Shown: in pieces, positions 1 through 64,000 of the stretch
Numbering within the stretch: the first letter of the stretch is position 1
Layout of the letters: each line of letters begins with the position of its first letter
Source: Escherichia phage JLBYU40
Direction: 5' to 3' (one strand)
Length of the DNA stretch: 64,000 nucleotides
Sequence record: NC_105514.1
Program-made: the position numbers and the translations under genes
The notes under the pieces: generated by a model
Told to the model about the DNA's origin: nothing
What the model saw: the letters and a program-made list of their open reading frames with translations, nothing else
Databases searched by the model: none

Positions 1-15
1 TTTCAACTTTAATTA

Positions 16-750
16 TTACGCAACTTTTAATTTCTCAATATATTGTTGCGGGCTGCAACTATATTCTGCGCGTTCTTCTTCGGTCATACCTTCCCAACAT
101 AATTGCAGGCGGTCGGCTAGGAACTGATAATCATTATCATCCTCAAGAGATTCATCAATAAAGGTTTCACCTATCAATGTCACGCCGATTGATAGAATAT
201 CGTTAACGGCTTGCGCATCCAGCGTTTTAAATCCGTATGATGCCGCCGCTGATAGCACGCCTTTATGATCATCAATCATTGTAAAATCAGCGTTCGGATA
301 TAATTGTTTAAATAATTCAAAATAATAAGATTTATATACTGCGTCCTTGCTGTGGTATATTTCGCTAACCTTATCAGCTTCAAAATATTTGTGTAGTGTA
401 TCGCGGGAAAATACACGGATATTACTATCCCCACGCCCTCGCAATCCTTGTTTACGCAAATAATAATAATCCGACTTGCTCATCAGTCGAGCGGTACAGA
501 TAATGTTTAACGTGTTAACATCATTCATGCACTGGCGCATATATGTAACAAGGGGCAATAGTGTATCTTGCATTATTAAATCATGTTTGCAGGCTTCATT
601 TTTATACTTATTTAAATCTAAATTGCCCTCGCTATCAAAGCAAGGCGCTACACGATGAAACGAATTAATGATAGTGCCGTCCAGATCCCAAATCATGACG
701 CGGGAAATATGCGGGAAATTACGGGTAATATTCGTTTTAACTTGATTCAT
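16..750 (-). CDS. dmp: HAD-superfamily phosphatase, likely 5'-deoxyribonucleotidase (T5 Dmp-like)
   Basis: 244 aa; N-terminal IWDLDGTI (HAD DxDGT motif); first gene of a dmp-A1-A2-like array. Confidence 0.6.
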   Translation of the reverse strand: MNQVKTNITRNFPHISRVMIWDLDGTIINSFHRVAPCFDSEGNLDLNKYKNEACKHDLIMQDTLLPLVTYMRQCMNDVNTLNIICTARLMSKSDYYYLRKQGLRGRGDSNIRVFSRDTLHKYFEADKVSEIYHSKDAVYKSYYFELFKQLYPNADFTMIDDHKGVLSAAASYGFKTLDAQAVNDILSIGVTLIGETFIDESLEDDNDYQFLADRLQLCWEGMTEEERAEYSCSPQQYIEKLKVA

Positions 751-830
751 TTTGTTACGTTCTCCATTTAAGGGATTAGATTAATTCAGCATTACCCGCT
801 ATTTATAAGCGGGTAATAATAAATTAACTA

Positions 831-1223
831 TTAAAGACCATAAGCCAACGCATCAGCGATAAAACTAACATCTTCACCCGATACACTGGAACGAATCCCC
901 GCACAAGTATATACTTTTGCGCTGATCAATTGATCATCAAGACAAGCGGGGCAAGGCGCGACAACTGCAAAGGCTAGGCCGGATTTTACGGCGTCGATGA
1001 TAATCGTTTCTTGTTTCACCGTGTCAACATAAACGCCTGCGGCCTTAATGTAACTACTTGCGCGGCCTTGCGTATAGGCAAAGGTAGTAACCTGCAAAGC
1101 GTCATTAAAGTCTAGTAGTTCATCAATAACGTGCCCTGCCTCGACGTGGTAACGTTCGCCGTTAGAATAAACCAGAACAATTGAGGACTGAGCGCGATCG
1201 AATGGAATATTTTGCTTTTTCAT
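831..1223 (-). CDS. hypothetical pre-early protein
   Basis: 130 aa ORF, co-oriented and tightly packed with neighbours. Confidence 0.45.
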   Translation of the reverse strand: MKKQNIPFDRAQSSIVLVYSNGERYHVEAGHVIDELLDFNDALQVTTFAYTQGRASSYIKAAGVYVDTVKQETIIIDAVKSGLAFAVVAPCPACLDDQLISAKVYTCAGIRSSVSGEDVSFIADALAYGL

Positions 1224-1261
1224 ATTTATATAACTCCAATTAGTTTAATAAGGGGTTTAAT

Positions 1262-1519
1262 TTATTTGATAATAATCTGCATCTGGTACGGCGTTAATTC
1301 ACCGTTTACGGGTAAATTATTATCGCTTAGCCACTCATAAAAAGCACCATCATCATCAAAAGGGACAATATCGTTATCACGGGAATCGACGGAAATAATA
1401 CCATCCGTATTAGTTTTGGCGGCTAGGATAGGCCCGAAGCTGTAAACTTTATCAGATTCCATTTCATCCGGTGAAATGAATACTTTTTCGTCCAATGTTT
1501 TGGGAAGAGTAACTTTCAT
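1262..1519 (-). CDS. hypothetical pre-early protein
   Basis: 85 aa ORF, acidic. Confidence 0.4.
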   Translation of the reverse strand: MKVTLPKTLDEKVFISPDEMESDKVYSFGPILAAKTNTDGIISVDSRDNDIVPFDDDGAFYEWLSDNNLPVNGELTPYQMQIIIK

Positions 1520-1536
1520 TTAATTTAGCTCCTATA

Positions 1537-1562
1537 ATAGCGGCTATATTTCAAGCCGCTAG
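1537..1562 (-). terminator. intergenic hairpin after the A1-like gene
   Basis: 8-bp stem TAGCGGCT/AGCCGCTA with 8-nt loop. Confidence 0.35.
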
Positions 1563-1575
1563 GGGAATAATTTAA

Positions 1576-3330
1576 TTACGCGAAAAATTTACCGTTTTTA
1601 AAGTCAATCAAAGTACGCTGACCGTTTGCATAGGTAATTAAATGCGTTTGCGTCCAGCTTGACGCGCCAACGTTGTAACCCATATCCAGACTACCAGCTA
1701 CGCCAGCGGTATAAACGCCGCCATAAATGCTTGCCGTATGAGTATGCCCTGTGTTTAATTTGCCCAATTTCTTAAATTGTTTCGGGTTGCCACGGCTGCC
1801 GTTAATGCCATTGTGACCGTGTACGCCGCATTCAATGCCTGCAATTTTAAATGATTGGTCAGTTGTTAGAAAAATGGCGTTAAACTCGCAACCTGCAACC
1901 TTACGCAGCGCATAATCTAGCACGTTGAAAGTATCGTCTTTTTCTGCAATAGCTCCATAAATCGCGGCATTTAGGCGGTGATATAGTTCCGCGTTTGCGG
2001 GGTCGTCTTTAATGTTAGCATTACGATCATCCAGCCAACGGGATAGCGCCAAATCGTGATTCGATTCAACAATGATCGTTTGACTAAAATCACGTTCCAT
2101 CGATTCCAGCACGCGCCCCGTATCGATAAGATCATCCAGAACTTTATCACGTCCGGCGGCATACTGTTTTGCTAGGAATACACCCGAAGCGCGGTTGTGA
2201 TGGTTGCGTGATGTAAAGTCGTGAACGTCATGGATAAACTGATATTTTGGTTTAAGAATATCAAGCAAGCTATTTTCGCCAGCCCATGACGCGGCGGCGC
2301 AATCGTCATCTAATTTTTCAGCGTGAATATCACCATATTGCAAGCCTAAAACATGCCCCGATGTTTCATAACATCCGGCGGGAGTGGCGCAAACATTCAG
2401 ATCATAAAACACGCCGCTTTCGTCCATTGTTTCAAGCTGGCGAACAAAAAATTCCCCGTCGTCGTCGAACTCAACAATCAGCGCCCCGAAATTATGCAGT
2501 GCTTCCGCTTTCTGCCCTGCTTTCTGCTGAATGTAATTTTTGAGCGTTGCCGTTCCGGTTGAATACATGCGGCGCACAATTTCACCTTTTAAAGCTGGCA
2601 CGCTTTCGGCGGTGATTTTAGCGTGACCAATTGCCAGACCTTCAAGATTAAGCGCGGTTGCAGTTTCAGCGAATCCAGATAGCGGATAGTCTGCGGTTGG
2701 CAAAACATTAATTTCAGCCATGAAAGCAAAACGGCGATTATTCAAAAACACGTTTTTGCTGCAAATATATTTATCGAACGCGGAATCATATTTTATTCCA
2801 TCCGCGCCCTCGCCATTTTGGAATCCGTTTTTATTATAAATATACTTAGAAACAAGCAAATCAGCGCCACAATATTTAGCATATTGTTCGAGCGAGGACA
2901 AAAAGTTTTTATGCGGGAACGTATTATTCTGAATCGATGTAATAATAAAGCGTTTACCCTGCTTTACTTCCCATTGTTCAACCGTGCTAGAAACAATCCC
3001 CGCCGCTTCTGGGCGCTCATCGTTTTTAATGGCTTTTGCTGCTTTCGCCGCTTTCGGTTTAGCTGGTTTATTTGCTTCCAACCAATCACAAATGGCGGTC
3101 GAGTGTTTTGTTGTATCGTAGACCGCTTTTGATATATCGTCGCAGACCTCCAGTTTAGTGGCGCGCAGACGTTTACCATAGAAATTAAAGTCAGCGGCCA
3201 TTTTCAGGATAGCGGTTTGTTTTTCTGCGGAAATAATCATAGTATAAAACTCCATTAAAGGGACTAGGTTAATAACGGCAATATTGCCAAATATAACGCC
3301 TATTATTTGAGGCGTTATAATTTGCAACAT
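1576..3330 (-). CDS. A1: pre-early A1-like protein with C-terminal metallophosphoesterase motifs
   Basis: 584 aa; C-terminal GVHGHNGINGS...GHTHT calcineurin-like motifs; size and position match T5 A1. Confidence 0.55.
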   Translation of the reverse strand: MLQIITPQIIGVIFGNIAVINLVPLMEFYTMIISAEKQTAILKMAADFNFYGKRLRATKLEVCDDISKAVYDTTKHSTAICDWLEANKPAKPKAAKAAKAIKNDERPEAAGIVSSTVEQWEVKQGKRFIITSIQNNTFPHKNFLSSLEQYAKYCGADLLVSKYIYNKNGFQNGEGADGIKYDSAFDKYICSKNVFLNNRRFAFMAEINVLPTADYPLSGFAETATALNLEGLAIGHAKITAESVPALKGEIVRRMYSTGTATLKNYIQQKAGQKAEALHNFGALIVEFDDDGEFFVRQLETMDESGVFYDLNVCATPAGCYETSGHVLGLQYGDIHAEKLDDDCAAASWAGENSLLDILKPKYQFIHDVHDFTSRNHHNRASGVFLAKQYAAGRDKVLDDLIDTGRVLESMERDFSQTIIVESNHDLALSRWLDDRNANIKDDPANAELYHRLNAAIYGAIAEKDDTFNVLDYALRKVAGCEFNAIFLTTDQSFKIAGIECGVHGHNGINGSRGNPKQFKKLGKLNTGHTHTASIYGGVYTAGVAGSLDMGYNVGASSWTQTHLITYANGQRTLIDFKNGKFFA

Positions 3331-3528
3331 TTAACTAATCGGCATTAGACTAGAACTAACACCACAAACAACGGCGGCAATAAAGCAAAGTAAGCCTAAA
3401 CGCTTTGCCAATTTAGATTTACGTTTAAAATAATATGAATCTAAATCATTTTGAAAATAAGCGAATAGTAATGAGGCCGCCATAATAAATAAACCTAGAA
3501 TTAACGATTCAGTAGGGTAAAAGATCAT
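3331..3528 (-). CDS. small membrane protein
   Basis: 65 aa, two hydrophobic segments; start abuts A1 stop. Confidence 0.4.
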   Translation of the reverse strand: MIFYPTESLILGLFIMAASLLFAYFQNDLDSYYFKRKSKLAKRLGLLCFIAAVVCGVSSSLMPIS

Positions 3529-3582
3529 TTTAATAACTCCTGATTTAAGGGAAGAAAATAACTATCGCTAAACAGTTATATT

Positions 3583-3609
3583 CTTGCCCCCTCACTAGAA
3601 GGGGGCAAG
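3583..3609 (-). terminator. strong hairpin after the A2-like gene
   Basis: 9-bp G/C stem CTTGCCCCC/GGGGGCAAG. Confidence 0.45.
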
Positions 3610-3618
3610 GTATAACTA

Positions 3619-4026
3619 TTATTCGCCTGCGGCTTGTTTCACTTCATCGGCAACGCCTAACAGTTGCGCTACGGCGTCCAGCGTTTCAAGTTTTGCACTT
3701 TCCAGACTTGCCAGATCGTCGGCGTCTTTAATAATGCCGGAATCGATAGCATGTTTAGCAATAACGCGCACGTAATGCGCTTTGCGGATTGAGCTACCGC
3801 CGCCAACTTTACGCGGCTTATCGCTTTTCTGATACGCTTTTGCGCTGGTCAATTTTGACCGAACGGATACGGGAGAAGCCGCGCCAACTGCTTTTGCAAT
3901 TTCTTTTAAACCGTCGCTATTTGCGAAATCTAAACCGTTTTCATTGATTAACTGCTGGTACATAGAAACAGCTTTCTGAGTGTTTTCTTCATTCCATGAG
4001 AATTTTGCGGTTTTAACGTTAGTCAT
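3619..4026 (-). CDS. A2: pre-early A2-like protein
   Basis: 135 aa; synteny downstream of A1-like gene; strong hairpin terminator follows at 3583-3609. Confidence 0.45.
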   Translation of the reverse strand: MTNVKTAKFSWNEENTQKAVSMYQQLINENGLDFANSDGLKEIAKAVGAASPVSVRSKLTSAKAYQKSDKPRKVGGGSSIRKAHYVRVIAKHAIDSGIIKDADDLASLESAKLETLDAVAQLLGVADEVKQAAGE

Positions 4027-4124
4027 GGTAAAAACTCCTATTAGTTTAATTTAAGGGATAAGATTAACATAATGTTAATCATTATATTCCCCATATTTCA
4101 GAGGAATATAAAGTTAACACTAAA

Positions 4125-4376
4125 TTATAAAACAGCTTCCCATTTTTCGTTGCGTTGAACAACCTTTACAACGTCGCCGGATTTAACGCGAACGCTAAAA
4201 ACGGTTTTGCCGTTGTTACTACGTTCATTTTCAGCGTATACCGCGTCGATTGTATCAAACGGCATAAGCGCCGCACCTTTAATACGTTCGGCTTTTCCGG
4301 TTAATTCATCCGTTTTAGTAACGAAAGGAATAAAAACGGATTGACCAATTTTTGGCGCGGTAATAACGTTTTTCAT
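4125..4376 (-). CDS. hypothetical protein
   Basis: 83 aa ORF. Confidence 0.4.
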   Translation of the reverse strand: MKNVITAPKIGQSVFIPFVTKTDELTGKAERIKGAALMPFDTIDAVYAENERSNNGKTVFSVRVKSGDVVKVVQRNEKWEAVL

Positions 4377-4412
4377 AGTATAAACTCCGAGTTATTTGGT
4401 GGATTGTTCCGC

Positions 4413-4439
4413 ATTACCTGCTGGAAAGTAGCAGGTAAT
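4413..4439. terminator. intergenic hairpin
   Basis: 10-bp stem ATTACCTGCT/AGCAGGTAAT with 7-nt loop. Confidence 0.4.
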
Positions 4440-4574
4440 AAGTAACAATCCGCTCGCCAGTATAATCGATTTAAAGAACTCCACGTAGGCCGCTATATCC
4501 CAGTTAGGGGGCGGGATGCATTATGGTAAGCACCGACCGTCAAATTTTATCAAGTTATCGCTCTTATCGAACTG

Positions 4575-4598
4575 GGTACATCTTAAAACCTATCGGCT
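4575..4598. repeat. left arm of 24-bp inverted repeat
   Basis: GGGTACATCTTAAAACCTATCGGC; 23/24 match to the reverse complement of 4841-4864. Confidence 0.7.
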
Positions 4599-4604
4599 AG
4601 GTTG

Positions 4605-4808
4605 TCAAACTATTTTTTGCAGTTTTTTATGATTTTCTTTCAGGTCAATCATAATATTGCGCCAGATCATTTCCAGACCTTGCTGGCGGCCTTTCTTGTA
4701 CTGCTTAAATCGCCATTTTACCGATCTTTGCGCTACTGTCAACAATTTTTTAGTTTCGCTATCCAGTGCCTTGCTAGGTTTACCAGTGATCAATAAAGTT
4801 TGTTTCAT
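4605..4808 (-). CDS. small basic protein flanked by 24-bp inverted repeats
   Basis: 67 aa, K/R-rich; bracketed by near-perfect inverted repeats at 4575-4598 and 4841-4864. Confidence 0.35.
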   Translation of the reverse strand: MKQTLLITGKPSKALDSETKKLLTVAQRSVKWRFKQYKKGRQQGLEMIWRNIMIDLKENHKKLQKIV

Positions 4809-4840
4809 ATCGTCGATTCCTTATATTATATAAGTTTACC

Positions 4841-4864
4841 GCCGATAGGCTTTAAGATGTACCC
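4841..4864. repeat. right arm of 24-bp inverted repeat
   Basis: GCCGATAGGCTTTAAGATGTACCC. Confidence 0.7.
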
Positions 4865-5581
4865 AATTTTTAAAGAGCGTGGCGGTAAACTTCCCGCCGT
4901 GTAGTTCGTCATTGCCGCCCTACGAGGTAAATACTAGCAAATACCAAAAATGGCGCAACCTTATTTTTGTAAAGAAACGTAAAGACACGATTCACCGGAT
5001 GGCGTGCGGCGACCTGGGCGCGGCGCATTAAAATTAAAGGAAACGGGCGCGCGAATACCACAAAACATAGCAGATAGGCAAGTAATTTTTTCATTTATAT
5101 TTGCTTTGCCCTACTTGACAAAATCTAAAAAGCTCAGGGTAGCGATAAACGGGCTATCCCTTTATGATGGGATGCCTGAAAAATTTACCGCGTCAGAAAG
5201 CGTTTTAGGCGGCTTATTTTCGATTTAACAAATATTTAACAAAAGCAAAATTGAAAAATAGTTGAAAAAGGTCTTGACTTTTAAAAATCAAGACTAAACG
5301 AGTTATTTTATAAAATTAATTAATTGACTTTTGTTTGTTGTTGTGTATTAGAAAGATAGCAGACTAATAATTACTAGAATGATAATCATGCTGGTGGATT
5401 GTAACAGCCTGAACCATTAGCAGACTATTAATCACGGAAAATCTCATTAGCCAACTAACTATTTCATGATATATAATATACTTATAAATTAATGAGAAAT
5501 AATAAGTATAATAAATAATAACTACAGTAAATAATAACTATAAGAAATTATCGGCCTAAGTGAGAACCACTATCATTTAAG

Positions 5582-5689
5582 TTATCCACAAGTTTATTAA
5601 CAGCACAAAATGATTTGACACGATAGGCGGCGATATAAAGACTTATCTACAGACTTATCCACAGGTTATCCTACTGTATAAATATACAG
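5582..5689. repeat. left arm of ~110-bp imperfect inverted repeat with DnaA boxes
   Basis: TTATCCACA at 5582-5590 and 5655-5663, TTATCTACA at 5643, palindrome CTGTATAAATATACAG at 5674-5689. Confidence 0.65.
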
Positions 5690-5956
5690 GGTAAATGGGT
5701 AGTATATTATAAGGATGTCGATTTTAAGCGGCCTAAAACGCTTTCTAACGAGCTAAATGCGGTGGGGTAATATTAAAGTAAAGCCTTCACCCGTCGCCCT
5801 GGTGGCTTCGCCGTGTTTTGCTCTTTATTACACCGCTGCGCGGTTATCATAAAAATATGCGCTAGGCAAGGAAAATAAAAAGGTAAAATAATCTTTGCCT
5901 ATGCTAGAAAATTACCTTTATCATTCACTCACCGATTAACGAGGGAGGCTGAACAA

Positions 5957-6967
5957 ATGAGGCTTTATAAACCTGATAATGCCACCGTTTTAAAAGGTGC
6001 ATTGCGCAACCTGCTGGACGGTAGCAAGTCAACCAGCATTAAACATTTTATTAACAAGGTTGAAACTATTCATCAAAACTTTTTTGATGAATATGACGCC
6101 TATGATATGGATAGTTTTCTACCCTTATATAAGCAAGGGGCAACGCTAGTTTTATATAATCGGGATTGCCATATCTTTACAGGCAGGGGAGCGGGACCGG
6201 ATACCGATTTTATTGTTGCGCAGGGCAATACTATTGTTGCGTATCATAGCAATTCAGGCCGTCAATCATTTAATATAAATGCTTTTGAGCTTATTGGGCT
6301 TGATCTTATAAACGGGCTTTCTAGCATTGAGGGATTTTTAGATGTTATCTGGAAGTATTTACCCGCTGGATGGTATAAGCCGGATAATGACGGATCTCAA
6401 TATACCGCTATAATGGCTTTTGATGGCGATGGTAATTTTTTGTTACCTTCGAAATTATACCCTTATGTATATAATGATCTAATAGAAGAGGCTGGTTTTT
6501 CTTTCTGGAAAGATGATGATCAGCCCATTGACAATATAGAAAACCATGCTGTAAATTCTAACACTCAAAGCGTTAACACTCAAACTACTGAAAACAAAGG
6601 AAAAAATACCATGACCAAGATCGCTAATATCGTTGCCGCTAATAAATCCGCCGTTGTAAATGCTGCAAAACTGGAAGCGGGTAAAATTGCACTGACTCAA
6701 ATTACGAAAGTAGCGGCTAAAAAAGCACCGTTCATGATTAAAGGTTATATTGATACACCTATCGGTCGAGTAGTGATTGCCAACCTGCTGAGCGTAGCGG
6801 TTGACCAGTATGCCCCGAACAACCAGAAAGCGAAAGCGGTAGCAGGTGCAGCTATGGAAGCGGCTATGTTAGAAATGGTACAAAGTTTCAATATTGCTGA
6901 AATGATTGATGAAATGGTAAAAGGTATTGATATTTCTACTTTTACTACTAACACTGAAAGCGAGTAA
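5957..6967 (+). CDS. hypothetical pre-early protein (336 aa)
   Basis: RBS GAGGGAGG upstream of ATG; first gene of plus-strand cassette between inverted-repeat arms. Confidence 0.55.
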   Translation: MRLYKPDNATVLKGALRNLLDGSKSTSIKHFINKVETIHQNFFDEYDAYDMDSFLPLYKQGATLVLYNRDCHIFTGRGAGPDTDFIVAQGNTIVAYHSNSGRQSFNINAFELIGLDLINGLSSIEGFLDVIWKYLPAGWYKPDNDGSQYTAIMAFDGDGNFLLPSKLYPYVYNDLIEEAGFSFWKDDDQPIDNIENHAVNSNTQSVNTQTTENKGKNTMTKIANIVAANKSAVVNAAKLEAGKIALTQITKVAAKKAPFMIKGYIDTPIGRVVIANLLSVAVDQYAPNNQKAKAVAGAAMEAAMLEMVQSFNIAEMIDEMVKGIDISTFTTNTESE

Positions 6968-7084
6968 TAAATAATCTAATGTAAAGTTTTGTAAAGGCCG
7001 CCTTTTATGGTGGCCTTTTTTGTTATAATGCCTTTACACCGTTTGAGGACGGTTGAAAATTTCCCAAAAAATTGGAGGCTTAAA

Positions 7085-7315
7085 ATGGTTGCATATTCTT
7101 CTTCTGACGCTCTTTTCACTGGAAAAGGCTGGGTATCAAATCGCTGGATCATTCAAGAAATGGTGCAAGAATACGGCATTGCTAAAACTTACACTACCAT
7201 TCAGGCGCTTTATGATAATGATCAAATCGATCAGCAAACGGCTGGCTTTTTGCTGGATACCCTGAAGGCGGAACATTGCACCAAAAAACAAGCCGCTAAA
7301 ATTATTTTAATGTAA
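7085..7315 (+). CDS. hypothetical protein
   Basis: in-frame ATG at 7085 preceded by RBS TGGAGG; the longer 7007 start lacks an RBS. Confidence 0.45.
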   Translation: MVAYSSSDALFTGKGWVSNRWIIQEMVQEYGIAKTYTTIQALYDNDQIDQQTAGFLLDTLKAEHCTKKQAAKIILM

Positions 7316-7513
7316 TTAATAACGGGGCGTTACTTTCGCCCCACTAACTAGGAGAATGAAAATGGTTATTTTTCGAGCTATTTTAGCGGGTATCTTGGGC
7401 GCTATTTTATCGTTGTTTGCAATAGCTTTCGGTGTTCACGCCGTTATTATCGGCGCGGGGATTGCCATTTTTTCTTATTTGCTGGGCTGCATGACTAGTA
7501 AAGGAGAATAAAA

Positions 7514-7726
7514 ATGATCCGCAACGTTTCTCTTGCTCGTTCGAAAGGCTTTAAGCTGGTGGACGTTAACACGTTCGAGCGTGAAGATTGTAAAATCGAA
7601 TATGTAGCGCGGAATAAAAACGCTTTTCGTGTTACCGAGAAAAAATTCGATAAGCGCGGCAACGTGATAGCTGAAACAGTTAAACATTTTGCCACCTTTT
7701 ACGCTGCGTTTCGTGGGGTACTATGA
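7514..7726 (+). CDS. hypothetical protein
   Basis: 70 aa; RBS AAGGAGA upstream. Confidence 0.45.
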   Translation: MIRNVSLARSKGFKLVDVNTFEREDCKIEYVARNKNAFRVTEKKFDKRGNVIAETVKHFATFYAAFRGVL

Positions 7727-7849
7727 AAAGCGTTATCATTATTATCCTTGCAATGGTTGGCGGTTTTACCGCCACCTTATTTAAAAATGATCCCCTTTTA
7801 CTGGGGATTTTTATGCTTTTATCTGGCTATCTGATTGGGAGGTTATAAA

Positions 7850-8194
7850 ATGGTAATTTATGAAGGCAATCGTTTTGTTGCTAATTGCCGTCCTGCATTG
7901 CTAGCAAATTACTTAAATCAGCTTTCACCAGCTTATAAGGGCGTCATTAATATTTACGAGGGCAAAGCGCATTATAAGATTAATGCGGTCGTTGCCCGTG
8001 AACTAGCGTTTCAATTTTTGACCTTTGCATCTTGTGACGTTCAGGTCATGGGTGAGGCGTTAATTGCAGAAAATGATGATGATTTTATTAACATTTTTCG
8101 CAAGGTATGCACCGAGCGCCTGATAATGAAAGGCGCATATATTCAATCCACTGCGGATAGTATTGAAACAGCGTTTCGAAAGGTGGCGCAATGA
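7850..8194 (+). CDS. hypothetical protein
   Basis: ATG at 7850 preceded by RBS GGGAGG; internal start of the 7835 ORF. Confidence 0.45.
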   Translation: MVIYEGNRFVANCRPALLANYLNQLSPAYKGVINIYEGKAHYKINAVVARELAFQFLTFASCDVQVMGEALIAENDDDFINIFRKVCTERLIMKGAYIQSTADSIETAFRKVAQ

Positions 8195-8367
8195 AAAAGT
8201 TTTTAATAGCTGGCATGTTTCCCTTGTTGCCTTATGTAATTTGCTGGGCTTTATATGCTCATGGTGCTAGTGTTCCCGGTGTGGTGTCATTTGGTGTATC
8301 GGCGGGCTTTCTAGCTGGACTATTGGCAAGCGTATATTTACGCAAATAATTAATAACGGGGGTTATT

Positions 8368-8562
8368 ATGAGCAATAAAATTATTGTAACCAAAACTACC
8401 ACAATGGTTGACGTTTTTTATGTGCCCGATACGCCGGAAAACCGGCAAGCGGTCGAGCGTGGCGAGTATGATAAAGTGATTTATGATCACGATGGTTATT
8501 ATCAGCATTTGGTCGATTCCTACGGGGAGGAGGAGAAGATCACGCATCAATTACCTGACTGA
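8368..8562 (+). CDS. hypothetical protein
   Basis: 64 aa; RBS-like GGGGG upstream; last gene of the cassette. Confidence 0.45.
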   Translation: MSNKIIVTKTTTMVDVFYVPDTPENRQAVERGEYDKVIYDHDGYYQHLVDSYGEEEKITHQLPD

Positions 8563-8705
8563 TAACAAGCGGGGAGCAGATCCCCGTTTTTCACGCCTCC
8601 AGATAAATACCCCTCTGTTTTAGTATCCCCACCAAAATTAAACGCGTTAGAATGCGATTCAGGACGGTTTAGCGGTATATTAGAATTATTCACTACATAG
8701 GAATA

Positions 8706-8813
8706 CTGTATAAATATACAGTAGGATAAGCTGTGGATAAGTCTGTTAATAATGCCTCAAAATGGCTAGGATTTTGTCAAGTCAAATCGTGCTGTTGATA
8801 AGTCTGTGGATAA
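8706..8813. repeat. right arm of ~110-bp imperfect inverted repeat with DnaA boxes
   Basis: same 16-bp palindrome at 8706-8721; TGTGGATAA at 8732-8740 and 8805-8813; shared AACAGCAC...GATTTGAC blocks. Confidence 0.65.
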
Positions 8814-8829
8814 CTTAAATAGCAGTGTT

Positions 8830-8876
8830 TCTCACTTCCATTTTTAAATGCGAGTCATTATCATTTGCATTTCACT
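8830..8876. repeat. 47-bp direct repeat, copy 1
   Basis: TCTCACTTCCATTTTTAAATGCGAGTCATTATCATTTGCATTTCACT. Confidence 0.7.
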
Positions 8877-8933
8877 ATCTAACCGATAATCATTCCACTT
8901 TTTAAATGAGAATCATTTCACTTCCTGAATAGT

Positions 8934-8980
8934 TCTCACTTCCATTTTTAAATGCGAATCATTATCATTTGCATTTCACT
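8934..8980. repeat. 47-bp direct repeat, copy 2
   Basis: identical to copy 1 except one base. Confidence 0.7.
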
Positions 8981-9046
8981 TTTTAAATGAGATTGATTCT
9001 CATTATCATTCGCATTCAAGCGGGCAGGGCAATTGCCCTGCGCTTT

Positions 9047-9647
9047 TGTGCAAATCCGACATTGCTCCACTGGTGTTACGTGTGGGCATGTATGTGCGAA
9101 TCCGACAATTTTTGGTAGTGTGCAAATCCGACCCGAAAAATTTTTATAGTGTGCAAATCCGACAATGAATTTTCCCAAAAACTCCAGCAATCCGATGCTG
9201 CGCATCAATCCTGTGGAATTAGCTAGAATATGTGCAAATCCGACATGGGTTTATTTGTGCGAATCCGACAAGATTTTTGTGACTTTGATTGGAGGGTGTG
9301 TGATTGTATGGGTTTGAGGAGAAGATGAGAGAGTGAGAGAAATTTGAGGGAACTGTGAGAGGGGCGCAGGATTGGTGCGGAGCACCTGATTTGCGGGGAT
9401 TTTGGGGAAGAGTTGAGAAGATTTGGGTTAATTTGAGATAGGTGCAGAAAAAGCGAAATTTTATTAGCTAAAGGGGGTAAAATAGCTTGACAAGTGAAAA
9501 TTTCTGTGGCTCAAAAAACACAAGCAATCATGGGCCTTCGGCCCGAAATAATGCTGCTATTTTCAGGAGAGTAAGAGTTCCTAAAAACTTAGGCGTTTGT
9601 GCAAATCCGACCATAAATTTCTAGAAATGCAGTGTGCAAATCCGACA
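9047..9647. repeat. iteron array: 8 co-oriented copies of TGTGCRAATCCGACM
   Basis: copies near 9047, 9093, 9118, 9150, 9230, 9256, 9598, 9633. Confidence 0.7.
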
Positions 9648-9690
9648 GTAATTTCTGGAAATGTGTTTTCAAAAAATGTTTCCTAGAAAT

Positions 9691-9763
9691 AACCGCCCTC
9701 CCTATAACCGCCCTGTATTAAACCGCCTAGTATATGTTCCTAGAAACTTAGGAGAACCGCCCT
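9691..9763. repeat. cluster of four AACCGCC(C/T) repeats with CTAGAAA palindromes
   Basis: AACCGCCCT at 9691, 9706, 9755 and AACCGCCTA at 9721. Confidence 0.6.
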
Positions 9764-10110
9764 AGAAAGAGCGGTATCTCGTGAGAACTCTGGAGTTTCT
9801 AGGAAAGTGTTATGCCATCCTAGCAGATGAGCGGCAACAGGTGTATCATCTTGAACACAGATATTGCCTTTAAATATTATAAGGTAAATTAAAAGTAAAG
9901 TAGCCCCCATTACATGTGTGCTTACTCGTGGGGCGCGTGATTAATTACGTAAGTCCTCGACTGTCATACCCCTGTTGCTCGGTCGCAAAGAGTTAACGAA
10001 GTCTCGTGTAATAATCATCGCCCCTAGAGTTCAAAACAAGAGTTGTTTTTAATCTATGTGATTATTATAACATGTGCCGCAATGAGTTGTCAAGAAGATT
10101 TTGTTAACGT

Positions 10111-10338
10111 TTATACATCCTCTTCGAGATTGGTATTGGGATCGTAAATTTTCTTAGCTCCTGTATTTAATAGGAATCGCTCTGCAAGTTGTGGGTGAAT
10201 ATCAAAGAACTCTGTGCATCCTTCGAATCCCTTTAAATTACAGCGGTATTTCTTAAAGTAGATATGTGCAGCGGCTTCTAGATCTCTAGGATTATGGGTT
10301 TCATAGATTCCCATACACGTATAAATCGTCAAAACCAC
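10111..10338 (-). CDS. hypothetical protein
   Basis: 75 aa ORF. Confidence 0.35.
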   Translation of the reverse strand: MVLTIYTCMGIYETHNPRDLEAAAHIYFKKYRCNLKGFEGCTEFFDIHPQLAERFLLNTGAKKIYDPNTNLEEDV

Positions 10339-10454
10339 GATAAACTATCTTATCTAAGTTTAGTGTTTGAATCCTATTATGTGGGTTCATACTAATACTG
10401 ATCTTTGTTCTCTTAGGGATCTTCGTCAGATCCCTATTTGCAAGAATATATACT

Positions 10455-11171
10455 TTATATAGTGACATTCTTTCTAGCCTTGAGTTTGATACCGAGAGAT
10501 GCGAAGTAGATATAAGTTGCTAAATAGGACATAGCAGATCCTGTCTCTTCGTAAGACAGAGTCCCTTTCACGTACCGCTCATATTCTGGCTCTAGATTAA
10601 TAATCGTAGTACTTGGCAATCCTAGCGAATTACATAATGATTTGAATGTTTCTTTATCTCTATGAATCGCATAGTGAATGGCTTTCTCTGTAGGAGTTAG
10701 TTCTAGATCTTTGGTAATGGCTACGTGCAAACTCGCTATAGTCATGCCAATTCCACGATACGTTTCTTCCTTATTAAGGGAAGGTTTCTGTTTCTCTAGC
10801 TCAGGAAGATGTGCAAATTCTCCTTTCTTTCTAGGAATCTTATCATCACTAAGTAATGCTGTTAAGAAATCTGTTTCTTCATAGGCTGGGAGCACTTCAT
10901 CAATCAATACTAGAATAGAACTAGCATTGATACCTTTCGCACTAGGATCTAAAGATTTTAACGCTTTATTAGTTTCAACGTAGGAGCCTGCTAATACTAC
11001 CTTTGAGCTATTCCTATCATATTTAATTTTATTAGCTTCCCAACGTGCAGGACGATAATCAGATAGGAACATTACAGCATACTTCTGTTCATCAGTTAGC
11101 TCAGAGAAACATTTCTGGTTTGATTCTTTTGCTAATGCAATAAGATGCTTTAGTTTTTCTGCTTTATTCAT
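10455..11171 (-). CDS. hypothetical early protein
   Basis: 238 aa ORF. Confidence 0.5.
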   Translation of the reverse strand: MNKAEKLKHLIALAKESNQKCFSELTDEQKYAVMFLSDYRPARWEANKIKYDRNSSKVVLAGSYVETNKALKSLDPSAKGINASSILVLIDEVLPAYEETDFLTALLSDDKIPRKKGEFAHLPELEKQKPSLNKEETYRGIGMTIASLHVAITKDLELTPTEKAIHYAIHRDKETFKSLCNSLGLPSTTIINLEPEYERYVKGTLSYEETGSAMSYLATYIYFASLGIKLKARKNVTI

Positions 11172-11173
11172 TG

Positions 11174-11563
11174 TTAAACCTCTTGAGCTTTATCTTCTGT
11201 ATAGAAATCTTCGGTAGCTTGATAGTGTAATGTAAAGAATTCAAATGACAAGCAATCTGATGCTGTATTTTGAATGTATCTTAATTCATTAATAAAGGAT
11301 TCTTTGAAGATCTTACGGTTAGGTTTTAGTTCTATCAGTTGGTTAATAAGCTCACCGATTAATTCTATTGCATCATCTATATACTCATCCATAAATACTG
11401 GGGATTCATAGATTATTTCCTCAACTCCATTAGTAACTAAAGCTACTACAATTACCTCTCCGGCAGTTTCTTCAGGGTAGAGATAACCTGCATCTATTTT
11501 ACGAACAGTAACACGAGTTTGACTAGTAATTTGACGATTTATAGCAATAATATAATGTAACAT
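11174..11563 (-). CDS. hypothetical early protein
   Basis: 129 aa; 2-nt gap to downstream gene. Confidence 0.5.
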   Translation of the reverse strand: MLHYIIAINRQITSQTRVTVRKIDAGYLYPEETAGEVIVVALVTNGVEEIIYESPVFMDEYIDDAIELIGELINQLIELKPNRKIFKESFINELRYIQNTASDCLSFEFFTLHYQATEDFYTEDKAQEV

Positions 11564-11625
11564 AAATTCTCCTAATATGCCTCCCCCTAATAGAAGGTCT
11601 GGAGAGGCGTAGACCTATAAATTAA

Positions 11626-12246
11626 TTAGTAATCTCTTTTATCCTCATTAATAGCAGCCCCTAACGCCTCCATAATAACATCTTCTAAACTTCCATGTTT
11701 ACTAGGATTATTAAAATGAATAGTGCAAATAGAACTCCTAGAAACTCCAGCATCCGCAGGTGCTACGCTTCGCATATCAGATTCAAAAGCTTCTTGGGTA
11801 TGTTGCAACTGTACAGAAGGGCCGTAATCTTCACCAAACTTATATGACTTCGTACTACTTACCACACCCCCACAAGGAACATTGTGCATATCCGACATTA
11901 ATCTTTTATCGGAGTTACTCAGCATTGAGATTGGCCCTGACTGCCACGGATCTCGAATAGTCACAGGAGTACTAGGACGGTTAACCTCAGTCTTCACAAG
12001 TTTATAACCAGCATCTATTAATGTGTTAATAAGGTTATCAGCTGGAATGCGAGCCGTGCCAAAAATCTTACGAGCATCTTCGAGCTTACCTTCAAGATCT
12101 TTACAGGCTCTAAGGTCAGTGTGTGCAAATGTTAGCTTCATAGATTTGAACTGTACAGTGGCAGTTAAGTCTTTAAAGCTATAATCCCATGTGTTCAGTT
12201 CATGATCTGGTACTACTTGAATAGCTTGTTGTGTATTAAAAGTCAT
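11626..12246 (-). CDS. hypothetical early protein
   Basis: 206 aa ORF. Confidence 0.5.
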   Translation of the reverse strand: MTFNTQQAIQVVPDHELNTWDYSFKDLTATVQFKSMKLTFAHTDLRACKDLEGKLEDARKIFGTARIPADNLINTLIDAGYKLVKTEVNRPSTPVTIRDPWQSGPISMLSNSDKRLMSDMHNVPCGGVVSSTKSYKFGEDYGPSVQLQHTQEAFESDMRSVAPADAGVSRSSICTIHFNNPSKHGSLEDVIMEALGAAINEDKRDY

Positions 12247-12431
12247 TATTTATTCTCCAGTTTGTCTAACAGTTTATGGGCTGCTAGGTTATATTGTTTA
12301 AGCTCACGATTAAGGATTTGGTTTTCACATTTTAACTCCAAATTCTTATTATTAAGAATATTACAGATTAGTAGAAGTGCTAGTATAACTAGCAGGGAAC
12401 CCACGAGCATTAAAAGAAAAAGAGTTTCCAT
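12246..12431 (-). CDS. small membrane protein
   Basis: 61 aa, one hydrophobic helix. Confidence 0.4.
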   Translation of the reverse strand: METLFLLMLVGSLLVILALLLICNILNNKNLELKCENQILNRELKQYNLAAHKLLDKLENK

Positions 12432-12664
12432 TATTTAATTCCCATATAGCGTTTGAGGTATATGATGAAGTCTTCTGTTGTATGTTCTACGCTACCCTGA
12501 ACCACAAACAACTTTAAAGCCTCTCGCTGTAATTTAAGAGCAGCCAACTCACCACGTAATTTTGTTATATCTTCCGCTAGTTCTCTAGCTCTGCGCATAA
12601 TAGCAAATGATACAAATGTTACAATAAATAACATAACTGCTAAAATAATTACTATGATCTCCAT
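12431..12664 (-). CDS. small membrane protein
   Basis: 77 aa, N-terminal hydrophobic helix. Confidence 0.4.
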   Translation of the reverse strand: MEIIVIILAVMLFIVTFVSFAIMRRARELAEDITKLRGELAALKLQREALKLFVVQGSVEHTTEDFIIYLKRYMGIK

Positions 12665-12942
12665 ATTAACATCCAGCTCTTATCGTATATTTGGGCATGT
12701 TCTACTAATTCATTTATCGATATAGAATTATCGTAGATACCCTCTAGTAAACGTTTTCTGTCAAATTTATCAACCAAATACTCTGTGCCATTTATCACTA
12801 CCCTATACAGCTCTGGAACTAAGGAGTGTTTGTTTGGTATTGGGCGACTACCTAAGTCTATTTCATTATATCCCCACGTTGTTTTAAATAGTTTGTTACT
12901 AAGTGCTGCTAGTGGGTTTGACCATACAATATAGCTACTCAC
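12652..12942 (-). CDS. hypothetical protein
   Basis: 96 aa ORF. Confidence 0.4.
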   Translation of the reverse strand: MSSYIVWSNPLAALSNKLFKTTWGYNEIDLGSRPIPNKHSLVPELYRVVINGTEYLVDKFDRKRLLEGIYDNSISINELVEHAQIYDKSWMLIWRS

Positions 12943-13423
12943 TACTTATCTCCATTCTTAGCTTTGAAAACTTATTATACCAAACTATATGATTATCGTC
13001 AATTACAAATTTATGGTAACATGCTGGTACGGTATAAGTTCCATAATCCGTGACACGCTGCACAACCTTGTGTGCACACAGTCGACAACCATGCCCTTCT
13101 AAATGAGATCTAGCAGTCTGCCAGTAATAACCATCGTGATCTGGACAATAGATCTCGACTTGCTGTTGCATTGTCTTATAATTTACACGCTCATATCCGA
13201 AGAAAGCCCCGTGAGCTGCAACGGCTTTCTTGATAAATATAAGGTTTAGTGCTTCTTGCTGGAAGTCGGGATGTAGCTGCTTAATCTTAGTTCTATTAAT
13301 AGATCCATCCGATTTAATGAACCTATTTATTGGAAAGTTGTTAGCTTCCTCGATTAATAATTCATTTACTTTCTCTCTCATATTAGATACTCTCACAACT
13401 AAGATGGAAACATTCGTAAGCAT
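12935..13423 (-). CDS. hypothetical Cys/His-rich protein
   Basis: 162 aa; CPDHDG...HLEGHGCRLCAHK suggests metal binding. Confidence 0.45.
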   Translation of the reverse strand: MLTNVSILVVRVSNMREKVNELLIEEANNFPINRFIKSDGSINRTKIKQLHPDFQQEALNLIFIKKAVAAHGAFFGYERVNYKTMQQQVEIYCPDHDGYYWQTARSHLEGHGCRLCAHKVVQRVTDYGTYTVPACYHKFVIDDNHIVWYNKFSKLRMEISSE

Positions 13424-13661
13424 CCCCAGTAAACTCTTTATCTAGTAGTATACACTTAGCCTGGTCTTCGGGTACTCCAGCATCTAATAATTGTTGTTTA
13501 CTTGGCTTTTCAGCGAATACTTTTACAAAATACTCACCATCCTGATTATACTCATTTATATCTCTGGTAAGGACATATACTTGCATTTGAAGTTCCTTGA
13601 AAACATAAAAGGCCAGAACAATTAAGTCCTGGCCTCTAGAATTAGTGAAGTTGTTTACCAC
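13383..13661 (-). CDS. hypothetical protein
   Basis: 92 aa ORF. Confidence 0.4.
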   Translation of the reverse strand: MVNNFTNSRGQDLIVLAFYVFKELQMQVYVLTRDINEYNQDGEYFVKVFAEKPSKQQLLDAGVPEDQAKCILLDKEFTGDAYECFHLSCESI

Positions 13662-14079
13662 TTCGTAACATAGTGGCCGTTTCCATAAGACCTAGTGTAG
13701 TATCACGCTTATTGATCTGTTTACCGAGTTCATCGGTACGTTTACCGATGTAAGCGTTAATAGCCATATTCATAGCTGAGGCGAGATCTTCTTTGGTTAT
13801 CTCTTCGTCATCTAAGGCTAATTTAGCCAAAGAATCAAATGTGCTAGAGAGTCCTATAAGATCGGAGGTTTCTTTGGCCAAAATAGGATTAATATTATCT
13901 ACTGTTACTTCTAGCATGGAGTTAACAATATCTTCTCCGTCTACTAGACCAGATTCAATATTACTCTCCCACTCCTTCATCTGCTCCAATAATGGATTTT
14001 TCTTTTCTGTCATGGTAGAGGTTTCCTGTGTCAGTTGGTAAGAAGGATGATTGAGCTTTAGGCGGATGTTGTTTAGCAA
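13642..14079 (-). CDS. hypothetical protein
   Basis: 145 aa ORF; true start may be an internal Met. Confidence 0.4.
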   Translation of the reverse strand: MLNNIRLKLNHPSYQLTQETSTMTEKKNPLLEQMKEWESNIESGLVDGEDIVNSMLEVTVDNINPILAKETSDLIGLSSTFDSLAKLALDDEEITKEDLASAMNMAINAYIGKRTDELGKQINKRDTTLGLMETATMLRSGKQLH

Positions 14080-14422
14080 TCCAGTTAAGAATCAGTACAC
14101 GACTAGGAACAATATCAGTGTTGTACCAGAAATCATGAACCCATTGACGAGCATCCTCAAACTTACCAAATTTATATTCTTTCTTAAACAATTCAAACCC
14201 AAAACAATCTGGTGTAAAGTCTACTTCACGATATTGAACTACTTTAGAACCAGTTAGGTCTTGGATCGCTGCATTAATTTCTGTATGCGAGAATTTTGTT
14301 TCGTGAAACTTATTAAAGAATCGGTAGTTGAAGCGTCCGTTCGTTTCGACAAACAACTGGATGAAAAGATCGTTAAATTGGTTATCAAACCAGTAATTCT
14401 GTAGTTGTTGTAGTGCTGTCAT
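13961..14422 (-). CDS. hypothetical protein
   Basis: 153 aa ORF. Confidence 0.45.
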   Translation of the reverse strand: MTALQQLQNYWFDNQFNDLFIQLFVETNGRFNYRFFNKFHETKFSHTEINAAIQDLTGSKVVQYREVDFTPDCFGFELFKKEYKFGKFEDARQWVHDFWYNTDIVPSRVLILNWIAKQHPPKAQSSFLPTDTGNLYHDRKEKSIIGADEGVGE

Positions 14423-14619
14423 TTACGAACTCCGTTAATTGCCACGATGATGCCTTCATACATAAAAGGAAGTAGTTCAGAAGTGTAGAAGATATTTTCC
14501 GTTATTCCTAGATGTCGAAAAAGTATATTAAATAATGCTGTTAGAAATACAATCTGGGGCAGTAATACAAAATACTCAGTTACAATCTTTGGTGCCCGAT
14601 AAACAAGACGTTTTATCAT
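14419..14619 (-). CDS. small membrane protein
   Basis: 66 aa, hydrophobic. Confidence 0.35.
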   Translation of the reverse strand: MIKRLVYRAPKIVTEYFVLLPQIVFLTALFNILFRHLGITENIFYTSELLPFMYEGIIVAINGVRK

Positions 14620-14718
14620 TGTTTTTAAGTCTCCTTATTACTTTGGCCTGCTCCACAATAATGAAAACTGCGAGCACTAATAGTGCTATTAGCCCCGCAG
14701 TAATTGGTACTAAATCAA

Positions 14719-15096
14719 TCATGGGAGACGCCATACGTAATTAGCTGTCTGTAGAACCTTAGGTGTGTCATCATGATACATTACTACAGACTTTGGTGAA
14801 TAGCTATCAGCTAGCTCTTTACGAATCATCTTACATTCTTCACCAGTATCGATATTTTTAACTATCACTTTCATATTAAGAGGTGTTAATACAGAAAGCG
14901 GTTTCCAGAAGTCCTCAATCTCAATTCCTACCTTTTTCTCGATTACCATGAGGACTTCTAGTGTATCATCTGGAATACTAATATTATTATTCACAAACTG
15001 TAATATCTCATGTAAGGTATTTAATTCATTAAAATTAAGCTTCATCTTTAAGAATATCCTCAACCATATCACAGGACTGTTGCAATTCGTCAGCAA
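14719..15096 (-). CDS. hypothetical protein
   Basis: 125 aa ORF. Confidence 0.45.
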   Translation of the reverse strand: MLTNCNSPVIWLRIFLKMKLNFNELNTLHEILQFVNNNISIPDDTLEVLMVIEKKVGIEIEDFWKPLSVLTPLNMKVIVKNIDTGEECKMIRKELADSYSPKSVVMYHDDTPKVLQTANYVWRLP

Positions 15097-15280
15097 TGCG
15101 CTTAATATCGGTCTTCGTCACTCTACCGATTAACATCACCAGTAACATAGAAAGTATAATAAGTGGGACTGGAATAACAAATAAAGCTACCTTAACAACA
15201 TTCTTTGGCGTCCATGTGTGGTACTTAGTAACCAGTACACCAACCACAATTAGATAAAACGCTAGAATAAACATCATCAT
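15035..15280 (-). CDS. small membrane protein
   Basis: 81 aa, two hydrophobic helices. Confidence 0.4.
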   Translation of the reverse strand: MMMFILAFYLIVVGVLVTKYHTWTPKNVVKVALFVIPVPLIILSMLLVMLIGRVTKTDIKRIADELQQSCDMVEDILKDEA

Positions 15281-15558
15281 TTTTTAATCTCCGTAATTAT
15301 CTGAGCACGCATTACTTTATTAGGTAGTTTTGTATTCCCAGCAATTGCTTCAATATTGTTTAGTTTTTCTTTTAGAATATCTGAGCGTCTCTGTGCTAGT
15401 TCAATATCTTGTTCTTGTTCTATTAAGCGGCAGTGAAGTCCACTATTAGTAGTAAGCATACTCTCTATATTTTTTCGCATGCTTACAATACCAATAACCC
15501 CACCAATCGCTACTAGTGTCATAAGCACTAGCAATCCAATGAGAATTTCAGTTAACAT
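15277..15558 (-). CDS. small membrane protein
   Basis: 93 aa, N-terminal TM helix. Confidence 0.4.
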   Translation of the reverse strand: MLTEILIGLLVLMTLVAIGGVIGIVSMRKNIESMLTTNSGLHCRLIEQEQDIELAQRRSDILKEKLNNIEAIAGNTKLPNKVMRAQIITEIKK

Positions 15559-15721
15559 TAAATGCCCCTACATTTTTCGTTATTTGGCGTTACTTTGCAA
15601 ATCTCTACGTTTAGCTCATGAAGAGACTTGTCTACTTCAGTTAAGCGTATGTTAAGAGAAACCATATTATATATTAGTATTCCTATAAGGAATGACAGTA
15701 TTGAAATTGATACTCTTTCCA

Positions 15722-16018
15722 TTATTTCTTACCTTTCAGTTGCTTAACTTCACGCTCAAAAGATGCTGCACGACGTTCGGCAGTCGCTTGATGCTCTTTA
15801 GCAAAACGTGCTTCCTGTTTTGCAAGGTTGAATGCCATAGCATTCTTATTCAGAGAATCATACATCTTTTTCATTGCCGGAATAGACATCTTCATGAGCT
15901 GACCCTCAAATCCTTGCATGTCGAGGAGAATTGCTAATACATTGGCCATTTCAGTCTTGGTAAGGTTAGAGGCGTCGAAGTCTTTAGTCATGTTTTCCAT
16001 TAGAATTTCCTCTCTCAT
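15722..16018 (-). CDS. hypothetical protein
   Basis: 98 aa; directly downstream of early promoter 16033-16061. Confidence 0.5.
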   Translation of the reverse strand: MREEILMENMTKDFDASNLTKTEMANVLAILLDMQGFEGQLMKMSIPAMKKMYDSLNKNAMAFNLAKQEARFAKEHQATAERRAASFEREVKQLKGKK

Positions 16019-16032
16019 TAATTTATGAACTT

Positions 16033-16061
16033 ATTATACAGAATTTTAAGGCTTAAAGCAA
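16033..16061 (-). promoter_or_regulatory. early promoter (TTGCTT-17-TATAAT family)
   Basis: minus-strand -35 TTGCTT (plus AAGCAA 16056-16061), 17-bp spacer, -10 TATAAT, conserved A/T leader. Confidence 0.55.
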
Positions 16062-16078
16062 CTGAATTTTTTAATTAC

Positions 16079-16510
16079 TTACCAATCGTTAACAACGCCG
16101 GAGAACTCAGAAGCAAAAACTTTTTCAAATTTCTCTGCAATTTCAGGATGATCTTTGCAGATCAGCTCAATACATGCTTCTGGAGTCATTCCTTCATCTT
16201 CAGGATCACCATAGTATTTATCCCAAAGATCATCGGGAATGATATGCTCCGCCAAATCTTGGAAAGAGACTAACTGATAACGTTCTGCCTCCTCAGCGAT
16301 AAGAATTTCGCACAGATCTTTATCTATATCGCTACGATAATCCGCAATTAATAAGGCATTGCAAGCATGACACTCCCAAACCATCAAGCGTTCAGAAATA
16401 GGATTAGACTTATCCTGTACGTAAGACTGAAACAGGGTTCGGAAAGTTGCCTTAACTTGTTCAAACTTATCTGCTGCTGCGAAAACTAGAGCTTTATCAA
16501 CTTTGTTCAT
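16079..16510 (-). CDS. hypothetical acidic protein
   Basis: 143 aa; downstream of early promoter 16541-16569. Confidence 0.5.
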   Translation of the reverse strand: MNKVDKALVFAAADKFEQVKATFRTLFQSYVQDKSNPISERLMVWECHACNALLIADYRSDIDKDLCEILIAEEAERYQLVSFQDLAEHIIPDDLWDKYYGDPEDEGMTPEACIELICKDHPEIAEKFEKVFASEFSGVVNDW

Positions 16511-16540
16511 TTTGATTCCTTCTCATCAATTTATAAAGTA

Positions 16541-16569
16541 ATTATACAGAAACTTAAGCATTTTAGCAA
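16541..16569 (-). promoter_or_regulatory. early promoter
   Basis: -35 TTGCTA, 17-bp spacer, -10 TATAAT; leader ATAAATTGATGAGAAGG. Confidence 0.55.
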
Positions 16570-16677
16570 ATAAAACTTTTAATTAAAATGCCTAATCCTG
16601 TGCCAATAGCAATACAAATGATTATAAGTATTGCTATCGCCTGTATGATTCGTTTAATAATAACCTCAGCTATATAC

Positions 16678-17271
16678 TTAGACATTTATATCGCCACGCA
16701 ATACAGCAGCTACGTCTTCTCCTATTTGTAATACCTCGCCGGTAGTACAATTAACCACTCTATCGTAACTAGTAAACTTACCAGACACAATATCCTCTAG
16801 TGGAATTGGAGTTCTACTCATTTCAAATGAGACATTAATATAACGTGGATCACGTAAAGAAGTAGTATGTACATGTCCGTGAATATTTAGTTTGCCACGA
16901 AGTTCATTGGGATGCAAAGGGCAGTGAGATAGCCAAAACTTTTTGCCACCTCCAGTCTGTTTGCCTAGAGCTTGAATATCGTCATAAACTTCCGCTAAGT
17001 CCCTAATACTCAGTCCTTGACGCTCCGCATCATGATTACCCATAATGAGTTGATTAGGGACATTGTGGATAACCGACTTTAATTTGGCCAGACCTTCACG
17101 ACCTACTGCAATATCTCCTAGCAAAATAAGTTTTGTTCGTTTACCAATATGCTTGGATAAAGTATCTAGAATATACTCATCGTGCTCTTTCATGTTCTTA
17201 AACCACGGACGGAAACGTAGTGCTCCAGGGTGGTCTAAGTGCAAGTCTGACCAGAATTTAACCTTCATCAC
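16678..17271 (-). CDS. metallophosphoesterase (calcineurin-like)
   Basis: 197 aa; motifs DLHLD, GDIAVGREG, GNHD, GHVHT. Confidence 0.6.
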   Translation of the reverse strand: MMKVKFWSDLHLDHPGALRFRPWFKNMKEHDEYILDTLSKHIGKRTKLILLGDIAVGREGLAKLKSVIHNVPNQLIMGNHDAERQGLSIRDLAEVYDDIQALGKQTGGGKKFWLSHCPLHPNELRGKLNIHGHVHTTSLRDPRYINVSFEMSRTPIPLEDIVSGKFTSYDRVVNCTTGEVLQIGEDVAAVLRGDINV

Positions 17272-17555
17272 TTACTCCTTTTTTGTATTAAATTATCAAC
17301 CCAGGTAGTTAATACTCTAGTTTTAAACTCCTCGGGAGTCTCTCCTTCCTTAAGGTCTACCTCATTAAGGTAGGTAGTAAGCCTTGTTTCTATCTCTATT
17401 TCAGCAGGAGAATTAAAACAAAAATTGACTGCTATTCCAGAATATATTACTCCGGTATCCCCTTTGACGAAAGCATTAACTAATGCTCTCCAACGAAGGG
17501 CATCAATACGCATTGCTCGTAATTCTTCTCGTACTTCTTTCATTCTATCATTCAT
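17268..17555 (-). CDS. hypothetical protein
   Basis: 95 aa ORF. Confidence 0.4.
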   Translation of the reverse strand: MNDRMKEVREELRAMRIDALRWRALVNAFVKGDTGVIYSGIAVNFCFNSPAEIEIETRLTTYLNEVDLKEGETPEEFKTRVLTTWVDNLIQKRSK

Positions 17556-18430
17556 TAAAGAATCCTCTGTACACCGCAGCTATCAATTTTGTCTGTGGTA
17601 AATGTGGTGATTTTGCCAGTTTCATCGTTAACTTGCGCAACCGTCAACTGCCCGTTGAAAACACCGCCAGTATCAAGATAAACACGGTTCTGGTATAAAA
17701 TCGGGTAGGGTACTCCAGTATGCCCATGAAATACAAAGTCTACTCCATTAACTGGGGGTACTTCTACCATGTATTTTTCCTTAAATCCTGCATAACGCTG
17801 GAAATACGGGTGTTCCTCCCCATTTTTGGACAAGTAGAAGCCTATTTCTTGGATTACATCTCGATCCCATAAATATGGTTCAATATGGTATCCAGGATGG
17901 TCATGTGGGTCTTCCTTAGCTGCTTCTACTTGTGCAATAAGATTATCCCATACTGGGGTTTCTACTTCATTACCACATTCTTTGTACGTAAAAGGTACAC
18001 CACCATGAACAACACCAAACTTCTTACCACGATGTCTAACAGTTAGGAATACTGGCATTTTTTCAGCCATATCTTCGGCAATATTTTTAATTGTGTCTGC
18101 ATCTAGTTCATTCATGGCCCACATACCCCCATTATACATCCAATTAGTCCAATCTCCCACAATCATAAATTGATCATGATTACCACGGACACTGATAAAA
18201 CGTGGATTATATAGGAATTTGGCTAAAACTTGTAGGTTTTGTGTGCCTCGGTCAATTAAGTCACCAACACATACTACGCAATCTTTTTTGCTATTATAGC
18301 CAGCCAATTTCAACGCATCTTCTAGCAAATCATTGCATCCATGAATATCACCAACGAAAAACAAGTTGGCATCATCCGGCACTACTAGAGTTTTATGTAC
18401 ATTAAATTCTTTTTTCATAATTATTCCCAA
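17555..18430 (-). CDS. Ser/Thr protein phosphatase (PPP family)
   Basis: 291 aa; GDIHG, GDLIDRG, RGNHD motifs. Confidence 0.7.
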   Translation of the reverse strand: MGIIMKKEFNVHKTLVVPDDANLFFVGDIHGCNDLLEDALKLAGYNSKKDCVVCVGDLIDRGTQNLQVLAKFLYNPRFISVRGNHDQFMIVGDWTNWMYNGGMWAMNELDADTIKNIAEDMAEKMPVFLTVRHRGKKFGVVHGGVPFTYKECGNEVETPVWDNLIAQVEAAKEDPHDHPGYHIEPYLWDRDVIQEIGFYLSKNGEEHPYFQRYAGFKEKYMVEVPPVNGVDFVFHGHTGVPYPILYQNRVYLDTGGVFNGQLTVAQVNDETGKITTFTTDKIDSCGVQRIL

Positions 18431-18666
18431 ATAACAGTTAAAATAGTTGTGCCATAATCATTAGATAGTTGGAGAGTATAACCCTCTTTATAGAGGGCTT
18501 TTATAGCTTCATAACTAATTTCATCACGATTAAACTGCACAAAAGAACCCCCAATTCCCACAGAAGAAACTATTCTCTTTTTAACATACTTATATGGTTT
18601 CTTTCTGCTATTAAGGAGTGCAGCTCTATTTATCCTGGCTAAACATTTTGCTTGTTCCGCTAACAT
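18421..18666 (-). CDS. hypothetical protein
   Basis: 81 aa ORF. Confidence 0.4.
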   Translation of the reverse strand: MLAEQAKCLARINRAALLNSRKKPYKYVKKRIVSSVGIGGSFVQFNRDEISYEAIKALYKEGYTLQLSNDYGTTILTVIWE

Positions 18667-18670
18667 TTAA

Positions 18671-19075
18671 TTATCTCCAGTGGTTAGTATGCTTCTCAGC
18701 TTCTGTATCATTTGGCTCAAAGACAACATGACAATCAATAGCTTCCCAGAAAGCTTCACGGATTAAAGAGTTTTTAGCTATAATATCCAACTCTTCCCAT
18801 TCTTCTAATGTTTCTAGATCTGTATCAACTTCGGTATCACAGCCAACCAGCCCCAAAGAAACAACAATAGTAACGCGATCTTCACGTTGTTCGGGATAAA
18901 CATCAGCATATTCCCAAGCAGCTTCTTCAACATAATATTGTTGTTCCTTTTCTGGAAGTGACTTATACTTTTCTTCTGTAATACCCATCTCAACGGCGCG
19001 AGTACCACAAACTACATTGTTATTAATAATTAGATATGCATAGTTCATCGTAATACTCCTATTTCTTGGGGGCAA
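18671..19075 (-). CDS. hypothetical acidic protein
   Basis: 134 aa ORF. Confidence 0.45.
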   Translation of the reverse strand: MPPRNRSITMNYAYLIINNNVVCGTRAVEMGITEEKYKSLPEKEQQYYVEEAAWEYADVYPEQREDRVTIVVSLGLVGCDTEVDTDLETLEEWEELDIIAKNSLIREAFWEAIDCHVVFEPNDTEAEKHTNHWR

Positions 19076-19126
19076 AGATAGTCATTAATATGACTAAAAT
19101 CCGTACAAAGATAGATGATGTAATCA

Positions 19127-19345
19127 TTATCTCCACCGTGGATAGTCATTACAGGTATATTTAAATTCAATTTTCTGAGTAGGAGTAAATATCATATCAC
19201 CATTGGTGCTAATAGATGTAAGAGTAGTAGATACTGTTCGCATTTCTTGCGTTTGTACACAGTTCTGGGCTGCCATTTCTTGGGCATCCTTAGCTTTATA
19301 ATAGGCTTGTACCACTACCTTACCCAAGTGATTATATAATATCAT
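19127..19345 (-). CDS. hypothetical protein
   Basis: 72 aa ORF. Confidence 0.4.
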   Translation of the reverse strand: MILYNHLGKVVVQAYYKAKDAQEMAAQNCVQTQEMRTVSTTLTSISTNGDMIFTPTQKIEFKYTCNDYPRWR

Positions 19346-19445
19346 TAATTAATCCTCCCATCAATTTATATAAGTATTATACCAAAATTTTTAGCAAAAA
19401 GCAAGTAAAATAAAAGCCTGATCAGCTAAGATCAGGCTTTGTTTA

Positions 19446-19736
19446 TTAGTCCTCTGGATTATCATCCAGGAAATTTTTAATAGCTTCGTGCATAGTTTCT
19501 TTACGAAGCTGACGTCCAATCAGAATATGATTAGCTTCTACTCGACCATTAGGTAAGCGATCCGCCAGAACTACTACAGGAACTTGGCGTACGCCAAATT
19601 TCTGCATTAATTCTGTATTATCAGTCTCTTTATGGACTTCCAAATTATATTCATTGACTACTTTATCAAATACTGGCTCAAACATTTTGCAAGGATTGCA
19701 AGTAGAACCTTTCAATAGATATACTAATTTACTCAT
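19446..19736 (-). CDS. thioredoxin/glutaredoxin-like protein
   Basis: 96 aa; CNPC (CxxC) near N-terminus. Confidence 0.5.
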   Translation of the reverse strand: MSKLVYLLKGSTCNPCKMFEPVFDKVVNEYNLEVHKETDNTELMQKFGVRQVPVVVLADRLPNGRVEANHILIGRQLRKETMHEAIKNFLDDNPED

Positions 19737-20160
19737 AGTTATTAATGGCCTCTAAGAAGTTTTTCATAGTTTTTACGGTTGCGGTGCTCAGATCAAGATT
19801 TACACCCAAACACTCGGTTAATGCTTCCTGATAAGGAGCCTTTAATCTGCCTTCTGGGACTTCTACCTTCTTATATTCTTTATTTTTGACCTTTTTAATC
19901 ATAGTCTCTAGTACAAGAAGCGGTAATTTAGCACCTTCAATATCAGTACCCAAAAGTTCAGTTAAAATTTTATTAAGATCAAGACGAGTTAACTTTTTGC
20001 CCTTAGACATAGATGCACCTACCTTTGTATCAATAGATTTTTCCGCTTTCTTTTCGAGCTTTTTGTACTCAGGAGAGTCATGATCACGGAGTGCAATGTT
20101 TAGCTCGTAATGTGGTATACGAAAATGTTCCGCCATTTGAGTATAGAAACGATCAGACAT
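19729..20160 (-). CDS. hypothetical protein
   Basis: 143 aa ORF. Confidence 0.45.
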   Translation of the reverse strand: MSDRFYTQMAEHFRIPHYELNIALRDHDSPEYKKLEKKAEKSIDTKVGASMSKGKKLTRLDLNKILTELLGTDIEGAKLPLLVLETMIKKVKNKEYKKVEVPEGRLKAPYQEALTECLGVNLDLSTATVKTMKNFLEAINNYE

Positions 20161-20235
20161 AATATATACCTCTCTTAACTAATTTATGTATATATTATAT
20201 AATAACTGGGGCTAAAAGTCAACTACTTTTTTATC

Positions 20236-20652
20236 TTAATCTACTGCATGTATAAATCTTTTCCTAACTAGATACATAGTTATTGGGTAAATTGAGTACA
20301 TAAGTATCGGGGAGAAAAGGGTGAAATACGCTGTAACTCCCCCAGCTAACATCAAAGGTATTAATGCTAGAGTAAGGGCCATAAGAATCATGCCGAATGA
20401 AACAGCCAAAGCTATGGATATGGGATTCTCTAGTTCCATCCATAACCAACAATATTTCGTATCTCTATGGCAATTGCATTTACAAACGCCGAATGAACCC
20501 ATAATTATATACTCTAGTCCGTGAATAACCTTTACTAATAAGCTATTTCGGGTAGTTAATGCAATGATAGTAAAGACTATCATTAAAACGAATACTACTA
20601 GACTTATTTTCCAGATACCTAGCAGCATCATAGTGAATAGTTCTGCAAACAT
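20236..20652 (-). CDS. multi-pass membrane protein
   Basis: 138 aa with about four hydrophobic helices. Confidence 0.45.
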   Translation of the reverse strand: MFAELFTMMLLGIWKISLVVFVLMIVFTIIALTTRNSLLVKVIHGLEYIIMGSFGVCKCNCHRDTKYCWLWMELENPISIALAVSFGMILMALTLALIPLMLAGGVTAYFTLFSPILMYSIYPITMYLVRKRFIHAVD

Positions 20653-20729
20653 GGCTTTCTCCTATCTTCAAAAATTATTAAAGCCCCCTTTGCCTAAAAA
20701 GGCGGGAATATTCCCGCCTCAGTTATTAA

Positions 20730-21143
20730 TTAAACTAGTTCGACATGACCGCCATCATAGGTACCACGTTTTATTTCGTCGTGATAATCTCCTGAAGCAT
20801 TCCAATCAGCACCAAAACGAAGTTTAATGCCTAGTTCTTTACCAGCTTGTTCAAAAGCCTTTTTAACTGCCCAAAATGCTTCTAAGTCATTCCAATCAAT
20901 TTTGCCATTAATGTATGGAGCAAAATCAAGGGCATCCCCAGTAATATGCTTGCTTTTACTAGGATCTTTTAAAAATGAAGTACCATTAGCAATATTCTGG
21001 GCACTTTGTGCTACTGTACGAATACCCTGTACGATCGTGAAATCATATGGAGATAATTCTAAAGCTCTACGAGCTACTTTTTGTAGCTCTGGCTTAACGG
21101 TAGCTAATTGTTTTTCGCTATTTTTACCAAATTTAAAACTCAT
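20730..21143 (-). CDS. lys: endolysin, likely L-alanyl-D-glutamate peptidase (T5 Lys-like)
   Basis: 137 aa; H..D...H-type zinc peptidase residues; immediately downstream of putative holin. Confidence 0.65.
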   Translation of the reverse strand: MSFKFGKNSEKQLATVKPELQKVARRALELSPYDFTIVQGIRTVAQSAQNIANGTSFLKDPSKSKHITGDALDFAPYINGKIDWNDLEAFWAVKKAFEQAGKELGIKLRFGADWNASGDYHDEIKRGTYDGGHVELV

Positions 21144-21796
21144 ATTGATCTACCTAAAGATCTCTGTTGTGGAGAACAGAGCTTTGTTAAATACTCGTTA
21201 AATTTCTCAGAATCGGCCGCATCTACAGGATTATCTTTCCAAGCAATACCAATATATCCAGCATAGATATTGTTTAGATTGAAATACGGACAAGTGTATA
21301 TGTAATTAAAAGTAACGTTCTTAAACGCAGGTATATTTAACCCCATGTATTTATTTACTTTTACACTTAAATCCGATGCGTAGTTAAAGCCCTCTAAGTG
21401 ACGTCTATATAGCTCAGACGTTTTATTTACCGCTTTATCGGCCAAGTCAGCCCTATCTAATTGCGCATTGCTTTCCCATGCAATAATGTTAGAATAATCA
21501 TTAATGGCATCGGGTTTATACTTGACGACAAAAACAGCATCCGCACCCGTTTGAGAAAAGAGTACCATGCTCTTTTCTCTAGCTACATTAGGAAAGTTAT
21601 CTATCCTTTGAGTTTGAACATCCTGTAGAACCGCAGACGTGGAGAAAGTCTTTAAGAATGACATCACCTCGCTAGTATTACTAACAAATAAGAAAATAAT
21701 GACAGCAACTAAGATAGTTAGCAGACGTTTAAGAAGCGATGCTGGATCTTTCGCTTCTTGGAGCAGTACCGTTAATAATTGTAAGAACTTTTCCAA
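21140..21796 (-). CDS. putative holin
   Basis: 218 aa with one N-terminal TM helix; 4-nt overlap with endolysin start. Confidence 0.45.
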   Translation of the reverse strand: MEKFLQLLTVLLQEAKDPASLLKRLLTILVAVIIFLFVSNTSEVMSFLKTFSTSAVLQDVQTQRIDNFPNVAREKSMVLFSQTGADAVFVVKYKPDAINDYSNIIAWESNAQLDRADLADKAVNKTSELYRRHLEGFNYASDLSVKVNKYMGLNIPAFKNVTFNYIYTCPYFNLNNIYAGYIGIAWKDNPVDAADSEKFNEYLTKLCSPQQRSLGRSI

Positions 21797-21952
21797 TTGT
21801 AACCTCCTCTAACCAGTACCATTATACTAATTTTGGAGGAAAATTACAATGTGTTTTTAAAGATCACTTCTGGAGCATAAAATTTTGTCGTTGTCAAGAA
21901 GAATTTTAGATAAAAGAAAAGCCAGGGTCGTTAAACCCTGGCTTAAAACTAC

Positions 21953-22552
21953 TTACTCTTCGTTGTACCCATCGAATTGAGGTAACTGGGCTTTATTATA
22001 TTGCTCAGATCGATATTTTGCCAAGATTTCAATACGCTTATGGATTTCTTTGCTATCTAGATAGATATTTTTGTTGTCTTTTACCATCTCGTCGATTTCA
22101 TCTATTGAGAAGAATGGATAGTAGACATCTAGCATCATATCTTCTACGAACTTGTTGTAAGATTCATAGGCTTTCTTGATTTCTTGACCTTTCTCACAGA
22201 ATCCGCCAGAGAACGTGTGTCCCATTAACGTAGCATGTGGATGTACTACCCATCCATGACAGGATAGGAAAATTGTGCAGTAAGCAGAAGCACTAGGACC
22301 AATCAGATGTCCTATAACTGTTCCACGGCAATTAGCAATTAAGTTAGATAACTGTGCAGCAGTATCAACATAACCACCCGGGCCATTGATCATCAGATTA
22401 ATTTCGTCGTCCTCATTTGCCTGCATAAGTACCATTGATAAATCACGGTATTCATCCGGCGGGCCTAATTCTTCATCAAAGAAAAAGGTATACTCATTAG
22501 ATTGGCGAATGGAGTGAAACAGGTTAGTCTTTTCTTCTTTTTTATTAGTCAT
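21953..22552 (-). CDS. ClpP-like serine peptidase
   Basis: 199 aa; INGPGG (cf ClpP INSPGG) and GPSASAY Ser-motif-like segment. Confidence 0.45.
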   Translation of the reverse strand: MTNKKEEKTNLFHSIRQSNEYTFFFDEELGPPDEYRDLSMVLMQANEDDEINLMINGPGGYVDTAAQLSNLIANCRGTVIGHLIGPSASAYCTIFLSCHGWVVHPHATLMGHTFSGGFCEKGQEIKKAYESYNKFVEDMMLDVYYPFFSIDEIDEMVKDNKNIYLDSKEIHKRIEILAKYRSEQYNKAQLPQFDGYNEE

Positions 22553-22564
22553 AGCGATCCTTGA

Positions 22565-23317
22565 TTATCCAACTAGTGGTTCTAGCTCTAAGTCACAGAA
22601 GTTATAAACTTCTAGTTTAAGGTTATTGATACCATCGAATTTATTAACTAATTCGTGAGTAATATATTTTGCAGGAATACCACTTTCAGATGGATGATCT
22701 GATTTAATAGTGAACTTCTGCTCAGCGGGTACTACATTTACTATCAAAGAATCCATATCTAAATGGTTTGTTTCTCTTAGTAACTCTCCTTCATTGGGGA
22801 ATCTAACATCTGTTATTACGGCGACGTCTGGGTCGTCTTTAGCGATGGATTGCTCCAGAATTATGAGCCAAATGCGTTCATGCACCAGCTGCCTTCCTAG
22901 CTCTGTTCCTACGAGCTGTAACATTTTTCTCGGAGAAATAAATAAACTATAAAGACCATCTTCTTTACTCTCTGAGATAAGTTGTTGAGGATTAAGATAT
23001 TTTTCCTCAAAAATAGGCCAAACGTACGAGAAGTCTTCAAACTTATCGATACCATACTTAACCCACACATCTCTGGCTCGCTCCAATTGAGATTGTGTGA
23101 CTGTAAACCATTGGTCAATCTCTTTTCCCTTGCGCTCTCCTAGAAACTCTGGAGTTACACCGAGGATTACGGATGCAAGTTCATAAACGGGCTTAGCAAA
23201 ACTATAACGACGAGAAAAACACGTTGGATACGTGTCATTACACCAATCGATAATTAATTTTGCAACGGTATCTTTTCCCGAACCAGCTTCACCATGTAAA
23301 CCGACTAATACTGACAT
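22565..23317 (-). CDS. dnk: deoxynucleoside monophosphate kinase
   Basis: 250 aa; P-loop GEAGSGKDT; T5-like position. Confidence 0.6.
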   Translation of the reverse strand: MSVLVGLHGEAGSGKDTVAKLIIDWCNDTYPTCFSRRYSFAKPVYELASVILGVTPEFLGERKGKEIDQWFTVTQSQLERARDVWVKYGIDKFEDFSYVWPIFEEKYLNPQQLISESKEDGLYSLFISPRKMLQLVGTELGRQLVHERIWLIILEQSIAKDDPDVAVITDVRFPNEGELLRETNHLDMDSLIVNVVPAEQKFTIKSDHPSESGIPAKYITHELVNKFDGINNLKLEVYNFCDLELEPLVG

Positions 23318-23670
23318 TAATCTTTCCTATTTGTAATGGGTGGATAGTAAACTAAGCAACGTTTTTCTTGTAAACCTTGACGATAGAAGCAGACCATACC
23401 AGTCAGTCGTGAAATGTAAGAGTAAACTGCTTCCTCACATTTTGCTTTTGCATTCCAATCTTTGTATGGTATAACAACTACTACGCCGTCTTCTCCATTT
23501 GTAGCTAATTTCTTTTCAAACCTAAAGTTAAAGCTACAAGGTTGAAGTCCTTTAGGCCAGTCTACATGAGCTTGCTTTAACTCATGAGATGGCTCTGGTT
23601 TTATTTCTTCTGCACAGCCTGTGATTGTGATTGCGGCTGCGAGCAGTATTCCAAGTTTCCAGTTAAACAT
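23317..23670 (-). CDS. lipoprotein, candidate o-spanin
   Basis: 117 aa; signal peptide ending ITGC (lipobox-like); start overlaps the upstream gene by 70 nt. Confidence 0.4.
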   Translation of the reverse strand: MFNWKLGILLAAAITITGCAEEIKPEPSHELKQAHVDWPKGLQPCSFNFRFEKKLATNGEDGVVVVIPYKDWNAKAKCEEAVYSYISRLTGMVCFYRQGLQEKRCLVYYPPITNRKD

Positions 23671-24050
23671 GCTAATCTTTCCTCGAACTCTTTATTCTGC
23701 TTTTTAGCAATTAATGTTACCAATCCAGGCTTTGCAGCGATAACATCTTGACGACTAAGAGCTTTATCTAGCTGCTTAATCTTTTTGTCTAGATCTGCTT
23801 GCGAAATATTATTCATTGTGAAATACTGATTCATTCTAGTCTCACGAAGTTCGCTTTCAGCTTTCACCTTGTTAAGGGAAGTCTCTAGAGAAGAAATCTT
23901 TTTAGTAGCTACCGCAAGATCTCCCGCCAAAGTCTCCACTTTATTTACTAAGTGATAAGCACCGAACCCGATGCCTATCGCTAGACCTGCTCCCAGGATA
24001 TACCACTTACCGTGCCATATTCCTGAAAGAAGTTTTTGTATCAAATCCAT
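23601..24050 (-). CDS. N-terminal-anchored coiled-coil protein, candidate i-spanin
   Basis: 149 aa; N-terminal TM then coiled-coil; overlapped Rz/Rz1-like arrangement. Confidence 0.4.
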   Translation of the reverse strand: MDLIQKLLSGIWHGKWYILGAGLAIGIGFGAYHLVNKVETLAGDLAVATKKISSLETSLNKVKAESELRETRMNQYFTMNNISQADLDKKIKQLDKALSRQDVIAAKPGLVTLIAKKQNKEFEERLACLTGNLEYCSQPQSQSQAVQKK

Positions 24051-24705
24051 GCGCTGCTAACCTGTCTTTATCTGATACTTTAATTATATCAGGCTCACCA
24101 GTTCCTAGTACACCAAAGATATACTGTTCGAGAACTTGGTGTAAACGGTATAAGTTACTTTCAATTTCCTGCCACGGAATACCGGACTGATGGAAACGAA
24201 TGTTAGTCTGAATTACGAAGTTACGAACATCATCGTTATCGTTCTTTTTAATACCTTTCACATATGCAATCGGTACACGCAGTTCGGATAAGATACGTTC
24301 TGCTTTAGGTTTTGCTTCAGCTAGTAGATCACGCATTGTTTCACGAACATCTCCACGACTCTTATCCATTAAGTAAGAGCGAGCATGTAACCCCATCTCT
24401 TCCATTTTATCAAACATAGTGTCGAGATTAAACGTTTTGAAGCTAAATGCTGGATGCCAGCAGTACAGCTCGTGTAACCAGTAAACTTCACCTGCAACAA
24501 ATAGGGGGTTTACGAAGTATTCGAAATCACCACGGAAAGATAGCGAACCATCACGAAATACCTGGCGAGTATGCACAATGTTCTTTTCTGCATCATCGGT
24601 TACTTTAACCAGTAACTCCTCAGTTTTACGTTCCCACACACGATCTGGGTCGAACAAACTGTTCTGCAAATCATACACATCGGCGAACTTAGAAATAATC
24701 CTCAT
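24007..24705 (-). CDS. hypothetical protein
   Basis: 232 aa ORF. Confidence 0.5.
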   Translation of the reverse strand: MRIISKFADVYDLQNSLFDPDRVWERKTEELLVKVTDDAEKNIVHTRQVFRDGSLSFRGDFEYFVNPLFVAGEVYWLHELYCWHPAFSFKTFNLDTMFDKMEEMGLHARSYLMDKSRGDVRETMRDLLAEAKPKAERILSELRVPIAYVKGIKKNDNDDVRNFVIQTNIRFHQSGIPWQEIESNLYRLHQVLEQYIFGVLGTGEPDIIKVSDKDRLAAHGFDTKTSFRNMAR

Positions 24706-24859
24706 ATTTAATCCTCTTGCCTCAATCTATAAACATATTATACAAAAGTTTGGGCATCTAAGCAACTAAAATTTTATTATAAAAATAGCCCAGTCGCAAA
24801 AGTGCAGGCTGGGCTTTGTCATTATTTGCTTTTGCTAGTAAGTTGATTTAGTATCAATC

Positions 24860-25240
24860 TTATGTAATATTAGTTTCTCTAGCTTTACGCAGTACCCCTG
24901 CATTTCTCCACAATTTGATGTCAGCAACTGTTTCCTTATATGGGGCAATGGTAGAACCAATTGGGCCAGCAACTAATAGTCCAAAGAACCCTACAATACG
25001 CATGTAGAACAAGCATTCTTTGGCTGTCATATTATTTACTGCTTTTTTCTGCTTTTCATCTTTAAACTTCTGTTCTTGATCATCAATACGTAGATACTTA
25101 ATAAACCATTCAGCAGAATATTCGTCCAAATGTCTAATAATAGCTATCGCATATCCAGCACCGATTAAAAACCAAGTTGTAACAAGAATTAGTAATATAG
25201 TCATATTATCTCCAGTTAGGGCTAGCAGCCACCTCACCAC
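24860..25240 (-). CDS. membrane protein
   Basis: 126 aa, several hydrophobic helices. Confidence 0.45.
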   Translation of the reverse strand: MVRWLLALTGDNMTILLILVTTWFLIGAGYAIAIIRHLDEYSAEWFIKYLRIDDQEQKFKDEKQKKAVNNMTAKECLFYMRIVGFFGLLVAGPIGSTIAPYKETVADIKLWRNAGVLRKARETNIT

Positions 25241-25314
25241 TTACCGCACTAAGGGGCACGACTCCCTTATCCGTAACAGTTGCAGGTGACGCAACTCGGT
25301 CCTACGCGAGTTCT

Positions 25315-25599
25315 TTAAGTATTCTGCATTTCAGCTTTAAATTTTTTCATATTACGAGTTTTTCTATAAAAGAAAAACACAGATGTTGGGCCTAGAAGAA
25401 TATCCACAATAAATATCACAGATCTAGCACATCTGAGTAATGTTTTATCATCAAGAGGTGGCAGATCTAACGGTCGAGTTTTATGTATAACGTATAATAT
25501 TACATCTCTATTCTTAGAAATATACAGATCATCAACCAAGCTGTAAATAGCAACCACAGACCCAATGACGAACCAAAGAGCAAACGGAGAAATAATCAT
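25315..25599 (-). CDS. membrane protein
   Basis: 94 aa, two hydrophobic helices. Confidence 0.4.
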   Translation of the reverse strand: MIISPFALWFVIGSVVAIYSLVDDLYISKNRDVILYVIHKTRPLDLPPLDDKTLLRCARSVIFIVDILLGPTSVFFFYRKTRNMKKFKAEMQNT

Positions 25600-25892
25600 T
25601 TCAGATCCTTTTCATTAATTAGAATATTAGTAAACAGTGGAGTAACTCCTAGACTCATAGTGGGTCCAAACGTATTCATGGCTACCCACATTTGCATTGT
25701 GATCATCCCATCTTTAATCTCTGGATCTTTATATTCTTCGATACGTTTTTTGGCAAAGGCAACTACATCTGGGTTATTTTTATTTTCCTGGATATAGGCA
25801 TGCCAAAACTGGGTATTCTCACTACGTAGGAATGTTAAAATATCCTTAGTTGCTGGGATCTGTACTGTGCTATTGATGTTTAGTCTTTTCAC
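25596..25892 (-). CDS. hypothetical protein
   Basis: 98 aa ORF. Confidence 0.4.
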   Translation of the reverse strand: MKRLNINSTVQIPATKDILTFLRSENTQFWHAYIQENKNNPDVVAFAKKRIEEYKDPEIKDGMITMQMWVAMNTFGPTMSLGVTPLFTNILINEKDLK

Positions 25893-26289
25893 GTTCTTCT
25901 CTCCGACGTTTGCGTTCTTTCATCATATGAGCTGCTACAACTTCATGGTAGTAGTCATTAATGTTATCTTCTGGCAAGAAATGCTTAATAGTCATTAGCT
26001 GACAAATAACTCGATGAAGATGGTTATTTGGTAGACACAATTTTATACCTGCAACAAATCCAGAGAAGCCGGGAACACTAAACATGGGTTGGGCTTCTAC
26101 TCTACCTTCAGAGTTGATATTAAGCTCAATTGAGATACCCATTTTCATACTATAAAGCTGGCAATATTCTCCATTACCAGACCTTGACCAAACAGTAAAA
26201 TCCTCATCAATTTGATCTTGGATTTCTGTAATTGCAAATTTAATTCTAGGGTCTAAATTATTCATCTTCACCTTCAAAGTCGCAATCAT
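25870..26289 (-). CDS. hypothetical protein
   Basis: 139 aa; basic C-terminus. Confidence 0.45.
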   Translation of the reverse strand: MIATLKVKMNNLDPRIKFAITEIQDQIDEDFTVWSRSGNGEYCQLYSMKMGISIELNINSEGRVEAQPMFSVPGFSGFVAGIKLCLPNNHLHRVICQLMTIKHFLPEDNINDYYHEVVAAHMMKERKRRREEREKTKHQ

Positions 26290-26623
26290 AACGACAAGTA
26301 AAAGAATCAGAACTATTAGTACGTTGAGTGGTTATTTCACCGCGTTTGCTAATAGTAACGGCTGGAGTAGAAAAGTTTTTGTTAGTATAGATTTCTACTT
26401 TACCATTACGTTCTTTAACATCACGAACTTTACCATACTCGGTAATAATGCCGTTCTGTTGGACTTTAACACTGCCATTTTTCATAGAAACTTTGGTAGA
26501 TGCCAGAGAACCGAAACTAACTGCGGAGATCATCAGTGCAATAATAAACTTATTCATCTTCATCCTCCCCACTACAATCACGACATACATCATAATCGTT
26601 GAAAGAACGTTCGTGAGCTTCAC
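26258..26623 (-). CDS. secreted/periplasmic protein
   Basis: 121 aa with signal-peptide-like N-terminus. Confidence 0.4.
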   Translation of the reverse strand: MKLTNVLSTIMMYVVIVVGRMKMNKFIIALMISAVSFGSLASTKVSMKNGSVKVQQNGIITEYGKVRDVKERNGKVEIYTNKNFSTPAVTISKRGEITTQRTNSSDSFTCRYDCDFEGEDE

Positions 26624-26831
26624 ACCACCAAGAACAAGAATCGCAGAGGAACATTTCGGTTTTCTCCAGTGCTTGACCTAAAAGATCATCAGCTTCCTCA
26701 GCAGTAATCTTCAATCCGCACACATCTGCCACACGTTCTTTAATTAAACGACCTGCTTCGTGGTAAGACATACAGGTTCCCGCAACATCATGTTCAAGAA
26801 CATGAATGGCACAGTCTAGGCGATTTTTCAT
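26550..26831 (-). CDS. Cys-rich protein
   Basis: 93 aa; several Cys pairs; downstream of early promoter 26862-26890. Confidence 0.45.
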   Translation of the reverse strand: MKNRLDCAIHVLEHDVAGTCMSYHEAGRLIKERVADVCGLKITAEEADDLLGQALEKTEMFLCDSCSWWCEAHERSFNDYDVCRDCSGEDEDE

Positions 26832-26861
26832 TTCAAACCTCTCTCATCAATTTATAAATAT

Positions 26862-26890
26862 ATAATAGCAAGAAAAGAGAGGTTTAGCAA
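26862..26890 (-). promoter_or_regulatory. early promoter
   Basis: -35 TTGCTA, 17-bp spacer, -10 TATTAT; leader ATAAATTGATGAGAGAGG. Confidence 0.5.
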
Positions 26891-26907
26891 ATGAATTATT
26901 TCAGAAT

Positions 26908-27255
26908 TTAGTCATAGCACCACCATAATCCACGCTTACGCATGTCATGATCGCGATTATAGTCGTAATTTTCTGGATCTTTCATCACGCGATGTAGTTC
27001 TTGGCGATTCCCTTGACGAACCATTTTATTAGAATGCCACTTAACATTCTTACTAATAGAATTCCAGTTATAACCATCCTTTTTCTCATTACGAATGGTT
27101 GCTTCCTTCATTTCCTGTTCTACATCATCCCAGGATTTAGCATAAATAACACGAATCCAGTAGCCATTTTCTTTTAGGAAAGAATATTCTTGAGAGAATT
27201 GCTCTTTAGACTTCCACCACTGATCACCAGATTGTCTACGATAAGTACGGCTCAT
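26908..27255 (-). CDS. hypothetical Trp/basic-rich protein
   Basis: 115 aa ORF. Confidence 0.45.
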   Translation of the reverse strand: MSRTYRRQSGDQWWKSKEQFSQEYSFLKENGYWIRVIYAKSWDDVEQEMKEATIRNEKKDGYNWNSISKNVKWHSNKMVRQGNRQELHRVMKDPENYDYNRDHDMRKRGLWWCYD

Positions 27256-27376
27256 ATTACCTCCATTAAGTCTTTTAAATTAACCTAATGTGGATGAATT
27301 TTATTATACATAAACTATCTCCCTGTATACAGAAAAACCCCAGACTACTTATTCAATAGCTGGGGTTTGTTATTAA

Positions 27377-27691
27377 TTACAGATCGGGGCGTTCATCTTC
27401 GAAACAGCCTGAGCTGATTCCTTCTCCGAATCCTACAAAGCCATCAAATTCATCATTTGAGATGCCAATAATCATTGCTTCCATTTTCCTGATCTCCGAG
27501 GTTTTCATACCTGCTTTACTATTCTTATAGTATTTGCGAGGGTTCCCACACATCCAACAAGAACAGATGCAAGGAGTAGTAGTGACAATACCTAACCGCT
27601 TGGGGCTTTCTTCATGTGGGAAGACTGTCCAATACTTCTTGCGATTGTTCTTCACACGTTGCCGGTGATGGCGTCTTAATGCTCGATCCAC
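27377..27691 (-). CDS. Cys-rich basic protein
   Basis: 104 aa; CICSCWMC cluster. Confidence 0.4.
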   Translation of the reverse strand: MDRALRRHHRQRVKNNRKKYWTVFPHEESPKRLGIVTTTPCICSCWMCGNPRKYYKNSKAGMKTSEIRKMEAMIIGISNDEFDGFVGFGEGISSGCFEDERPDL

Positions 27692-27772
27692 ACATTTCTC
27701 CTAAAACTTGGGAGATAAATGGAGTTTGCTCGACTACCTTGCGTAGCTGGGAGAAATCGTATCCAAACCCCA

Positions 27773-28141
27773 TTACATCGCCTGAGTAAATGTACGACTA
27801 ATAACGTCGTTCTGTTGTTCACGAGTCAGTGCGTTAAATCGAACAGCGTAGCCAGATACACGGATAGTTAATTGAGGGTATTTTTCAGGATGTTTCTGTG
27901 CGTCTAAAAGCTGATCACGACTTAACACATTGACATTTAGGTGCTGACCGCCTTCGATTTGAGGGGCGACTTCCACTTTGACTTCACGGAAGGCTTCGGG
28001 ATCGAATTGTGGTGTGATACCTTCTAGATCTTCAACTAGAACTTTCTGTTTAAGTTCACCGTTATCGGAGTATAGCTGAATGATCTGATTTTCATGAACG
28101 AGATTGATTACGCCAGATTTAAGATTTTGATATGCTTTCAT
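27773..28141 (-). CDS. autonomous glycyl-radical cofactor (GrcA/YfiD-like)
   Basis: 122 aa; C-terminal RVSGYAVRF glycyl-radical motif. Confidence 0.6.
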
Positions 28142-28183
28142 TAGATCTCCCTGATGTTAGAATTTGGCTCAGCTCTTTATTCT

Positions 28184-28378
28184 CTATAGTTTACCACGAT
28201 ATACAGAAACTGTCTTACCAGTTTGGTTCATAACGTATGCTACTTCATCTTCTTTTAAGAAGATTGCTTGATCTATTCCAGAAATAGCTATGCTTTTATT
28301 TCTGGGATTAAACCCTACGCTTTTACCAACATGGATCTGCTCACCACCATCAGTGGACATTATTTTAACTGTTAACAT
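28184..28378 (-). CDS. hypothetical protein
   Basis: 64 aa ORF. Confidence 0.35.
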   Translation of the reverse strand: MLTVKIMSTDGGEQIHVGKSVGFNPRNKSIAISGIDQAIFLKEDEVAYVMNQTGKTVSVYRGKL

Positions 28379-28415
28379 AATTGCTCCTATATTTAGCTAT
28401 CTCTAGCTCTTTTAA

Positions 28416-28491
28416 TGGTAGTTAGTAGTGGATTTGAACCACTGTAGTCGCTCCGTATGAAGGAGGTGCATAACCACTCTGCCAACTAACT
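28416..28491 (-). tRNA. tRNA (anticodon CAT; Met, fMet or Ile2)
   Basis: hand-folded: 7-bp acceptor AGTTAGT/ACTAACT, T-arm, encoded CCA, anticodon loop TTCATAC. Confidence 0.55.
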
Positions 28492-28587
28492 GTTATGTTT
28501 TACTAGACTAAGTAAGTATTCTTTATACTCTTTAGACCAATTAGCTTTTTTAAACTTTCCTGGACGCATAGTCTTAATTCCTAAATT

Positions 28588-28664
28588 TGGTACTCCGGGA
28601 GGGATTTAAACCCCCGATCTCTCGGTTATCAGCCGAGTGCTTTAGATCGCTAAGCTACCGAAGC
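28588..28664 (-). tRNA. tRNA-Ile (GAT)
   Basis: acceptor with two G-U pairs, T-arm, CCA, anticodon loop CTGATAA. Confidence 0.55.
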
Positions 28665-28665
28665 A

Positions 28666-28893
28666 TTAACATTTTACAGCAGAACGTTTGCCATTTCTAG
28701 GTGCACCTGGAAGTCGTGCACGTTCTGCCATTCTTCGCTTAATCTTTGAGATATCTTCTAGTGTTTGTTCTTCAGGCTTAATACCTGAAACACTACACCA
28801 CTGATTACCATCCCATGCGGTAATGATCATAACACCGTTACTCATGATCTTTTCTGTGAAAGTAATCCTCATTATAGCAACTCGTCTAAGCAA
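28666..28893 (-). CDS. hypothetical protein
   Basis: 75 aa ORF. Confidence 0.35.
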   Translation of the reverse strand: MLRRVAIMRITFTEKIMSNGVMIITAWDGNQWCSVSGIKPEEQTLEDISKIKRRMAERARLPGAPRNGKRSAVKC

Positions 28894-29165
28894 GAGGTAT
28901 ATTTAAGTTTACCATCTTTATCTACTTTGATTTCGACTTCCGCTCGTGGTACTTGACGAACTACACCATGAATCATCTTATAGTTAATAGACTTAGACGG
29001 TTCATAATCTTTTGTGAAGACTTGCTTAATCGTTACTACCTTGTACCCATCACGCGGTGTTAACACAACAACTTGATCACCTTCTTTGATCTTCCAAGAG
29101 CTAGGAAATTCATAGGTATAGCGTTGACCACCAGTTTGGAACACAACAGAAAGATAACGTTTCAT
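28872..29165 (-). CDS. hypothetical protein
   Basis: 97 aa; downstream of early promoter 29195-29223. Confidence 0.45.
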   Translation of the reverse strand: MKRYLSVVFQTGGQRYTYEFPSSWKIKEGDQVVVLTPRDGYKVVTIKQVFTKDYEPSKSINYKMIHGVVRQVPRAEVEIKVDKDGKLKYTSCLDELL

Positions 29166-29194
29166 TTGGTTTCCCTCTCATTAATTTATATAAA

Positions 29195-29223
29195 TATTAT
29201 AACAAGAAATAAGAGAGAAAGCA
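29195..29223 (-). promoter_or_regulatory. early promoter
   Basis: -35 TTGCTT, 17-bp spacer, -10 TATAAT; leader ATATAAATTAATGAGAGGG. Confidence 0.55.
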
Positions 29224-29232
29224 AATGAATTT

Positions 29233-29427
29233 TTAATAAAGTTTAGTCACTTCATAAACTATACTACGAGATTCTTTATTTCGTTCTATTAAATTAGTAT
29301 ATGCTTTTTCAGCTTCATTTTTAGTATTAAAGTCTATAACGTGGGAGGTATTCGCTCTATTTGATTGACTATACCAGATAACTACTAACAGTTTAAACAT
29401 AATAGTCCTTAAATTGGTGCTGGGCAC
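29233..29427 (-). CDS. hypothetical protein (start uncertain)
   Basis: 64 aa ORF; listed start overlaps a tRNA 3' end, so the internal Met near 29400 is more likely. Confidence 0.3.
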   Translation of the reverse strand: MPSTNLRTIMFKLLVVIWYSQSNRANTSHVIDFNTKNEAEKAYTNLIERNKESRSIVYEVTKLY

Positions 29428-29501
29428 AGGATTCGAACCTGCAGCGGGATTACTCCTCCTGATTACAAATCAGGTGCATTCAACCATTCTGCCAACCCAG
29501 C
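29415..29501 (-). tRNA. type II tRNA, anticodon unresolved (canonical register TGT)
   Basis: perfect acceptor, GGTTCGAATCC T-arm, CCA, ~15-nt variable arm; anticodon stem CCTGA/TCAGG with loop TTTGTAA. Confidence 0.45.
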
Positions 29502-29666
29502 AGAACCCGTTATTTCAACGGGATTTCTTTTTCAATAACAGGAGACTTATCAGTCATAACTGCCATTGCCATTTGTTGTAGAAATTCAAAGGTGAAGGCT
29601 ACACGTTCTTCACCAATCTCTACTTCTACACGTTTCTTTTGTTTGTCGATCTTGACTTTTAGGTTA

Positions 29667-29918
29667 TCAGCCATTAGATAGTACAGTACTGGTAGTTGGC
29701 AATACTACAGATGAAGCAACAGTATTTAAATGCTTTCTCCAGTCTAGGTTAAATTGTTTTCGAAACTCTTCATAAGGTTCTTCTGGATAAAAGCTAAAAC
29801 CTCCTTTCTCATCATTCAGGATAACAGTGCCGTCAGTTTGTTCGTATGCTCGGTATGTTTCTCCAATAACAATAACTCGTTTATCAGTACTTTTATTACG
29901 GAACTCAAAAACGTGCAT
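29667..29918 (-). CDS. hypothetical protein
   Basis: 83 aa ORF. Confidence 0.4.
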   Translation of the reverse strand: MHVFEFRNKSTDKRVIVIGETYRAYEQTDGTVILNDEKGGFSFYPEEPYEEFRKQFNLDWRKHLNTVASSVVLPTTSTVLSNG

Positions 29919-29934
29919 AACGTTTCCTTAAAGT

Positions 29935-30010
29935 TGGAGCGGCTAGAGGGAATCGAACCCTACTCAGCGAGGCTTGGAAGGCCTGCGGCACAACCCGTAT
30001 GCTTAACCGC
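29935..30010 (-). tRNA. tRNA-Gly (TCC)
   Basis: acceptor GCGGTTA/TAGCCGC, T-arm GGTTCGATTCC, CCA, anticodon loop CTTCCAA. Confidence 0.55.
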
Positions 30011-30018
30011 TTATTATT

Positions 30019-30094
30019 TGGCTGGAGAAGGAGGAATCGAACCTACCATTAACGGAGTCAAAGGCCGTTGTGCTAACCGTTACACTACTCTCCA
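30019..30094 (-). tRNA. tRNA-Gln (TTG)
   Basis: U1-A72 acceptor, anticodon loop CTTTGAC, CCA. Confidence 0.55.
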
Positions 30095-30100
30095 ATTATT

Positions 30101-30176
30101 TGGCTGGGATGCCACGGATCGAACGTGGAACCTTCGGAGTCAGAGGCCGACGATCTGCCAATTGATCTACATCCCA
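30101..30176 (-). tRNA. tRNA-Gln (CTG)
   Basis: U1-A72 acceptor, anticodon loop CTCTGAC, CCA; close paralog of the previous tRNA. Confidence 0.55.
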
Positions 30177-30188
30177 ATAATTTTTATT

Positions 30189-30383
30189 CTACGGAAAAAT
30201 TGTTGTTGGCTCAGATTCTTCCAAACGTTTGCCTTCATGATCTACTCGAATAACTCCGCATCCCTCGCAAATCACAACAGCACCGTAGCCTTCTTTAACT
30301 TCAGCTTCTGTAATCAAACCAGAAAGATCACCAGTATCTCTGCCCCACATATCAATGGAGCATTGTTTGCAGAAATCAGCCAT
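30189..30383 (-). CDS. hypothetical Cys-containing small protein
   Basis: 64 aa ORF. Confidence 0.4.
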   Translation of the reverse strand: MADFCKQCSIDMWGRDTGDLSGLITEAEVKEGYGAVVICEGCGVIRVDHEGKRLEESEPTTIFP

Positions 30384-30408
30384 ATTTTATTTCCTATTTA
30401 AGTTAATT

Positions 30409-30485
30409 TGGGGTGGCTAGTGGAATTCGAATCCACATAGGCCTGATTCACAATCAGGATCATTAACCAATTATGATATAGCCAC
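30409..30485 (-). tRNA. tRNA-His (GTG)
   Basis: perfect acceptor, D, anticodon (loop TTGTGAA) and T stems; discriminator C; CCA. Confidence 0.65.
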
Positions 30486-30853
30486 AATTGAAAACTCGCA
30501 GGGTTAGCGAAACCATCCTCAATTAGCATGTTCTAGAATACTAATCAAGTTATCTCCTATTGCACGCAGCTCAAGACGAGTACGAATTTTCAATTGTGGC
30601 GGCTCTCCGAAACTCTTCTACTCTAGCCTTAGCAGCTTACTCCCGAACGCATGTCGGGAAAGTCTTACTAAGAGCATCAAATAGCACCGTTACACTTTGA
30701 GCCATTGATGTATCAAGGAATAGAAGGACTTGAACCTTCATGAGTTAGACCATTTAACTCAACCGCTTTTAAGGTATATTTCTAGGAGTGGATGTTCCTA
30801 GTAAACCTATTGGGCAGTCCCGTCTACCAATTCCGGCATATTCCAAGAATTAT

Positions 30854-31105
30854 TTAAAACTTATAGCCTTCAGGAACCTTATCTTTAACACCGTCATACT
30901 TAGCCTGAATGTAGTAGTCTGGTACATGATCTTTTGGCAGATTTTTATTAGTATCATGAACCTCAGCTCTAGCTTCTTCTTCAGAATCAAAGCCACGATA
31001 CCAGATTTCACCGCCCCACCCACGTTCACTTTCAGTATACTTAACAATATGTTTCATAAGGTTTTCCTTATAAGTTGGAGGAAGGTAATGGAGTCGAACC
31101 ATCAC
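30854..31105 (-). CDS. hypothetical protein
   Basis: 83 aa ORF between tRNA blocks. Confidence 0.45.
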   Translation of the reverse strand: MMVRLHYLPPTYKENLMKHIVKYTESERGWGGEIWYRGFDSEEEARAEVHDTNKNLPKDHVPDYYIQAKYDGVKDKVPEGYKF

Positions 31106-31165
31106 CGTATCACTACAGCGGGCTAGTTTTCAAGACTAGTTGCGTACCACTACGCCCTACCTTCC
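31076..31165 (-). tRNA. tRNA-Ser (TGA), type II
   Basis: acceptor GGAAGGT/ACCTTCC, anticodon loop CTTGAAA, long variable arm, CCA. Confidence 0.55.
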
Positions 31166-31172
31166 ATTTGTT

Positions 31173-31263
31173 TGGCGGAAGAGGAGAGATTTGAACTCTC
31201 AAGCCGTTTTACCAGTCAGCCACTTTCCAAGCGGTTTTCGTCGCCAATTCGATTTGCTCTTCC
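31173..31263 (-). tRNA. tRNA-Ser (GGA), type II
   Basis: perfect acceptor, T-arm GAGAG-TTCAAAT-CTCTC, CCA, long variable arm; 4-bp anticodon stem with one G-U, loop TTGGAAA. Confidence 0.45.
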
Positions 31264-31299
31264 AATAATAAGATGATGCCTCTATCACACCAGGCAGTT

Positions 31300-31372
31300 A
31301 CGCCTCGCTGGGATTCGAACCCATTAAAACAGCTCAACCGAGATAGTAGGTTTAGTTTACTCTGACCATCAA
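31300..31372 (-). other. tRNA-like element (T-arm only)
   Basis: canonical T-arm (rc of CTGGGATTCGAACCC) in a slot between two tRNAs, but no complementary acceptor or anticodon stem found. Confidence 0.2.
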
Positions 31373-31375
31373 ATT

Positions 31376-31452
31376 TGGTGCGTGACAAGGGATTCGAACC
31401 CTCAAAACCCGACTTCTAAGGACGGTATGTATGCCAATTCCATCAATCACGC
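31376..31452 (-). tRNA. tRNA (anticodon TAG, Leu-type; short variable loop)
   Basis: good acceptor, T-arm, CCA; anticodon stem has one U-U mismatch, loop CTTAGAA. Confidence 0.4.
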
Positions 31453-31457
31453 GTATT

Positions 31458-31531
31458 TGGTGGAGAAAGAGGGAGTTGAACCCTCGTCTTCTGCGTGCAA
31501 AGCAGATGTTCTACCATTAAACTATATCCCC
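31458..31531 (-). tRNA. tRNA-Ala (TGC)
   Basis: G3-U70 pair in acceptor, anticodon stem TCTGC/GCAGA, loop TTTGCAC, CCA. Confidence 0.6.
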
Positions 31532-31769
31532 AAATTCTTTAGTTTACTAAGGCTATTAGCTCGGCGTAACTACAGCACCTTCGCTTCGAGCGGAAGTAAC
31601 CGCGTCATCTCGCAAACCCGATACACTATTCAGTTGCCGCTGAATCTAGTGGACTAATCTAGAACCTCTCCCAAATCGTAGGGATCGTGCTTTTTGGCAG
31701 CCAGTCCTAGGTCGAGCTAATACCTTAGTGAACTATGATGAGGATTTCTCCTCATCAATTTATATAAAT

Positions 31770-31798
31770 ATTATAACAAGAAATTAAGCATCAAGCAA
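31770..31798 (-). promoter_or_regulatory. early promoter driving a noncoding leader plus tRNA block
   Basis: -35 TTGCTT, 17-bp spacer, -10 TATAAT; about 200 nt without a plausible ORF before tRNA-Ala. Confidence 0.5.
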
Positions 31799-31816
31799 AT
31801 GAGTTTTTCTTGAAAT

Positions 31817-31895
31817 TGGTAGATCGCCTGGGACTCGAACCCAGAACCTTCCGATTAAAAGTCGGATGCTACTAAACCTATTGAGCTAGCGATCT
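31817..31895 (-). tRNA. tRNA-Lys (TTT)
   Basis: perfect acceptor, anticodon stem TCCGA/TCGGA, loop CTTTTAA, CCA. Confidence 0.6.
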
Positions 31896-32084
31896 ATTAA
31901 TAACTATTGTATACTTCTTTAATAGAGTGAACTTTCAAGTAAGGGTGATTAGTACTAAACTCTATCATTACTTCATCCCAATTTTTACCATAATGAGCAA
32001 GTAAGGATTTTGATGTATTCTTACCTAAACGTTTGTCACTTACTACTAATCGAAATACTTTCATTTCGAAATCCTCTATTAAAG

Positions 32085-32162
32085 TGGAAGCGGGTGCAGG
32101 AATCGAACCTACCTCTTTCTAGCTTATGAGACTAGCGATCTCTACCAGAGATCTAACCCGCA
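32085..32162 (-). tRNA. tRNA (anticodon CAT; Met, fMet or Ile2)
   Basis: unpaired 1-72 (U-U), D-stem GATC/GATC, anticodon loop CTCATAA, CCA. Confidence 0.45.
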
Positions 32163-32168
32163 ATTGTT

Positions 32169-32246
32169 TGGTCTCCGTGGGAGGATTTGAACCCCCGACC
32201 CTATCGCCCCAAACGAAACGCTCTGGCCAAACTGAGCTACACGGAG
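32169..32246 (-). tRNA. tRNA-Pro (TGG)
   Basis: perfect acceptor, D-arm GCTC/GAGC, anticodon loop TTTGGGG (stem with one U-U), CCA. Confidence 0.5.
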
Positions 32247-32619
32247 AATATTATTTCTTTAACCACAGCAAAGATAAGCCCAGCATACTAAAACCGCTAA
32301 CTAATCCGATACATTTTTCTTCTATAGTAAAAGTATCTAGATTAAATGCTGTTATAGCTATTGGCATACACCATAATGCCATAAAAACTTGAGATATCTT
32401 GTGTTTCATTTTGCTTTCCTTCTCTTCACTTTATAAAATATATTATACAGATAATAAAGCAGAATAGCAAATGAATTTTTAATAAATTTACTTATTGTGT
32501 AGGCCACCTGGAGGCTACCAACCCCACGGCTGACAAAGAAGTTTGCGAGACCTCTCTTAAATGCCAGAATAGACCCGCCGGTCTATCGGAACCTACATAA
32601 TAAGTAAACTTTATAGTGT

Positions 32620-32740
32620 CATTCTAGACAGGACTCGAACCTGTTATCACTTGTGCGGACTTACGAGAACCATTCTTTCACTCGAATCGAACGAGCTTCT
32701 GCCCCCGCCAAGCTGGTTTCCCCATCAACCACGCTAGAAT
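32620..32740 (-). other. oversized tRNA-like element (~120 nt)
   Basis: canonical T-arm (rc of ACAGGACTCGAACCTGT) but the only complementary acceptor partner lies ~115 nt away; no CCA. Confidence 0.2.
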
Positions 32741-32862
32741 GTTTGATTGTTTTCAGTGCAAGAGTCCGAGTCTTGGACACGACCGCTTCGCAAGTACATA
32801 GGCGGCTTATCATGAGTCAGCACTTCCGAATTGCTAGCTTCGTGTTCTGCACTGAAATTTTG

Positions 32863-33210
32863 TTAATTTAATAGTAAAGTACGATCTACTTCACCATTAA
32901 TTGTTCGGCATTCTTCTGGGATTGCTGGTGTAGTCTTATATTCCCACCATTCAGAACCATCATATTCACCACGTTCTAACCAAGTTCCATCGGTAAACCA
33001 TACGTTACCATAAAGCAATTGTCCGCCGAAACCAGAATCATATTTAAAGTCTAGATTATCTAGAAAATCTTCAATATCTTTTTCTGTATAACCTACGGGT
33101 AATACCCAAACTTCTTTATCCCCATAATAACCGAATTCTATCTTAATACACTTAACTTCAGAATTAGTATTCTTTAGGGCAAGTAACAATTCTTCTTTAG
33201 CATTAATCAT
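32863..33210 (-). CDS. hypothetical acidic protein
   Basis: 115 aa ORF. Confidence 0.45.
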   Translation of the reverse strand: MINAKEELLLALKNTNSEVKCIKIEFGYYGDKEVWVLPVGYTEKDIEDFLDNLDFKYDSGFGGQLLYGNVWFTDGTWLERGEYDGSEWWEYKTTPAIPEECRTINGEVDRTLLLN

Positions 33211-33236
33211 AGCGTATTTCTCGTGCTAGTTTAGTT

Positions 33237-33313
33237 TGGCGCGACCGATGGGATTCGAACCCACATTCTCTCCCGTGACAGGGGAGTACCATTACCAAGC
33301 CAGCCCCGGTCGC
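33237..33313 (-). tRNA. tRNA-Asp (GTC)
   Basis: perfect acceptor, anticodon stem CTCCC/GGGAG, loop CTGTCAC, CCA. Confidence 0.65.
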
Positions 33314-33322
33314 ATAATTCAT

Positions 33323-33508
33323 TTACTCAGCTTTGAGTTTTTCAATAGCTGCATTAAGTTCCTTAAGAAACTCTTTTCGTACATTAAGACGATTAAGACT
33401 TACTAGTATATCATGTTTAAGTTCTTCGATGTATTTCTTCTCAACTTCAATATTGTTGATAGTGCTATCACGATGAACTTCTAGCTGTGCAATTACGTTC
33501 TTGGACAT
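33323..33508 (-). CDS. hypothetical coiled-coil protein
   Basis: 61 aa ORF. Confidence 0.35.
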   Translation of the reverse strand: MSKNVIAQLEVHRDSTINNIEVEKKYIEELKHDILVSLNRLNVRKEFLKELNAAIEKLKAE

Positions 33509-33610
33509 GCTTGTTTCCTCAGTTATTAATGAAAATGGTATCTGTGGCTGAATTCGATGTCAGCAATGATAGCTGGTTGGCTACCGGTTTACTTAACTCT
33601 ACACAGAATT

Positions 33611-33688
33611 TGGCGGTTCCTGCTGGATTCGAACCAGCAACCCTCAACTTAACAAGATGCCGCTCTAACCAATTAGAGCTAAGGAACC
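33611..33688 (-). tRNA. tRNA-Asn (GTT)
   Basis: perfect acceptor and T-arm, CCA; anticodon loop TTGTTAA but stem has two mismatches. Confidence 0.45.
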
Positions 33689-34183
33689 ATATAAGTCAGA
33701 ACTAGAGTTAATACGTTCTAGATATTTACTAAGATCTCTAGAATTTATACTAAACCACTCATGTTCTTTTAAATCTTTGAAATACTGGTGAATTAGTTTT
33801 TCACCTTTTCGTTTGTCAAACCAAAAAGACCAATGCTCTAACTTATAATCCCTATAAGGGGAATAAGTCTGATATTGAGCTAATCTCTCTTTTGGATTTT
33901 GACTCATACCTATTTTATACTGATTTTTCCATGCAGGATTACTAATACAGTATACAAAACCTTCAGAAATAGGAAGTTTATTTTCCTGCTTAAACTTTAT
34001 AAAGGAAAGTGCAGCAAGTTTTCTCGAATACATAGTATTTGTATTCTTTTTGGTATTACCATTGGTTCCTGAAAGATTTATATATTCTTCCATAAATCTT
34101 TGGATTAGTTCTGCGGTTATATAGAAGGGCTCATTAGTAACAATACCTTTCTTTACCAAACTATCAAAAACTCTTGTATGCAC
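33665..34183 (-). CDS. T5orf172-domain (GIY-YIG-like) protein
   Basis: 172 aa; GFVYCISNP...YKIGMSQNPKERLAQY resembles the T5orf172 motif; 3' end overlaps tRNA-Asn by ~24 nt. Confidence 0.55.
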   Translation of the reverse strand: MHTRVFDSLVKKGIVTNEPFYITAELIQRFMEEYINLSGTNGNTKKNTNTMYSRKLAALSFIKFKQENKLPISEGFVYCISNPAWKNQYKIGMSQNPKERLAQYQTYSPYRDYKLEHWSFWFDKRKGEKLIHQYFKDLKEHEWFSINSRDLSKYLERINSSSDLYGSLALIG

Positions 34184-34204
34184 TACTTCTTTCCTTTAGT
34201 AATT

Positions 34205-34280
34205 TGGACGACCGCATGAGATTTGAACTCACATAAAAAGGATTTGCAATCCTTCGCCTAAGCCATTCAGCCAACGGTCG
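34205..34280 (-). tRNA. tRNA-Cys (GCA)
   Basis: acceptor with terminal G-U, anticodon stem AAGGA/TCCTT, loop TTGCAAA, CCA. Confidence 0.55.
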
Positions 34281-34357
34281 GTTTATCTTGTTCTGTCATG
34301 TTGCTTCTCCAGTTCAATTTATGTAATTATTATACAGAACTTTTGGAAACTAAGCAA

Positions 34358-34627
34358 CTACATTTTTAAGAATTTGATGCCTTTCTTTTTCTTCTTATAT
34401 TTCCACGTTAATGGATTCTGCCGATTGTGAACGCTTGAGATCTTCGTCTCGTCAAAGTTCTTCAATATCATGTAATCACAAGATAATTGTTCTAATGGAA
34501 TGTGATCACCGTCAAAAGCATATACATAAGGCTGTTGACTAACACGATAATGATAGACTTTGTTAATTCTACGTTTTAGCGACTTATCAGCGCAGTAAAT
34601 AAAGAAGTTTTCAGGATGCATCAGCAT
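34358..34627 (-). CDS. hypothetical basic protein
   Basis: 89 aa ORF. Confidence 0.4.
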   Translation of the reverse strand: MLMHPENFFIYCADKSLKRRINKVYHYRVSQQPYVYAFDGDHIPLEQLSCDYMILKNFDETKISSVHNRQNPLTWKYKKKKKGIKFLKM

Positions 34628-34638
34628 CTCCTTCGATT

Positions 34639-34713
34639 TGGTGCACCCTGTTCGTATCGAACGAACCTCTCAAGCTCTTCAGGCAAGCGCTAATCCATCT
34701 CAGCTAAAGGTGC
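34639..34713 (-). tRNA. tRNA, probably Phe (GAA)
   Basis: good acceptor, T-arm, CCA; anticodon loop CTGAAGA but stem has two U-U mismatches. Confidence 0.4.
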
Positions 34714-34719
34714 AAATTT

Positions 34720-34796
34720 TGGCAAACCTACTAGGACTCGAACCTAGACCGTACGGTTTTGGAGACCGACATGCTGTCCAGTAACACTCTAGGAAT
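34720..34796 (-). tRNA. tRNA-Trp (CCA)
   Basis: anticodon arm CGGTCTCCAAAACCG as in bacterial tRNA-Trp; perfect T-arm; acceptor has two U-U mismatches; CCA. Confidence 0.5.
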
Positions 34797-34804
34797 GCAG
34801 AAAT

Positions 34805-34881
34805 TGGCGTCCTGTGCGGGGATCGAACCCGCAAATCCTACCTTGAAAGGGTAGTGACTTTACCAGTTTGTCTAACAGGAC
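34805..34881 (-). tRNA. tRNA-Glu (TTC)
   Basis: perfect acceptor, anticodon stem CTACC/GGTAG, loop CTTTCAA, CCA. Confidence 0.65.
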
Positions 34882-34888
34882 TTAAATT

Positions 34889-34979
34889 TGGTGTTGGATG
34901 ATGGAGTCGAACCACCCGAGACCCTTCCGAGTCGGCAGATTTACAGTCTGCTTCGCTACCTCTACGATACTAATCCAAC
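34889..34979 (-). tRNA. tRNA-Tyr (GTA), type II
   Basis: anticodon arm GCAGACTGTAAATCTGC, long variable arm, CCA. Confidence 0.65.
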
Positions 34980-35107
34980 ATATTTAAAAGTATTCAAATA
35001 CTAGTTTAAACACTTTTAAATATGTTTCCGAATTAGATAACTATTATATCAAGTTTTAAGGCACTGAGCAAGTCAAATTTTAAAGAACTTGCTCAGTGCT
35101 GTATTAG

Positions 35108-35383
35108 TTAGTCGAACTTAGGAGTGACAGTTAAGGAGAACGGAAGTTCGAAAACTTCTTCGCCCTCATTACTAACGGTAACTACACGACCTTTAAGTTC
35201 AGACATTAAAATATCAATATCAGCTTTTGCATCTGGAGCCATGCCAGCTTCAATACATTTAGCTTTAACTTCCGGTAAAAGCTCTACGTTATAGAGATAG
35301 AGCCACTCAATCTCACCTTCCCAGTCTTCCCAGGATTTGCAGATTGCACTTTCAATACCAGTTGCTACAACACGATTTTGCAT
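35108..35383 (-). CDS. hypothetical acidic protein
   Basis: 91 aa ORF with early promoter upstream. Confidence 0.45.
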   Translation of the reverse strand: MQNRVVATGIESAICKSWEDWEGEIEWLYLYNVELLPEVKAKCIEAGMAPDAKADIDILMSELKGRVVTVSNEGEEVFELPFSLTVTPKFD

Positions 35384-35473
35384 TAATTAACTCCTTCATC
35401 AATTTATATAACTATTATACCAGAAATTTAAAGTAAAAGGCAAGTACATTTTTAAAAATTCTGTTTGGAGGAG

Positions 35474-35680
35474 CTAAACTCCAGATTTTTCGGCCAAGTC
35501 TAGACTAATAAGAGTTATAGCCATAATTGCTGCACCGTGTTCTTTTTCTCCGGTGTTTTTAGCAGAGTCTATAATATCCTTAATCTGTTCGTAATAACTT
35601 TTTACTTCTTGTTCAATGCCTGCCTCGGCTATCATGCCTTTAGCCATGAATCGTTGCATGGTAATTTCAGGATTAGCCAT
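35474..35680 (-). CDS. hypothetical protein
   Basis: 68 aa ORF. Confidence 0.4.
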   Translation of the reverse strand: MANPEITMQRFMAKGMIAEAGIEQEVKSYYEQIKDIIDSAKNTGEKEHGAAIMAITLISLDLAEKSGV

Positions 35681-35855
35681 GTTGTTTCTCCAGTTTCATT
35701 TTTAATAGTTTACAGATGAAATCAACGTCTTCATCTGTGCCTAAGTCTCTATCCTCAAGGGTCGCCTTGAAGTTTTTCGTCAATTCCATGAGGATGACTT
35801 CCCTAGAACGACGTGTTGGCGGAGGTGGATGTCTATACATCTTATTTCCTTAATT

Positions 35856-35932
35856 TGGTAGGGGTGGTGGGATTCGAACCCACAAAACCTGAATTTTAAG
35901 TCCAGTACCTATGCCAATTCGATTACACCCCC
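35856..35932 (-). tRNA. tRNA (anticodon TAA, Leu-type; short variable loop)
   Basis: acceptor GGGGGTG/CACCCCT, anticodon stem CTGGA/TTCAG, loop CTTAAAA, CCA. Confidence 0.45.
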
Positions 35933-36148
35933 GTGTAATTTAGTCAATTACTTTTGAAGCTTCAAGGTAGTCGATATAGTGTACGTTTTCTACCGTAATC
36001 ATATAATCTGCCACTTTATCCATAGCTTGGGCTTCAGAGGTAGCTCTGGCTAACCTATATCCTTTTTTATATTCATCAGAGTATTCTCTATCTTGAATAA
36101 ACACAACATAAACTACGTATAATTCCACTTGTAACCCCCTAATTAAGT

Positions 36149-36226
36149 TGGTGGCTCCCCGAGGATTCGAACCTACGTACCTTCCGGTTATGAGCCGGGT
36201 GCTCATACCATATGAGCTTGAGAACC
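36149..36226 (-). tRNA. tRNA (anticodon CAT; Met, fMet or Ile2)
   Basis: acceptor with two G-U pairs, D-arm GCTC/GAGC, anticodon loop CTCATAA, CCA. Confidence 0.5.
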
Positions 36227-36232
36227 AAAATC

Positions 36233-36321
36233 TGGCGGAAGAAGTGGGAATCGAACCCACAAGGCTATATTTCAAACCGACAGATTAGCAATCTGCTGCA
36301 ATACCGTTATGCTATTCTTCC
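36233..36321 (-). tRNA. tRNA-Ser (GCT), type II
   Basis: perfect acceptor, anticodon stem GCAGA/TCTGT, loop TTGCTAA, long variable arm, CCA. Confidence 0.6.
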
Positions 36322-36342
36322 GAATTTATAAGATATATTATA

Positions 36343-36862
36343 TTAGAAATTTAGCTTCATAGCAAGAAAATTTTTCAAGTTTTCGGTAGACATCTCATCT
36401 ACATCTACAGGAGAAACAAAGCCGTTTAATTTTCTAGCAAATTTTTCACCATCGGGATCATTGTCTCCAACAGCTACCAATTTAAAAGGTAGTAATTTCA
36501 GTTGCTTTAATAACGCTTTTCCTGGAGAAGAACCCAACATTGCTAGGGCTGGATAACCAGCGTTATGTAACGCAACTGCCTTAAATACAGATTCAGCAAT
36601 CAATACTACTTTTTCATCTCCATTGAGAGTTTCTAGTCCCCATACACACTGGGTAGTAGAATAAGTAAAGTATTTAGCTTCAAAGGGGCACTTACCATGA
36701 CCTTTTGGAGCAGAAGGATTATAAGTTTGATAGCCCCTCAACATCCCAGAGAAGTCATACAACGGGACTGTTAGCCATCCTTCTGGACTTAACCAGCAAT
36801 GATATTTATCTGTATCAAATCCCCTAGATAAGAGGTGCTGTGTTAGCTCATCAACATTCATA
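36343..36862 (-). CDS. Toprim-domain protein
   Basis: 173 aa from the Met at 36862 beside an early promoter; IAES...VAVGDNDPDGEKFA resembles the Toprim E + DxD signature. Confidence 0.45.
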
Positions 36863-37036
36863 TTTGGTTCCTCTCTCAAATTTATAGATATATTATACAG
36901 AGAATTTAGCATTCAAGCAATCAAATTTTTTAACTTTTTAGAGGAAAATCATAGGGCGCTTAAGGGTAACAGATAAGTGGTGAGGACCAAAATTTGTGAC
37001 CCCACTAAAAATCCGGGGGCAATTTTTAAAGACCCC

Positions 37037-37065
37037 TTGACATTTTCGCTGGGGTAGTGTAAAGT
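37037..37065 (+). promoter_or_regulatory. sigma70-type promoter of the plus-strand island
   Basis: perfect -35 TTGACA (37037-37042), 17-bp spacer, -10 TAAAGT preceded by TG; unlike the phage early promoter family. Confidence 0.5.
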
Positions 37066-37127
37066 ATATGTTATGGATGAGTGATCAAAGAGACACACAT
37101 TTTCTATATACTAGGAGGTGTCAAAAA

Positions 37128-38114
37128 ATGACAGAAGAAGTAGCTAAGAGTCCTGAGACCGTCGCTAGCGTTGCAGCAGAACTGCACCGTCACGAGGAAT
37201 CAGATAAGAAAAAGTGGGAGAAGGTCAGAGCCTACGAAGAAAAACATCGTGAACACGATGATGAAGAAGATGACGATGATGAACATTGTCATAAATATGG
37301 AAAACATAAAATGCAAGAACCAGTAAACGTATTCACTAGTGGCTTCCCTGGCCTACTGGGTGGTTACCCAGCAAACGCAGGTGCTTTCGGTGGTGAAGGT
37401 ATGGGACTATTCGGAGCTATCCTAATCGGTGCTCTATTAACAGGTGGATTCGGTGGTTTCGGTGGATTCGGTGGACGTGGTGTAGTTGGTGAAGGTACCG
37501 CAGTTGATGCAGTACTTCAGAACCAAGATACCGCTAGTATTCTAGCAGCTATTAACACTACTCGTACAGAAGCTAATCAGGGTACTGGGGCTGTGTTAAG
37601 CGCAGTTAACAATGGTTTTAGCCAGACATCCCAAAACCAGAGCCGTGATACTCAGTCTGTACTAACTACGATTTATGGTACAGGTGCTAATCTGTCTAAT
37701 CAGATCTGCCAGGAAACTCGCAACGTTATTCAGGGTCAGTTCGATCTTTCTCGCCAGATTGATCAATCTTTCGCAGCTAACCAGATAGCTCGTGCACAAG
37801 ATAAATTTGATTCTGCACAGATCGCTTTCCAGCAGACTTTACAAACTAATAACCAGTTTGCCGCTGTTCAGGCTCAGATGTGTGCTAACCAGAACTCTCT
37901 GGAACGTCAGATCGCTGAATGTTGCTGTGAACTTCAGACTGCGATCGCTGGTGTAACTACTGCGCGTATCCAGGATGAGTTAGATGCATGTCGCCTACGT
38001 GAGGCAATCGCTGCGGGTAATGGTGCTAACGATCAGGTAATTAATCAAATCGCTGTAAGTCTTGGTGCAATCACTCAGACTCTGGCTGGTCTGCAGGCTA
38101 AACTGCCGGCTTAA
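37128..38114 (+). CDS. glycine-zipper membrane protein with acidic/His-rich N-terminus and Q/N-rich C-terminus
   Basis: 328 aa from ATG 37128 (RBS TAGGAGGTG); GLFGAILIGALLTGGFGGFGGFGG segment; CCC motif; GC visibly above flanks. Confidence 0.55.
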   Translation: MTEEVAKSPETVASVAAELHRHEESDKKKWEKVRAYEEKHREHDDEEDDDDEHCHKYGKHKMQEPVNVFTSGFPGLLGGYPANAGAFGGEGMGLFGAILIGALLTGGFGGFGGFGGRGVVGEGTAVDAVLQNQDTASILAAINTTRTEANQGTGAVLSAVNNGFSQTSQNQSRDTQSVLTTIYGTGANLSNQICQETRNVIQGQFDLSRQIDQSFAANQIARAQDKFDSAQIAFQQTLQTNNQFAAVQAQMCANQNSLERQIAECCCELQTAIAGVTTARIQDELDACRLREAIAAGNGANDQVINQIAVSLGAITQTLAGLQAKLPA

Positions 38115-38135
38115 TATTAAGGGGAGGAGCCCATT

Positions 38136-38552
38136 ATGAGTAAATATGGTTTTGTAAATAACGGACTTAATCAAAGTATGGGCTCCCAGCAGCCCATTCC
38201 GGGTCTGGATAACCCCTACTTACAACAATTGCAACAGCGTTTAGCAGAAGCGCAACAGATGCAGCAACAACTCCAGCAAAACCCTGGAAGTGTGAGTCCT
38301 ATGCAAATGATGCAGCAAATGAGCGGGCAGTCGCAAATGCCTCAACAAATGCAGCAACAGGTGCCTCAGCAGCAAGTTCAGCAACAAACCCAACAACCGC
38401 AGGTTTCTGCGGAAGGACAGGCAGTACTAGCCCTTTTCGAAGACTTCGCAAAGACAGAGGATGGGAAACAGCTTGTATCACTTATGGGTAAGTTTAATAG
38501 CTTCTGCCAAAGCCAGGTTGCAAAAGCTCAAAATAGTGGTAATAACTCCTAA
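38136..38552 (+). CDS. glutamine-rich low-complexity protein
   Basis: 138 aa; RBS GGGGAGGAG; long Q/M/P-rich stretch. Confidence 0.5.
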   Translation: MSKYGFVNNGLNQSMGSQQPIPGLDNPYLQQLQQRLAEAQQMQQQLQQNPGSVSPMQMMQQMSGQSQMPQQMQQQVPQQQVQQQTQQPQVSAEGQAVLALFEDFAKTEDGKQLVSLMGKFNSFCQSQVAKAQNSGNNS

Positions 38553-38561
38553 GGAGGAATT

Positions 38562-38756
38562 ATGTGTTGCAGAAAATCTGTTTCGTGCTGCCCAATGCCT
38601 GTAGCACGTTGTTGCTCTCCAGCAATGTTTACGCAAATACCGGCGTTCAATCCGTTTGCCTTTAAGCCTACTCTTATCCTGCCCCCTAGAGTAGATTTTC
38701 AGTCAAGATTGGCCTCCCGTATGGGTAGTTGCTGTAACAAGAGTATATGGTTCTAA
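38562..38756 (+). CDS. small Cys-rich protein
   Basis: 64 aa; RBS AAGGAGG; four CC doublets. Confidence 0.45.
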   Translation: MCCRKSVSCCPMPVARCCSPAMFTQIPAFNPFAFKPTLILPPRVDFQSRLASRMGSCCNKSIWF

Positions 38757-38769
38757 GGAACCAAACAAT

Positions 38770-38810
38770 AAAGCCCCTAGTCGAAAGACTTAGGGGCTTT
38801 TCTTTTATCT
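38770..38810 (+). terminator. Rho-independent terminator of the plus-strand island
   Basis: ~11-bp GC-rich stem with GAAA loop followed by TTTTCTTTTATCTT. Confidence 0.6.
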
Positions 38811-38851
38811 TAAATACAGAAAAGCCCTGCGCTCTCTAGGAAACGCAGGGC
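38811..38851 (-). terminator. Rho-independent terminator for the SPFH gene
   Basis: 9-bp stem AGCCCTGCG/CGCAGGGCT with a T-run on the minus strand. Confidence 0.55.
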
Positions 38852-38876
38852 TTATTTCAGATGTTACATGCGGGTA

Positions 38877-39824
38877 TTATTTATTACGCATATCCATAAT
38901 CATTTGGCCATCATAGCCAGTGCCAACCACAGTCTGCGGTACACCACCTTGGTATTTCTGAGCACGAATCATTTCAACTTCCAGTTGCTTCCAGCGAATC
39001 ATCTCAGGAGTAATGGTACGTTGCAATGCGGCGTTAGCTTCAGCTTCTTTCTTAGCTGCATATAGTTTAGCATCTGCGTCACGTTCATTGGCAATAGCTT
39101 GGTTGTTGCGAGCTTCACGGTCTGCTTCTGCTTGTTTAACTTTTTGCTGTGCTTCCTGTTCAACGCGAGCCAGTTCAGCTTTCGCAGCATTAACTTGCTC
39201 TTCACGAACTTTGGTATTCTGTACCTGTTCCATGATTACCGGTGGCAAAGTAATATCCTGAAGGAATACCTGCTTAACTGTATAACCATATGGGCGTGCA
39301 TACTCTTCAACTTCCTGTTGAATTGCAGTTTGCAATTGAGCCTGAATTTTAGCATCAAACAAATCTTGTGCTTTAGGTACAGACTTACCAAACTCACGAA
39401 TAGTAGACAGTAATTTTTCAGTTACATACTTGTCTAGTGCCTGATCCTGAGTACCTGCGTTAATACGGTTAATTGGTGCCTTAGAACCATCAAACTGCAA
39501 CATAACAGTCAGGTCAACAGTGGATTTAAACTTATCCTGGCTAGGAACCTGAAGTTTATCTAATTTTACAGCAATATCTTTTGTACTAAAAGTGTCGAAA
39601 GATGCAAATGGGTTTACAAGATGGAAACCTGGTAATACTGGGTTAGGATCTACTTTACCCAGAAATGTTTGGGTTTTAACCGTACCATCAGAAACAATAG
39701 TATATGAATTAAAAGCTAGGATTAAACCTGCTAAACCAACTACAGCACCAATACCCCAACGTTTAATAGTACGAATTACTTTCTGCTCAGAAGTCAGTTC
39801 TTTCATATTTTTAGTATTAAACAT
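38877..39824 (-). CDS. SPFH/band-7 (prohibitin/HflC-like) membrane protein
   Basis: 315 aa; N-terminal TM helix, SPFH-like core, long charged coiled-coil C-terminus. Confidence 0.6.
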   Translation of the reverse strand: MFNTKNMKELTSEQKVIRTIKRWGIGAVVGLAGLILAFNSYTIVSDGTVKTQTFLGKVDPNPVLPGFHLVNPFASFDTFSTKDIAVKLDKLQVPSQDKFKSTVDLTVMLQFDGSKAPINRINAGTQDQALDKYVTEKLLSTIREFGKSVPKAQDLFDAKIQAQLQTAIQQEVEEYARPYGYTVKQVFLQDITLPPVIMEQVQNTKVREEQVNAAKAELARVEQEAQQKVKQAEADREARNNQAIANERDADAKLYAAKKEAEANAALQRTITPEMIRWKQLEVEMIRAQKYQGGVPQTVVGTGYDGQMIMDMRNK

Positions 39825-39858
39825 ATATTTCCTTTGTTTTAGTTACAGTTAATAAAAT

Positions 39859-39933
39859 TGGCCGAGGTGACAGGATTCGAACCTGCATAAAGGAATTTAG
39901 AAGACTCCTGCCTCTCCCTTAGACTACACCCCG
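39859..39933 (-). tRNA. tRNA-Arg (TCT)
   Basis: acceptor CGGGGTG/CACCTCG, anticodon stem GGAGT/ATTCC, loop CTTCTAA, CCA. Confidence 0.5.
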
Positions 39934-40435
39934 TTTAAGTATTTTTAAGAACTCTCGTAAAAACTCTTAAAAATACAGACGATACCGGGAGAGTCATAGG
40001 TCTCACTCATTAAGTATTTCAAGACAAAATACAGTAACGTCTATTATTTTCCAGTTTAAGTCAGGGTGACTTAGTGGTTATGTCCTGCGGTATATTGAGG
40101 ACTCGGTTAGGCTTGGGGTCATGACTTCCCGCCTTTTGCTGCTACTCAACAGGAGTTATCGCGAATTACCTGTGCTATTGTGCACCATTAGTGACATCTC
40201 TCATGCCAGCATTTCCCACTTTGTGGATAGCTTGAAAAACTACTCCGATATGGAGAAAGAACTTCACTATCCTAGAATACCTTCTAAAGTTCTTCTTTAG
40301 CCTGGACATAGTTAAATCGTAATAAAACTATTCAGCAGACCGGTTGGTTAGTCTGGAACCAACTACCGCGTGGTTTAGGCAGTGCGCAACTAACCTCGGA
40401 AGCTTTTACGTTAAAAGCATCAGTTATCCAGTTCT

Positions 40436-40507
40436 TACCGACCGTAGGATTCGAACCTACATCTTCCACCAGTTACGGCTTGATAATACCAATTATACTA
40501 GGACGGC
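40436..40507 (-). tRNA. tRNA, anticodon unresolved
   Basis: perfect T-arm, acceptor with one U-U mismatch, no encoded CCA; no convincing anticodon stem by eye. Confidence 0.3.
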
Positions 40508-40730
40508 AGTGTTACTACATAAGTGATTTCCACACCCCACTATTTATAAATTAGAGAAGAGTTTAGGGAAGAGGTTTCAGACGCCTCATTTTACACGTTC
40601 TAGCCACTAACCGGGATTGCCGCCCCCTGTGTACTAGTTTTACAACTAACCCACCGACTCTATTCAATGCACTCCGGTTGGGATTCTGCACTCAGCGTAA
40701 TCGGCTCGCTGTTCCCTAATTTATGAATAT

Positions 40731-40759
40731 ATTATACAGAATTTATAAGCATTTAGCAA
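40731..40759 (-). promoter_or_regulatory. early promoter
   Basis: -35 TTGCTA, 17-bp spacer, -10 TATAAT. Confidence 0.5.
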
Positions 40760-40767
40760 ATGAATTT

Positions 40768-41202
40768 TTAGAAAAATTCACTAGCGATCAAAGCAGTTGT
40801 TTTACCGTCATAACGTCCAGGAAATTCTGCCTTAATAGTTTTCATTAATAGAGCTTTGGTAATACCTGGGTTTAATTTAACCAGTTCTGCAAAATACTCA
40901 CGAATTTCAGTTTCAGTCAGTTGACTTGGCTGATACTCTTGCAGCATGGAATAAAGCAGTTGCTCATAGTCTACATCAGTAGGAACTTTCGTACCAACTT
41001 TAATAGCGCGCTGCTTTGCATTTTCTAGAGCCTTAATCTGAGCTTTCAGATAGGCTACAAACTCGGTTCGAGTAACAATGTCTTTATCAATACGTTGCAG
41101 GTCGCCAATCATGGTCTGAAGATTAAGTGCCCGCTCTTTATCACCGTGAGTACGTGCTAGACTAAGCAGTCCACGAAGGGTCATTAGGATATTTTCACCC
41201 AT
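40768..41202 (-). CDS. hypothetical protein
   Basis: 144 aa ORF. Confidence 0.45.
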   Translation of the reverse strand: MGENILMTLRGLLSLARTHGDKERALNLQTMIGDLQRIDKDIVTRTEFVAYLKAQIKALENAKQRAIKVGTKVPTDVDYEQLLYSMLQEYQPSQLTETEIREYFAELVKLNPGITKALLMKTIKAEFPGRYDGKTTALIASEFF

Positions 41203-41440
41203 TATTTCATCCCCAATGCTTGGTTAAAAGATTGTTCTGTCATAACTGCTGAGACTTTGGCGAAATCAAACTTTTTAGGGTTCGTAGTGATTTCAGCAAC
41301 GTTAGAAGTTTTAACAGTTTTCGTAGTACGAATACCGCGAGTGTTAACACCAATAATTACAACTGATTTCATATTTCGCTTCCTCTCATTAATTTATGAA
41401 AGTATTATACAGAAATTTAAGTATTTAAGCAAGTAAATTT

Positions 41441-41908
41441 TTAAGTTTTAGTGACAACAGGTTTATAAAACGTATGTCCCTTAATCTTAGTTGTTTTCTT
41501 AAACTTCTTTGTCCAGTAAGGTTTATCTTTACCACTATGGAAGTATAGTGCTCCATGTGTAGGATCTTGTGGTAAATCAACGTAGTATATCACTCTAGCT
41601 AAATTCTTAGCGGTTTGCCAAGCCTCATCAGTTTTATCAACTTTTGGTCTCTTAGATACCCAAGAGAACTGGTTAGACTGATATACTACTTTACAGTAGG
41701 AATCTGGGAATTTACCGGAGTTTACACGGTTTTTAGTAACATGTGCAATCGCCGTCATTCCCTTTATGCCCTCACCACGACTTTCGAAATAGATATTTTT
41801 AGCAATGCAATCTATTTCTTTTGCATCGTGCGATGCCTGACTACTAAAGCTGAAGGTAAGGGCAGCTACTAAAAGCAAAGCTGCCTTCATTCTTTTTACT
41901 ACTGCCAA
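41441..41908 (-). CDS. secreted cell-wall hydrolase (SleB-like)
   Basis: 155 aa; signal peptide; IAHVTKNRV...FPDSYCKVVYQSNQFSW resembles the SleB hydrolase core. Confidence 0.5.
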   Translation of the reverse strand: MAVVKRMKAALLLVAALTFSFSSQASHDAKEIDCIAKNIYFESRGEGIKGMTAIAHVTKNRVNSGKFPDSYCKVVYQSNQFSWVSKRPKVDKTDEAWQTAKNLARVIYYVDLPQDPTHGALYFHSGKDKPYWTKKFKKTTKIKGHTFYKPVVTKT

Positions 41909-42213
41909 TCATATTCAACACGATTGGGATTTTCTTTATACCCTAAGTCAAGCAAATCATTACGCATATTTTGCTTAGCTACTGGGTTCGAGGTTACTAG
42001 TACCACTTTCTTTGGTCTCTGCCCAAATTCTAAGAGTAAACGAAGAATTTGATAACCTTCCATACCATCTACAGCCAAGTCATTATCCATATAAACGAAA
42101 TGGCCTGTGGTATCAGTTTTATTCAGAAACTCTACAGCGGCTTCTGGGGTTCGAATGATAATGTCCATTCCGTGAAGATTGCGCACGTCATCAATCAAAA
42201 TATGAAAAGTCAT
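41899..42213 (-). CDS. hypothetical protein (possible receiver-like fold)
   Basis: 104 aa; weak resemblance only. Confidence 0.35.
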   Translation of the reverse strand: MTFHILIDDVRNLHGMDIIIRTPEAAVEFLNKTDTTGHFVYMDNDLAVDGMEGYQILRLLLEFGQRPKKVVLVTSNPVAKQNMRNDLLDLGYKENPNRVEYDWQ

Positions 42214-42655
42214 AATAGCCTCGTTTCATCAATTTAAAAATATATTATACACATAATTTAGTAAATTAGCAAATACATTTTTAAATTGTGAAACTAGTAA
42301 ACCGATAAACAGCCTAGAGGCGCCACAGGCCATATCTTATGAGCCATGTACCTTTGATCTAGGGTTTGAATCATCAATGAATACTTTGCATCTTTTAGCT
42401 TTAGAAGTTTAGAAGTTTGAGTTCTTTAAACTTTTCAGCTTTCATACTTAAATGTTGATCTTTGAAGTTGTGTCGGTAATATCAACGACGCTTTGTTTTT
42501 ACGTGTCAGATTAAATGTCTGATGTAATAAACATAATCTCCAATAGATTATACTTTATAGTATGGTCAGCGGTCTTATTTAACCTCGTATTTCAACCGCT
42601 GCTGCGAGGTAAGATGCTTGGGCTTTCGTCTACCGATTTACTAGCTTTTAAATTA

Positions 42656-43294
42656 TTACTCTACTTCAATGAAGGTAGAGGCGTTAGACTCGGACAGAAC
42701 AAAGTCAACATTTGTTGCAAAGTCCTGATATTCCTCGTCATGCTGTTTAATCAGCTTTTCCAGTTCCAGCGGATCAATCAAGAATGGGGTATTCTTGAGT
42801 TCCAGCAGGTTGAGCTGCATTTTAACTTCATCTTCGGAAGTTTTCTTATCGCGGGTAGCCATGCTATCCTGCAAACGCTCATATTTAGCATCAAACTGTG
42901 CTTTCTGCGTATTAAACTTAACCGTAGCGGCATGGAACTGCTTACGCATGTTAGCCAGCAGTTGGGCTTTAAGTTCCATAGAACGCTTAGCTTCAATTGC
43001 TTCCGCAACGGTCATCTTACGAGAGCCAATCTCAACGATTGTTTCAGCATTGCTTTTAATCAGAGCAGCTTTGATACGATCACGCTGGGACATCATATCC
43101 AGGAGAGATTGGAAATCTGCCTTAATACGAGCAGACAGATCGTCTACTTCGATTGCAGCGCCAACTACAACCTTATTTTTATCCTTACCTTCACCAACAG
43201 CGATCAGAAGCTGCTGTTCAGTAGCTTTACGGATTTTAGCTTCCAGAGATTTGATAGTTGCCAGAGCGCGGGTTTTAGAAATACGAGTAGTCAT
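42656..43294 (-). CDS. hypothetical coiled-coil protein
   Basis: 212 aa; plus-strand ORFs here are antisense shadows. Confidence 0.5.
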   Translation of the reverse strand: MTTRISKTRALATIKSLEAKIRKATEQQLLIAVGEGKDKNKVVVGAAIEVDDLSARIKADFQSLLDMMSQRDRIKAALIKSNAETIVEIGSRKMTVAEAIEAKRSMELKAQLLANMRKQFHAATVKFNTQKAQFDAKYERLQDSMATRDKKTSEDEVKMQLNLLELKNTPFLIDPLELEKLIKQHDEEYQDFATNVDFVLSESNASTFIEVE

Positions 43295-43570
43295 TATTTG
43301 CTTCCTTATATGAAGTTTGAGATTTGAATTTGTTTAAAGTTGGTCTATTACAGACCAATTGCCAGCAGAGTGCGCAGAACAGTATCGTTACTGTTATCAA
43401 TTTTAGGATTAGCACGATTTAGCAGATCAAAGATTTTCTGGACACCTGATTGACGTTCAGCCATACGACGGATACCCAGATTACGAGTAGCTTTCTTACC
43501 ATTTTTACGAACATTTTTAGATACTGGCGTATTTGTTTTCCTTTTATTGTTTTCTCAAATTTATGAATAT

Positions 43571-43599
43571 ATTATACAGAATTTTGGGGCCGGAAGCAA
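43571..43599 (-). promoter_or_regulatory. early promoter
   Basis: -35 TTGCTT, 17-bp spacer, -10 TATAAT. Confidence 0.5.
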
Positions 43600-43600
43600 A

Positions 43601-44302
43601 TCAAATTTTCATTTTTTCGATCATAGCTGCAACACAATAGCTTTCAACTAAGGCATCAAATGCAGGATCATGCTTAACCGGATAGATCCCATAACGAATA
43701 GTGTCCATCTTCTCCATTTTAGCTATTGCCCAGCTAATAGCTTCGGTCTCTAGAGCCTTATAACTGTATCCAGCTTGCATCCAGAGATTACGAAGAGATC
43801 GAACATTACCCAAATTCCAGAATTTCCACGGAACTACCTCTTCATTGGTTCCAGCATGGAACGTGTTTGCAGAGTAGATAGTCATATCAAATTCTGGGCC
43901 ATTGCCATAATACAAAGCATTTTCGCCTAGAGCCAACTCCATAATATTTTGAGCCATAGAGAAGGCAGCATAGTTAGAGCCGAGCTTATTAGTACAGTGA
44001 TGTTTACCATTTTGGAAGGCAATCAGTTTTGGATTACGTTCCTTCATAGCTTCCATTATGTGAATAGCAGAGGGGCTATTTTTAGCTTGATCCATCCAGA
44101 ATGCTAGAGTAGATGCTGTAACTTTGGCACCAGAATTAAGCTGATCCTGCACATCCAAAGTAACAAATACTAAGTCAGGGTCTTTGTCAATCCCATGCAT
44201 AGCCACAAAAGCGAAAGAAGGCATTGCGATATGAGTAGTACCACAATCTCCTGGAGTTCCTAGAGATTCAATATCTAGCATACCAAATGGTTTTACTTTC
44301 AT
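43601..44302 (-). CDS. putative DEDD-type 3'-5' exonuclease
   Basis: 233 aa; FGMLDIESLG (DxE) and C-terminal HDPAFDALVESY (H-x4-D). Confidence 0.45.
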   Translation of the reverse strand: MKVKPFGMLDIESLGTPGDCGTTHIAMPSFAFVAMHGIDKDPDLVFVTLDVQDQLNSGAKVTASTLAFWMDQAKNSPSAIHIMEAMKERNPKLIAFQNGKHHCTNKLGSNYAAFSMAQNIMELALGENALYYGNGPEFDMTIYSANTFHAGTNEEVVPWKFWNLGNVRSLRNLWMQAGYSYKALETEAISWAIAKMEKMDTIRYGIYPVKHDPAFDALVESYCVAAMIEKMKI

Positions 44303-44330
44303 AACTTATCCTTTATTGTGTAGAAAACTA

Positions 44331-44567
44331 TTAAAGAGCTGTCTCTTTAATAGACTCCCACTTCTTGGGGTCTTTAAAACCAGGAAGCATATCCTCACTG
44401 ACATCCCAGTTCTCTTCCATAGAGAAGTCGGGCCATTCATTCCAGCTACCTTCCAGCTCTTCATAACAGGCATCCATTACCTCATGAATAGAAAGTCGTG
44501 TATAATCCCTAGCTGACTTATGGGTGCTAGCACGGTTAAAATCATTCTTTGCTACAAAATTACGCAT
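44331..44567 (-). CDS. hypothetical acidic protein
   Basis: 78 aa ORF. Confidence 0.4.
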   Translation of the reverse strand: MRNFVAKNDFNRASTHKSARDYTRLSIHEVMDACYEELEGSWNEWPDFSMEENWDVSEDMLPGFKDPKKWESIKETAL

Positions 44568-44608
44568 AGTTTCTCCAAATAAGAGGGGCCTTCGCCCCCT
44601 GATTTAAA

Positions 44609-44824
44609 TCACTTGCCCAGCAGTTTAAGGATATTTTCCATAATAGTTTGGGCAGATTTTTCACTCTTGTTGGTTTCAGCCAACTTTAAAGCGAGTTCTT
44701 CCTGCTGTTTCTGAATATCCGCAGCAATTTTTTGATCAGCCTCAATACGAGCTTGAAGCTCATCAGTGATAGTGGTAAAGGAAGCAACGATTTCAGTAAC
44801 AGAACGTGGTTTCTTAGAGAACAT
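44609..44824 (-). CDS. hypothetical coiled-coil protein
   Basis: 71 aa ORF. Confidence 0.4.
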   Translation of the reverse strand: MFSKKPRSVTEIVASFTTITDELQARIEADQKIAADIQKQQEELALKLAETNKSEKSAQTIMENILKLLGK

Positions 44825-44887
44825 AAAAATATCCTTGATTAGTTAGAGAATTAGTAGATTGTAGGGGCTTCTGCCCCTATTTATCTA

Positions 44888-45403
44888 TTACTTCGCTTTA
44901 CGCTTGCGAGCTGGTTTAGCAGATTTACGAGCAGAATCACCCGTGAACTTAATGCCTACACCGTAACACAGAGCACGAACGTTATCTTTGCTATACTCTA
45001 CACCGAAGATATTTGGCTTAACAGAACCAAACTGTCCACGAGTATCACGCAATACATCTGCCGTTGGTTTGCGTTTCTGGTTAACTGCTTTCTCGTAATC
45101 TTTCATGGCCATGCCATTACGAGGGAACAATTCTGCTCCAGCATTGAAACTCAGTGCTACTGGAACAGATTTGTGACCGTAACCCTGTACATAGGTCACA
45201 AGGCGGGCTACAGAACGAGTTGCGTTCTTAGCCTTCGGCTTTTGACGAATCGGAGCCGGACGATTCAGTGCCTGTGCAGCTTGAGCATCAGTAGGGTGCT
45301 TGCGCAGGTGGCGTTCCAGACGAGCTTTGCGGTTAGCCTCAGTCTGAGGGAAAGTTTTAACTGTAGTAGCTGCTTGAGTTTTTGCGTTTTTCTGCTTAGC
45401 CAT
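44888..45403 (-). CDS. basic, probably nucleic-acid-binding protein
   Basis: 171 aa, K/R/A-rich termini. Confidence 0.45.
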   Translation of the reverse strand: MAKQKNAKTQAATTVKTFPQTEANRKARLERHLRKHPTDAQAAQALNRPAPIRQKPKAKNATRSVARLVTYVQGYGHKSVPVALSFNAGAELFPRNGMAMKDYEKAVNQKRKPTADVLRDTRGQFGSVKPNIFGVEYSKDNVRALCYGVGIKFTGDSARKSAKPARKRKAK

Positions 45404-45441
45404 TATTTATTTTCCTTTTTGTTTATCAATTTATGAAGTAT

Positions 45442-45470
45442 ATTATACGAGAATTTGAAGCGTTTAGCAA
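45442..45470 (-). promoter_or_regulatory. early promoter
   Basis: -35 TTGCTA, 17-bp spacer, -10 TATAAT. Confidence 0.5.
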
Positions 45471-45486
45471 ATGAATTTTTTAAAAA

Positions 45487-45765
45487 TTATCTACCAACCA
45501 TCTTGGCTTGTTCTGCATCGGAAACATATTGATACGCTCCTTTATTATACGCTGGAGCAGTACACATTTTCTTACGCTCAATCTCTTCTTGAGCTTTTCT
45601 TTCGCGTTCAGCTAATTCTTCGTCCAGATAAACTAAACGTTGTTCTGGAGGGGGTGGAAGACGTGTCTCTGGCTCACCAATATTAGCCTTTCTTATTTGA
45701 CGAGGTGATTGTGCACGTTTTCTCAATGGTTTAAATCCTAATGAATTTGAGTTATAAATCCGCAT
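45487..45765 (-). CDS. hypothetical protein
   Basis: 92 aa ORF. Confidence 0.4.
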   Translation of the reverse strand: MRIYNSNSLGFKPLRKRAQSPRQIRKANIGEPETRLPPPPEQRLVYLDEELAERERKAQEEIERKKMCTAPAYNKGAYQYVSDAEQAKMVGR

Positions 45766-45841
45766 AAAGCCCTCCTCACTTTCAATATGAATATTATACT
45801 AAATTAGAGGGCTTTAAGCAAGAAGATTTTTAATTTATTTA

Positions 45842-46330
45842 TCACATCTCGGCCATTTCAGCTTCAGTAATAACTGTGTTACACAATGCATCTACAGCTT
45901 CATTACCACTAATACCAGAATGTCCTTTAACCTTAATAAAGGTAGGATTAGTATTGTGAAAGTTGATATACTGCTGTGTTAATTTAAATGCTTCCTGCCA
46001 AAGTTCTAGATTAAGAGGGACTTCACCATCTGCTTTCTTCCAGCCTTTCCTTTGCCAAGAAAACATCCAACTTTCCATACCATTTTTGCAATAAGCAGAA
46101 TCAGTATAGATAACAATTGGTCTATTATCTTTTTTAACTGACCAACGTAGAGCCTCTACAATAGCCGTGAGTTCCATCTCATTATTTGTAGTTTTAGGAC
46201 TATATCCAGATTTAGAACCTAAACGATCGTCGTTATCATCATAGACAATAAAACCCCAAGCACCTGGACCTGGATTAGACTTACAAGCACCATCTGTATA
46301 AATGTGGAAAACCGACATTATACCTCCCAA
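45842..46330 (-). CDS. rnh: ribonuclease H
   Basis: 162 aa; YTDGAC...GPGAWG, TNNEMEL, YTDSAY RNase HI motifs. Confidence 0.7.
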   Translation of the reverse strand: MGGIMSVFHIYTDGACKSNPGPGAWGFIVYDDNDDRLGSKSGYSPKTTNNEMELTAIVEALRWSVKKDNRPIVIYTDSAYCKNGMESWMFSWQRKGWKKADGEVPLNLELWQEAFKLTQQYINFHNTNPTFIKVKGHSGISGNEAVDALCNTVITEAEMAEM

Positions 46331-46599
46331 CTAATTTTAAGACCCATGTCTACAAAGGCGGCTTCTCGGTAGTATTGTGAGAGATGATACCCCTTATCCG
46401 ATAAGGTTTTTAGTACCGATTTAGCTGCTCCTGGCATTTCTCTAGGATTATATAGCCATCTAGCGTAAGGATTATCTCGAATAATTACTTCTGTATTTCC
46501 AGACTTAGCAGCTTCTACAATCTTTTCTTCTATAAACTTTAGAAATGCGGGTACTTCTGTTAATCCTGCAAGTTCTTGGGCTTCTTTGGCTGAAATCAT
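46318..46599 (-). CDS. hypothetical protein
   Basis: 93 aa ORF. Confidence 0.45.
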   Translation of the reverse strand: MISAKEAQELAGLTEVPAFLKFIEEKIVEAAKSGNTEVIIRDNPYARWLYNPREMPGAAKSVLKTLSDKGYHLSQYYREAAFVDMGLKISWEV

Positions 46600-46692
46600 T
46601 GTATACCTCCAATTTATAAAATATATTATATTTAAATTTCACTAAATAAGCAAATGAAATTTAAATATAATAGCCCCGAAGGGCTATTTAAG

Positions 46693-47532
46693 TTAAGAGG
46701 ACATTTTAGCTTTAAGAGCCGGATGCGGATCATATCCTTCAAGCTGGAAGGACCAAGCTGCCGTATTATTTTCTAATAAATCGTAAAGATCTACAAACTC
46801 TGGCATTACTAGAGTAGGTAAAGCACGAGGTTTACGTTTTACCTGCTCTTCTACCTGTTCCATGTGGTCATTATAGATATGAGTATCACCGCCACTAAAG
46901 ATAAGATAACGAGGTTTTAATCCTGTCAGTTTTGCTAATATGTGCGTTAATAAAGCATAACTAGCAATATTGAAAGGTAAACCGAGGAAACAATCTACAG
47001 AACGTTGGGTCCATTTAAGATCTAGGTATCCATCGTTACTTACATAGCACTGGAAGCCGTAGTGACATGGTGGTAATGCCATTTTATCAAGTTCAGCTAC
47101 GTTCCATGCAGAAACTAGATGTCTGCGGCCATGAGGATTATTCTTGAGTCCTTCAATAAGTTCTATAATCTGATCTCTCCCACCAAAGTTGCGCCACTGT
47201 TTACCATATACTGGTCCTAGATTACCCTTATCATACCCCATACTTATAGCTTGGTCTTCATAATTTGGAGTCCAGATGGTCCACTGTCCTTCGTCACGAC
47301 CAAATGTGAATACACGTAGATCATGGAGATTTGTGGAACCAGACAAGAACCATAAGAGTTCTCCTACTACTGATTTCCAGGCCAGGCGTTTAGTAGTTAC
47401 AGCCGGGAATCCCTCACGTAGGTCGAACTTAGCATAGGAATCAAAAATCGAAACTGTGCCCGTTCCTGTACGATCGTTACGTGGTTCACCTAGTAAAATT
47501 ACATCTGTCAAAATTTTTAAGTATTGTTGCAT
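46693..47532 (-). CDS. thyA: thymidylate synthase
   Basis: 279 aa; catalytic-Cys motif PPCH and RLAWKSVVGELLWFLSGSTN. Confidence 0.8.
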   Translation of the reverse strand: MQQYLKILTDVILLGEPRNDRTGTGTVSIFDSYAKFDLREGFPAVTTKRLAWKSVVGELLWFLSGSTNLHDLRVFTFGRDEGQWTIWTPNYEDQAISMGYDKGNLGPVYGKQWRNFGGRDQIIELIEGLKNNPHGRRHLVSAWNVAELDKMALPPCHYGFQCYVSNDGYLDLKWTQRSVDCFLGLPFNIASYALLTHILAKLTGLKPRYLIFSGGDTHIYNDHMEQVEEQVKRKPRALPTLVMPEFVDLYDLLENNTAAWSFQLEGYDPHPALKAKMSS

Positions 47533-48065
47533 TAATAAGTAACCAATTCCTGTACAAATCGCAGGCTGTTATCACTGTTTGCGCCAGTTGCGTAAACTAA
47601 ACGAGTAGATTCATAGTTGTAATCTAGAATCGTATTATCCAGATGTACATCTGCCTCTAGTTTTTGATCACTAAAGATTGTGGATACAAAAGCACTTTCA
47701 ATATGTCCATGAATATACATTTCTAGAAGAAGGTTAGCCCCACCTAGAACTACTGTCTGCTGATCTTTCAGAAATGTAGGTAAAGCATCCCCAATCTTAG
47801 AAATTGGAGTGTAAATATCATGTGTAATATCGTCTGGCAGTGGACGATCAGCACGAATAAATAGGTCAGAAGCTCCAATCATACGTTCTCTAACGGCGTA
47901 TGGAAGAGCTAAATAAGTACCCGCACCAATGATGATGTTATCTGGATTCAACACGTCCAGTTGAGAATAGAAAGCATCTAGTTCTTCTTTGAAGGAACCC
48001 CATGGAAGTTTACCGCGGAGGCCGAACTCCCCATTCGGCCCAACTGCATACATTGCTGTAATCAT
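47532..48065 (-). CDS. frd: dihydrofolate reductase
   Basis: 177 aa; GKLPW and N-terminal fold motifs; start overlaps thyA stop. Confidence 0.7.
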   Translation of the reverse strand: MITAMYAVGPNGEFGLRGKLPWGSFKEELDAFYSQLDVLNPDNIIIGAGTYLALPYAVRERMIGASDLFIRADRPLPDDITHDIYTPISKIGDALPTFLKDQQTVVLGGANLLLEMYIHGHIESAFVSTIFSDQKLEADVHLDNTILDYNYESTRLVYATGANSDNSLRFVQELVTY

Positions 48066-49207
48066 AAGAAATCTCCAAATTCATTACCTAGATCTTTCAG
48101 AGTATCAGCAGAGGTCTCAGTTACCTGACCTACACGGTAAGCTGCACCAATCTGGATTTCTTGCGGAGCAGGCTGTAGAGAAGTAGTATCCAACCAGTTC
48201 ATGATCCATGGAATAGGGTTTTTGGTGATTACTGGTAAGTGACTAGGCCATTCTACACCGATGTGCATAAATGCATTACGTCCCACAAAGTACAGATATT
48301 CTTCTAGAAGTTCTGCATTCAAGCCAATCAGACTACGACCTTTGAAAATGAAATGACCCCATTCAATTTCAGTTTTCAGAGTTTTCAGGAGCTGTGCTGG
48401 TGCTTTAGCCACTGCTTCATCTACCAGATCTTTGTCAAACTGCTGAAACATAATCTGGATGATTGCTTTGGACATCTGAGTGTGCAGAGCTTCATCTTTA
48501 GCGATTAATTGCAGATTTTTAGCAATACCTTGCAGAATATCGTTCTCTGCTAATGCAAAGGTACATGCAAAGGATGCGTAAAACTGCATTGCTTCCAGAC
48601 CATAGATAGCAAAGTAAGCGTCTAATAGTTTAGCCTGAGTTTCACGTTTAACTTCAGGGAACTCCGTTTCTGGATATGTATTGTCGCCACGATGATCGCG
48701 TACTGCGATGAAATACTGACCTAACTGGTACAGTTCATCGAATAGTTCAACAGAATCAGCGATGCGTGCGAATGCTTCTTGGTTTTTGGTTACAGAATCA
48801 ATAAATTCTGCTGGGTCAGTCAGCACATTACGAATAATATTGCTATAAGCACGACTATGCAGGTCTTCAAAATAGCTCCACTGTTTGAGCATACCTTCCA
48901 ATTCTGGACGACTTACAAGTGGCATAATAGCTGCTTCAGGGGCACGACTGATAAAGGAATCAGTTTGAGTCTGCCATGCTAGGTTCAGGAGTGTAATTTC
49001 CTGAATTTCCCGTGGGAGGTTAGGCCATTGTTTCTTATCTGCTTCCAGACTGATTTCAGTTTCAGTCCAAAATTGAGAGCGTTGCAGAAGTGCCAGACGT
49101 TCTAGTTCTGGATGTGCTACACGTACATAATCTGCGATACCGAGAGAATCTCCCAGGAAAAGGTCAGCATTAGTATGATCCCAATTCAGGTTTAGTAAAG
49201 TAGTCAT
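48062..49207 (-). CDS. nrdB: ribonucleotide reductase class Ia small subunit
   Basis: 381 aa; di-iron/tyrosyl-radical family signature; 4-nt overlap with frd. Confidence 0.75.
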   Translation of the reverse strand: MTTLLNLNWDHTNADLFLGDSLGIADYVRVAHPELERLALLQRSQFWTETEISLEADKKQWPNLPREIQEITLLNLAWQTQTDSFISRAPEAAIMPLVSRPELEGMLKQWSYFEDLHSRAYSNIIRNVLTDPAEFIDSVTKNQEAFARIADSVELFDELYQLGQYFIAVRDHRGDNTYPETEFPEVKRETQAKLLDAYFAIYGLEAMQFYASFACTFALAENDILQGIAKNLQLIAKDEALHTQMSKAIIQIMFQQFDKDLVDEAVAKAPAQLLKTLKTEIEWGHFIFKGRSLIGLNAELLEEYLYFVGRNAFMHIGVEWPSHLPVITKNPIPWIMNWLDTTSLQPAPQEIQIGAAYRVGQVTETSADTLKDLGNEFGDFL

Positions 49208-49313
49208 TGATTTTCCTCTTTCTCACTATTTCAGGAATATTATAGCAAATCTGGTAGCGATTAGCAAGTAAAATTTCAAAGAAAAAGGAGACCCGAAGAT
49301 CTCCTTATTTTTA

Positions 49314-51644
49314 TTAAATAGTACAACCGCCTGATGCACAACCGGCTGCTTCTTCTCCTGCACCACCACCATTAGCGGTGTTGAAGTTTGCGTAGTAGAA
49401 AGTCTTCCACCCATACTTAACAGCAGTCATGAAATCACGAACTACTACTGGACCAGGAATGATTTCATTCTCAAACTTGGTGTAGTCATAGTACATATTC
49501 GTACTGATAGACTGACTGAAGAATTTCTGCATAGTTGCTACCCATTTGATCCACTCGATACGATCTACATCATAAGCCAGTTTATAGCTCATTAACGTTT
49601 CCCAATCGGTTGCACCCGGAGCAATTGCAATTACTTTATTCACTGCACTACCCTTGATAGATACAATCTTACGAGGCGGTTCAATAGAGTTAGTAACACC
49701 TAACAGAACAGAAGAACTTTCTCCCGGCATCTGAGCAGTCAGAACAGAGTTACGCATACCATATTTCAGAATATCTGCACGTAGAGACTCCCAATCCATT
49801 TCTAGACCTACGGATACCAGTTCATCAACAGTTTTCTTGTACGTGTCGATTACCAGAATTCCTTTAGATGGTTTAGTACGATCAAACCACTCACATGCAC
49901 CCTGTTCTTTAGCTAGGCGTACAGAGGCTTTATGTAGGAAGTAGGACAGTTTTTCAGCCTCACGGTGAATCCAGTTACGGGCTTCAATACCTTCGTAAGC
50001 CAGACCTTCTGCTGCCATTGCACCTGCTGCGTTCATTAGGCCAATACCAACATTACGACGTTTCTTAGCCGTATATTCCATAGTTGGGAACGGATAATCC
50101 TGAATTTCGATAATTGTATCAACGAATTTCAGAAGGATGTAGCAAGTTTTTTCCCACTCAGCTAGAGATTCCATGCGTCCAAGTACAACACCACCTAAGT
50201 TACACAGAGATACTTCACCAATATCCTCCGGCTTCATTTGATCAAGCTGCTCTTTTGTCTTATACAGCTCTGTAATGTGATGGAATGGGCGTGTAGGCTG
50301 AGTAATCTCAACACAAAGGTTTGTCATACGGATCGGATCAAGGAAATTACCGTGACGATTAGATTCCCCGATGTGATGAGCATACATACGTCCTGTTTCC
50401 ATTCGGATACGTAGCCAAGTATCTAGGATTTCTTTTGCAGAGACTTTAGGAGCTGCAGGAACTGTTTTTCCTTCGTGGTCGATCTTTGTAAGAGATGCCA
50501 CACGTTTCTCCGCTGCCACGTAGATTTCTTCAAATTTAGCCTCGTCATCACTATAAAACGCTTCATGAACTTCTGGAGCATAGAAGTATGACATTAGCGT
50601 AATATCTTCATTTTTCAGATAACGTTTTAACAAAAGATTGTTGAAGCTCAGAGAATAATCCATCTTATCGATTTTATTCTCATCTGTAGCACGTTGTTGC
50701 TTAACCTGCATTAATTGAATGATTTCAGGGTCGAAGTATGGATAAGACACTGTAGCAGAACCACCACGAGTTTGCTGAGTATTGGCCTTTACTGAGCGGT
50801 CAATGTGTCGATAATATGGCAGTTTTCCGGAATGCGGGAATGCCCCATTTCGCACCGGATCAGCAATTGATCGGCTTTCAAGATGATACCCGATTCCCGC
50901 TCTGGCTGCGACCATTTTGAAGACGATGTGCTCGGCGGTGTCGATTGAATCCAACGTGTCAGTGGAATCCACGAGGCAGCAACTAGCAAATCCACGGTCA
51001 CTAGAGCGCAGACCAACCAGTGGCGGCGTAGGAACGTTGATTTTGTGGAGCGACATTGCGTTGTAGAGGTCGATTGCATCTAGAATTGTCCAGTTAGGTT
51101 GAGATAACATCGCCATTGCCATACCCATGTAGGCAAACTGCGGGGTTTCGTAAATTTCACCAGTGGCTATGTTACGACGGGAATACTTATCAAAGAACTG
51201 CTTCAGCCCACCACTAGTAAAAAGACGGTCACGATCATGGTCGATAACCTGATTCAGAGCTTCAAATTGCTCATCGGTAATCCATGCACTCATGTCTTCC
51301 CATGCACCTACGCTAACCATGTGGTCATGGAAGAAGCGTAGAGAAGGTGGTTCGAAAGAGTCATAAAGGCGTTTACGCATTTGCGCAAGACGTAATTCCT
51401 TTGCTGGCACATCGTATGCTGGGTTATCTTTGATAAGACTTTCAGCAGCTTTAATTAATGCGTCCATCAGAGTGTCGGAATCTACAACCCCTTTAGGTAG
51501 AGTTTTTTGAGCAGCCATAGTAATGGCTGACCAGCTTACATCAACTGTTTTGCAACCATACTCTGCCCAACCATTGAGTTTTTCAGGAGCAAAGTCTTCT
51601 ACAGTACCGTCACGTTTAATTACTTTTTCAATGCGATGGCTCAT
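49314..51644 (-). CDS. nrdA: ribonucleotide reductase class Ia large subunit
   Basis: 776 aa from the Met at 51644 (RBS AAAGGAAAG); ATP-cone VIKRDGTVEDF; C-terminal Cys pair; the longer 51749 start is probably not used. Confidence 0.75.
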   Translation of the reverse strand: MSHRIEKVIKRDGTVEDFAPEKLNGWAEYGCKTVDVSWSAITMAAQKTLPKGVVDSDTLMDALIKAAESLIKDNPAYDVPAKELRLAQMRKRLYDSFEPPSLRFFHDHMVSVGAWEDMSAWITDEQFEALNQVIDHDRDRLFTSGGLKQFFDKYSRRNIATGEIYETPQFAYMGMAMAMLSQPNWTILDAIDLYNAMSLHKINVPTPPLVGLRSSDRGFASCCLVDSTDTLDSIDTAEHIVFKMVAARAGIGYHLESRSIADPVRNGAFPHSGKLPYYRHIDRSVKANTQQTRGGSATVSYPYFDPEIIQLMQVKQQRATDENKIDKMDYSLSFNNLLLKRYLKNEDITLMSYFYAPEVHEAFYSDDEAKFEEIYVAAEKRVASLTKIDHEGKTVPAAPKVSAKEILDTWLRIRMETGRMYAHHIGESNRHGNFLDPIRMTNLCVEITQPTRPFHHITELYKTKEQLDQMKPEDIGEVSLCNLGGVVLGRMESLAEWEKTCYILLKFVDTIIEIQDYPFPTMEYTAKKRRNVGIGLMNAAGAMAAEGLAYEGIEARNWIHREAEKLSYFLHKASVRLAKEQGACEWFDRTKPSKGILVIDTYKKTVDELVSVGLEMDWESLRADILKYGMRNSVLTAQMPGESSSVLLGVTNSIEPPRKIVSIKGSAVNKVIAIAPGATDWETLMSYKLAYDVDRIEWIKWVATMQKFFSQSISTNMYYDYTKFENEIIPGPVVVRDFMTAVKYGWKTFYYANFNTANGGGAGEEAAGCASGGCTI

Positions 51645-51682
51645 TTGGCTTTCCTTTTTATAGTTATCAGGATTTAAGGAAT

Positions 51683-51711
51683 ATTCTACTTTATTATCGG
51701 TCATTAGGCAA
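51683..51711 (-). promoter_or_regulatory. candidate nrdA promoter
   Basis: -35 TTGCCT, 17-bp spacer, -10 TAGAAT, about 40 nt upstream of the proposed nrdA start. Confidence 0.4.
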
Positions 51712-51786
51712 ATAAAATTTTCTGATAGAAAAGGCCCGAGTATTTTCATACCCAGGCCCTGTATATTACCAGTCTAGCTTTTTAGC

Positions 51787-52008
51787 TTATTCAATTACTT
51801 TAGCTCTAGCTACTTCTTTTAATAGAATATCTATGGAGGTGCTCAGCTCGTTATAATTGAATGGTTTATTTGGATTTGAGGTTACAATTTTCCACGCTAG
51901 GGTTGTCTTAGGACTTTCTTCCCCTTCCTTACGTGTAATCATATTAGCAGCACTCAGTGAAGTACGATGTATTTTAGTTTTACGGCTCAGATGAACGACG
52001 TTTCCCAT
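51787..52008 (-). CDS. hypothetical basic protein
   Basis: 73 aa from internal Met (MGNVVHLSRK) with RBS; the listed longer ORF overlaps phoH. Confidence 0.4.
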   Translation of the reverse strand: MGNVVHLSRKTKIHRTSLSAANMITRKEGEESPKTTLAWKIVTSNPNKPFNYNELSTSIDILLKEVARAKVIE

Positions 52009-52009
52009 A

Positions 52010-52771
52010 TTACACCTTCCCCATGTCTTTAAAAATATCATAGAATGCTTTAGACTCAACAGAACGAACGTTATCAATCAATTCGATCATTGAGAAGGGG
52101 GCATTTTCGTATTTCTCATAGACTTCCATAAGGAGTGCTAGACCTGAGTCGCCTTTAATGTCTTTCTGGGCTATATCTCCGCAGATAATTAAACGGCAGT
52201 CTTGTCCTACACGAGTTAGGAGACAAATCATTGCCTCAACGGAAATATTCTGAGCTTCATCGACAATTACATAGGAGTTGTTGAAAGTTCTGCCACGAGC
52301 ATGTTCGATAGCCAAAAATTTAATTTTCTGACGTTCGACATACCCTTTATATGCATGATCGCCAATGGCCCATTTCATACCATCAGCTATTGGCTCCAAC
52401 CAAGGCTCTAGCTTTTCCGCTAGATCACCAGGAAGCATACCAAGAGACTTACCTAGAGGTTCATTAGGACGTACGAGAATCACTTGCTCAATATCTGAGT
52501 GAATGTCTACTAGTTCCTGAGCTGCAAGAACGGACGGAATAAAGGTTTTACCAGTACCTGGCTCACCGATACCCACAGTCACTGTGTTGTTCTTGATCAT
52601 ATTGATATATGATTTTTGCTCGCGGTTTTTACCTACTAGGGATTTAGCAACTGGGTTAGCGTAATCATTAGAAAAATCAGCCTGAATTACGTTATTCTCA
52701 TATTTGTTGCCACGCTTTCTTGAACCATTGCGGTTCTCTCTTTTTTGACGTGCTTTTCCCATAAATAACAC
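52010..52771 (-). CDS. phoH: PhoH-like ATPase
   Basis: 253 aa; Walker A GEPGTGKT and Walker B VIVDEAQN. Confidence 0.75.
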   Translation of the reverse strand: MLFMGKARQKRENRNGSRKRGNKYENNVIQADFSNDYANPVAKSLVGKNREQKSYINMIKNNTVTVGIGEPGTGKTFIPSVLAAQELVDIHSDIEQVILVRPNEPLGKSLGMLPGDLAEKLEPWLEPIADGMKWAIGDHAYKGYVERQKIKFLAIEHARGRTFNNSYVIVDEAQNISVEAMICLLTRVGQDCRLIICGDIAQKDIKGDSGLALLMEVYEKYENAPFSMIELIDNVRSVESKAFYDIFKDMGKV

Positions 52772-53056
52772 TCCTATAGTGTACTTCGCTAACAGAGGAT
52801 CAACAAAAAGATCTTGTTTATCAACTTACAAATATATTATACCAATATATACAGTAAAAAGCAACTACAATTTTAAATAAGCCTATGATATTGCATTTAA
52901 ATAAAAAATTTGCTTGCTTTTAACGTGAGATGTGTGATACTAGATAATCATTTTATATCGCGTGCACGAGTGCGTGATTATACAATTTTTAATAGAGATT
53001 GGCAAATAAAATTTTTTGACTCAGATCATGTTATAGAACTTTATAGTAAAATATTG

Positions 53057-53085
53057 TTGACATCCGCCCTCGAATGAGTTATAAT
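53057..53085 (+). promoter_or_regulatory. consensus sigma70 promoter upstream of nrdD
   Basis: -35 TTGACA, 17-bp spacer, -10 TATAAT; FNR-like TTGAC-N4-ATCAT at 53016-53029. Confidence 0.55.
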
Positions 53086-53114
53086 AGTAGTCTTAGTTAG
53101 AGAAGGAGGGTGTA

Positions 53115-54989
53115 ATGAATCGTAATGAAGAACTAAAATATAAAGAAATGCAGGCGTTAATTAGAAACTGCAAAGAGATTATCGAAGGGTCAGCAGATGA
53201 AGAGCTGCTGTTTAATAATGCTAATAAACCCTCAGAACGTTTCCCTACACAAAGGGATATGCTTGCAGGTGAATTGAGTAAGTATCTAATTCTAGAAGAA
53301 ATGCCAATTCAGATTCGAAATGCTCATATGATTGGGGATATTCATTTCCATGATGCTGATTATGCTGCATTAGGCATGACTAACTGTTGCCTGGTAGCTC
53401 TGGAAGATATGTTGAAGAATGGTATGAAGGTTGGTAATGCTGAAATTAGCACTCCAAACTCTATCACTACTGCGGCGGCTATTACTGCTCAGATTATCAC
53501 TCAGGTTAGCTCCCATCAGTATGGTGGTACTTCTGTAGATCGCCTTGATGAAGTATTAGCCCCTTATGTTCGTAAATCCTATGACAAAAATCATGCGTTT
53601 GCAAAACGCTGGACTAAGGATGAGGCCAAAGCATCCGTAATGGCTACGGAGATGACTGAAAAAGAAGTCTATGATGCTTGTCAGGGTCTAGAGTATGAGA
53701 TCAATACGATGTTCAACTCTAATGGTCAGAGTCCATTTATTACCTTTGGTTTTGGTCTAGGAACTTCTTGGGAAGCTCGTCTAGTACAGAAAGCAATACT
53801 GAAAGTACGTATGGATGGTTTAGGTATCAATAAACGTACAGCTATCTTCCCGAAACTGGTATTTGTACTTCGTGATGGAGTAAATATGAAACCAGGAGAT
53901 GTTAATTATGACATCAAGAAGTTAGCTATGAAATGTACTGCTGAACGTATGTATCCAGATTATATCAGCTATGACAAAGTTGTAGAAGTTACTGGAGACT
54001 ACAAAGTTTCTATGGGCTGCCGTTCATTCCTAGCTGCTACAGAAGATGGTGAAACTGCAGGTCGTAATAACTTAGGTGTTGTTTCTGTAAACTTGCCTAG
54101 AATTGCTATCGAAGCTGAAGGAAATATTGACCTATTCTTTGATTTGCTTGAGCTACGTGTAGATACAGCATTAAAAGCGTTGGAGTGGAGAGTTGATCGC
54201 TTAAAATACATTCAAGCTAAAGCTGCACCCATCCTCTATATGTCAGGAGCCTTTGGGTTACGCTTAGGGCCTGATGAATATGTATTTGATCATTTCTATA
54301 ACCGTGCTTCTGTATCTCTAGGGTATATTGGTTGCCATGAAATGCTACAGTTCATGTTTGGCAAAGATGTAGACACAATGTCCGAGACCTGCATTAAGTT
54401 TGTTCAGCGTGTATTGCAGTACATGCGAGATAGAGTCGATCAGAAGAAGGAAGAAACTAAGTTAGGTTATAGCCTGTATGCTACACCATCAGAATCCCTA
54501 TGTGATCGTTTTTGTCGTCTAGACCGTGAATATTTCCCGGAGCATGAAGATATTCTGTCTAAAGGATACTACACTAACTCGCACCACCTTGATGTAGAAC
54601 GCAAAGTTGCTCCCAATGTGAAATTTGATTATGAATCTAATTTTACTCCGATTGCTTCTGGTGGGTGCATTTCCTATGTAGAACTACCAGATATGAAACG
54701 ATTCCCAGATGCACTGGAATGGGTTATTAATTATGCTGCTAGTAAAGTTCATTACTTCGGTATTAATACTCCAGTGGATTCTTGTGGTAAATGTGGATTC
54801 TTAGGTGAAACAATAGCATCCGAAGATGGATTTAAGTGCCCTATCTGTGGTAATCATGACCCCGAAACTCTTGAAGTAACTCGTCGAGTTTGTGGGTATC
54901 TTGGAAATCCAGGTGCTCGTCCATTTAACCCGGGCAAACAGCACGAGGTTATGGGCAGAGTGAAACATCAGGATATTCGAGCTAAATAA
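53115..54989 (+). CDS. nrdD: anaerobic ribonucleoside-triphosphate reductase (class III)
   Basis: 624 aa; C-terminal RRVCGYLG glycyl-radical motif and CxxC zinc ribbon. Confidence 0.75.
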   Translation: MNRNEELKYKEMQALIRNCKEIIEGSADEELLFNNANKPSERFPTQRDMLAGELSKYLILEEMPIQIRNAHMIGDIHFHDADYAALGMTNCCLVALEDMLKNGMKVGNAEISTPNSITTAAAITAQIITQVSSHQYGGTSVDRLDEVLAPYVRKSYDKNHAFAKRWTKDEAKASVMATEMTEKEVYDACQGLEYEINTMFNSNGQSPFITFGFGLGTSWEARLVQKAILKVRMDGLGINKRTAIFPKLVFVLRDGVNMKPGDVNYDIKKLAMKCTAERMYPDYISYDKVVEVTGDYKVSMGCRSFLAATEDGETAGRNNLGVVSVNLPRIAIEAEGNIDLFFDLLELRVDTALKALEWRVDRLKYIQAKAAPILYMSGAFGLRLGPDEYVFDHFYNRASVSLGYIGCHEMLQFMFGKDVDTMSETCIKFVQRVLQYMRDRVDQKKEETKLGYSLYATPSESLCDRFCRLDREYFPEHEDILSKGYYTNSHHLDVERKVAPNVKFDYESNFTPIASGGCISYVELPDMKRFPDALEWVINYAASKVHYFGINTPVDSCGKCGFLGETIASEDGFKCPICGNHDPETLEVTRRVCGYLGNPGARPFNPGKQHEVMGRVKHQDIRAK

Positions 54990-55031
54990 GCTAATCAGCT
55001 GGGTTGCTAGTCGACCTGGCTTTTATTTTAT

Positions 55032-55060
55032 TTGCTTTCAGCCAAAAATTTATATATAAT
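55032..55060 (+). promoter_or_regulatory. plus-strand early promoter
   Basis: TTTATTTGCTTTCAG...17...TATAAT then ATAAATTTGAGAGG leader; near-duplicate of the promoter at 62722-62750. Confidence 0.55.
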
Positions 55061-55088
55061 AGATTTATAAATTTGAGAGGAGAAAGCT

Positions 55089-55370
55089 ATGAGCGAGTTG
55101 CTTCCTAAAGTAGATGTCTCCCATCTTGGAGAGCCTAGTGAAGAACGTAAGGCTCTAGATTGGTTGGGTGGATTTGATTATCGTCGTGTTGTTGCAACAT
55201 GGAATGATAAGAAAGTTAAGAAGTTTCGGGTACATTATGTAGGTAAAGACAAGTGGCTCTGGATTGATTATGAAGAATCAAAGGGGTCTACTAAGGCTGT
55301 GAAAATTTATTGTATGTATGGGTATTATTATGCTCACTGTGATAAGAATGAATTTACAGTACAGAACTAA
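55089..55370 (+). CDS. hypothetical protein
   Basis: 93 aa; RBS GAGAGGAGAAAG. Confidence 0.5.
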   Translation: MSELLPKVDVSHLGEPSEERKALDWLGGFDYRRVVATWNDKKVKKFRVHYVGKDKWLWIDYEESKGSTKAVKIYCMYGYYYAHCDKNEFTVQN

Positions 55371-55379
55371 GGAACAAGA

Positions 55380-55583
55380 ATGAAAAACGTAAAACATCTT
55401 AAATATCGCTTAATTTACAACGGACGTATGGAAACAGAAGATCTGGCCCAATTAGCTATTAATTCTAATGAGGTTACGGTGCGTGCTCTGGCAATTGAAA
55501 AGTTGCGTGCCTCTTATGAAAATCGTGTTATGGAACTGGAGGAGAAACTTTATGGACTTCTTGAATCAGAATCTAAAAAGTAA
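55380..55583 (+). CDS. hypothetical protein
   Basis: 67 aa ORF. Confidence 0.4.
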   Translation: MKNVKHLKYRLIYNGRMETEDLAQLAINSNEVTVRALAIEKLRASYENRVMELEEKLYGLLESESKK

Positions 55584-55746
55584 TCCAGAAAACATGCTTA
55601 TTGAGCAATGGAACTTTGGTTATAATGCTGGTGTAGCTACTTGTATTGCTAGATTGGATACGCTTATTAAGCAAGAAAAGGTACGCCCTGAGGAAGCAAT
55701 TTTACTCCAAAATATTATCGAAGGATTTAAGCAAGGAATCGTATAG
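55552..55746 (+). CDS. hypothetical protein
   Basis: 64 aa from ATG 55552 with RBS GGAGGAGAAA; internal start of the longer listed ORF. Confidence 0.4.
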   Translation: MDFLNQNLKSNPENMLIEQWNFGYNAGVATCIARLDTLIKQEKVRPEEAILLQNIIEGFKQGIV

Positions 55747-56582
55747 TGCGTAGATTAGTTATTATTAGCGGTGCAGGTTTGAGTGTTGAAAGTGGTGTAC
55801 GAGCTTTTCGTACTGATACTGCTAGTGGTAAAGCATTGTGGGATGATTATGATCTAGAAGAAGTATGTAATATTCATGCCTTTCGTGGTAATTTTTATCA
55901 TAAAACCCATATGTTTTACAACAAACGTCGTGAAGAGCTAAAAACTGTTGAACCCAATCTTGCACATTTGCGTATTGGTGAATGGTATAAACAATATCCA
56001 GGTCAAGTAGTAAACTTGACTACCAACGTTGATGACCTTATTGAGCGTGCTGGCGTTCCACATAGTGACATTCTGCACATTCACGGATATTTAAAAGAGG
56101 TTGTTGTAGCTGATAGCTACAATAGTAGCAATAAACGGATTATTGATGTAGGGTATAATTCTATTGATCCAGATGATTATAAATGGGTTAAACCTAATGT
56201 AATCTTCTTTGGAGAACATGCTCCTGCATACGCAGAAATGTATAATGTTTTTGATGGTATTACCAGTCAAGATATGATCATTGTGGTTGGTTGCTCTAAT
56301 CAAGTAATTAACTTCTACTGGGAATTATTTCCTGTTCTTAATTTGACTGCTGCCAAACTAATGGTAGTTAACTACTATGATAGTGCCATAGCAGCAGAGC
56401 CAGGCTATCAAGGTATGACTCGTAGTGAGATGTACCAACTGGAAGATCGTGGTATTCCTTACTGGAGTAAAGGTGCAGTAGATGCTTTTAGTGACCCTGA
56501 TTTTATTGCTCGTGTGGAAGCCCATTTAGAGGGTAGACCTTATGTGCCGGAGAGAAGGGGAAACAGATATGTCCATAGTTAA
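55746..56582 (+). CDS. Sir2-like (sirtuin-family) NAD-binding protein
   Basis: 278 aa; GAGLSVESGVRAFR, TTNVDDLIERAG and HIHGYL sirtuin-type motifs. Confidence 0.6.
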   Translation: MRRLVIISGAGLSVESGVRAFRTDTASGKALWDDYDLEEVCNIHAFRGNFYHKTHMFYNKRREELKTVEPNLAHLRIGEWYKQYPGQVVNLTTNVDDLIERAGVPHSDILHIHGYLKEVVVADSYNSSNKRIIDVGYNSIDPDDYKWVKPNVIFFGEHAPAYAEMYNVFDGITSQDMIIVVGCSNQVINFYWELFPVLNLTAAKLMVVNYYDSAIAAEPGYQGMTRSEMYQLEDRGIPYWSKGAVDAFSDPDFIARVEAHLEGRPYVPERRGNRYVHS

Positions 56583-56751
56583 ATCTGTTTATACACATCC
56601 CGATGATATATTTGTATGGGCGGACGGTAGTTGGTGCTATCGCTGTGAGCTGTGGGAAATGGACTATAAATCCGATGACTATGGTGTCATATATGTTGAT
56701 ACGGCTGAGTATGATACGTTCTTAGAAAGGAACAAAAATGGAAATAAGTAA
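56569..56751 (+). CDS. hypothetical acidic protein
   Basis: 60 aa from ATG 56569 with RBS AGAAGGGGA. Confidence 0.35.
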   Translation: MSIVKSVYTHPDDIFVWADGSWCYRCELWEMDYKSDDYGVIYVDTAEYDTFLERNKNGNK

Positions 56752-57244
56752 TACTCCAATTATTTTTCTAGATATTGATGGGGTGCTCAATTCGAGCATC
56801 TCCCACCATCATGCGCCTGATCATGAAAAGATTTTCTTTGGAAGTGACTGGGTTTTCAAACCGCTTCTCAAGGCTTTTCAGGACTTTATTCGTCCTTCTC
56901 CGATAATGATTGTTGGAGTATCCTCATGGTTCCCTGTCAGGAATGAGATGGAGAACGTTCAGATTATGACCGGATTAGGTCTTATCGATCGTTTTCTTGG
57001 TACAACGGATTTTACTGGTGGTGGGCTATCTAGGGGTAATTCTGTTCTTCGCTTCGTTGAAAAGCATAAGCTCAAACATTGGTGTGTGCTGGATGATGCT
57101 GGTGCTATGATGTACCAGTATCCAACGGTTATAGTCAACGGTAGAACTGGAATAAATCTTCAAGATTTAAGAGCTGTTAGCTATATGCTAGAATTTAGCC
57201 CAGATCTTGAAATGTGTAAATCCTTACAACAATTTAAGGTGTAA
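56738..57244 (+). CDS. HAD-like hydrolase
   Basis: 168 aa; N-terminal IIFLDIDGVLN (DxDGV). Confidence 0.45.
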   Translation: MEISNTPIIFLDIDGVLNSSISHHHAPDHEKIFFGSDWVFKPLLKAFQDFIRPSPIMIVGVSSWFPVRNEMENVQIMTGLGLIDRFLGTTDFTGGGLSRGNSVLRFVEKHKLKHWCVLDDAGAMMYQYPTVIVNGRTGINLQDLRAVSYMLEFSPDLEMCKSLQQFKV

Positions 57245-57246
57245 AT

Positions 57247-57675
57247 ATGTTCAATAATGTATTCTCTAAAGAAGCTAACCCAATTTTGGTTAACTTTTGG
57301 CGTACTCTCCCGGCTAGCCTGTATAATGAGGCTATTAACTCCTTGAAAATATGGTGTGAAAATAATGAAATCTCCTTTGCTTTTAAAGATGATATTGATG
57401 AGGCCCCCTGTATTGGTTTAGTTGTGCAGGTAGAGGATGGTCTTGAAGAGATTGTGGGCTGGAAAGAGTTAGACGAAATGGGCTTAGTTTTTGCGTTAAA
57501 TTATAAGCTGTTTATGCCTGCTAAGCATCGCCTCGTTGTTAACCATAAAACTAGTGAATCTCCTGGTTTTCAGGTTAATGAACGTTATGGTTGGTCTTAC
57601 TCACCGGAAGAAGTAAATGAGGGGATTCAGAAACTTCGCCGTTTTGGTTATCAGATTCCGGGTTTAACTGCTTAA
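57247..57675 (+). CDS. hypothetical protein, paralog A
   Basis: 142 aa; shares D(D/E)PCIG...W(K/N)EL(D/S)(E/A)MGL(V/I)(F/V)ALN(Y/F)(K/S)LF(M/H)P and ...Y(Q/V)(I/P)PGL(T/N) with the next ORF. Confidence 0.5.
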   Translation: MFNNVFSKEANPILVNFWRTLPASLYNEAINSLKIWCENNEISFAFKDDIDEAPCIGLVVQVEDGLEEIVGWKELDEMGLVFALNYKLFMPAKHRLVVNHKTSESPGFQVNERYGWSYSPEEVNEGIQKLRRFGYQIPGLTA

Positions 57676-57684
57676 GGAGGCAGA

Positions 57685-58077
57685 ATGGAACAAGTATATT
57701 GGCGTCAGATTGATCCTAGTTTGGTGAAGCGTGCGGAGAAGCTGCTACAACGTTGGTTGGGGGTAAGACAAGCCTCCTTCACTTTTCCGGAGCAGCAAAT
57801 AGACGATCCCTGTATTGGTGTTTTCCTATCAGGCTACGCTAGGGAATGGGAATTGGATTGGAATGAATTGTCTGCTATGGGCTTGATTGTTGCCCTAAAC
57901 TTCTCTTTGTTCCATCCACGTGGTTTGGCCATATGTCGTGTGCCTGATGACGGTTGTTCGCCCCATCTTTTACAGGTGGAAGATGATATTTGGGAGTACA
58001 CTCCAGATATTCTCACAGAAGCTAAAGAACAATTAAATCGTGTTGGGATTTATGTTCCGGGCTTAAATGATGAATGA
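57685..58077 (+). CDS. hypothetical protein, paralog B
   Basis: 130 aa; tandem paralog of 57247-57675; RBS AGGAGG. Confidence 0.5.
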   Translation: MEQVYWRQIDPSLVKRAEKLLQRWLGVRQASFTFPEQQIDDPCIGVFLSGYAREWELDWNELSAMGLIVALNFSLFHPRGLAICRVPDDGCSPHLLQVEDDIWEYTPDILTEAKEQLNRVGIYVPGLNDE

Positions 58078-58168
58078 TTTTTATTAGCTGAAATTTGTAA
58101 TCCGGGCTATTAGTGCTCGGATTATTACATAATCTTTCCAGTCGATTGACAGTCAAAATAAATTGTCG

Positions 58169-58197
58169 TTGACAATTTGGATGGATTATGTAATAAT
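58169..58197 (+). promoter_or_regulatory. candidate promoter with palindromic TTGACA repeats
   Basis: GATTGACAGTCAA...GTTGACAAT with an A/T-rich -10-like AATAAT at 17 bp. Confidence 0.3.
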
Positions 58198-58216
58198 ATA
58201 TGTATTGGAGGTGAGG

Positions 58217-58669
58217 ATGTCATTCACACAGCAAGAACTTTTAGATAACTTCCGATATGAAGATGGTAAGTTATTTAGAACTACAGGAAGAAATGCAGGG
58301 AAAGAATGTTGTGTTTCTACGGGTAACGGATATTATCGTATATCTCTAGGGAATAGGACTATGCTTCGGCATAGAGCAATATTTTTAATGCATCATGGAT
58401 ACTTACCTGATTTAGTAGATCATGTGAATACTATAAAAGGTGATGATCGTATTGAAAATCTTAGAGAGCAGACAGTGTCCGGTAATCTAAGAAATATCAA
58501 ATATAAGAAAGGAATGCATGTTTACCCTTCTGGTAGTAAGAACTGGCAAGTAGTATTTACTATTAACCGTAAACGTATAGTTAAAGGAACATATGACAAC
58601 TATGAGGTTGCATGTTCTATGGCCAAGATGTTTAGAGGTCAATTATACGGTAGGGAATCAATCCAGTAA
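58217..58669 (+). CDS. HNH homing-endonuclease-like protein
   Basis: 150 aa from ATG 58217 (RBS GGAGGTGAGG); HRAIFLMHHGYLP...VDHVNTIKGDDRIENLR. Confidence 0.55.
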   Translation: MSFTQQELLDNFRYEDGKLFRTTGRNAGKECCVSTGNGYYRISLGNRTMLRHRAIFLMHHGYLPDLVDHVNTIKGDDRIENLREQTVSGNLRNIKYKKGMHVYPSGSKNWQVVFTINRKRIVKGTYDNYEVACSMAKMFRGQLYGRESIQ

Positions 58670-59204
58670 AATTTCATTTGCAAGGGAGTATTATTTTATA
58701 GTATAATATTCCCATAAATGAGAGACATTAGTAAAAATTGATTTTGCTAATTTTTCTTGTTTACAATCCGCGATACGGAACAGTTAGGCTGCCCCATTAA
58801 GGGTTGTTTTAACTGTTACGTGTTAGTTTTTAAACAAATAGTTAATAGAATACTTAGCGATCTGCGTCCCATAGGAACCCTGGTAAGGCCTCGAAGCAAC
58901 CTAGTATGAGGTGGTTGTGAAGTGAGATGGGAGGAGTGAAAAACTCCGAGACGTGATTCTGTAAGTTATATTGCATCTAGTATGAGCTAGTATATGAAGC
59001 ATTAGGTGAGCAAATCTGGCTTAGCGGCCATCCTCAAGGATTTGTGCGGTATAACAAAGCAGCAGCGCAGCGTGAAAGTGGAAGTTGCCACCCCACTTCA
59101 GTATTTGCGATTAATTTGTTGAGAAATTGACAGTAACAGTTGTTCTATTCTTTCTGAATAGTCCTAAAGAAAACTTATTTCATTTCCAACACAGGAGTAT
59201 TGTT

Positions 59205-61991
59205 GTGTTTTCAATCCTACAAGGTCATGCAGGATTTCATCGCGATTTAGCCACAGGCAATTGGCGAGAAGTTAAAGCAGAAGACTATCTTTTTGCTAAA
59301 AGATTTTCCTCAAAGCATCCTGAAGGTAAACCAGCTTCAATGCCCTTCAAGTTTGATGTAATTGATGAAGTTGATCCTCAAACCCTAGTAGAAATGCTTC
59401 CTCTTATGAGACGTTTAACGTCTGACCCTCATATCGTTGCGGTACGAGGTCGATGTCTTGCACCTAAAAATAATGTGCGACGTAAGAAGGGCAACTTTAA
59501 TGTATCTAACCCAAGTCATATAATTGCAATGGACGTGGATGGTATTGTAGATACAGGTGGTTGTAACAAGTTTGATCTTGTTGGCATGGCCCGACATATT
59601 ATTAGGATGTTAAATAGTATTAGTGAGGATATGTTTCCTCTTGATGCAGGGTTTATCGCTCATGCATCATCTTCGGCTGGGCTAAAACCAGGTATCCGAA
59701 TGCACTTAATACTAGAATCTAATGTTAAAGTAACTCAGGGTCAAATCAAGTTCTTATTTACATCTATCAATGAAAGTAGTAGACAAAAGTATGGCTTTGA
59801 TATTGCCGACTTAGCTTATTACTCTTCCGTACAGCTCCATTATTTTGCAGATCCGTTATTTACAGATGGTATAGTAGATCCGTTTAAAGCGGAGGGTGCT
59901 TCACGTCTGGTATTTGTTAAGGGTTCTAAAGTAAATTTACCCAATAATCTGGTTGACTATGAAACAACTAGAGGCGAGTTTAAAGAGGAGTTTTACTCTT
60001 TACTCGATCAAATTAAAGGTAAAAAAGCCGCCTCCGATAAAGTAGAGGAAACTATCAGCGAACTAGAAGAAGCTGAGGATGGAGTGTATCTACGTATTAT
60101 TCCTAAACTCTATCACAGGGCTTTAGAGGATGGTGTTGATTTTGCATGGCTAGAAAAAGAAATCCGTCCAGCCTTATCAGAGTATATTGCAACTAAAGAT
60201 AATAGTCGTAATATTCAAGACTACTTTAACAACGGTCGTAAGCAGGCTCTGAAAGCGTTTGTTAATAATTCTAAACGTGATATACCGGATGTTTTAAAAG
60301 GTATTCCACTTAAAAAGCTAGAAACTAACTCTCTAGAGACTGATAACTTCTTGAAATTAAATACTGTACCACCAGAAGGTTATATGACTTTTGTAAAAGC
60401 AAGTCTAGGTACAGGTAAAACTACGGCGGTTGTGCGTTGGCTGGATTCAGGAGTTATTAAGGGTAATTTCTTAGCAATTACCAATACTAGGGCACTAGTG
60501 TCTTCAAATGCTAAGAAATTTAGTGCAGGACAATATGATAAGTCTGTAGATATGCTTAATTTTAAGCGCGGTGCTATTGACCGTATGTCCACAACTATTC
60601 ACTCTTTACATAAGTTCAAGAGTTTTATTGGTCAAATTGATGCAATCTTTATCGATGAATGTGATGCTGTAATGAATGACCTATTATTCGCCCCGGTTGT
60701 TAAGCAACGTCGCGAGTGTATTCAGGTTCTTCGGGATATTCTTGCAACTGCAAAAATCATTATATTATCTGATGGTGATATTAGTGCTGAAACAATTGAA
60801 GCATATGGTTCTTTGATTGAGTTTGATAAACCGGTTGCATTTTATAATCATCACCGTAAGATGCTGTCAAAAGCTCATGCTTATGAGTTCCCTGATGAAT
60901 CTAGTATTTGGGTTGCACTTCAGACTTCTCTAGAGATGGGTGAGAAATCTATTCTGGTATCTGACTGTGGGCCGGATGAGCTGAATGAGAAGGGCATGGC
61001 ATTGCGTCATAATACGGGTGCATTAGTTAAGGAAATCCACTCAAACTCTACGTCTGATGTAGATATTAGACGTATCCTGGATTACACAACTAATGAGTTA
61101 ATTGACCAACAAATTGATTGCTTATTATGTAGTCCATCCGTAACGAGTGGTGTTGACTTCAACTATTTTGATAACGTATTCGTTATTACTAGAACCAGTA
61201 ATCAGGCGCCAAACATGCGTTTCCAAGCAATCAGGCGCGACCGTGGTGCTCAGAACATCTATTATTTTATTGATAAATCCACTAGTGGATTCTCCGCAGG
61301 TTCCGAACAATATAATATTGATGAAGGTTGGCTGGAGTTAGCACAGCAATTATACGCACGTCGCAGAGAGCTAGAATCTAGGAACTATACTAGTACTTTA
61401 CGTTATTACTTGCTTGATCAGGGTGCAACTATTGATATTTTCAGCGAAAGCTGGGGAACTATTGAAGGTGCTGGTAAAGAGTACACAGAAGAGCGAATTA
61501 AAGCTATTCTACATTCAACTCCGGATTATTGTGCTCCACGTCATGCGGATGCGTATGAAGCTAAACTACTTCTTGTTCGCTATTATCATCTCGAGTCTAT
61601 TAAAGATGTAACAGTTGAGCATGTTGAACAATATATCAAAGATAAACCAAATGATCGAGCTGCATTCTTCCATAAGATGCATGAGATGTTCTGGGAAGAT
61701 ATTAAGAAGTGTTCAAATGTGACCATTAAACCATTCATAGAAGCTCTGAAAGGTAAGAAGAAGGATTTCTTCCTTAAAACAGGTCAGAGTGCTAACCCAA
61801 AATATGCTAGAATGTATCTTGGTATGATGGGTATTGGTAAGGATATGAACACTGAAAATATTGTAGACTGGTACAGAACCTATTGTAAAATCGAGTGTAT
61901 GCCAATTCCTTTCAAATTCATGACAGAGGAAGAGAAGGCTATGGCAGAAGAAGTAATGTCCGAACTTGGAGCAACCAATGAAGATGCATAA
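59205..61991 (+). CDS. large Walker A/B NTPase, helicase/replication-initiator-like
   Basis: about 928 aa from GTG 59205 (RBS AGGAG); ORF track gives 954 aa from a TTG; Walker A GTGKT, Walker B FIDECD. Confidence 0.5.
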   Translation: MFSILQGHAGFHRDLATGNWREVKAEDYLFAKRFSSKHPEGKPASMPFKFDVIDEVDPQTLVEMLPLMRRLTSDPHIVAVRGRCLAPKNNVRRKKGNFNVSNPSHIIAMDVDGIVDTGGCNKFDLVGMARHIIRMLNSISEDMFPLDAGFIAHASSSAGLKPGIRMHLILESNVKVTQGQIKFLFTSINESSRQKYGFDIADLAYYSSVQLHYFADPLFTDGIVDPFKAEGASRLVFVKGSKVNLPNNLVDYETTRGEFKEEFYSLLDQIKGKKAASDKVEETISELEEAEDGVYLRIIPKLYHRALEDGVDFAWLEKEIRPALSEYIATKDNSRNIQDYFNNGRKQALKAFVNNSKRDIPDVLKGIPLKKLETNSLETDNFLKLNTVPPEGYMTFVKASLGTGKTTAVVRWLDSGVIKGNFLAITNTRALVSSNAKKFSAGQYDKSVDMLNFKRGAIDRMSTTIHSLHKFKSFIGQIDAIFIDECDAVMNDLLFAPVVKQRRECIQVLRDILATAKIIILSDGDISAETIEAYGSLIEFDKPVAFYNHHRKMLSKAHAYEFPDESSIWVALQTSLEMGEKSILVSDCGPDELNEKGMALRHNTGALVKEIHSNSTSDVDIRRILDYTTNELIDQQIDCLLCSPSVTSGVDFNYFDNVFVITRTSNQAPNMRFQAIRRDRGAQNIYYFIDKSTSGFSAGSEQYNIDEGWLELAQQLYARRRELESRNYTSTLRYYLLDQGATIDIFSESWGTIEGAGKEYTEERIKAILHSTPDYCAPRHADAYEAKLLLVRYYHLESIKDVTVEHVEQYIKDKPNDRAAFFHKMHEMFWEDIKKCSNVTIKPFIEALKGKKKDFFLKTGQSANPKYARMYLGMMGIGKDMNTENIVDWYRTYCKIECMPIPFKFMTEEEKAMAEEVMSELGATNEDA

Positions 61992-62496
61992 ACCAATGCC
62001 TCCTATGGCATTTATCCTAGAAAAGCTTAGGTATGACGAAAGTACTGGGGACTTAATTTGGTTATCTGGCCCAAGGAAGGGAAAGATAGCGGGCTCCAAA
62101 ATGAAAACTGGGAGACAGTTAGAGTTTATGATAAATGGAGAGCATACAGCTTACTTAGCCCATAGAATAATCTGGTTTATAAAGACAGGCGAAGATCCTG
62201 GAGATAAAACTATCGACCACAAAGACGGTGATAGTTTAAACAACTTGTGGGATAATTTACGTAAGGCTACCTATTCCGAAAATGGAAAGAATAAGAAGTG
62301 TTCTACTAATTCTACCGGATTCACTGGAGTTGTAAAACGAGGTAATAGGTATATGGCCTACGCTTACTGCAATGGAAAACAGCATATTTTTGGTAGACGA
62401 GATACCCCGGAAGAAGCCCATCAGCTATACCTTAGGGGAGTTAAAGAACTGTTTGGTGAATTTAATCCCTCGGAGAGATATGACAGTGAAGAATAA
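61966..62496 (+). CDS. HNH endonuclease with AP2-like domain
   Basis: 176 aa; IDHKDGDSLNNLWDNLR then GFTGVVKRGNRYMAYAYCNGKQHIFGRRDTPEEAH; start overlaps upstream stop. Confidence 0.55.
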   Translation: MEQPMKMHKPMPPMAFILEKLRYDESTGDLIWLSGPRKGKIAGSKMKTGRQLEFMINGEHTAYLAHRIIWFIKTGEDPGDKTIDHKDGDSLNNLWDNLRKATYSENGKNKKCSTNSTGFTGVVKRGNRYMAYAYCNGKQHIFGRRDTPEEAHQLYLRGVKELFGEFNPSERYDSEE

Positions 62497-62713
62497 AAAA
62501 TGGGAAACAAGGAAGTTCCCCGTAAAAGAGCGTAAAGTTCCTGTTTACGATACTTCGGAAAAGCTATGTAGGGTGGTACCGCACAGATTAGCTGGCATCC
62601 CTAACATATCCGAATGGTTACTTAAACAACGGAAAACAAACGTGTCTCTTCGCATCGGCTTTGAGTTAGATAAAGTCTATGCTGAACTTGCTTCTTTGCT
62701 CAAGGAATCGTAA
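62480..62713 (+). CDS. hypothetical basic protein
   Basis: 77 aa from ATG 62480; the longer listed ORF overlaps the HNH gene. Confidence 0.35.
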   Translation: MTVKNKKWETRKFPVKERKVPVYDTSEKLCRVVPHRLAGIPNISEWLLKQRKTNVSLRIGFELDKVYAELASLLKES

Positions 62714-62721
62714 AAATTTAT

Positions 62722-62750
62722 TTGCTTTCAGGAAAATTTTTCTGTATAAT
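62722..62750 (+). promoter_or_regulatory. plus-strand early promoter
   Basis: -35 TTGCTT, 17-bp spacer, -10 TATAAT, then ATAGATTCATAAATTTGAGAGAGAGGAG leader. Confidence 0.6.
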
Positions 62751-62783
62751 AGATTCATAAATTTGAGAGAGAGGAGTTTAAAT

Positions 62784-63488
62784 ATGGCTGGTTCTCGCAG
62801 AAAGAAACATATCCATGAAATCCCGGATGAAGTCTTTAAAAAAGTTATAGAGCATCTGGAGAACGGTGGTACTAAGAAAGCAGCATGTGAAATGCTTGGC
62901 GTATCATCCAATCCAACTATGGAAAGGATGATTGAAGAATGGCAAGACCGCCAGATTCAAGTTGCCGAGATGAAGAAAAAGAAACGTGGTACACTCATTG
63001 AAGGTATTGAGTTGGCCAACGTTATTGAACAGTATCTATCTGGCGATTCTTTTGAAGAAATTGCCGACCGTAATTACCGCTCTGTAGCAATGGTTAAATC
63101 TGTTCTGGAACGCTATGGTGCTTTGCTTCGTTTGAACGATATTGTAGACCCATTGAATCCTCCAATTATTCCTGATGATGCTGTGGCAGAAGAATTTGAA
63201 GTTGGTGAGCTTGTTTGGGTTCCTGGATACCAGTGTATTGGTGAAATCAAAAAAGCAATGGATAATCCTGTTGGTTGTTACCGTGTTTGGCTTCTATCAG
63301 AAGGCAAACAACAGAACGTCCATTATATGAATTACGAGCTGGCTTCTGTTAAACATCTGGAAAAGTTAGGGGTAGACGTAAAATCTCTAGGGTATAAATG
63401 GACTCGTGAAGAAATTATCACACTGATTAATGAAGCTGTTAAGGCTGCCTTGAAACTTGATAAAGAAAAAGGAAAACGCCGTGAGTAG
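62784..63488 (+). CDS. hypothetical protein, possibly DNA-binding
   Basis: 234 aa from ATG 62784 (RBS GAGGAG); the longer 62679 start lies within the promoter. Confidence 0.5.
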   Translation: MAGSRRKKHIHEIPDEVFKKVIEHLENGGTKKAACEMLGVSSNPTMERMIEEWQDRQIQVAEMKKKKRGTLIEGIELANVIEQYLSGDSFEEIADRNYRSVAMVKSVLERYGALLRLNDIVDPLNPPIIPDDAVAEEFEVGELVWVPGYQCIGEIKKAMDNPVGCYRVWLLSEGKQQNVHYMNYELASVKHLEKLGVDVKSLGYKWTREEIITLINEAVKAALKLDKEKGKRRE

Positions 63489-63732
63489 ACTAACTGATTT
63501 ACTTAAAGATGGAGAAGTAAAAACTCTGTATCGTAGAAGCTGGGATAATGATAATAATGGCTTAGTGTTACTAACTTTAGATGCTGACTCAGATGTAGCT
63601 ACTCAGCATACCTGGGTAGCCGGTAACTATCCATATAGCGAGGTTGTTTCATTAACAGTATGCGAAGCTATTGCTGACGATTGGGAGGTTGCCAGCATTG
63701 ATGATATGCTCGCTGTTGGCCTGGTGGAGTAA
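63481..63732 (+). CDS. hypothetical acidic protein
   Basis: about 83 aa from in-frame GTG 63481; the ORF-track start is a TTG. Confidence 0.35.
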   Translation: MSRLTDLLKDGEVKTLYRRSWDNDNNGLVLLTLDADSDVATQHTWVAGNYPYSEVVSLTVCEAIADDWEVASIDDMLAVGLVE

Positions 63733-63835
63733 CTACTTAAAAATTTCAGTTGCTTAATCCTACAATTCTTGATATAATATTCTCATAGTTTGAAAGAACT
63801 ATTCTGTTTAATTCTTAATTAAGGAAATATAAAAT

Positions 63836-64000
63836 ATGACTACTCCAACTCAGTGGACTGATGAACTGTTCGAAAAAATGTCTTCCGAATACGTTGCTCG
63901 TATGGAGCAATTCCCAGAGGATGAACGTCCGGGTGTTAGCATGGAAATTGTTAGCGAAATTGCCCAGGAAAATGGTGTAACTCCGAACGGTTTTCGTATG
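63836..64000 (+). CDS. hypothetical protein, 5' partial (runs off window)
   Basis: ATG 63836 with RBS AAGGAAAT; open to the window end. Confidence 0.45.
   Translation, partial: MTTPTQWTDELFEKMSSEYVARMEQFPEDERPGVSMEIVSEIAQENGVTPNGFRM

Follow-up and report, generated by a model that had tools for sequence, protein, structure and literature searches.

A conserved sirtuin and HAD phosphatase gene pair in T5-like phages, with a possible role in NAD-dependent RNA repair

Organization of the locus

The window analyzed here (a stretch of 64,000 nucleotides, taken at its full length) comes from a T5-like phage with 96.6% nucleotide identity to Escherichia phage VEc33. [quoted passage not shown] The initial annotation had described this locus as a 278-aa protein with sirtuin motifs, followed by an acidic 60-aa open reading frame (ORF) and a HAD-like hydrolase carrying FLDIDGVLN, and all three were indeed recovered.

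41899..42213, minus strand: cREC (cyclic-phosphate-processing receiver) domain protein, 104 aa (Pfam PF20274, E 3.7e-15)
53057-53085, plus strand: sigma-70 consensus promoter, a perfect 12/12 match
53115-54989, plus strand: nrdD, upstream of the cluster
54997-55021, plus strand: terminator-like hairpin upstream of the cluster, a 10-bp stem and then a T run
55089..55746, plus strand: three small ORFs upstream of the sirtuin gene, 93, 67 and 64 aa (PHROGs 7953, 5236 and 5827)
55746..56582, plus strand: sirtuin (Sir2/CobB-like, class III type, without zinc-binding cysteines), 278 aa, GTG start
56569..56751, plus strand: small acidic ORF, 60 aa, pI 4.35 (PHROG 5116; no Pfam family)
56738..57244, plus strand: capless HAD-superfamily phosphatase (HAD_SAK_2), 168 aa
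57247..58077, plus strand: two paralogous DUF7415 proteins, 142 and 130 aa, directly 3' of the HAD gene

The sirtuin, small ORF and HAD genes are packed in an operon-like manner: the first two overlap by 14 nt, as do the last two, with overlapping stop and start codons, and a gap of 3 nt separates the end of the HAD gene from the next start. The three small ORFs between nrdD and the sirtuin gene are probably co-transcribed with the cluster; no strong promoter was found between the nrdD terminator and the sirtuin gene. A homologue of the 93-aa ORF also lies upstream of the HAD gene in a T5-like contig (L006). The DUF7415 proteins (Pfam PF24187, E 3.9e-34 and 1.1e-31) are 32% identical to each other and are kept after the sirtuin and HAD genes in T5-like loci, including one (L124) that lacks the HAD gene. 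They are possible members of the same module.

The sirtuin is zinc-less but retains its catalytic residues

The sirtuin matches the Pfam SIR2 family (PF02146) with an E-value of 8.3e-25 and a score of 88.2 bits (cutoff 24), and its residues 9-187 span positions 1-178 of the 180 in the profile. SIR2_2 and DUF4020 had also been put forward as families to be searched; Pfam returned PF02146 alone, and no second family was detected on this protein. It further belongs to PHROG 2162 (E 2.7e-121). Among solved structures, E. coli CobB is the closest in sequence (1s5p, E 2.4e-17), and it is also the top Foldseek match (TM 0.86) of an AF2 model with a pLDDT of 89. When sequence and structure are both considered, the nearest solved relatives are CobB, Sir2Af1 and SIRT5, all of which are protein deacylases.

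Three motifs named in the initial annotation are all in place, i.e., GAGLSVESGVRAFR (residues 9-22), which represents the Rossmann NAD-binding motif GAGxS...SGIPxFR, TTNVDDLIERAG (residues 92-103) and HIHGYL (residues 111-116). Across 121 phage homologues, GAGxS, FR, Y58, R61, T93-N94-x-D96, H113-G114, FFGE, GxS and N209 are invariant, and within the Rossmann motif the residues fixed in the phage clade are G9, A10, G11, S13, S16, G17, F21 and R22. His113-Gly114 aligns with the histidine of the CobB HMHG motif. Loss of this catalytic histidine had been raised as grounds for abandoning the assignment; His113 is present in 121/121 homologues. In the TQN[IV]D motif, N94 and D96 are invariant, and the Gln position is occupied by Thr (T93) in all 121 sequences. 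The Tyr-x-x-Arg pair of class III sirtuins is represented by Y58 and R61 (FYNKRR, aligned with FYNARR of CobB), again without exception among the 121.

The zinc ligands are a different matter. The cysteines of the zinc ribbon, which the initial annotation had recommended checking, are absent: the window sirtuin has no Cys between HG and FFGE, and none of the 121 homologues has more than two in that interval, the four-cysteine module being lost throughout. Despite this loss, a CobB-like small-domain segment of 33-51 residues is retained across the homologues, and a small beta module is still modelled between HG and FFGE. As the catalytic and NAD-binding residues are invariant in homologues down to 50% identity, the sirtuin is, judged by these conserved residues, catalytically intact but zinc-less. 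It is an acidic (pI 5.6), single-domain protein with no sensor partner nearby.

Relation to CobB, to defence Sir2 proteins and to decaying genes

The phage protein resembles CobB and SIRT5 in its fold, GAGxS, FR, the Asn and Asp of the NAD pocket, His-Gly, the FGE loop and Tyr-x-x-Arg. It differs in being just 22-25% identical to them, in lacking all four zinc cysteines and in having Thr for the Gln of TQN[IV]D. CobB was considered as an orthologue and rejected, with scores far below the NCBIfam cutoffs (90 bits versus 320 for NF040867; 99.9 versus 243 for NF001753), and is kept here as a fold relative. A scan of 185,579 genomes with two peptide patterns found no bacterial relative of the phage clade.

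One reading of these likenesses is that the protein is an ordinary NAD-dependent lysine deacylase of the CobB/SIRT5 kind, possibly a desuccinylase, which would remodel the acylation of host or phage proteins and have the HAD gene as an unrelated neighbour. We regard this as a genuine possibility, though a doubtful one. The canonical PF02146 match, the TM of 0.86 to CobB, the best matches to three deacylases, the invariance of the catalytic His, NAD pocket, FFGE loop and class III Tyr-x-x-Arg, and the persistence of the small-domain segment after zinc-ligand loss all argue for it. Host counterparts of nucleotide-metabolism genes are acetylation targets, and the sirtuin gene lies among nucleotide-metabolism genes with such counterparts. 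The same reading was proposed for Vibrio phage sirtuins (PMC5107563). Arguing against it are the loss of the zinc site in all members, the Thr in 121/121 homologues and scores of 90-100 bits where the CobB thresholds are 243-320.

A second reading, which is where the initial annotation pointed, links the protein to the NAD-consuming Sir2 effectors of bacterial defence: the phage would hydrolyze NAD in order to deplete the host pool or exclude competing phages. The Sir2 fold can act as a NADase, and the small acidic ORF could in principle supply an inhibitor or antitoxin-like partner. However, the sirtuin is a canonical PF02146 member with CobB and SIRT5 as nearest relatives, and a scan of the sirtuin, the small ORF, the HAD and both DUF7415 proteins gave no PADLOC match at E 0.01; neither a model match nor a sensor pairing of the type seen in ThsA, DSR1/2, Sir2-HerA or Sir2-pAgo was found. 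In addition, the deacylase-type small domain for substrate binding and the acyl-pocket residues are kept, T5-like phages need NAD for their own DNA ligase, and the small ORF is absent from 4 of 23 Tequintavirus loci that retain the sirtuin, which is unlikely for an essential antidote. A NADase effector is thus very improbable.

Least credible of all is a catalytically dead or decaying remnant. Natural variants without the sirtuin do occur (L030, and DT57C, in which only the C-terminus of the HAD is kept), and the zinc site is lost. Nonetheless, invariant catalytic and NAD-binding residues in 121 homologues, a confident and well-folded model, and the presence of the gene in some 1000 phage records spanning several families are hard to reconcile with decay.

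The HAD phosphatase and the small acidic protein

The motif FLDIDGVLN occupies residues 10-18 of the HAD protein, which matches Pfam HAD_SAK_2 (PF18143) with an E-value of 1.5e-19 and 71.2 bits against a cutoff of 27.5. On these scores, the HAD_SAK_2 and SIR2 matches both lie far beyond chance. The HAD motifs (I, D12xD14; II, S62/S63; III, R99; IV, D119/D120) are invariant in 14 homologues, and the protein has a predicted HAD Rossmannoid fold without a cap. Capless HADs usually act on macromolecular substrates. Its closest known counterparts are capless HADs such as MDP-1, Scp1 and the phosphatase domain of T4 Pnkp (polynucleotide kinase-phosphatase). HAD_SAK_2 was defined from RNA-repair "Swiss army knife" proteins, a name that rests on a comparative-genomics prediction.

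The small ORF is preceded by a good ribosome-binding site, GAGAAGGGG, and encodes 12 Asp/Glu against 6 Lys/Arg (PHROG 5116, E 2.3e-30). Homologues with the motif DIFVxxxGxWCYR directly follow the sirtuin gene in two divergent T5-like contigs (L005 and L006). A zinc site was considered for this protein and rejected, because homologues do not share the CxxC of the window copy.

Distribution, allele exchange and loss

Hundreds of GenBank records annotate a sirtuin of this kind. The pairing of sirtuin with HAD was found in 14 of 15 T5-like loci in an IMG/VR scan for the HAD, and in 23/23 Tequintavirus loci in a scan for the sirtuin. The adjacency reported in the initial annotation is therefore real, and it extends across T5-like phages to divergent ones in which gene order is reversed and HAD identity is just 39-43%. 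At 46 IMG/VR loci with more distant HAD relatives, no sirtuin was detected within 10 kb.

Between near-identical phages, the sirtuin gene and the small ORF are swapped together as a cassette, diverging jointly in such allele swaps. Exchange of this type with a small partner suggests a role in conflict rather than in housekeeping, and in this respect speaks against an ordinary deacylase. Natural losses are also seen: the HAD gene of L030 is truncated, in addition to the missing sirtuin.

Linkage to RNA-end-processing genes

Sirtuin orthologues that are 57-64% identical to the window protein sit in a co-directional cassette in phages rV5 and KpS8, together with a metallophosphoesterase, a T4-type RNA ligase, a cREC protein and a polynucleotide-kinase-like P-loop protein. 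A cassette of the rV5 type was found in 10 of 31 non-Tequintavirus IMG/VR loci (cREC being detected in 7 of the 10), with two further loci that were cut off or incomplete. In one jumbo phage, the genes flanking the sirtuin encode a 2H phosphoesterase and a Nudix-cREC fusion. Linkage of the sirtuin to RNA-end-processing genes is conserved in three phage groups, which the deacylase reading leaves unexplained. In Phapecoctavirus, on the other hand, four genes neighbouring the sirtuin gave only domains of unknown function in Pfam, and no recognizable repair genes lie nearby.

The cREC gene of the window lies 13.5 kb from the sirtuin gene. Its product is 30% identical to the cREC of rV5, which sits two genes before the rV5 sirtuin, and it is a possible distant functional partner. 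It was the sole repair-type positive in the window and the rest of VEc33: neither tblastn with rV5 and KpS8 queries nor the annotation showed an RNA ligase or a polynucleotide kinase there. As this search was by sequence only, it could overlook a ligase that has diverged strongly. Host enzymes would hence be needed to complete a repair pathway.

Linkage to NAD-salvage genes

In a few Vequintavirinae, a NARP1-type operon for NAD reconstitution is headed by a HAD homologue with 39-43% identity, as in Serratia phage ChuuTotoro and the metagenomic contig L010, whose operons contain Prs-like and Nampt-like genes. This arrangement is rare, comprising 3 GenBank records plus the metagenomic contigs that carry P0136 and P0138 (of which L010 alone was examined), and no sirtuin was found within the 20-50 kb examined around the HAD gene. 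Sirtuin orthologues, in turn, lie 5-8 kb from NARP1-like genes in nine Vequintavirinae loci of IMG/VR, and a jumbo phage carries its sirtuin in one gene run with the salvage genes NAMPT and NadM, within a few kb of them.

These three contexts lend some indirect support to the suggestion in the initial annotation that the pair could manipulate host NAD or ADP-ribose metabolism. They also raise the possibility of counter-defence on NAD-derived small molecules. The HAD would remove phosphate from ADP-ribose (ADPR) phosphates, ADPR-1''-phosphate among them, and so do the work of Adpp, a Macro-domain phosphatase to which it is not homologous; the sirtuin would bind NAD-derived products or signals, or convert them, and the small protein would regulate the sirtuin. 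The Prs-like and Nampt-like pair constitutes NARP1, which was validated in the Vequintavirinae phage Bas63, and an accessory phosphatase for ADPR-1''-phosphate has already been described in NARP1 operons (bioRxiv 10.64898/2026.01.28.702374). The HAD at the head of the ChuuTotoro and L010 operons, the sirtuin near NARP1-like or NAMPT and NadM genes, the match of the jumbo phage 2H neighbour to the anti-CBASS protein Acb1, and the dependence of the T5-like DNA ligase on NAD are all consistent with such a role. Nevertheless, we consider it unlikely. With ChuuTotoro Prs-like and Nampt-like queries, tblastn detected no NARP1 genes in the window and the rest of VEc33, and none is annotated; the HAD-NARP1 arrangement is rare; a capless HAD favours large substrates; and we know of no canonical-sirtuin activity that fits degradation of a signal. 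NARP3 (NadR and PnuC) was also considered, and four larger ORFs at 36-40 kb matched neither in Pfam.

A proposed model of NAD-dependent RNA repair

The account that we favour, albeit tentatively and somewhat short of calling it probable, is that these genes form a conserved, non-essential early-gene module for NAD-dependent repair of cleaved RNA, probably tRNA cut by defence systems. The rV5-type cassettes, the 2H and Nudix-cREC flanks in the jumbo phage, the cREC gene in the T5-like genome, the capless type of the HAD, and a HAD_SAK_2 partner whose pairing survives reversal of gene order were all counted in its favour. An NAD-dependent RNA repair role was predicted independently for sirtuin neighbourhoods, from gene contexts, by Iyer et al. 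2022 (PMC9503650). The initial annotation did not consider this published prediction.

The module consists of a zinc-less sirtuin whose catalytic residues are intact, its small acidic companion and a HAD phosphatase of the capless type. The substrate, chemistry and biological purpose that we infer for it are as follows. Its target would be RNA, probably tRNA, cleaved by host defence nucleases. Where a deacylase transfers ADP-ribose from NAD+ to an acyl-lysine oxygen, this sirtuin may transfer it to a phosphate oxygen of RNA, belonging either to a 2'-phosphate or to a terminal phosphate. With activation through His113, the 2''-OH of the ribose would then attack that phosphate and take it off as ADP-ribose cyclic phosphate, nicotinamide being released. 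Clearing the leftover phosphate, whether it sits on the RNA end or on an ADP-ribose-phosphate by-product, would then fall to the HAD. In both SIRT5 and CobB, the residues equivalent to the invariant Tyr58/Arg61 pair bind an anionic acyl group, so that in the phage protein the pair could hold a phosphate.

The sirtuin step of this scheme would share its chemistry with Tpt1/KptA, in which a phosphate oxygen attacks NAD, nicotinamide leaves, and attack by the ribose 2''-OH gives ADP-ribose cyclic phosphate. Tpt1, with the yeast follow-up enzymes Cpd1 and Poa1p, is proposed here as a working analogy. In that pathway the cyclic product is opened and then dephosphorylated, two steps that cREC and HAD would fit. 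Tpt1 nonetheless shows no homology to the phage protein, its fold being that of ADP-ribosyltransferases rather than of sirtuins; moreover, a yeast-type ligase that makes the 2'-phosphate junction was not found in the T5-like genome, which, measured against complete T4- or yeast-type RNA repair, has no detected phage RNA ligase or 5'-kinase and contains cREC only.

Several observations were counted against RNA repair. All residues for ordinary lysine deacylation are conserved and the closest structures are all deacylases; a pI of 5.6 is atypical of RNA-binding proteins; distant HAD relatives lack a neighbouring sirtuin, and Phapecoctavirus lacks nearby repair genes. Clustering of genes in the early region of a phage can reflect common timing of expression rather than common function. 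Full-text literature searches turned up no biochemical or genetic work on phage sirtuins or on this HAD, and a PhageMaP essentiality study of Bas63 contains no report on the sirtuin of that phage.

A bolder extension, possible in our view yet rather doubtful, is that the sirtuin clade as a whole is a phosphate-acting analogue of Tpt1/KptA and the HAD a new, non-Macro ADP-ribose-phosphate phosphatase, which together with the small ORF make up an exchangeable cassette for counter-defence in T5-like phages. The clade would then be no protein deacetylase and would use NAD to strip phosphates from damaged RNA, or act on phosphate in some other way, the HAD might also plug into the NARP1 operons that rebuild NAD, and the small acidic protein would co-evolve with its partners.

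Comparison with known systems

Iyer, Burroughs, Anantharaman and Aravind (2022, Viruses 14:1977, PMC9503650) described sirtuin-HAD neighbourhoods, type 3 being that of Escherichia phage SP15. It has the same pair as the window, a phage-clade sirtuin and a stand-alone SAK-type HAD in a T5-like phage, and SP15 carries the same HAD (H145). Their types 1 and 2 were reproduced here as the rV5-like cassette and the jumbo phage context. The window is another member of the published SP15-type neighbourhood and nothing different in kind; with its genes annotated in relatives, it offers nothing new for itself. What is added to the published picture is the conserved small ORF, the cassette-like allele exchange, the natural deletions, the separate cREC gene in a T5-like genome and the HAD homologue in NARP1 operons.

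Macro-linked ADP-ribosylating sirtuins (SirTM type) have an adjacent Macro-domain gene, whereas a Pfam scan of 9 ORFs (55089-58669) around the window sirtuin detected no Macro domain. CobB differs in context as well, the phage sirtuins being associated with RNA-end processing and not with control of an acyl-CoA synthetase. NARP1-AP consists of Adps and Namat plus Adpp, a Macro-domain ADPR-1''-phosphate phosphatase (Osterman et al. 2026, preprint). The likeness is that of an accessory phosphatase on a NARP1 operon, a place held by the HAD homologue in ChuuTotoro-like phages; the differences are a HAD fold instead of a Macro fold, and a T5-like phage with no detected Adps or Namat gene.

The consequences depend on which activity applies. 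Activity of the sirtuin on RNA phosphates would extend its fold to a new chemistry and give phages a new response to defences that cut tRNA. A HAD active on ADP-ribose phosphates would bring a second, unrelated phosphatase into the NAD arms race that is now being charted (NARP1, NARP1-AP, aRES). Should the sirtuin turn out to be a simple deacylase, a phage would for the first time be seen to reset the acylation of host proteins. Therapy collections commonly include T5-like, rV5-like and several jumbo phages.

Organization of the sirtuin gene cluster

The genes around the sirtuin are tightly packed and all lie on the + strand:

53115-54989 (+), nrdD
55089-55746 (+), three small ORFs
55746-56582 (+), sirtuin, 278 aa, GTG start
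56569-56751 (+), acidic ORF, 60 aa
56738-57244 (+), HAD protein, 168 aa
57247-58077 (+), DUF7415 paralogue pair (57247-57675 and 57685-58077)
58163-58669 (+), HNH endonuclease (HNH_3 homing-endonuclease gene)
from 59127 (+), primase-helicase

The sirtuin/small ORF and small ORF/HAD junctions each have a 14-nt overlap between the stop codon and the next start codon. A sigma-70 promoter that matches the consensus at 12 of 12 positions (TTGACA, 17-nt spacer, TATAAT; 53057-53085, +) is located 30 nt 5' of nrdD, and a terminator hairpin (10 bp plus a T run; 54997-55021, +) lies directly 3' of that gene; no strong promoter was found before the sirtuin. Over the 3.2 kb around the cluster, nucleotide identity to Escherichia phage VEc33 (Tequintavirus, Demerecviridae) is 96.6%. 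This stretch matches 444 phage records, and gene order is unchanged there.

The tandem DUF7415 paralogues are 32% identical, both acidic, and kept in T5-like phages, some of them devoid of the HAD gene. The site of the HNH_3 gene, between this pair and the primase-helicase gene, is empty in VEc33 and occupied in phage ECOP18, so that the gene looks like a mobile insertion.

The sirtuin retains a class III active site

The sirtuin-type and HAD motif strings picked out in the initial annotation are all present in the window, and the domain names derived from them are correct: Pfam assigns the two proteins to SIR2 (PF02146, E 8.3e-25) and HAD_SAK_2 (PF18143, E 1.5e-19), respectively. The solved proteins closest to the sirtuin by sequence are E. 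coli CobB (E 2.4e-17), the archaeal Sir2Af1/2 and SIRT5. The AlphaFold model, for which 33 homologues were used, has high confidence (pLDDT 89, pTM 0.87) and superposes best on CobB (TM 0.86, normalised to CobB), followed by Sir2Af1 and SIRT5. Assignment as a CobB orthologue was rejected, as NCBIfam thresholds were not reached.

Across 121 aligned phage homologues with identities as low as ~50%, the invariant elements are GAGxS, FR, Y58, R61, N94, D96, H113-G114, FFGE, GxS and N209, with Y58 and R61 forming the class III Tyr-x-x-Arg pair. Since H113-G114 never varies, the catalytic His, which the initial annotation had singled out for checking together with the zinc-ribbon cysteines, is in place. 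The cysteines are not: none of the 121 homologues has the four that bind zinc, and the corresponding segment holds 0-2 Cys. In the TQN[IV]D motif, the Gln usual in other sirtuins is replaced by Thr in 121/121.

By sequence, the protein is not distinguishable from a deacylase. Protein deacylation is the default reading for a PF02146 class III sirtuin that keeps every catalytic residue; we place it second, as a possible but somewhat unlikely function, and it leaves the gene contexts and the cassette exchange described below unexplained. That the protein is a dead remnant is the most improbable reading of all. The relationship to defence Sir2 NADases put forward in the initial annotation was not supported, as none of the defence-system Sir2 models matched, and a role as an NADase effector is very unlikely.

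The HAD protein and the small ORF

Each of the four HAD motifs is unchanged across the 14 homologues on which conservation was judged: D12xD14 (motif I), S62/S63 (II), R99 within GGGxxRG (III) and D119/D120 (IV). While the sirtuin gene is already called Sir2 or NAD-dependent deacetylase in many records, the HAD gene also carries a "Sir2" (NAD-dependent deacetylase) label in RefSeq records, e.g., NC_048818.1. The latter name appears to stem from PHROG 18062 (92 positions, named Sir2), which matches the C-terminal half of the HAD protein (residues 77-168, E 4.8e-58) and the true sirtuin only weakly (E 8.9e-07). The label is a propagated annotation artefact.

The small ORF sits 3' of the sirtuin in the window and in a reversed arrangement alike, with the common motif DIFVxxxGxWCYR. 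It is missing in 4 of 23 Tequintavirus loci; in the natural variants L082, L086, L088 and L091, which lack it, the sirtuin abuts the HAD gene.

Rearrangement, exchange and loss

Divergent T5-like contigs have the order HAD, one or two small ORFs, sirtuin, small ORF, the reverse of that in the window, with identities to the window of 39-43% (HAD) and 61-68% (sirtuin). The sirtuin-HAD pairing therefore survives rearrangement. When window positions 55746-56751 are compared with positions 10001-10985 of the phage locus L112, a sharp mosaic boundary is seen: the genes on either side are 89-99% identical in the two phages, and the differing allele is the sirtuin plus the small ORF.

Table. Identity of L112 genes to those of the window
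nrdD and three upstream ORFs: 92-99%
Sirtuin: 52%
Small ORF: 56%
HAD: 89%
DUF7415 pair: 72-73%
Primase-helicase: 90%

Judging from these sequence comparisons, the sirtuin and the small ORF are exchanged as a cassette. The rV5-like sirtuin alleles are closer to the window allele than is the sister allele of L112, and in another locus, L115, nrdD (60%) and orf64 (58%), a small ORF upstream of the sirtuin, are also swapped relative to the window. Locus L030 has no sirtuin and a HAD gene missing its N-terminal third, and phage DT57C (NC_027356.1) retains only the last 41 HAD residues, in a gene named sir2. These natural deletions indicate that the module is dispensable.

Neighbourhoods of phage sirtuins

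Sirtuin homologues occur in ~1000 phage records, from T5-likes, rV5-like and Mydo-like Vequintavirinae, Phapecoctavirus, Klebsiella T5-likes, jumbo phages and Vibrio schizoT4 phages; a pattern scan found no relatives in bacterial genomes. Hundreds of phages already carry an annotation of this feature, and the literature covers its neighbourhood. In Viruses 2022 (PMC9503650), Iyer, Burroughs, Anantharaman and Aravind described a distinct phage sirtuin clade with three neighbourhood types, namely type 1 in jumbo phages (2H, Nudix, cREC and PIN genes), type 2 in phages rV5 and Mydo (T4-like RNA ligase, cREC, kinase, MazG and calcineurin-like phosphoesterase) and type 3, that of Escherichia phage SP15 (stand-alone HAD phosphatase), and proposed that the sirtuin is KptA-like and takes off RNA 2'-phosphates. 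As the T5-like phage SP15 has the same HAD as the window, the finding is already known at the comparative-genomics level. An earlier study (PMC5107563) noted zinc-less sirtuins in Vibrio phages, listed T5 among the carriers and proposed deacetylase activity. No experiments on phage sirtuins or the HAD were found in the literature; the analysis establishes domain identity, intact active sites, folds and linkage, and the substrates considered here for both proteins are those we infer.

The orthologues of rV5_ev147 and KpS8, at 57-60% identity, form the last gene of a cassette that also contains RNA_lig_T4_1 ligase, cREC_REC and an AAA_33 kinase-like P-loop protein, and an ATP-dependent DNA ligase comes next; in rV5, a metallophosphoesterase and a tRNA cluster are also nearby. 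Among 31 non-Tequintavirus IMG/VR loci recovered by the sirtuin profile, ten carry the cassette (metallophosphoesterase, RNA ligase, kinase, sirtuin), with cREC detected in 7/10, and in nine (eight cassette loci and L127) divergent Prs-like and Nampt-like genes form a pair 5-8 kb from the sirtuin. Five are T5-like with an adjacent HAD; in one further locus, L128, a HAD lies 2.3 kb downstream. Recognisable partner genes were absent from ~10 of the 31. A single gene run in the jumbo phage fHe-Yen9-04 comprises NadM-Nudix, NAMPT, a 2H protein, the sirtuin and a Nudix-cREC fusion.

RNA-end repair by the sirtuin module is the reading that we tentatively rank first. Two points favour it: in three phage groups, sirtuin genes are repeatedly linked to genes for ligase, kinase, cREC, 2H, metallophosphoesterase and HAD proteins, and the sirtuin and Tpt1 mechanisms show a formal parallel. 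In both, a substrate oxygen attacks C1'' of NAD, and the ribose 2''-OH then attacks an electrophilic centre of the substrate; the phosphate could be held by the invariant Tyr/Arg pair of the sirtuin. However, neither an RNA ligase nor a polynucleotide kinase was detectable in the T5-like genome, and the same holds for NARP1 genes; the genome does encode a cREC protein (window 41899-42213) and a split NAD-dependent DNA ligase. Moreover, the sirtuin is acidic (pI 5.6), and no feature of its sequence sets it apart from a deacylase. For the 2H-family protein encoded three genes 5' of the sirtuin in Yersinia phage fHe-Yen9-04 (g102, L132 3842-4288), the Acb1 (anti-CBASS) family is a better match (E 2.6e-17) than the generic 2'-5' RNA ligase family, suggesting that nucleotide immune signals might be what such "RNA repair" neighbourhoods degrade instead.

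HAD homologues in NAD-reconstitution operons

In Serratia phage ChuuTotoro (L007 8001-11217), a HAD_SAK_2 homologue directly upstream of Prs-like and Nampt-like genes heads the operon, as does its counterpart in a related 151-kb contig (L010 10001-13519). The 20-50 kb examined around either HAD contained no called or annotated sirtuin. The arrangement is rare, being found in three GenBank records and in metagenomic contigs carrying the HAD homologues P0136 and P0138 (L010 examined). The Prs-like plus Nampt-like pair is NARP1, which rebuilds NAD, starting from ADP-ribose and nicotinamide, as was shown for the Vequintavirinae phage Bas63. According to a 2026 preprint, some NARP1 operons include an additional Macro-domain phosphatase, which beats aRES defence by turning ADPR-1''-phosphate into ADP-ribose. 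The HAD of ChuuTotoro and L010 occupies the position held in NARP1-AP of other phages by this phosphatase, Adpp, and by analogy could be its non-homologous equivalent, a second type of NARP1 accessory phosphatase.

Manipulation of NAD or ADP-ribose metabolism, as put forward in the initial annotation, is possible but not the leading reading. NAD/ADP-ribose counter-defence, to which the HAD-NARP1 link and the NAD-salvage genes near sirtuin orthologues point, ranks third and is doubtful: the T5-likes are without NARP genes, and the HAD is capless.

Other genes in the window

Three ORFs lie within 36343-39824, and their Pfam content excludes a NadR/PnuC identity:

36343-36912 (-), Toprim-domain ORF
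37068-38114 (+), 348-aa ORF without a Pfam match
38877-39824 (-), SPFH/Band 7 protein, called lipoprotein in other annotations

A cREC gene is located at the edge of the tRNA gene region:

41899-42213 (-), cREC_REC (cyclic-phosphate-processing receiver) protein, 104 aa (Pfam E 3.7e-15)

It is only "hypothetical" in the VEc33 annotation, and its neighbours are a SleB-like cell-wall hydrolase (41441-41908), a DUF7616 ORF and a YqeY-like ORF.

Follow-up and report, generated by a model that had tools for sequence, protein, structure and literature searches.

Here, we show that the window, a 64,000-nt stretch of Escherichia phage JLBYU40 (NC_105514.1), carries directly upstream of its D2 helicase gene a noncoding block whose plus-strand transcript is predicted to fold into a conserved RNA of ~440 nt. 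This block is the interesting part of the locus, being a large conserved folded RNA outside Rfam, while the optional HNH insertions around it are ordinary T5 biology. The genome is a Tequintavirus with 96.5% identity to phage BB1, and the region is best explained as an early locus of replication genes in a T5-like phage. The arrangement described in an earlier note made from the sequence alone, two HNH genes around a large NTPase gene, was recovered (Pfam HNH_3 in both HNH genes; a 928-aa ORF at 59205-61991).

The leader and the D2 helicase gene

The leader and D2 form a single plus-strand unit with the following features:

58678..58707, plus strand, early promoter of the leader/D2 unit (TTGCAA, 18 nt, TATAAT), equivalent to T5P32 (consensus and T5 annotation)
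58670-59204, plus strand, noncoding block before D2, in which no ORF is conserved or exceeds 50 aa
59193..59207, plus strand, Shine-Dalgarno AGGAG (59193-59197) and D2 GTG start (59205-59207), read from the sequence
59205..61991, plus strand, D2 helicase, 928 aa, elsewhere annotated as 'replication origin binding protein' (T5 D2 orthology, Pfam)

In the T5 annotation, the gap opens with a terminator, followed by promoter T5P32. A TTGCA...TATAAT promoter was found 490-503 nt before the D2 start in the examined Escherichia, Salmonella, Klebsiella and Pectobacterium T5-like phages; the distance grows to ~600 nt where the leader carries an insert, and in Proteus and Providencia loci the promoter lies further upstream of D2. 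No antisense promoter was evident in the leader, and no terminator-like site was found between the RNA domain and D2. In Markadamsvirinae, the leader sequence lies between promoter and start codon with neither a terminator nor a second promoter intervening (no TTG.., 16-19 nt, TA.AAT site close to the D2 start). Proteus phages do have a consensus promoter in the interval from the RNA to D2, 66 nt ahead of D2, and Pectobacterium phage DU_PP_V has a weaker site resembling a promoter there (TTGATG, 17 nt, TATAAT; at -96), yet both keep the upstream RNA motifs, which hints at a role beyond that of a 5' UTR. As read from these signals, the 500-nt gap is transcribed territory extending from a conserved strong early promoter to the D2 start codon. 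We found no T5 transcriptome paper covering the leader region in the literature.

By orthology, the large NTPase is the bipolar SF2 helicase D2 of T5, with 93.5% identity to T5 D2 at equal length and with the same start. T5 D2 has been characterised as a bipolar SF2 helicase, and the start codon seen here is the one used for its expression (PMC3632103; Wong, Sayers and Sanders 2013). The earlier description of a ~928-aa Walker A/B protein holds: the ORF contains Walker A (GTGKT) and DECD motifs, Pfam Herpes_ori_bp matches residues 394-533, and UL9-type chains in the PDB match the helicase core (E = 2e-5), so that orthology, both motifs and the core all identify a T5 D2/UL9-like SF2 helicase. 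The likeness to the herpesvirus UL9 origin-binding protein resides in this core; origin binding by D2, however, is putative. The N-terminus MFSILQG with the GTG start is kept in all relatives, the start codon being GTG or ATG among them. The N-terminal 390 residues matched no Pfam or PDB family, and structure prediction gave a pLDDT of 34 and no usable model. As a side observation, invariant DxD, S...H and D residues in this N-terminal region recall archaeo-eukaryotic primases, a pattern resemblance only.

Predicted fold and covariation of the leader RNA

The block had been described as ~500 bp without an ORF, elevated in GC and rich in complementary segments. All three properties were confirmed: its ORFs are unconserved and no longer than 50 aa, the GC of its core is 0.48 against 0.39 for the whole window, and it has covarying pairs and a plus strand that folds better than shuffled sequences (z = -3.5, 0 of 100 shuffles as good), compared with z = -1.6 for the minus strand. 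The predicted elements, all on the plus strand, are as follows:

58720..58758, plus strand, P1, 5'-terminal stem-loop (58720-58736 with 58742-58758), compensatory changes at 5 pairs in Klebsiella and Pectobacterium relatives
58772..58797, plus strand, invariant block GAUACGGAACAGUUAGGCUGCCCCAU, including the small hairpin P2 (58777-58784 with 58788-58795), from invariant alignment columns
58810..58854, plus strand, closing stem, 5' strand, pairing with 59100-59142
58857..59098, plus strand, multi-helix core, ~240 nt, GC 0.48 (RNAalifold)
58857-58867 with 59065-59073, plus strand, core helix P4 (RNAalifold)
58868-58872 with 58927-58931, plus strand, core helix P5 (RNAalifold)
58896-58901 with 58913-58918, plus strand, core helix P5a (RNAalifold)
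58933-58947, plus strand, core helix P6 (RNAalifold)
58959-58973 with 59047-59062, plus strand, core helix P7 (RNAalifold)
58974-58981 with 59001-59008, plus strand, core helix P8 (RNAalifold)
59010-59017 with 59038-59045, plus strand, core helix P9 (RNAalifold)
59018..59029, plus strand, hairpin P9a, GGCUUAGCGGCC, with invariant CUUAGCGG core, from invariant alignment columns
59076-59098, plus strand, core helix P10 (RNAalifold)
59100..59142, plus strand, closing stem, 3' strand, pairing with 58810-58854
59145..59161, plus strand, P11, small hairpin (CUAUUC/GAAUAG), located 3' of the structured domain and 5' of the ribosome-binding site, one covarying pair

We show that the ~440-nt plus-strand RNA is modelled as a 5' hairpin, an invariant block, a ~38-bp closing stem and a branched core with the invariant CUUAGCGG hairpin. 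The closing stem has small bulges and a duplex energy of -32.7 kcal/mol, and its inner 31-bp segment contains 13 covarying pairs (e.g., AACUGUUAC/GUAACAGUU versus GAUUAUUAUACAG/CUGUAUAAUAAUUC). The core was modelled with RNAalifold on window-type, Klebsiella and Pectobacterium sequences, among which nearly every core helix has compensatory changes. In P9a, the second pair of the stem, read by eye, is G-C, C-G or A-U depending on the lineage, and Proteus and Providencia phages have a stem around the same CUUAGCGG motif. The interval from P1 to P2 accommodates insertions of 25 and 97 nt. At the position of P11, Klebsiella and Pectobacterium relatives have different sequences that, by eye, are still self-complementary. 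The ribosome-binding site lies outside the pairing of the big domain, with only a weak 5-bp hairpin there; it is not sequestered, and there is therefore no obvious on/off switch.

Compensatory changes were present in 35 of the 94 pairs predicted by RNAalifold. Paired cells amounted to 96%, compared with 35-48% when partners were slid, and none of 500 shuffles reached any of the five measures used, the structure tested being derived from the same alignment. Paired substitutions span helices up to 330 nt apart. The aligned sequences represent about six lineages, so the cell counts overstate the number of independent events. G-U cells outnumber A-C cells by 255 to 12, indicating that the structure belongs to the plus-strand RNA. 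Separate analyses of the window-type and T5-type groups gave the same architecture, with just 58% identity between their cores against 82-95% identity in the flanking genes. Compensatory changes keep the helices on one strand, and the noncoding RNA suggested in the earlier note is supported insofar as the plus strand has a conserved, covarying RNA structure.

The Rfam scan recommended in that note returned no known family at E <= 1 in the window region 57000-64000. Searching the leader alone at E <= 10 gave noise only, and eight relatives gave nothing at the gathering score. These searches used Rfam 15 (4227 models), which include group I introns, riboswitches, ROOL, GOLLD, OLE, HEARO and rne5. 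A group I intron was rejected separately: a terminator and then a promoter lie upstream, there is no upstream exon, and D2 begins after the element. Motif searches of IMG/VR and metagenomes restrict the RNA to enterobacterial T5-like phages, since the true matches (31 in IMG/VR and 8 in metagenomes) are all T5-like leader sequences, the IMG/VR ones on T5-like phage genomes. No description of the leader RNA was found in the literature.

Possible roles of the leader RNA

The reading that we prefer, with confidence evenly poised, is that the block would serve as a structured leader acting in cis on the D2 mRNA. The 5' hairpin and the compact domain might stabilise the D2 message, and the domain might set the amount and timing of D2, a control probably mediated by a protein that recognises the invariant loops, either D2 itself or a host factor. 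Against this reading stand the ribosome-binding site, which the domain leaves free, and the size of the fold, since known phage translational operators are, to our knowledge, far smaller than ~440 nt. A comparable leader is that of E. coli rne, which is 361 nt long, autoregulatory and represented in Rfam by rne5. Both are conserved structured leaders of several hundred nucleotides before the gene of a nucleic-acid enzyme, and in neither is the ribosome-binding site simply buried; the D2 leader, however, has no sequence or model match to it, its closing-stem architecture differs, and binding by D2 to its own leader is only conjectural. For RNase III, a likely site of processing is the long, double-stranded closing stem, at which cleavage would part the core from the translated mRNA, and the leader RNA is possibly processed into a stable RNA. 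RNase III processing stems are known in rRNA operons and T7 early mRNAs. Similarly, D2-leader segments ~250-330 nt apart form a duplex of ~38 bp that brackets a structured RNA, within an early phage transcript of the host RNA polymerase; T7 sites, in contrast, are local hairpins rather than stems enclosing a 240-nt core, and cleavage in the D2 leader is putative.

It is conceivable, although we consider it rather unlikely, that the core is instead a stand-alone, stable ncRNA acting in trans, cut from the leader at the closing stem as rRNAs are by RNase III, with its place before D2 mainly ensuring co-expression. Such an RNA might be a partner of D2 or of its N-terminal domain, a regulator of a host machine, or a decoy for host defence. 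Its size and architecture, with a branched core, a ~38-bp closing duplex and invariant loop nucleotides, are closer to those of excised stable RNAs than to those of operators, and the accessible ribosome-binding site, the tolerated P1-P2 insertions, and the promoter-like site between the RNA and D2 in Proteus phages, less clearly in DU_PP_V, also fit a trans-acting product. However, the RNA is always directly upstream of D2, on the same strand and at a nearly constant distance, every true match in IMG/VR and metagenomes is a T5-like leader, and no terminator was found 3' of the RNA. Among large RNAs, ROOL, GOLLD, OLE and HEARO share with it a length of several hundred nucleotides and many covarying helices, and ROOL and GOLLD, like it, are often carried by phages. 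They differ in that the D2 leader, searched alone, matches no Rfam family, these included, at E <= 10 and occupies a fixed gene-leader position in enterobacterial T5-like phages only; moreover, HEARO goes with IscB and not with small HNH_3 genes.

The suggestion in the earlier note that the block may be a replication origin was not supported, and we regard as improbable an origin used by D2, whether a DNA element, a single-strand initiation signal or an R-loop-primed origin of the ColE1 RNA II or T4 type. Its location is suggestive: the block is at ~49% of the T5 genome and adjoins the gene of the UL9-like helicase that has been proposed as the T5 initiator (PMC3632103), a paper that cites internal T5 origins reported by electron microscopy. 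A conserved promoter reads into the block, and an RNA-primed form would be compatible with the covariation. Nevertheless, the block has neither the iterons or initiator boxes nor the AT-rich unwinding element of a DNA-element origin. Only scattered two-copy repeats at chance level occur in it, it is GC-richer than its flanks, the cumulative GC skew has no turn there, and the promoter reads in at a fixed distance. Pairing is also strand-asymmetric, since the helices are kept via G-U, which gives A-C mismatches on the other strand, and the conservation is therefore not that of a duplex-DNA or cruciform element. [quoted passage not shown] In a recombitron study, one strand preference at sites across T5 was interpreted as a predominance of unidirectional replication starting at one end (PMC10055335).

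We find it scarcely credible that decayed coding sequence or small genes missed in annotation account for the block, with the apparent structure as a by-product of composition. Some GenBank records of Vibrio and Proteus phages do list small hypothetical ORFs for the corresponding gap, and the window has a 50-aa TTG ORF at 58757-58909. No ORF, however, is common to the window-type, T5-type, Klebsiella and Pectobacterium leaders, substitutions are paired over the distances given above, and leader length is held at 490-503 nt.

HNH cassettes on either side of the leader/D2 unit

By alignment with HNH-less phages, HNH-1 and HNH-2 are free-standing, predicted homing-endonuclease cassettes that flank the leader/D2 transcription unit as insertions and bring spare copies of what each of them displaced:

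58093..58719, plus strand, HNH-1 cassette, ~627 bp (alignment against HNH-less phages)
58169..58197, plus strand, promoter-like site of HNH-1 (TTGACA, 17 nt, AATAAT, extended TG), 11 of 12 consensus positions, a consensus match only
58217..58669, plus strand, HNH-1, free-standing HNH endonuclease gene, 150 aa (Pfam HNH_3 E = 2e-11; PHROG 99)
61975..62476, plus strand, HNH-2 cassette, ~502 bp, approximate boundaries (alignment against HNH-less phages)
61978..62496, plus strand, HNH-2, free-standing HNH endonuclease gene, 172 aa (Pfam HNH_3 E = 1e-12; PHROG 99)
62480..62713, plus strand, conserved 77-aa gene (PHROG 5291), right-hand border of the HNH-2 insertion

Both genes have an HNH catalytic domain above the Pfam gathering score, and their proteins are only 27% identical to each other. 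The presence/absence comparison across relatives proposed in the earlier note showed that neither is uniformly present, HNH-1 being carried by 41 and HNH-2 by 22 of ~451 related GenBank records; T5 itself is without HNH-1, and SP15 is without HNH-2. The polymorphism falls exactly at both junctions, with clean boundaries and sizes of ~502-508 bp, which supports the idea of mobile insertions.

HNH-1 is labelled a homing endonuclease in the BB1 and AKFV33 annotations. In the junction alignment, likeness to HNH-less phages ends past TTAGCTGAA and restarts at GAGAGACATTAG, giving a net insertion of 508 bp with defined borders. The cassette stands in place of ~120 bp of HNH-less relatives (terminator and native leader promoter) and, by this alignment, supplies a replacement for the displaced promoter. 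One relative (L031, matching Shigella phage SHSML-45) retains two promoters, that of the cassette and the native one, each with a P1. HNH-1 proteins are 99-100% identical between phages with flanking genes only 93-96% identical, which, together with this duplication and that of the D2 3' end described below, indicates recent horizontal spread.

HNH-2 is a homolog of T5 hegI/P-TflIX, a name taken from the BB1 annotation, and is 97.7% identical to the T5 protein; it also weakly matches I-HmuI (PDB 1u3e). Its longest ORF is 61966-62496, and the T5 and BB1 annotations start the gene at the ATG at 61978. The reported overlap with the NTPase stop is real, the last 14 nt of the D2 ORF being shared. 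In HNH-less phages, the 77-aa gene overlaps at its start with the D2 stop. The cassette delivers a new D2 C-terminus, and HNH-2 terminates on the former D2 3' end, leaving this end duplicated and diverged. An 'AP2-like domain' noted earlier in HNH-2 was not recovered, as Pfam gave HNH_3 alone at E <= 10, a search in which HMMER filters lose most matches above E ~0.1 and a weak AP2 match could escape. By eye only, the C-terminal sequence is AP2-like.

Overall, HNH-1 and HNH-2 resemble the T5 HNH homing endonucleases (F-TflI/II/IV and the putative P-TflIX/hegI) in their HNH_3 domain, PHROG 99 membership, small inter-gene position and patchy presence among otherwise syntenic genomes. They differ in that HNH-1 is not in T5 and that cleavage or nicking by HNH-1 and HNH-2 is putative. 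T5-like genomes reportedly differ mainly through their homing nucleases (PMC10644984).

A conserved sense-strand RNA fold in the D2 leader

The valuable part of the finding is the noncoding block that separates a T5P32-type promoter from D2, the 928-aa helicase gene. The earlier note had called this block structured, and we show that the leader (58670-59204) indeed carries a conserved, covarying RNA fold on the + strand. Compared with shuffled sequences, the + strand folded with z = -3.5 and the - strand with z = -1.6. From an alignment of 15 sequences covering about six lineages, RNAalifold predicted 94 pairs, 35 of which keep their pairing through two-sided changes. Standard pairs fill 96% of the alignment cells, a share that drops to 35-48% once the 3' partners are shifted by 1-3 columns, and double-change pairs number 35 against 9-12 in these shifted controls, contrasts that are somewhat inflated because the structure was derived from the tested alignment itself. 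None of 500 shuffles attained the observed values in the pair-count test, and the effect size, together with the long-range helices, makes a chance origin of the pairing unlikely. G-U combinations occupy 255 cells and A-C combinations only 12; therefore, the constraint acts on the single-stranded + strand rather than on duplex DNA.

Predicted features of the leader and the D2 start (P1-P11, helices of the leader RNA)
58678-58707, + strand: promoter, TTGCAA and TATAAT separated by 18 nt (sequence match)
58720-58758, + strand: P1, 5'-terminal stem-loop (RNAalifold)
58772-58797, + strand: invariant block GAUACGGAACAGUUAGGCUGCCCCAU
58810-58854 with 59100-59142, + strand: closing stem, about 38 bp, -32.7 kcal/mol
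58857-59098, + strand: branched core, GC 0.48, holding P9/P9a and P10
59018-59029, + strand: P9a, GGCUUAGCGGCC, within stem P9 (59010-59017 with 59038-59045)
59076-59098, + strand: P10, hairpin whose loop contains GUUGCCA (loop read from sequence)
59145-59161, + strand: P11, small hairpin
59193-59197, + strand: Shine-Dalgarno sequence AGGAG, with the GTG start at 59205

In the closing stem, the inner 31-bp segment holds 13 covarying pairs, as illustrated by AACUGUUAC/GUAACAGUU in the window versus GAUUAUUAUACAG/CUGUAUAAUAAUUC in Pectobacterium phage DU_PP_V. At least two strongly differing sequence versions of the core exist. Identity between window-type and T5-type cores is 58%, near the level of unrelated sequences in such an alignment, versus 93% for the 5' 112 nt and 82-95% for the neighbouring genes; both versions share the same fold outline, with further compensatory changes inside each group. 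Some phages (loci L006, which is DT57C, L013, L028 and L035) carry a 97-nt insertion flanked by the direct repeat TTTTTCTT, at about window position 58752, in the linker that joins P1 to the invariant block. Taken alone, this piece is not unusually structured (z = +0.3). In Salmonella phage KKP_3822, the insertion at this position is 25 nt long and U/C-rich. The linker looks like a hot spot for insertions.

Transcription unit and distribution of the leader

In the T5 annotation, a terminator follows T5.107 and the putative early promoter T5P32 lies where the gap begins. All Escherichia, Salmonella, Klebsiella and Pectobacterium loci examined have a TTGCA...TATAAT promoter, which lies 490-503 nt before the D2 start, or about 600 nt in loci with the 97-nt insert, and no terminator-like site was seen between promoter and D2 in the window. 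Judged from sequence, a conserved promoter precedes the leader, and the element is always the 5' part of the predicted D2 transcript in T5, in Epseptimavirus and in phages of the window's type.

Conservation of the fold extends over T5-like phages of Escherichia, Salmonella, Klebsiella and Pectobacterium, and traces of it occur in those of Proteus and Providencia. Phages of Proteus, Providencia, Vibrio and Aeromonas have gaps of 640-1600 bp ahead of their D2 homolog, and their leaders were not reached by a sequence-only nhmmer profile. By eye, the stem around the CUUAGCGG hairpin is kept in the Proteus and Providencia phages as the sole recognisable arrangement, while no motifs in common with the element were detectable in the Vibrio and Aeromonas gaps. 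Upstream of the D2 homolog of Vibrio phage PG07 (locus L045), a segment of about 57 nt (GACUAUCACUUUGUAGCCUCAAUCCUCGGAUUGUGUGAGUCAGUUAACUUCUGUCG) occurs in two direct copies at ~1230-1400, a region with a folding z of -2.8 that may represent another RNA or else an iteron-like element. In Aeromonas phage TS3 (locus L046), about 1.6 kb upstream of the D2 homolog (19-1608) is without an annotated gene.

True matches in the fixed-motif scans numbered 31 in IMG/VR and 8 in metagenomes, all in T5-like phage sequence, along with 7 chance matches to unrelated GC-rich DNA; these scans revealed neither new diversity nor another genomic context. At permissive thresholds, no Rfam family matched 57000-64000 (E <= 1) and the leader alone gave only noise (E <= 10), eight relatives had no match at gathering score, and our literature search found no description of the leader RNA. 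A tRNA/tmRNA scan placed 22 tRNA genes in a cluster at 28416-39933 on the - strand, as expected in a T5-like phage, and none in the leader. T5 has served as a model since the 1940s, and in this classic system the leader stands out as a large and well-supported candidate for an RNA family.

Possible roles of the leader RNA

We propose that the element acts in cis upon D2 expression, possibly through stability, timing or feedback by a protein recognising the invariant loops. With its long, near-perfect duplex, the closing stem would be a site for RNase III, and a cut there would free the core from the translated mRNA. A simple cis switch would sit less easily with three observations: the ribosome-binding site is not buried, the element far exceeds known phage operators in size, and promoters lie between the RNA and D2 in Proteus phages (a consensus promoter) and in DU_PP_V (a weaker promoter-like site). 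It is on account of these features that we give a minor share of the probability to the reading of the element as a stand-alone, processed noncoding RNA. Rather improbable is a specific form of processing, in which a core of about 240-300 nt, cut from the D2 leader at the closing stem, accumulates as a stable trans-acting RNA; such an RNA might serve as a subunit or guide of the D2 helicase, or as a decoy against host defence. If true, it would represent a previously unrecognised class of large noncoding RNA in one of the oldest model phages.

The suggestion that the block is a DNA replication origin did not gain support: iterons and an AT-rich element are lacking, the pairing is strand-asymmetric, and GC skew does not turn there. 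The repeat search for iterons in the leader returned chance-level two-copy matches only. A single strand preference has been published across T5 (PMC10055335), which speaks for replication mainly from one end, and our literature search found no mapped T5 origin. Priming of an origin by RNA, as in ColE1 or at the T4 R-loop origins, keeps a low probability. We rejected a small-ORF reading because no ORF is common to the leader types; a group I intron was also rejected, there being neither an upstream exon nor a model match.

If the element controls D2, its size would be unusual among phage leaders; if processing turns it into a stable RNA, a large noncoding RNA would be added to a tractable E. 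coli system in which genetics, structure probing and cryo-EM are straightforward. A large covarying fold directly before a proposed initiator helicase offers a concrete, easily mutated handle on two poorly understood questions in T5, namely how replication starts and how early genes are tuned.

The D2 helicase and its optional HNH cassettes

As regards the genes, the finding is correct but already known. The 5.4 kb at 57600-63000 align over their full length with Escherichia phage BB1 at 96.5% identity and match 451 phage records, whose names are nearly all T5-like Salmonella or Escherichia phages (Demerecviridae in the records checked). Gene order is as in T5: a Sir2-like gene, T5.106, T5.107, a 'replication origin binding protein' gene and a 77-aa gene. 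The T5.106 and T5.107 homologs (57247-57675 and 57685-58077) are paralogs (32% identical, E = 6e-20), the latter matching Pfam DUF7415.

The large NTPase reported earlier is a 928-aa ORF at 59205-61991 (+) with GTGKT and DECD motifs and a Pfam Herpes_ori_bp match at residues 394-533; its start (GTG, MFSILQG...) is kept in every relative compared. Wong et al. expressed T5 'D2' from the same start, characterised it as a bipolar SF2 helicase and proposed a role as replication initiator (PMC3632103). The window protein shares 93.5% identity with T5 D2: 85-98% in the first 360 residues, only 60% in the linker before Walker A (residues ~361-400, window ~60285-60404) and 98-100% from about residue 520 onwards. 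A divergent N-terminal half co-occurs with a divergent leader core in all loci seen, which could be explained by adjacency alone. The N-terminal 390 residues had no match in a PDB profile search or in Pfam, where 12 diverse homologs were scanned as well, and a single-sequence AlphaFold model of this domain was unusable (pLDDT 34). Invariant DxD, S..H and D residues in it resemble in pattern those of archaeo-eukaryotic primases, and some GenBank records label the gene primase. By tblastn, the domain is present in 904 phage records. A search of 5.8 billion proteins returned two short fragments only; this word-index search apparently misses the phage family of D2 almost entirely. The retron-Eco11 paper was set aside as evidence on D2, the helicase there being D10.

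Both flanking genes, HNH-1 (58217-58669) and HNH-2 (61978-62496; longest frame from 61966), match Pfam HNH_3 above the gathering score and PHROG 99, and the 'AP2-like domain' ascribed to HNH-2 lacks Pfam support. We compared their presence across 34 IMG/VR loci and several GenBank loci. HNH-1 is present in BB1, SP15, Shivani, AKFV33 and the IMG/VR loci L008, L018, L026 and L031 (L018 and L031 being apparently AKFV33 and SHSML-45) but not in T5; T5, BB1 and a few others carry HNH-2, which SP15 and most of the remaining phages lack. Among about 451 GenBank records holding the locus, 41 contain HNH-1 DNA and 22 HNH-2 DNA.

Each gene lies in a cassette with clean boundaries. That of HNH-1 (~627 bp, 58093-58719) substitutes for a 120-bp terminator-plus-promoter segment of HNH-less phages and brings along a copy of the downstream promoter. 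Without an HNH gene, the D2 stop overlaps the beginning of the 77-aa gene; with the 502-bp HNH-2 cassette comes a diverged new D2 C-terminus, and HNH-2 closes on the former D2 3' end. HNH-1 is 99-100% identical where flanking genes differ by 4-7%. Presence or absence at the junctions, defined borders and an HNH-1 more similar than its flanks uphold the suggestion of mobility, and the pattern of both genes is consistent with free-standing homing endonuclease genes, a category described as the main difference among T5-like genomes (PMC10644984). This result is routine; it helps annotation in that both genes are dispensable cassettes, one rewriting the leader promoter and the other the D2 C-terminus.

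In L031 (1840-2060; it matches Shigella phage SHSML-45, and Shivani is similar), the cassette promoter and ~45 nt from the 5' end of the leader (P1) are kept and followed by the native terminator remnant, the native promoter and the full leader, so that promoter and P1 are duplicated, with the junction at a shared TTTTCT. Some relatives have yet another HNH-type gene, with 35% identity to HNH-1, directly downstream of the 77-aa gene (5506-5805 in L013 and L040); there are therefore at least three separate endonuclease insertion sites around D2.
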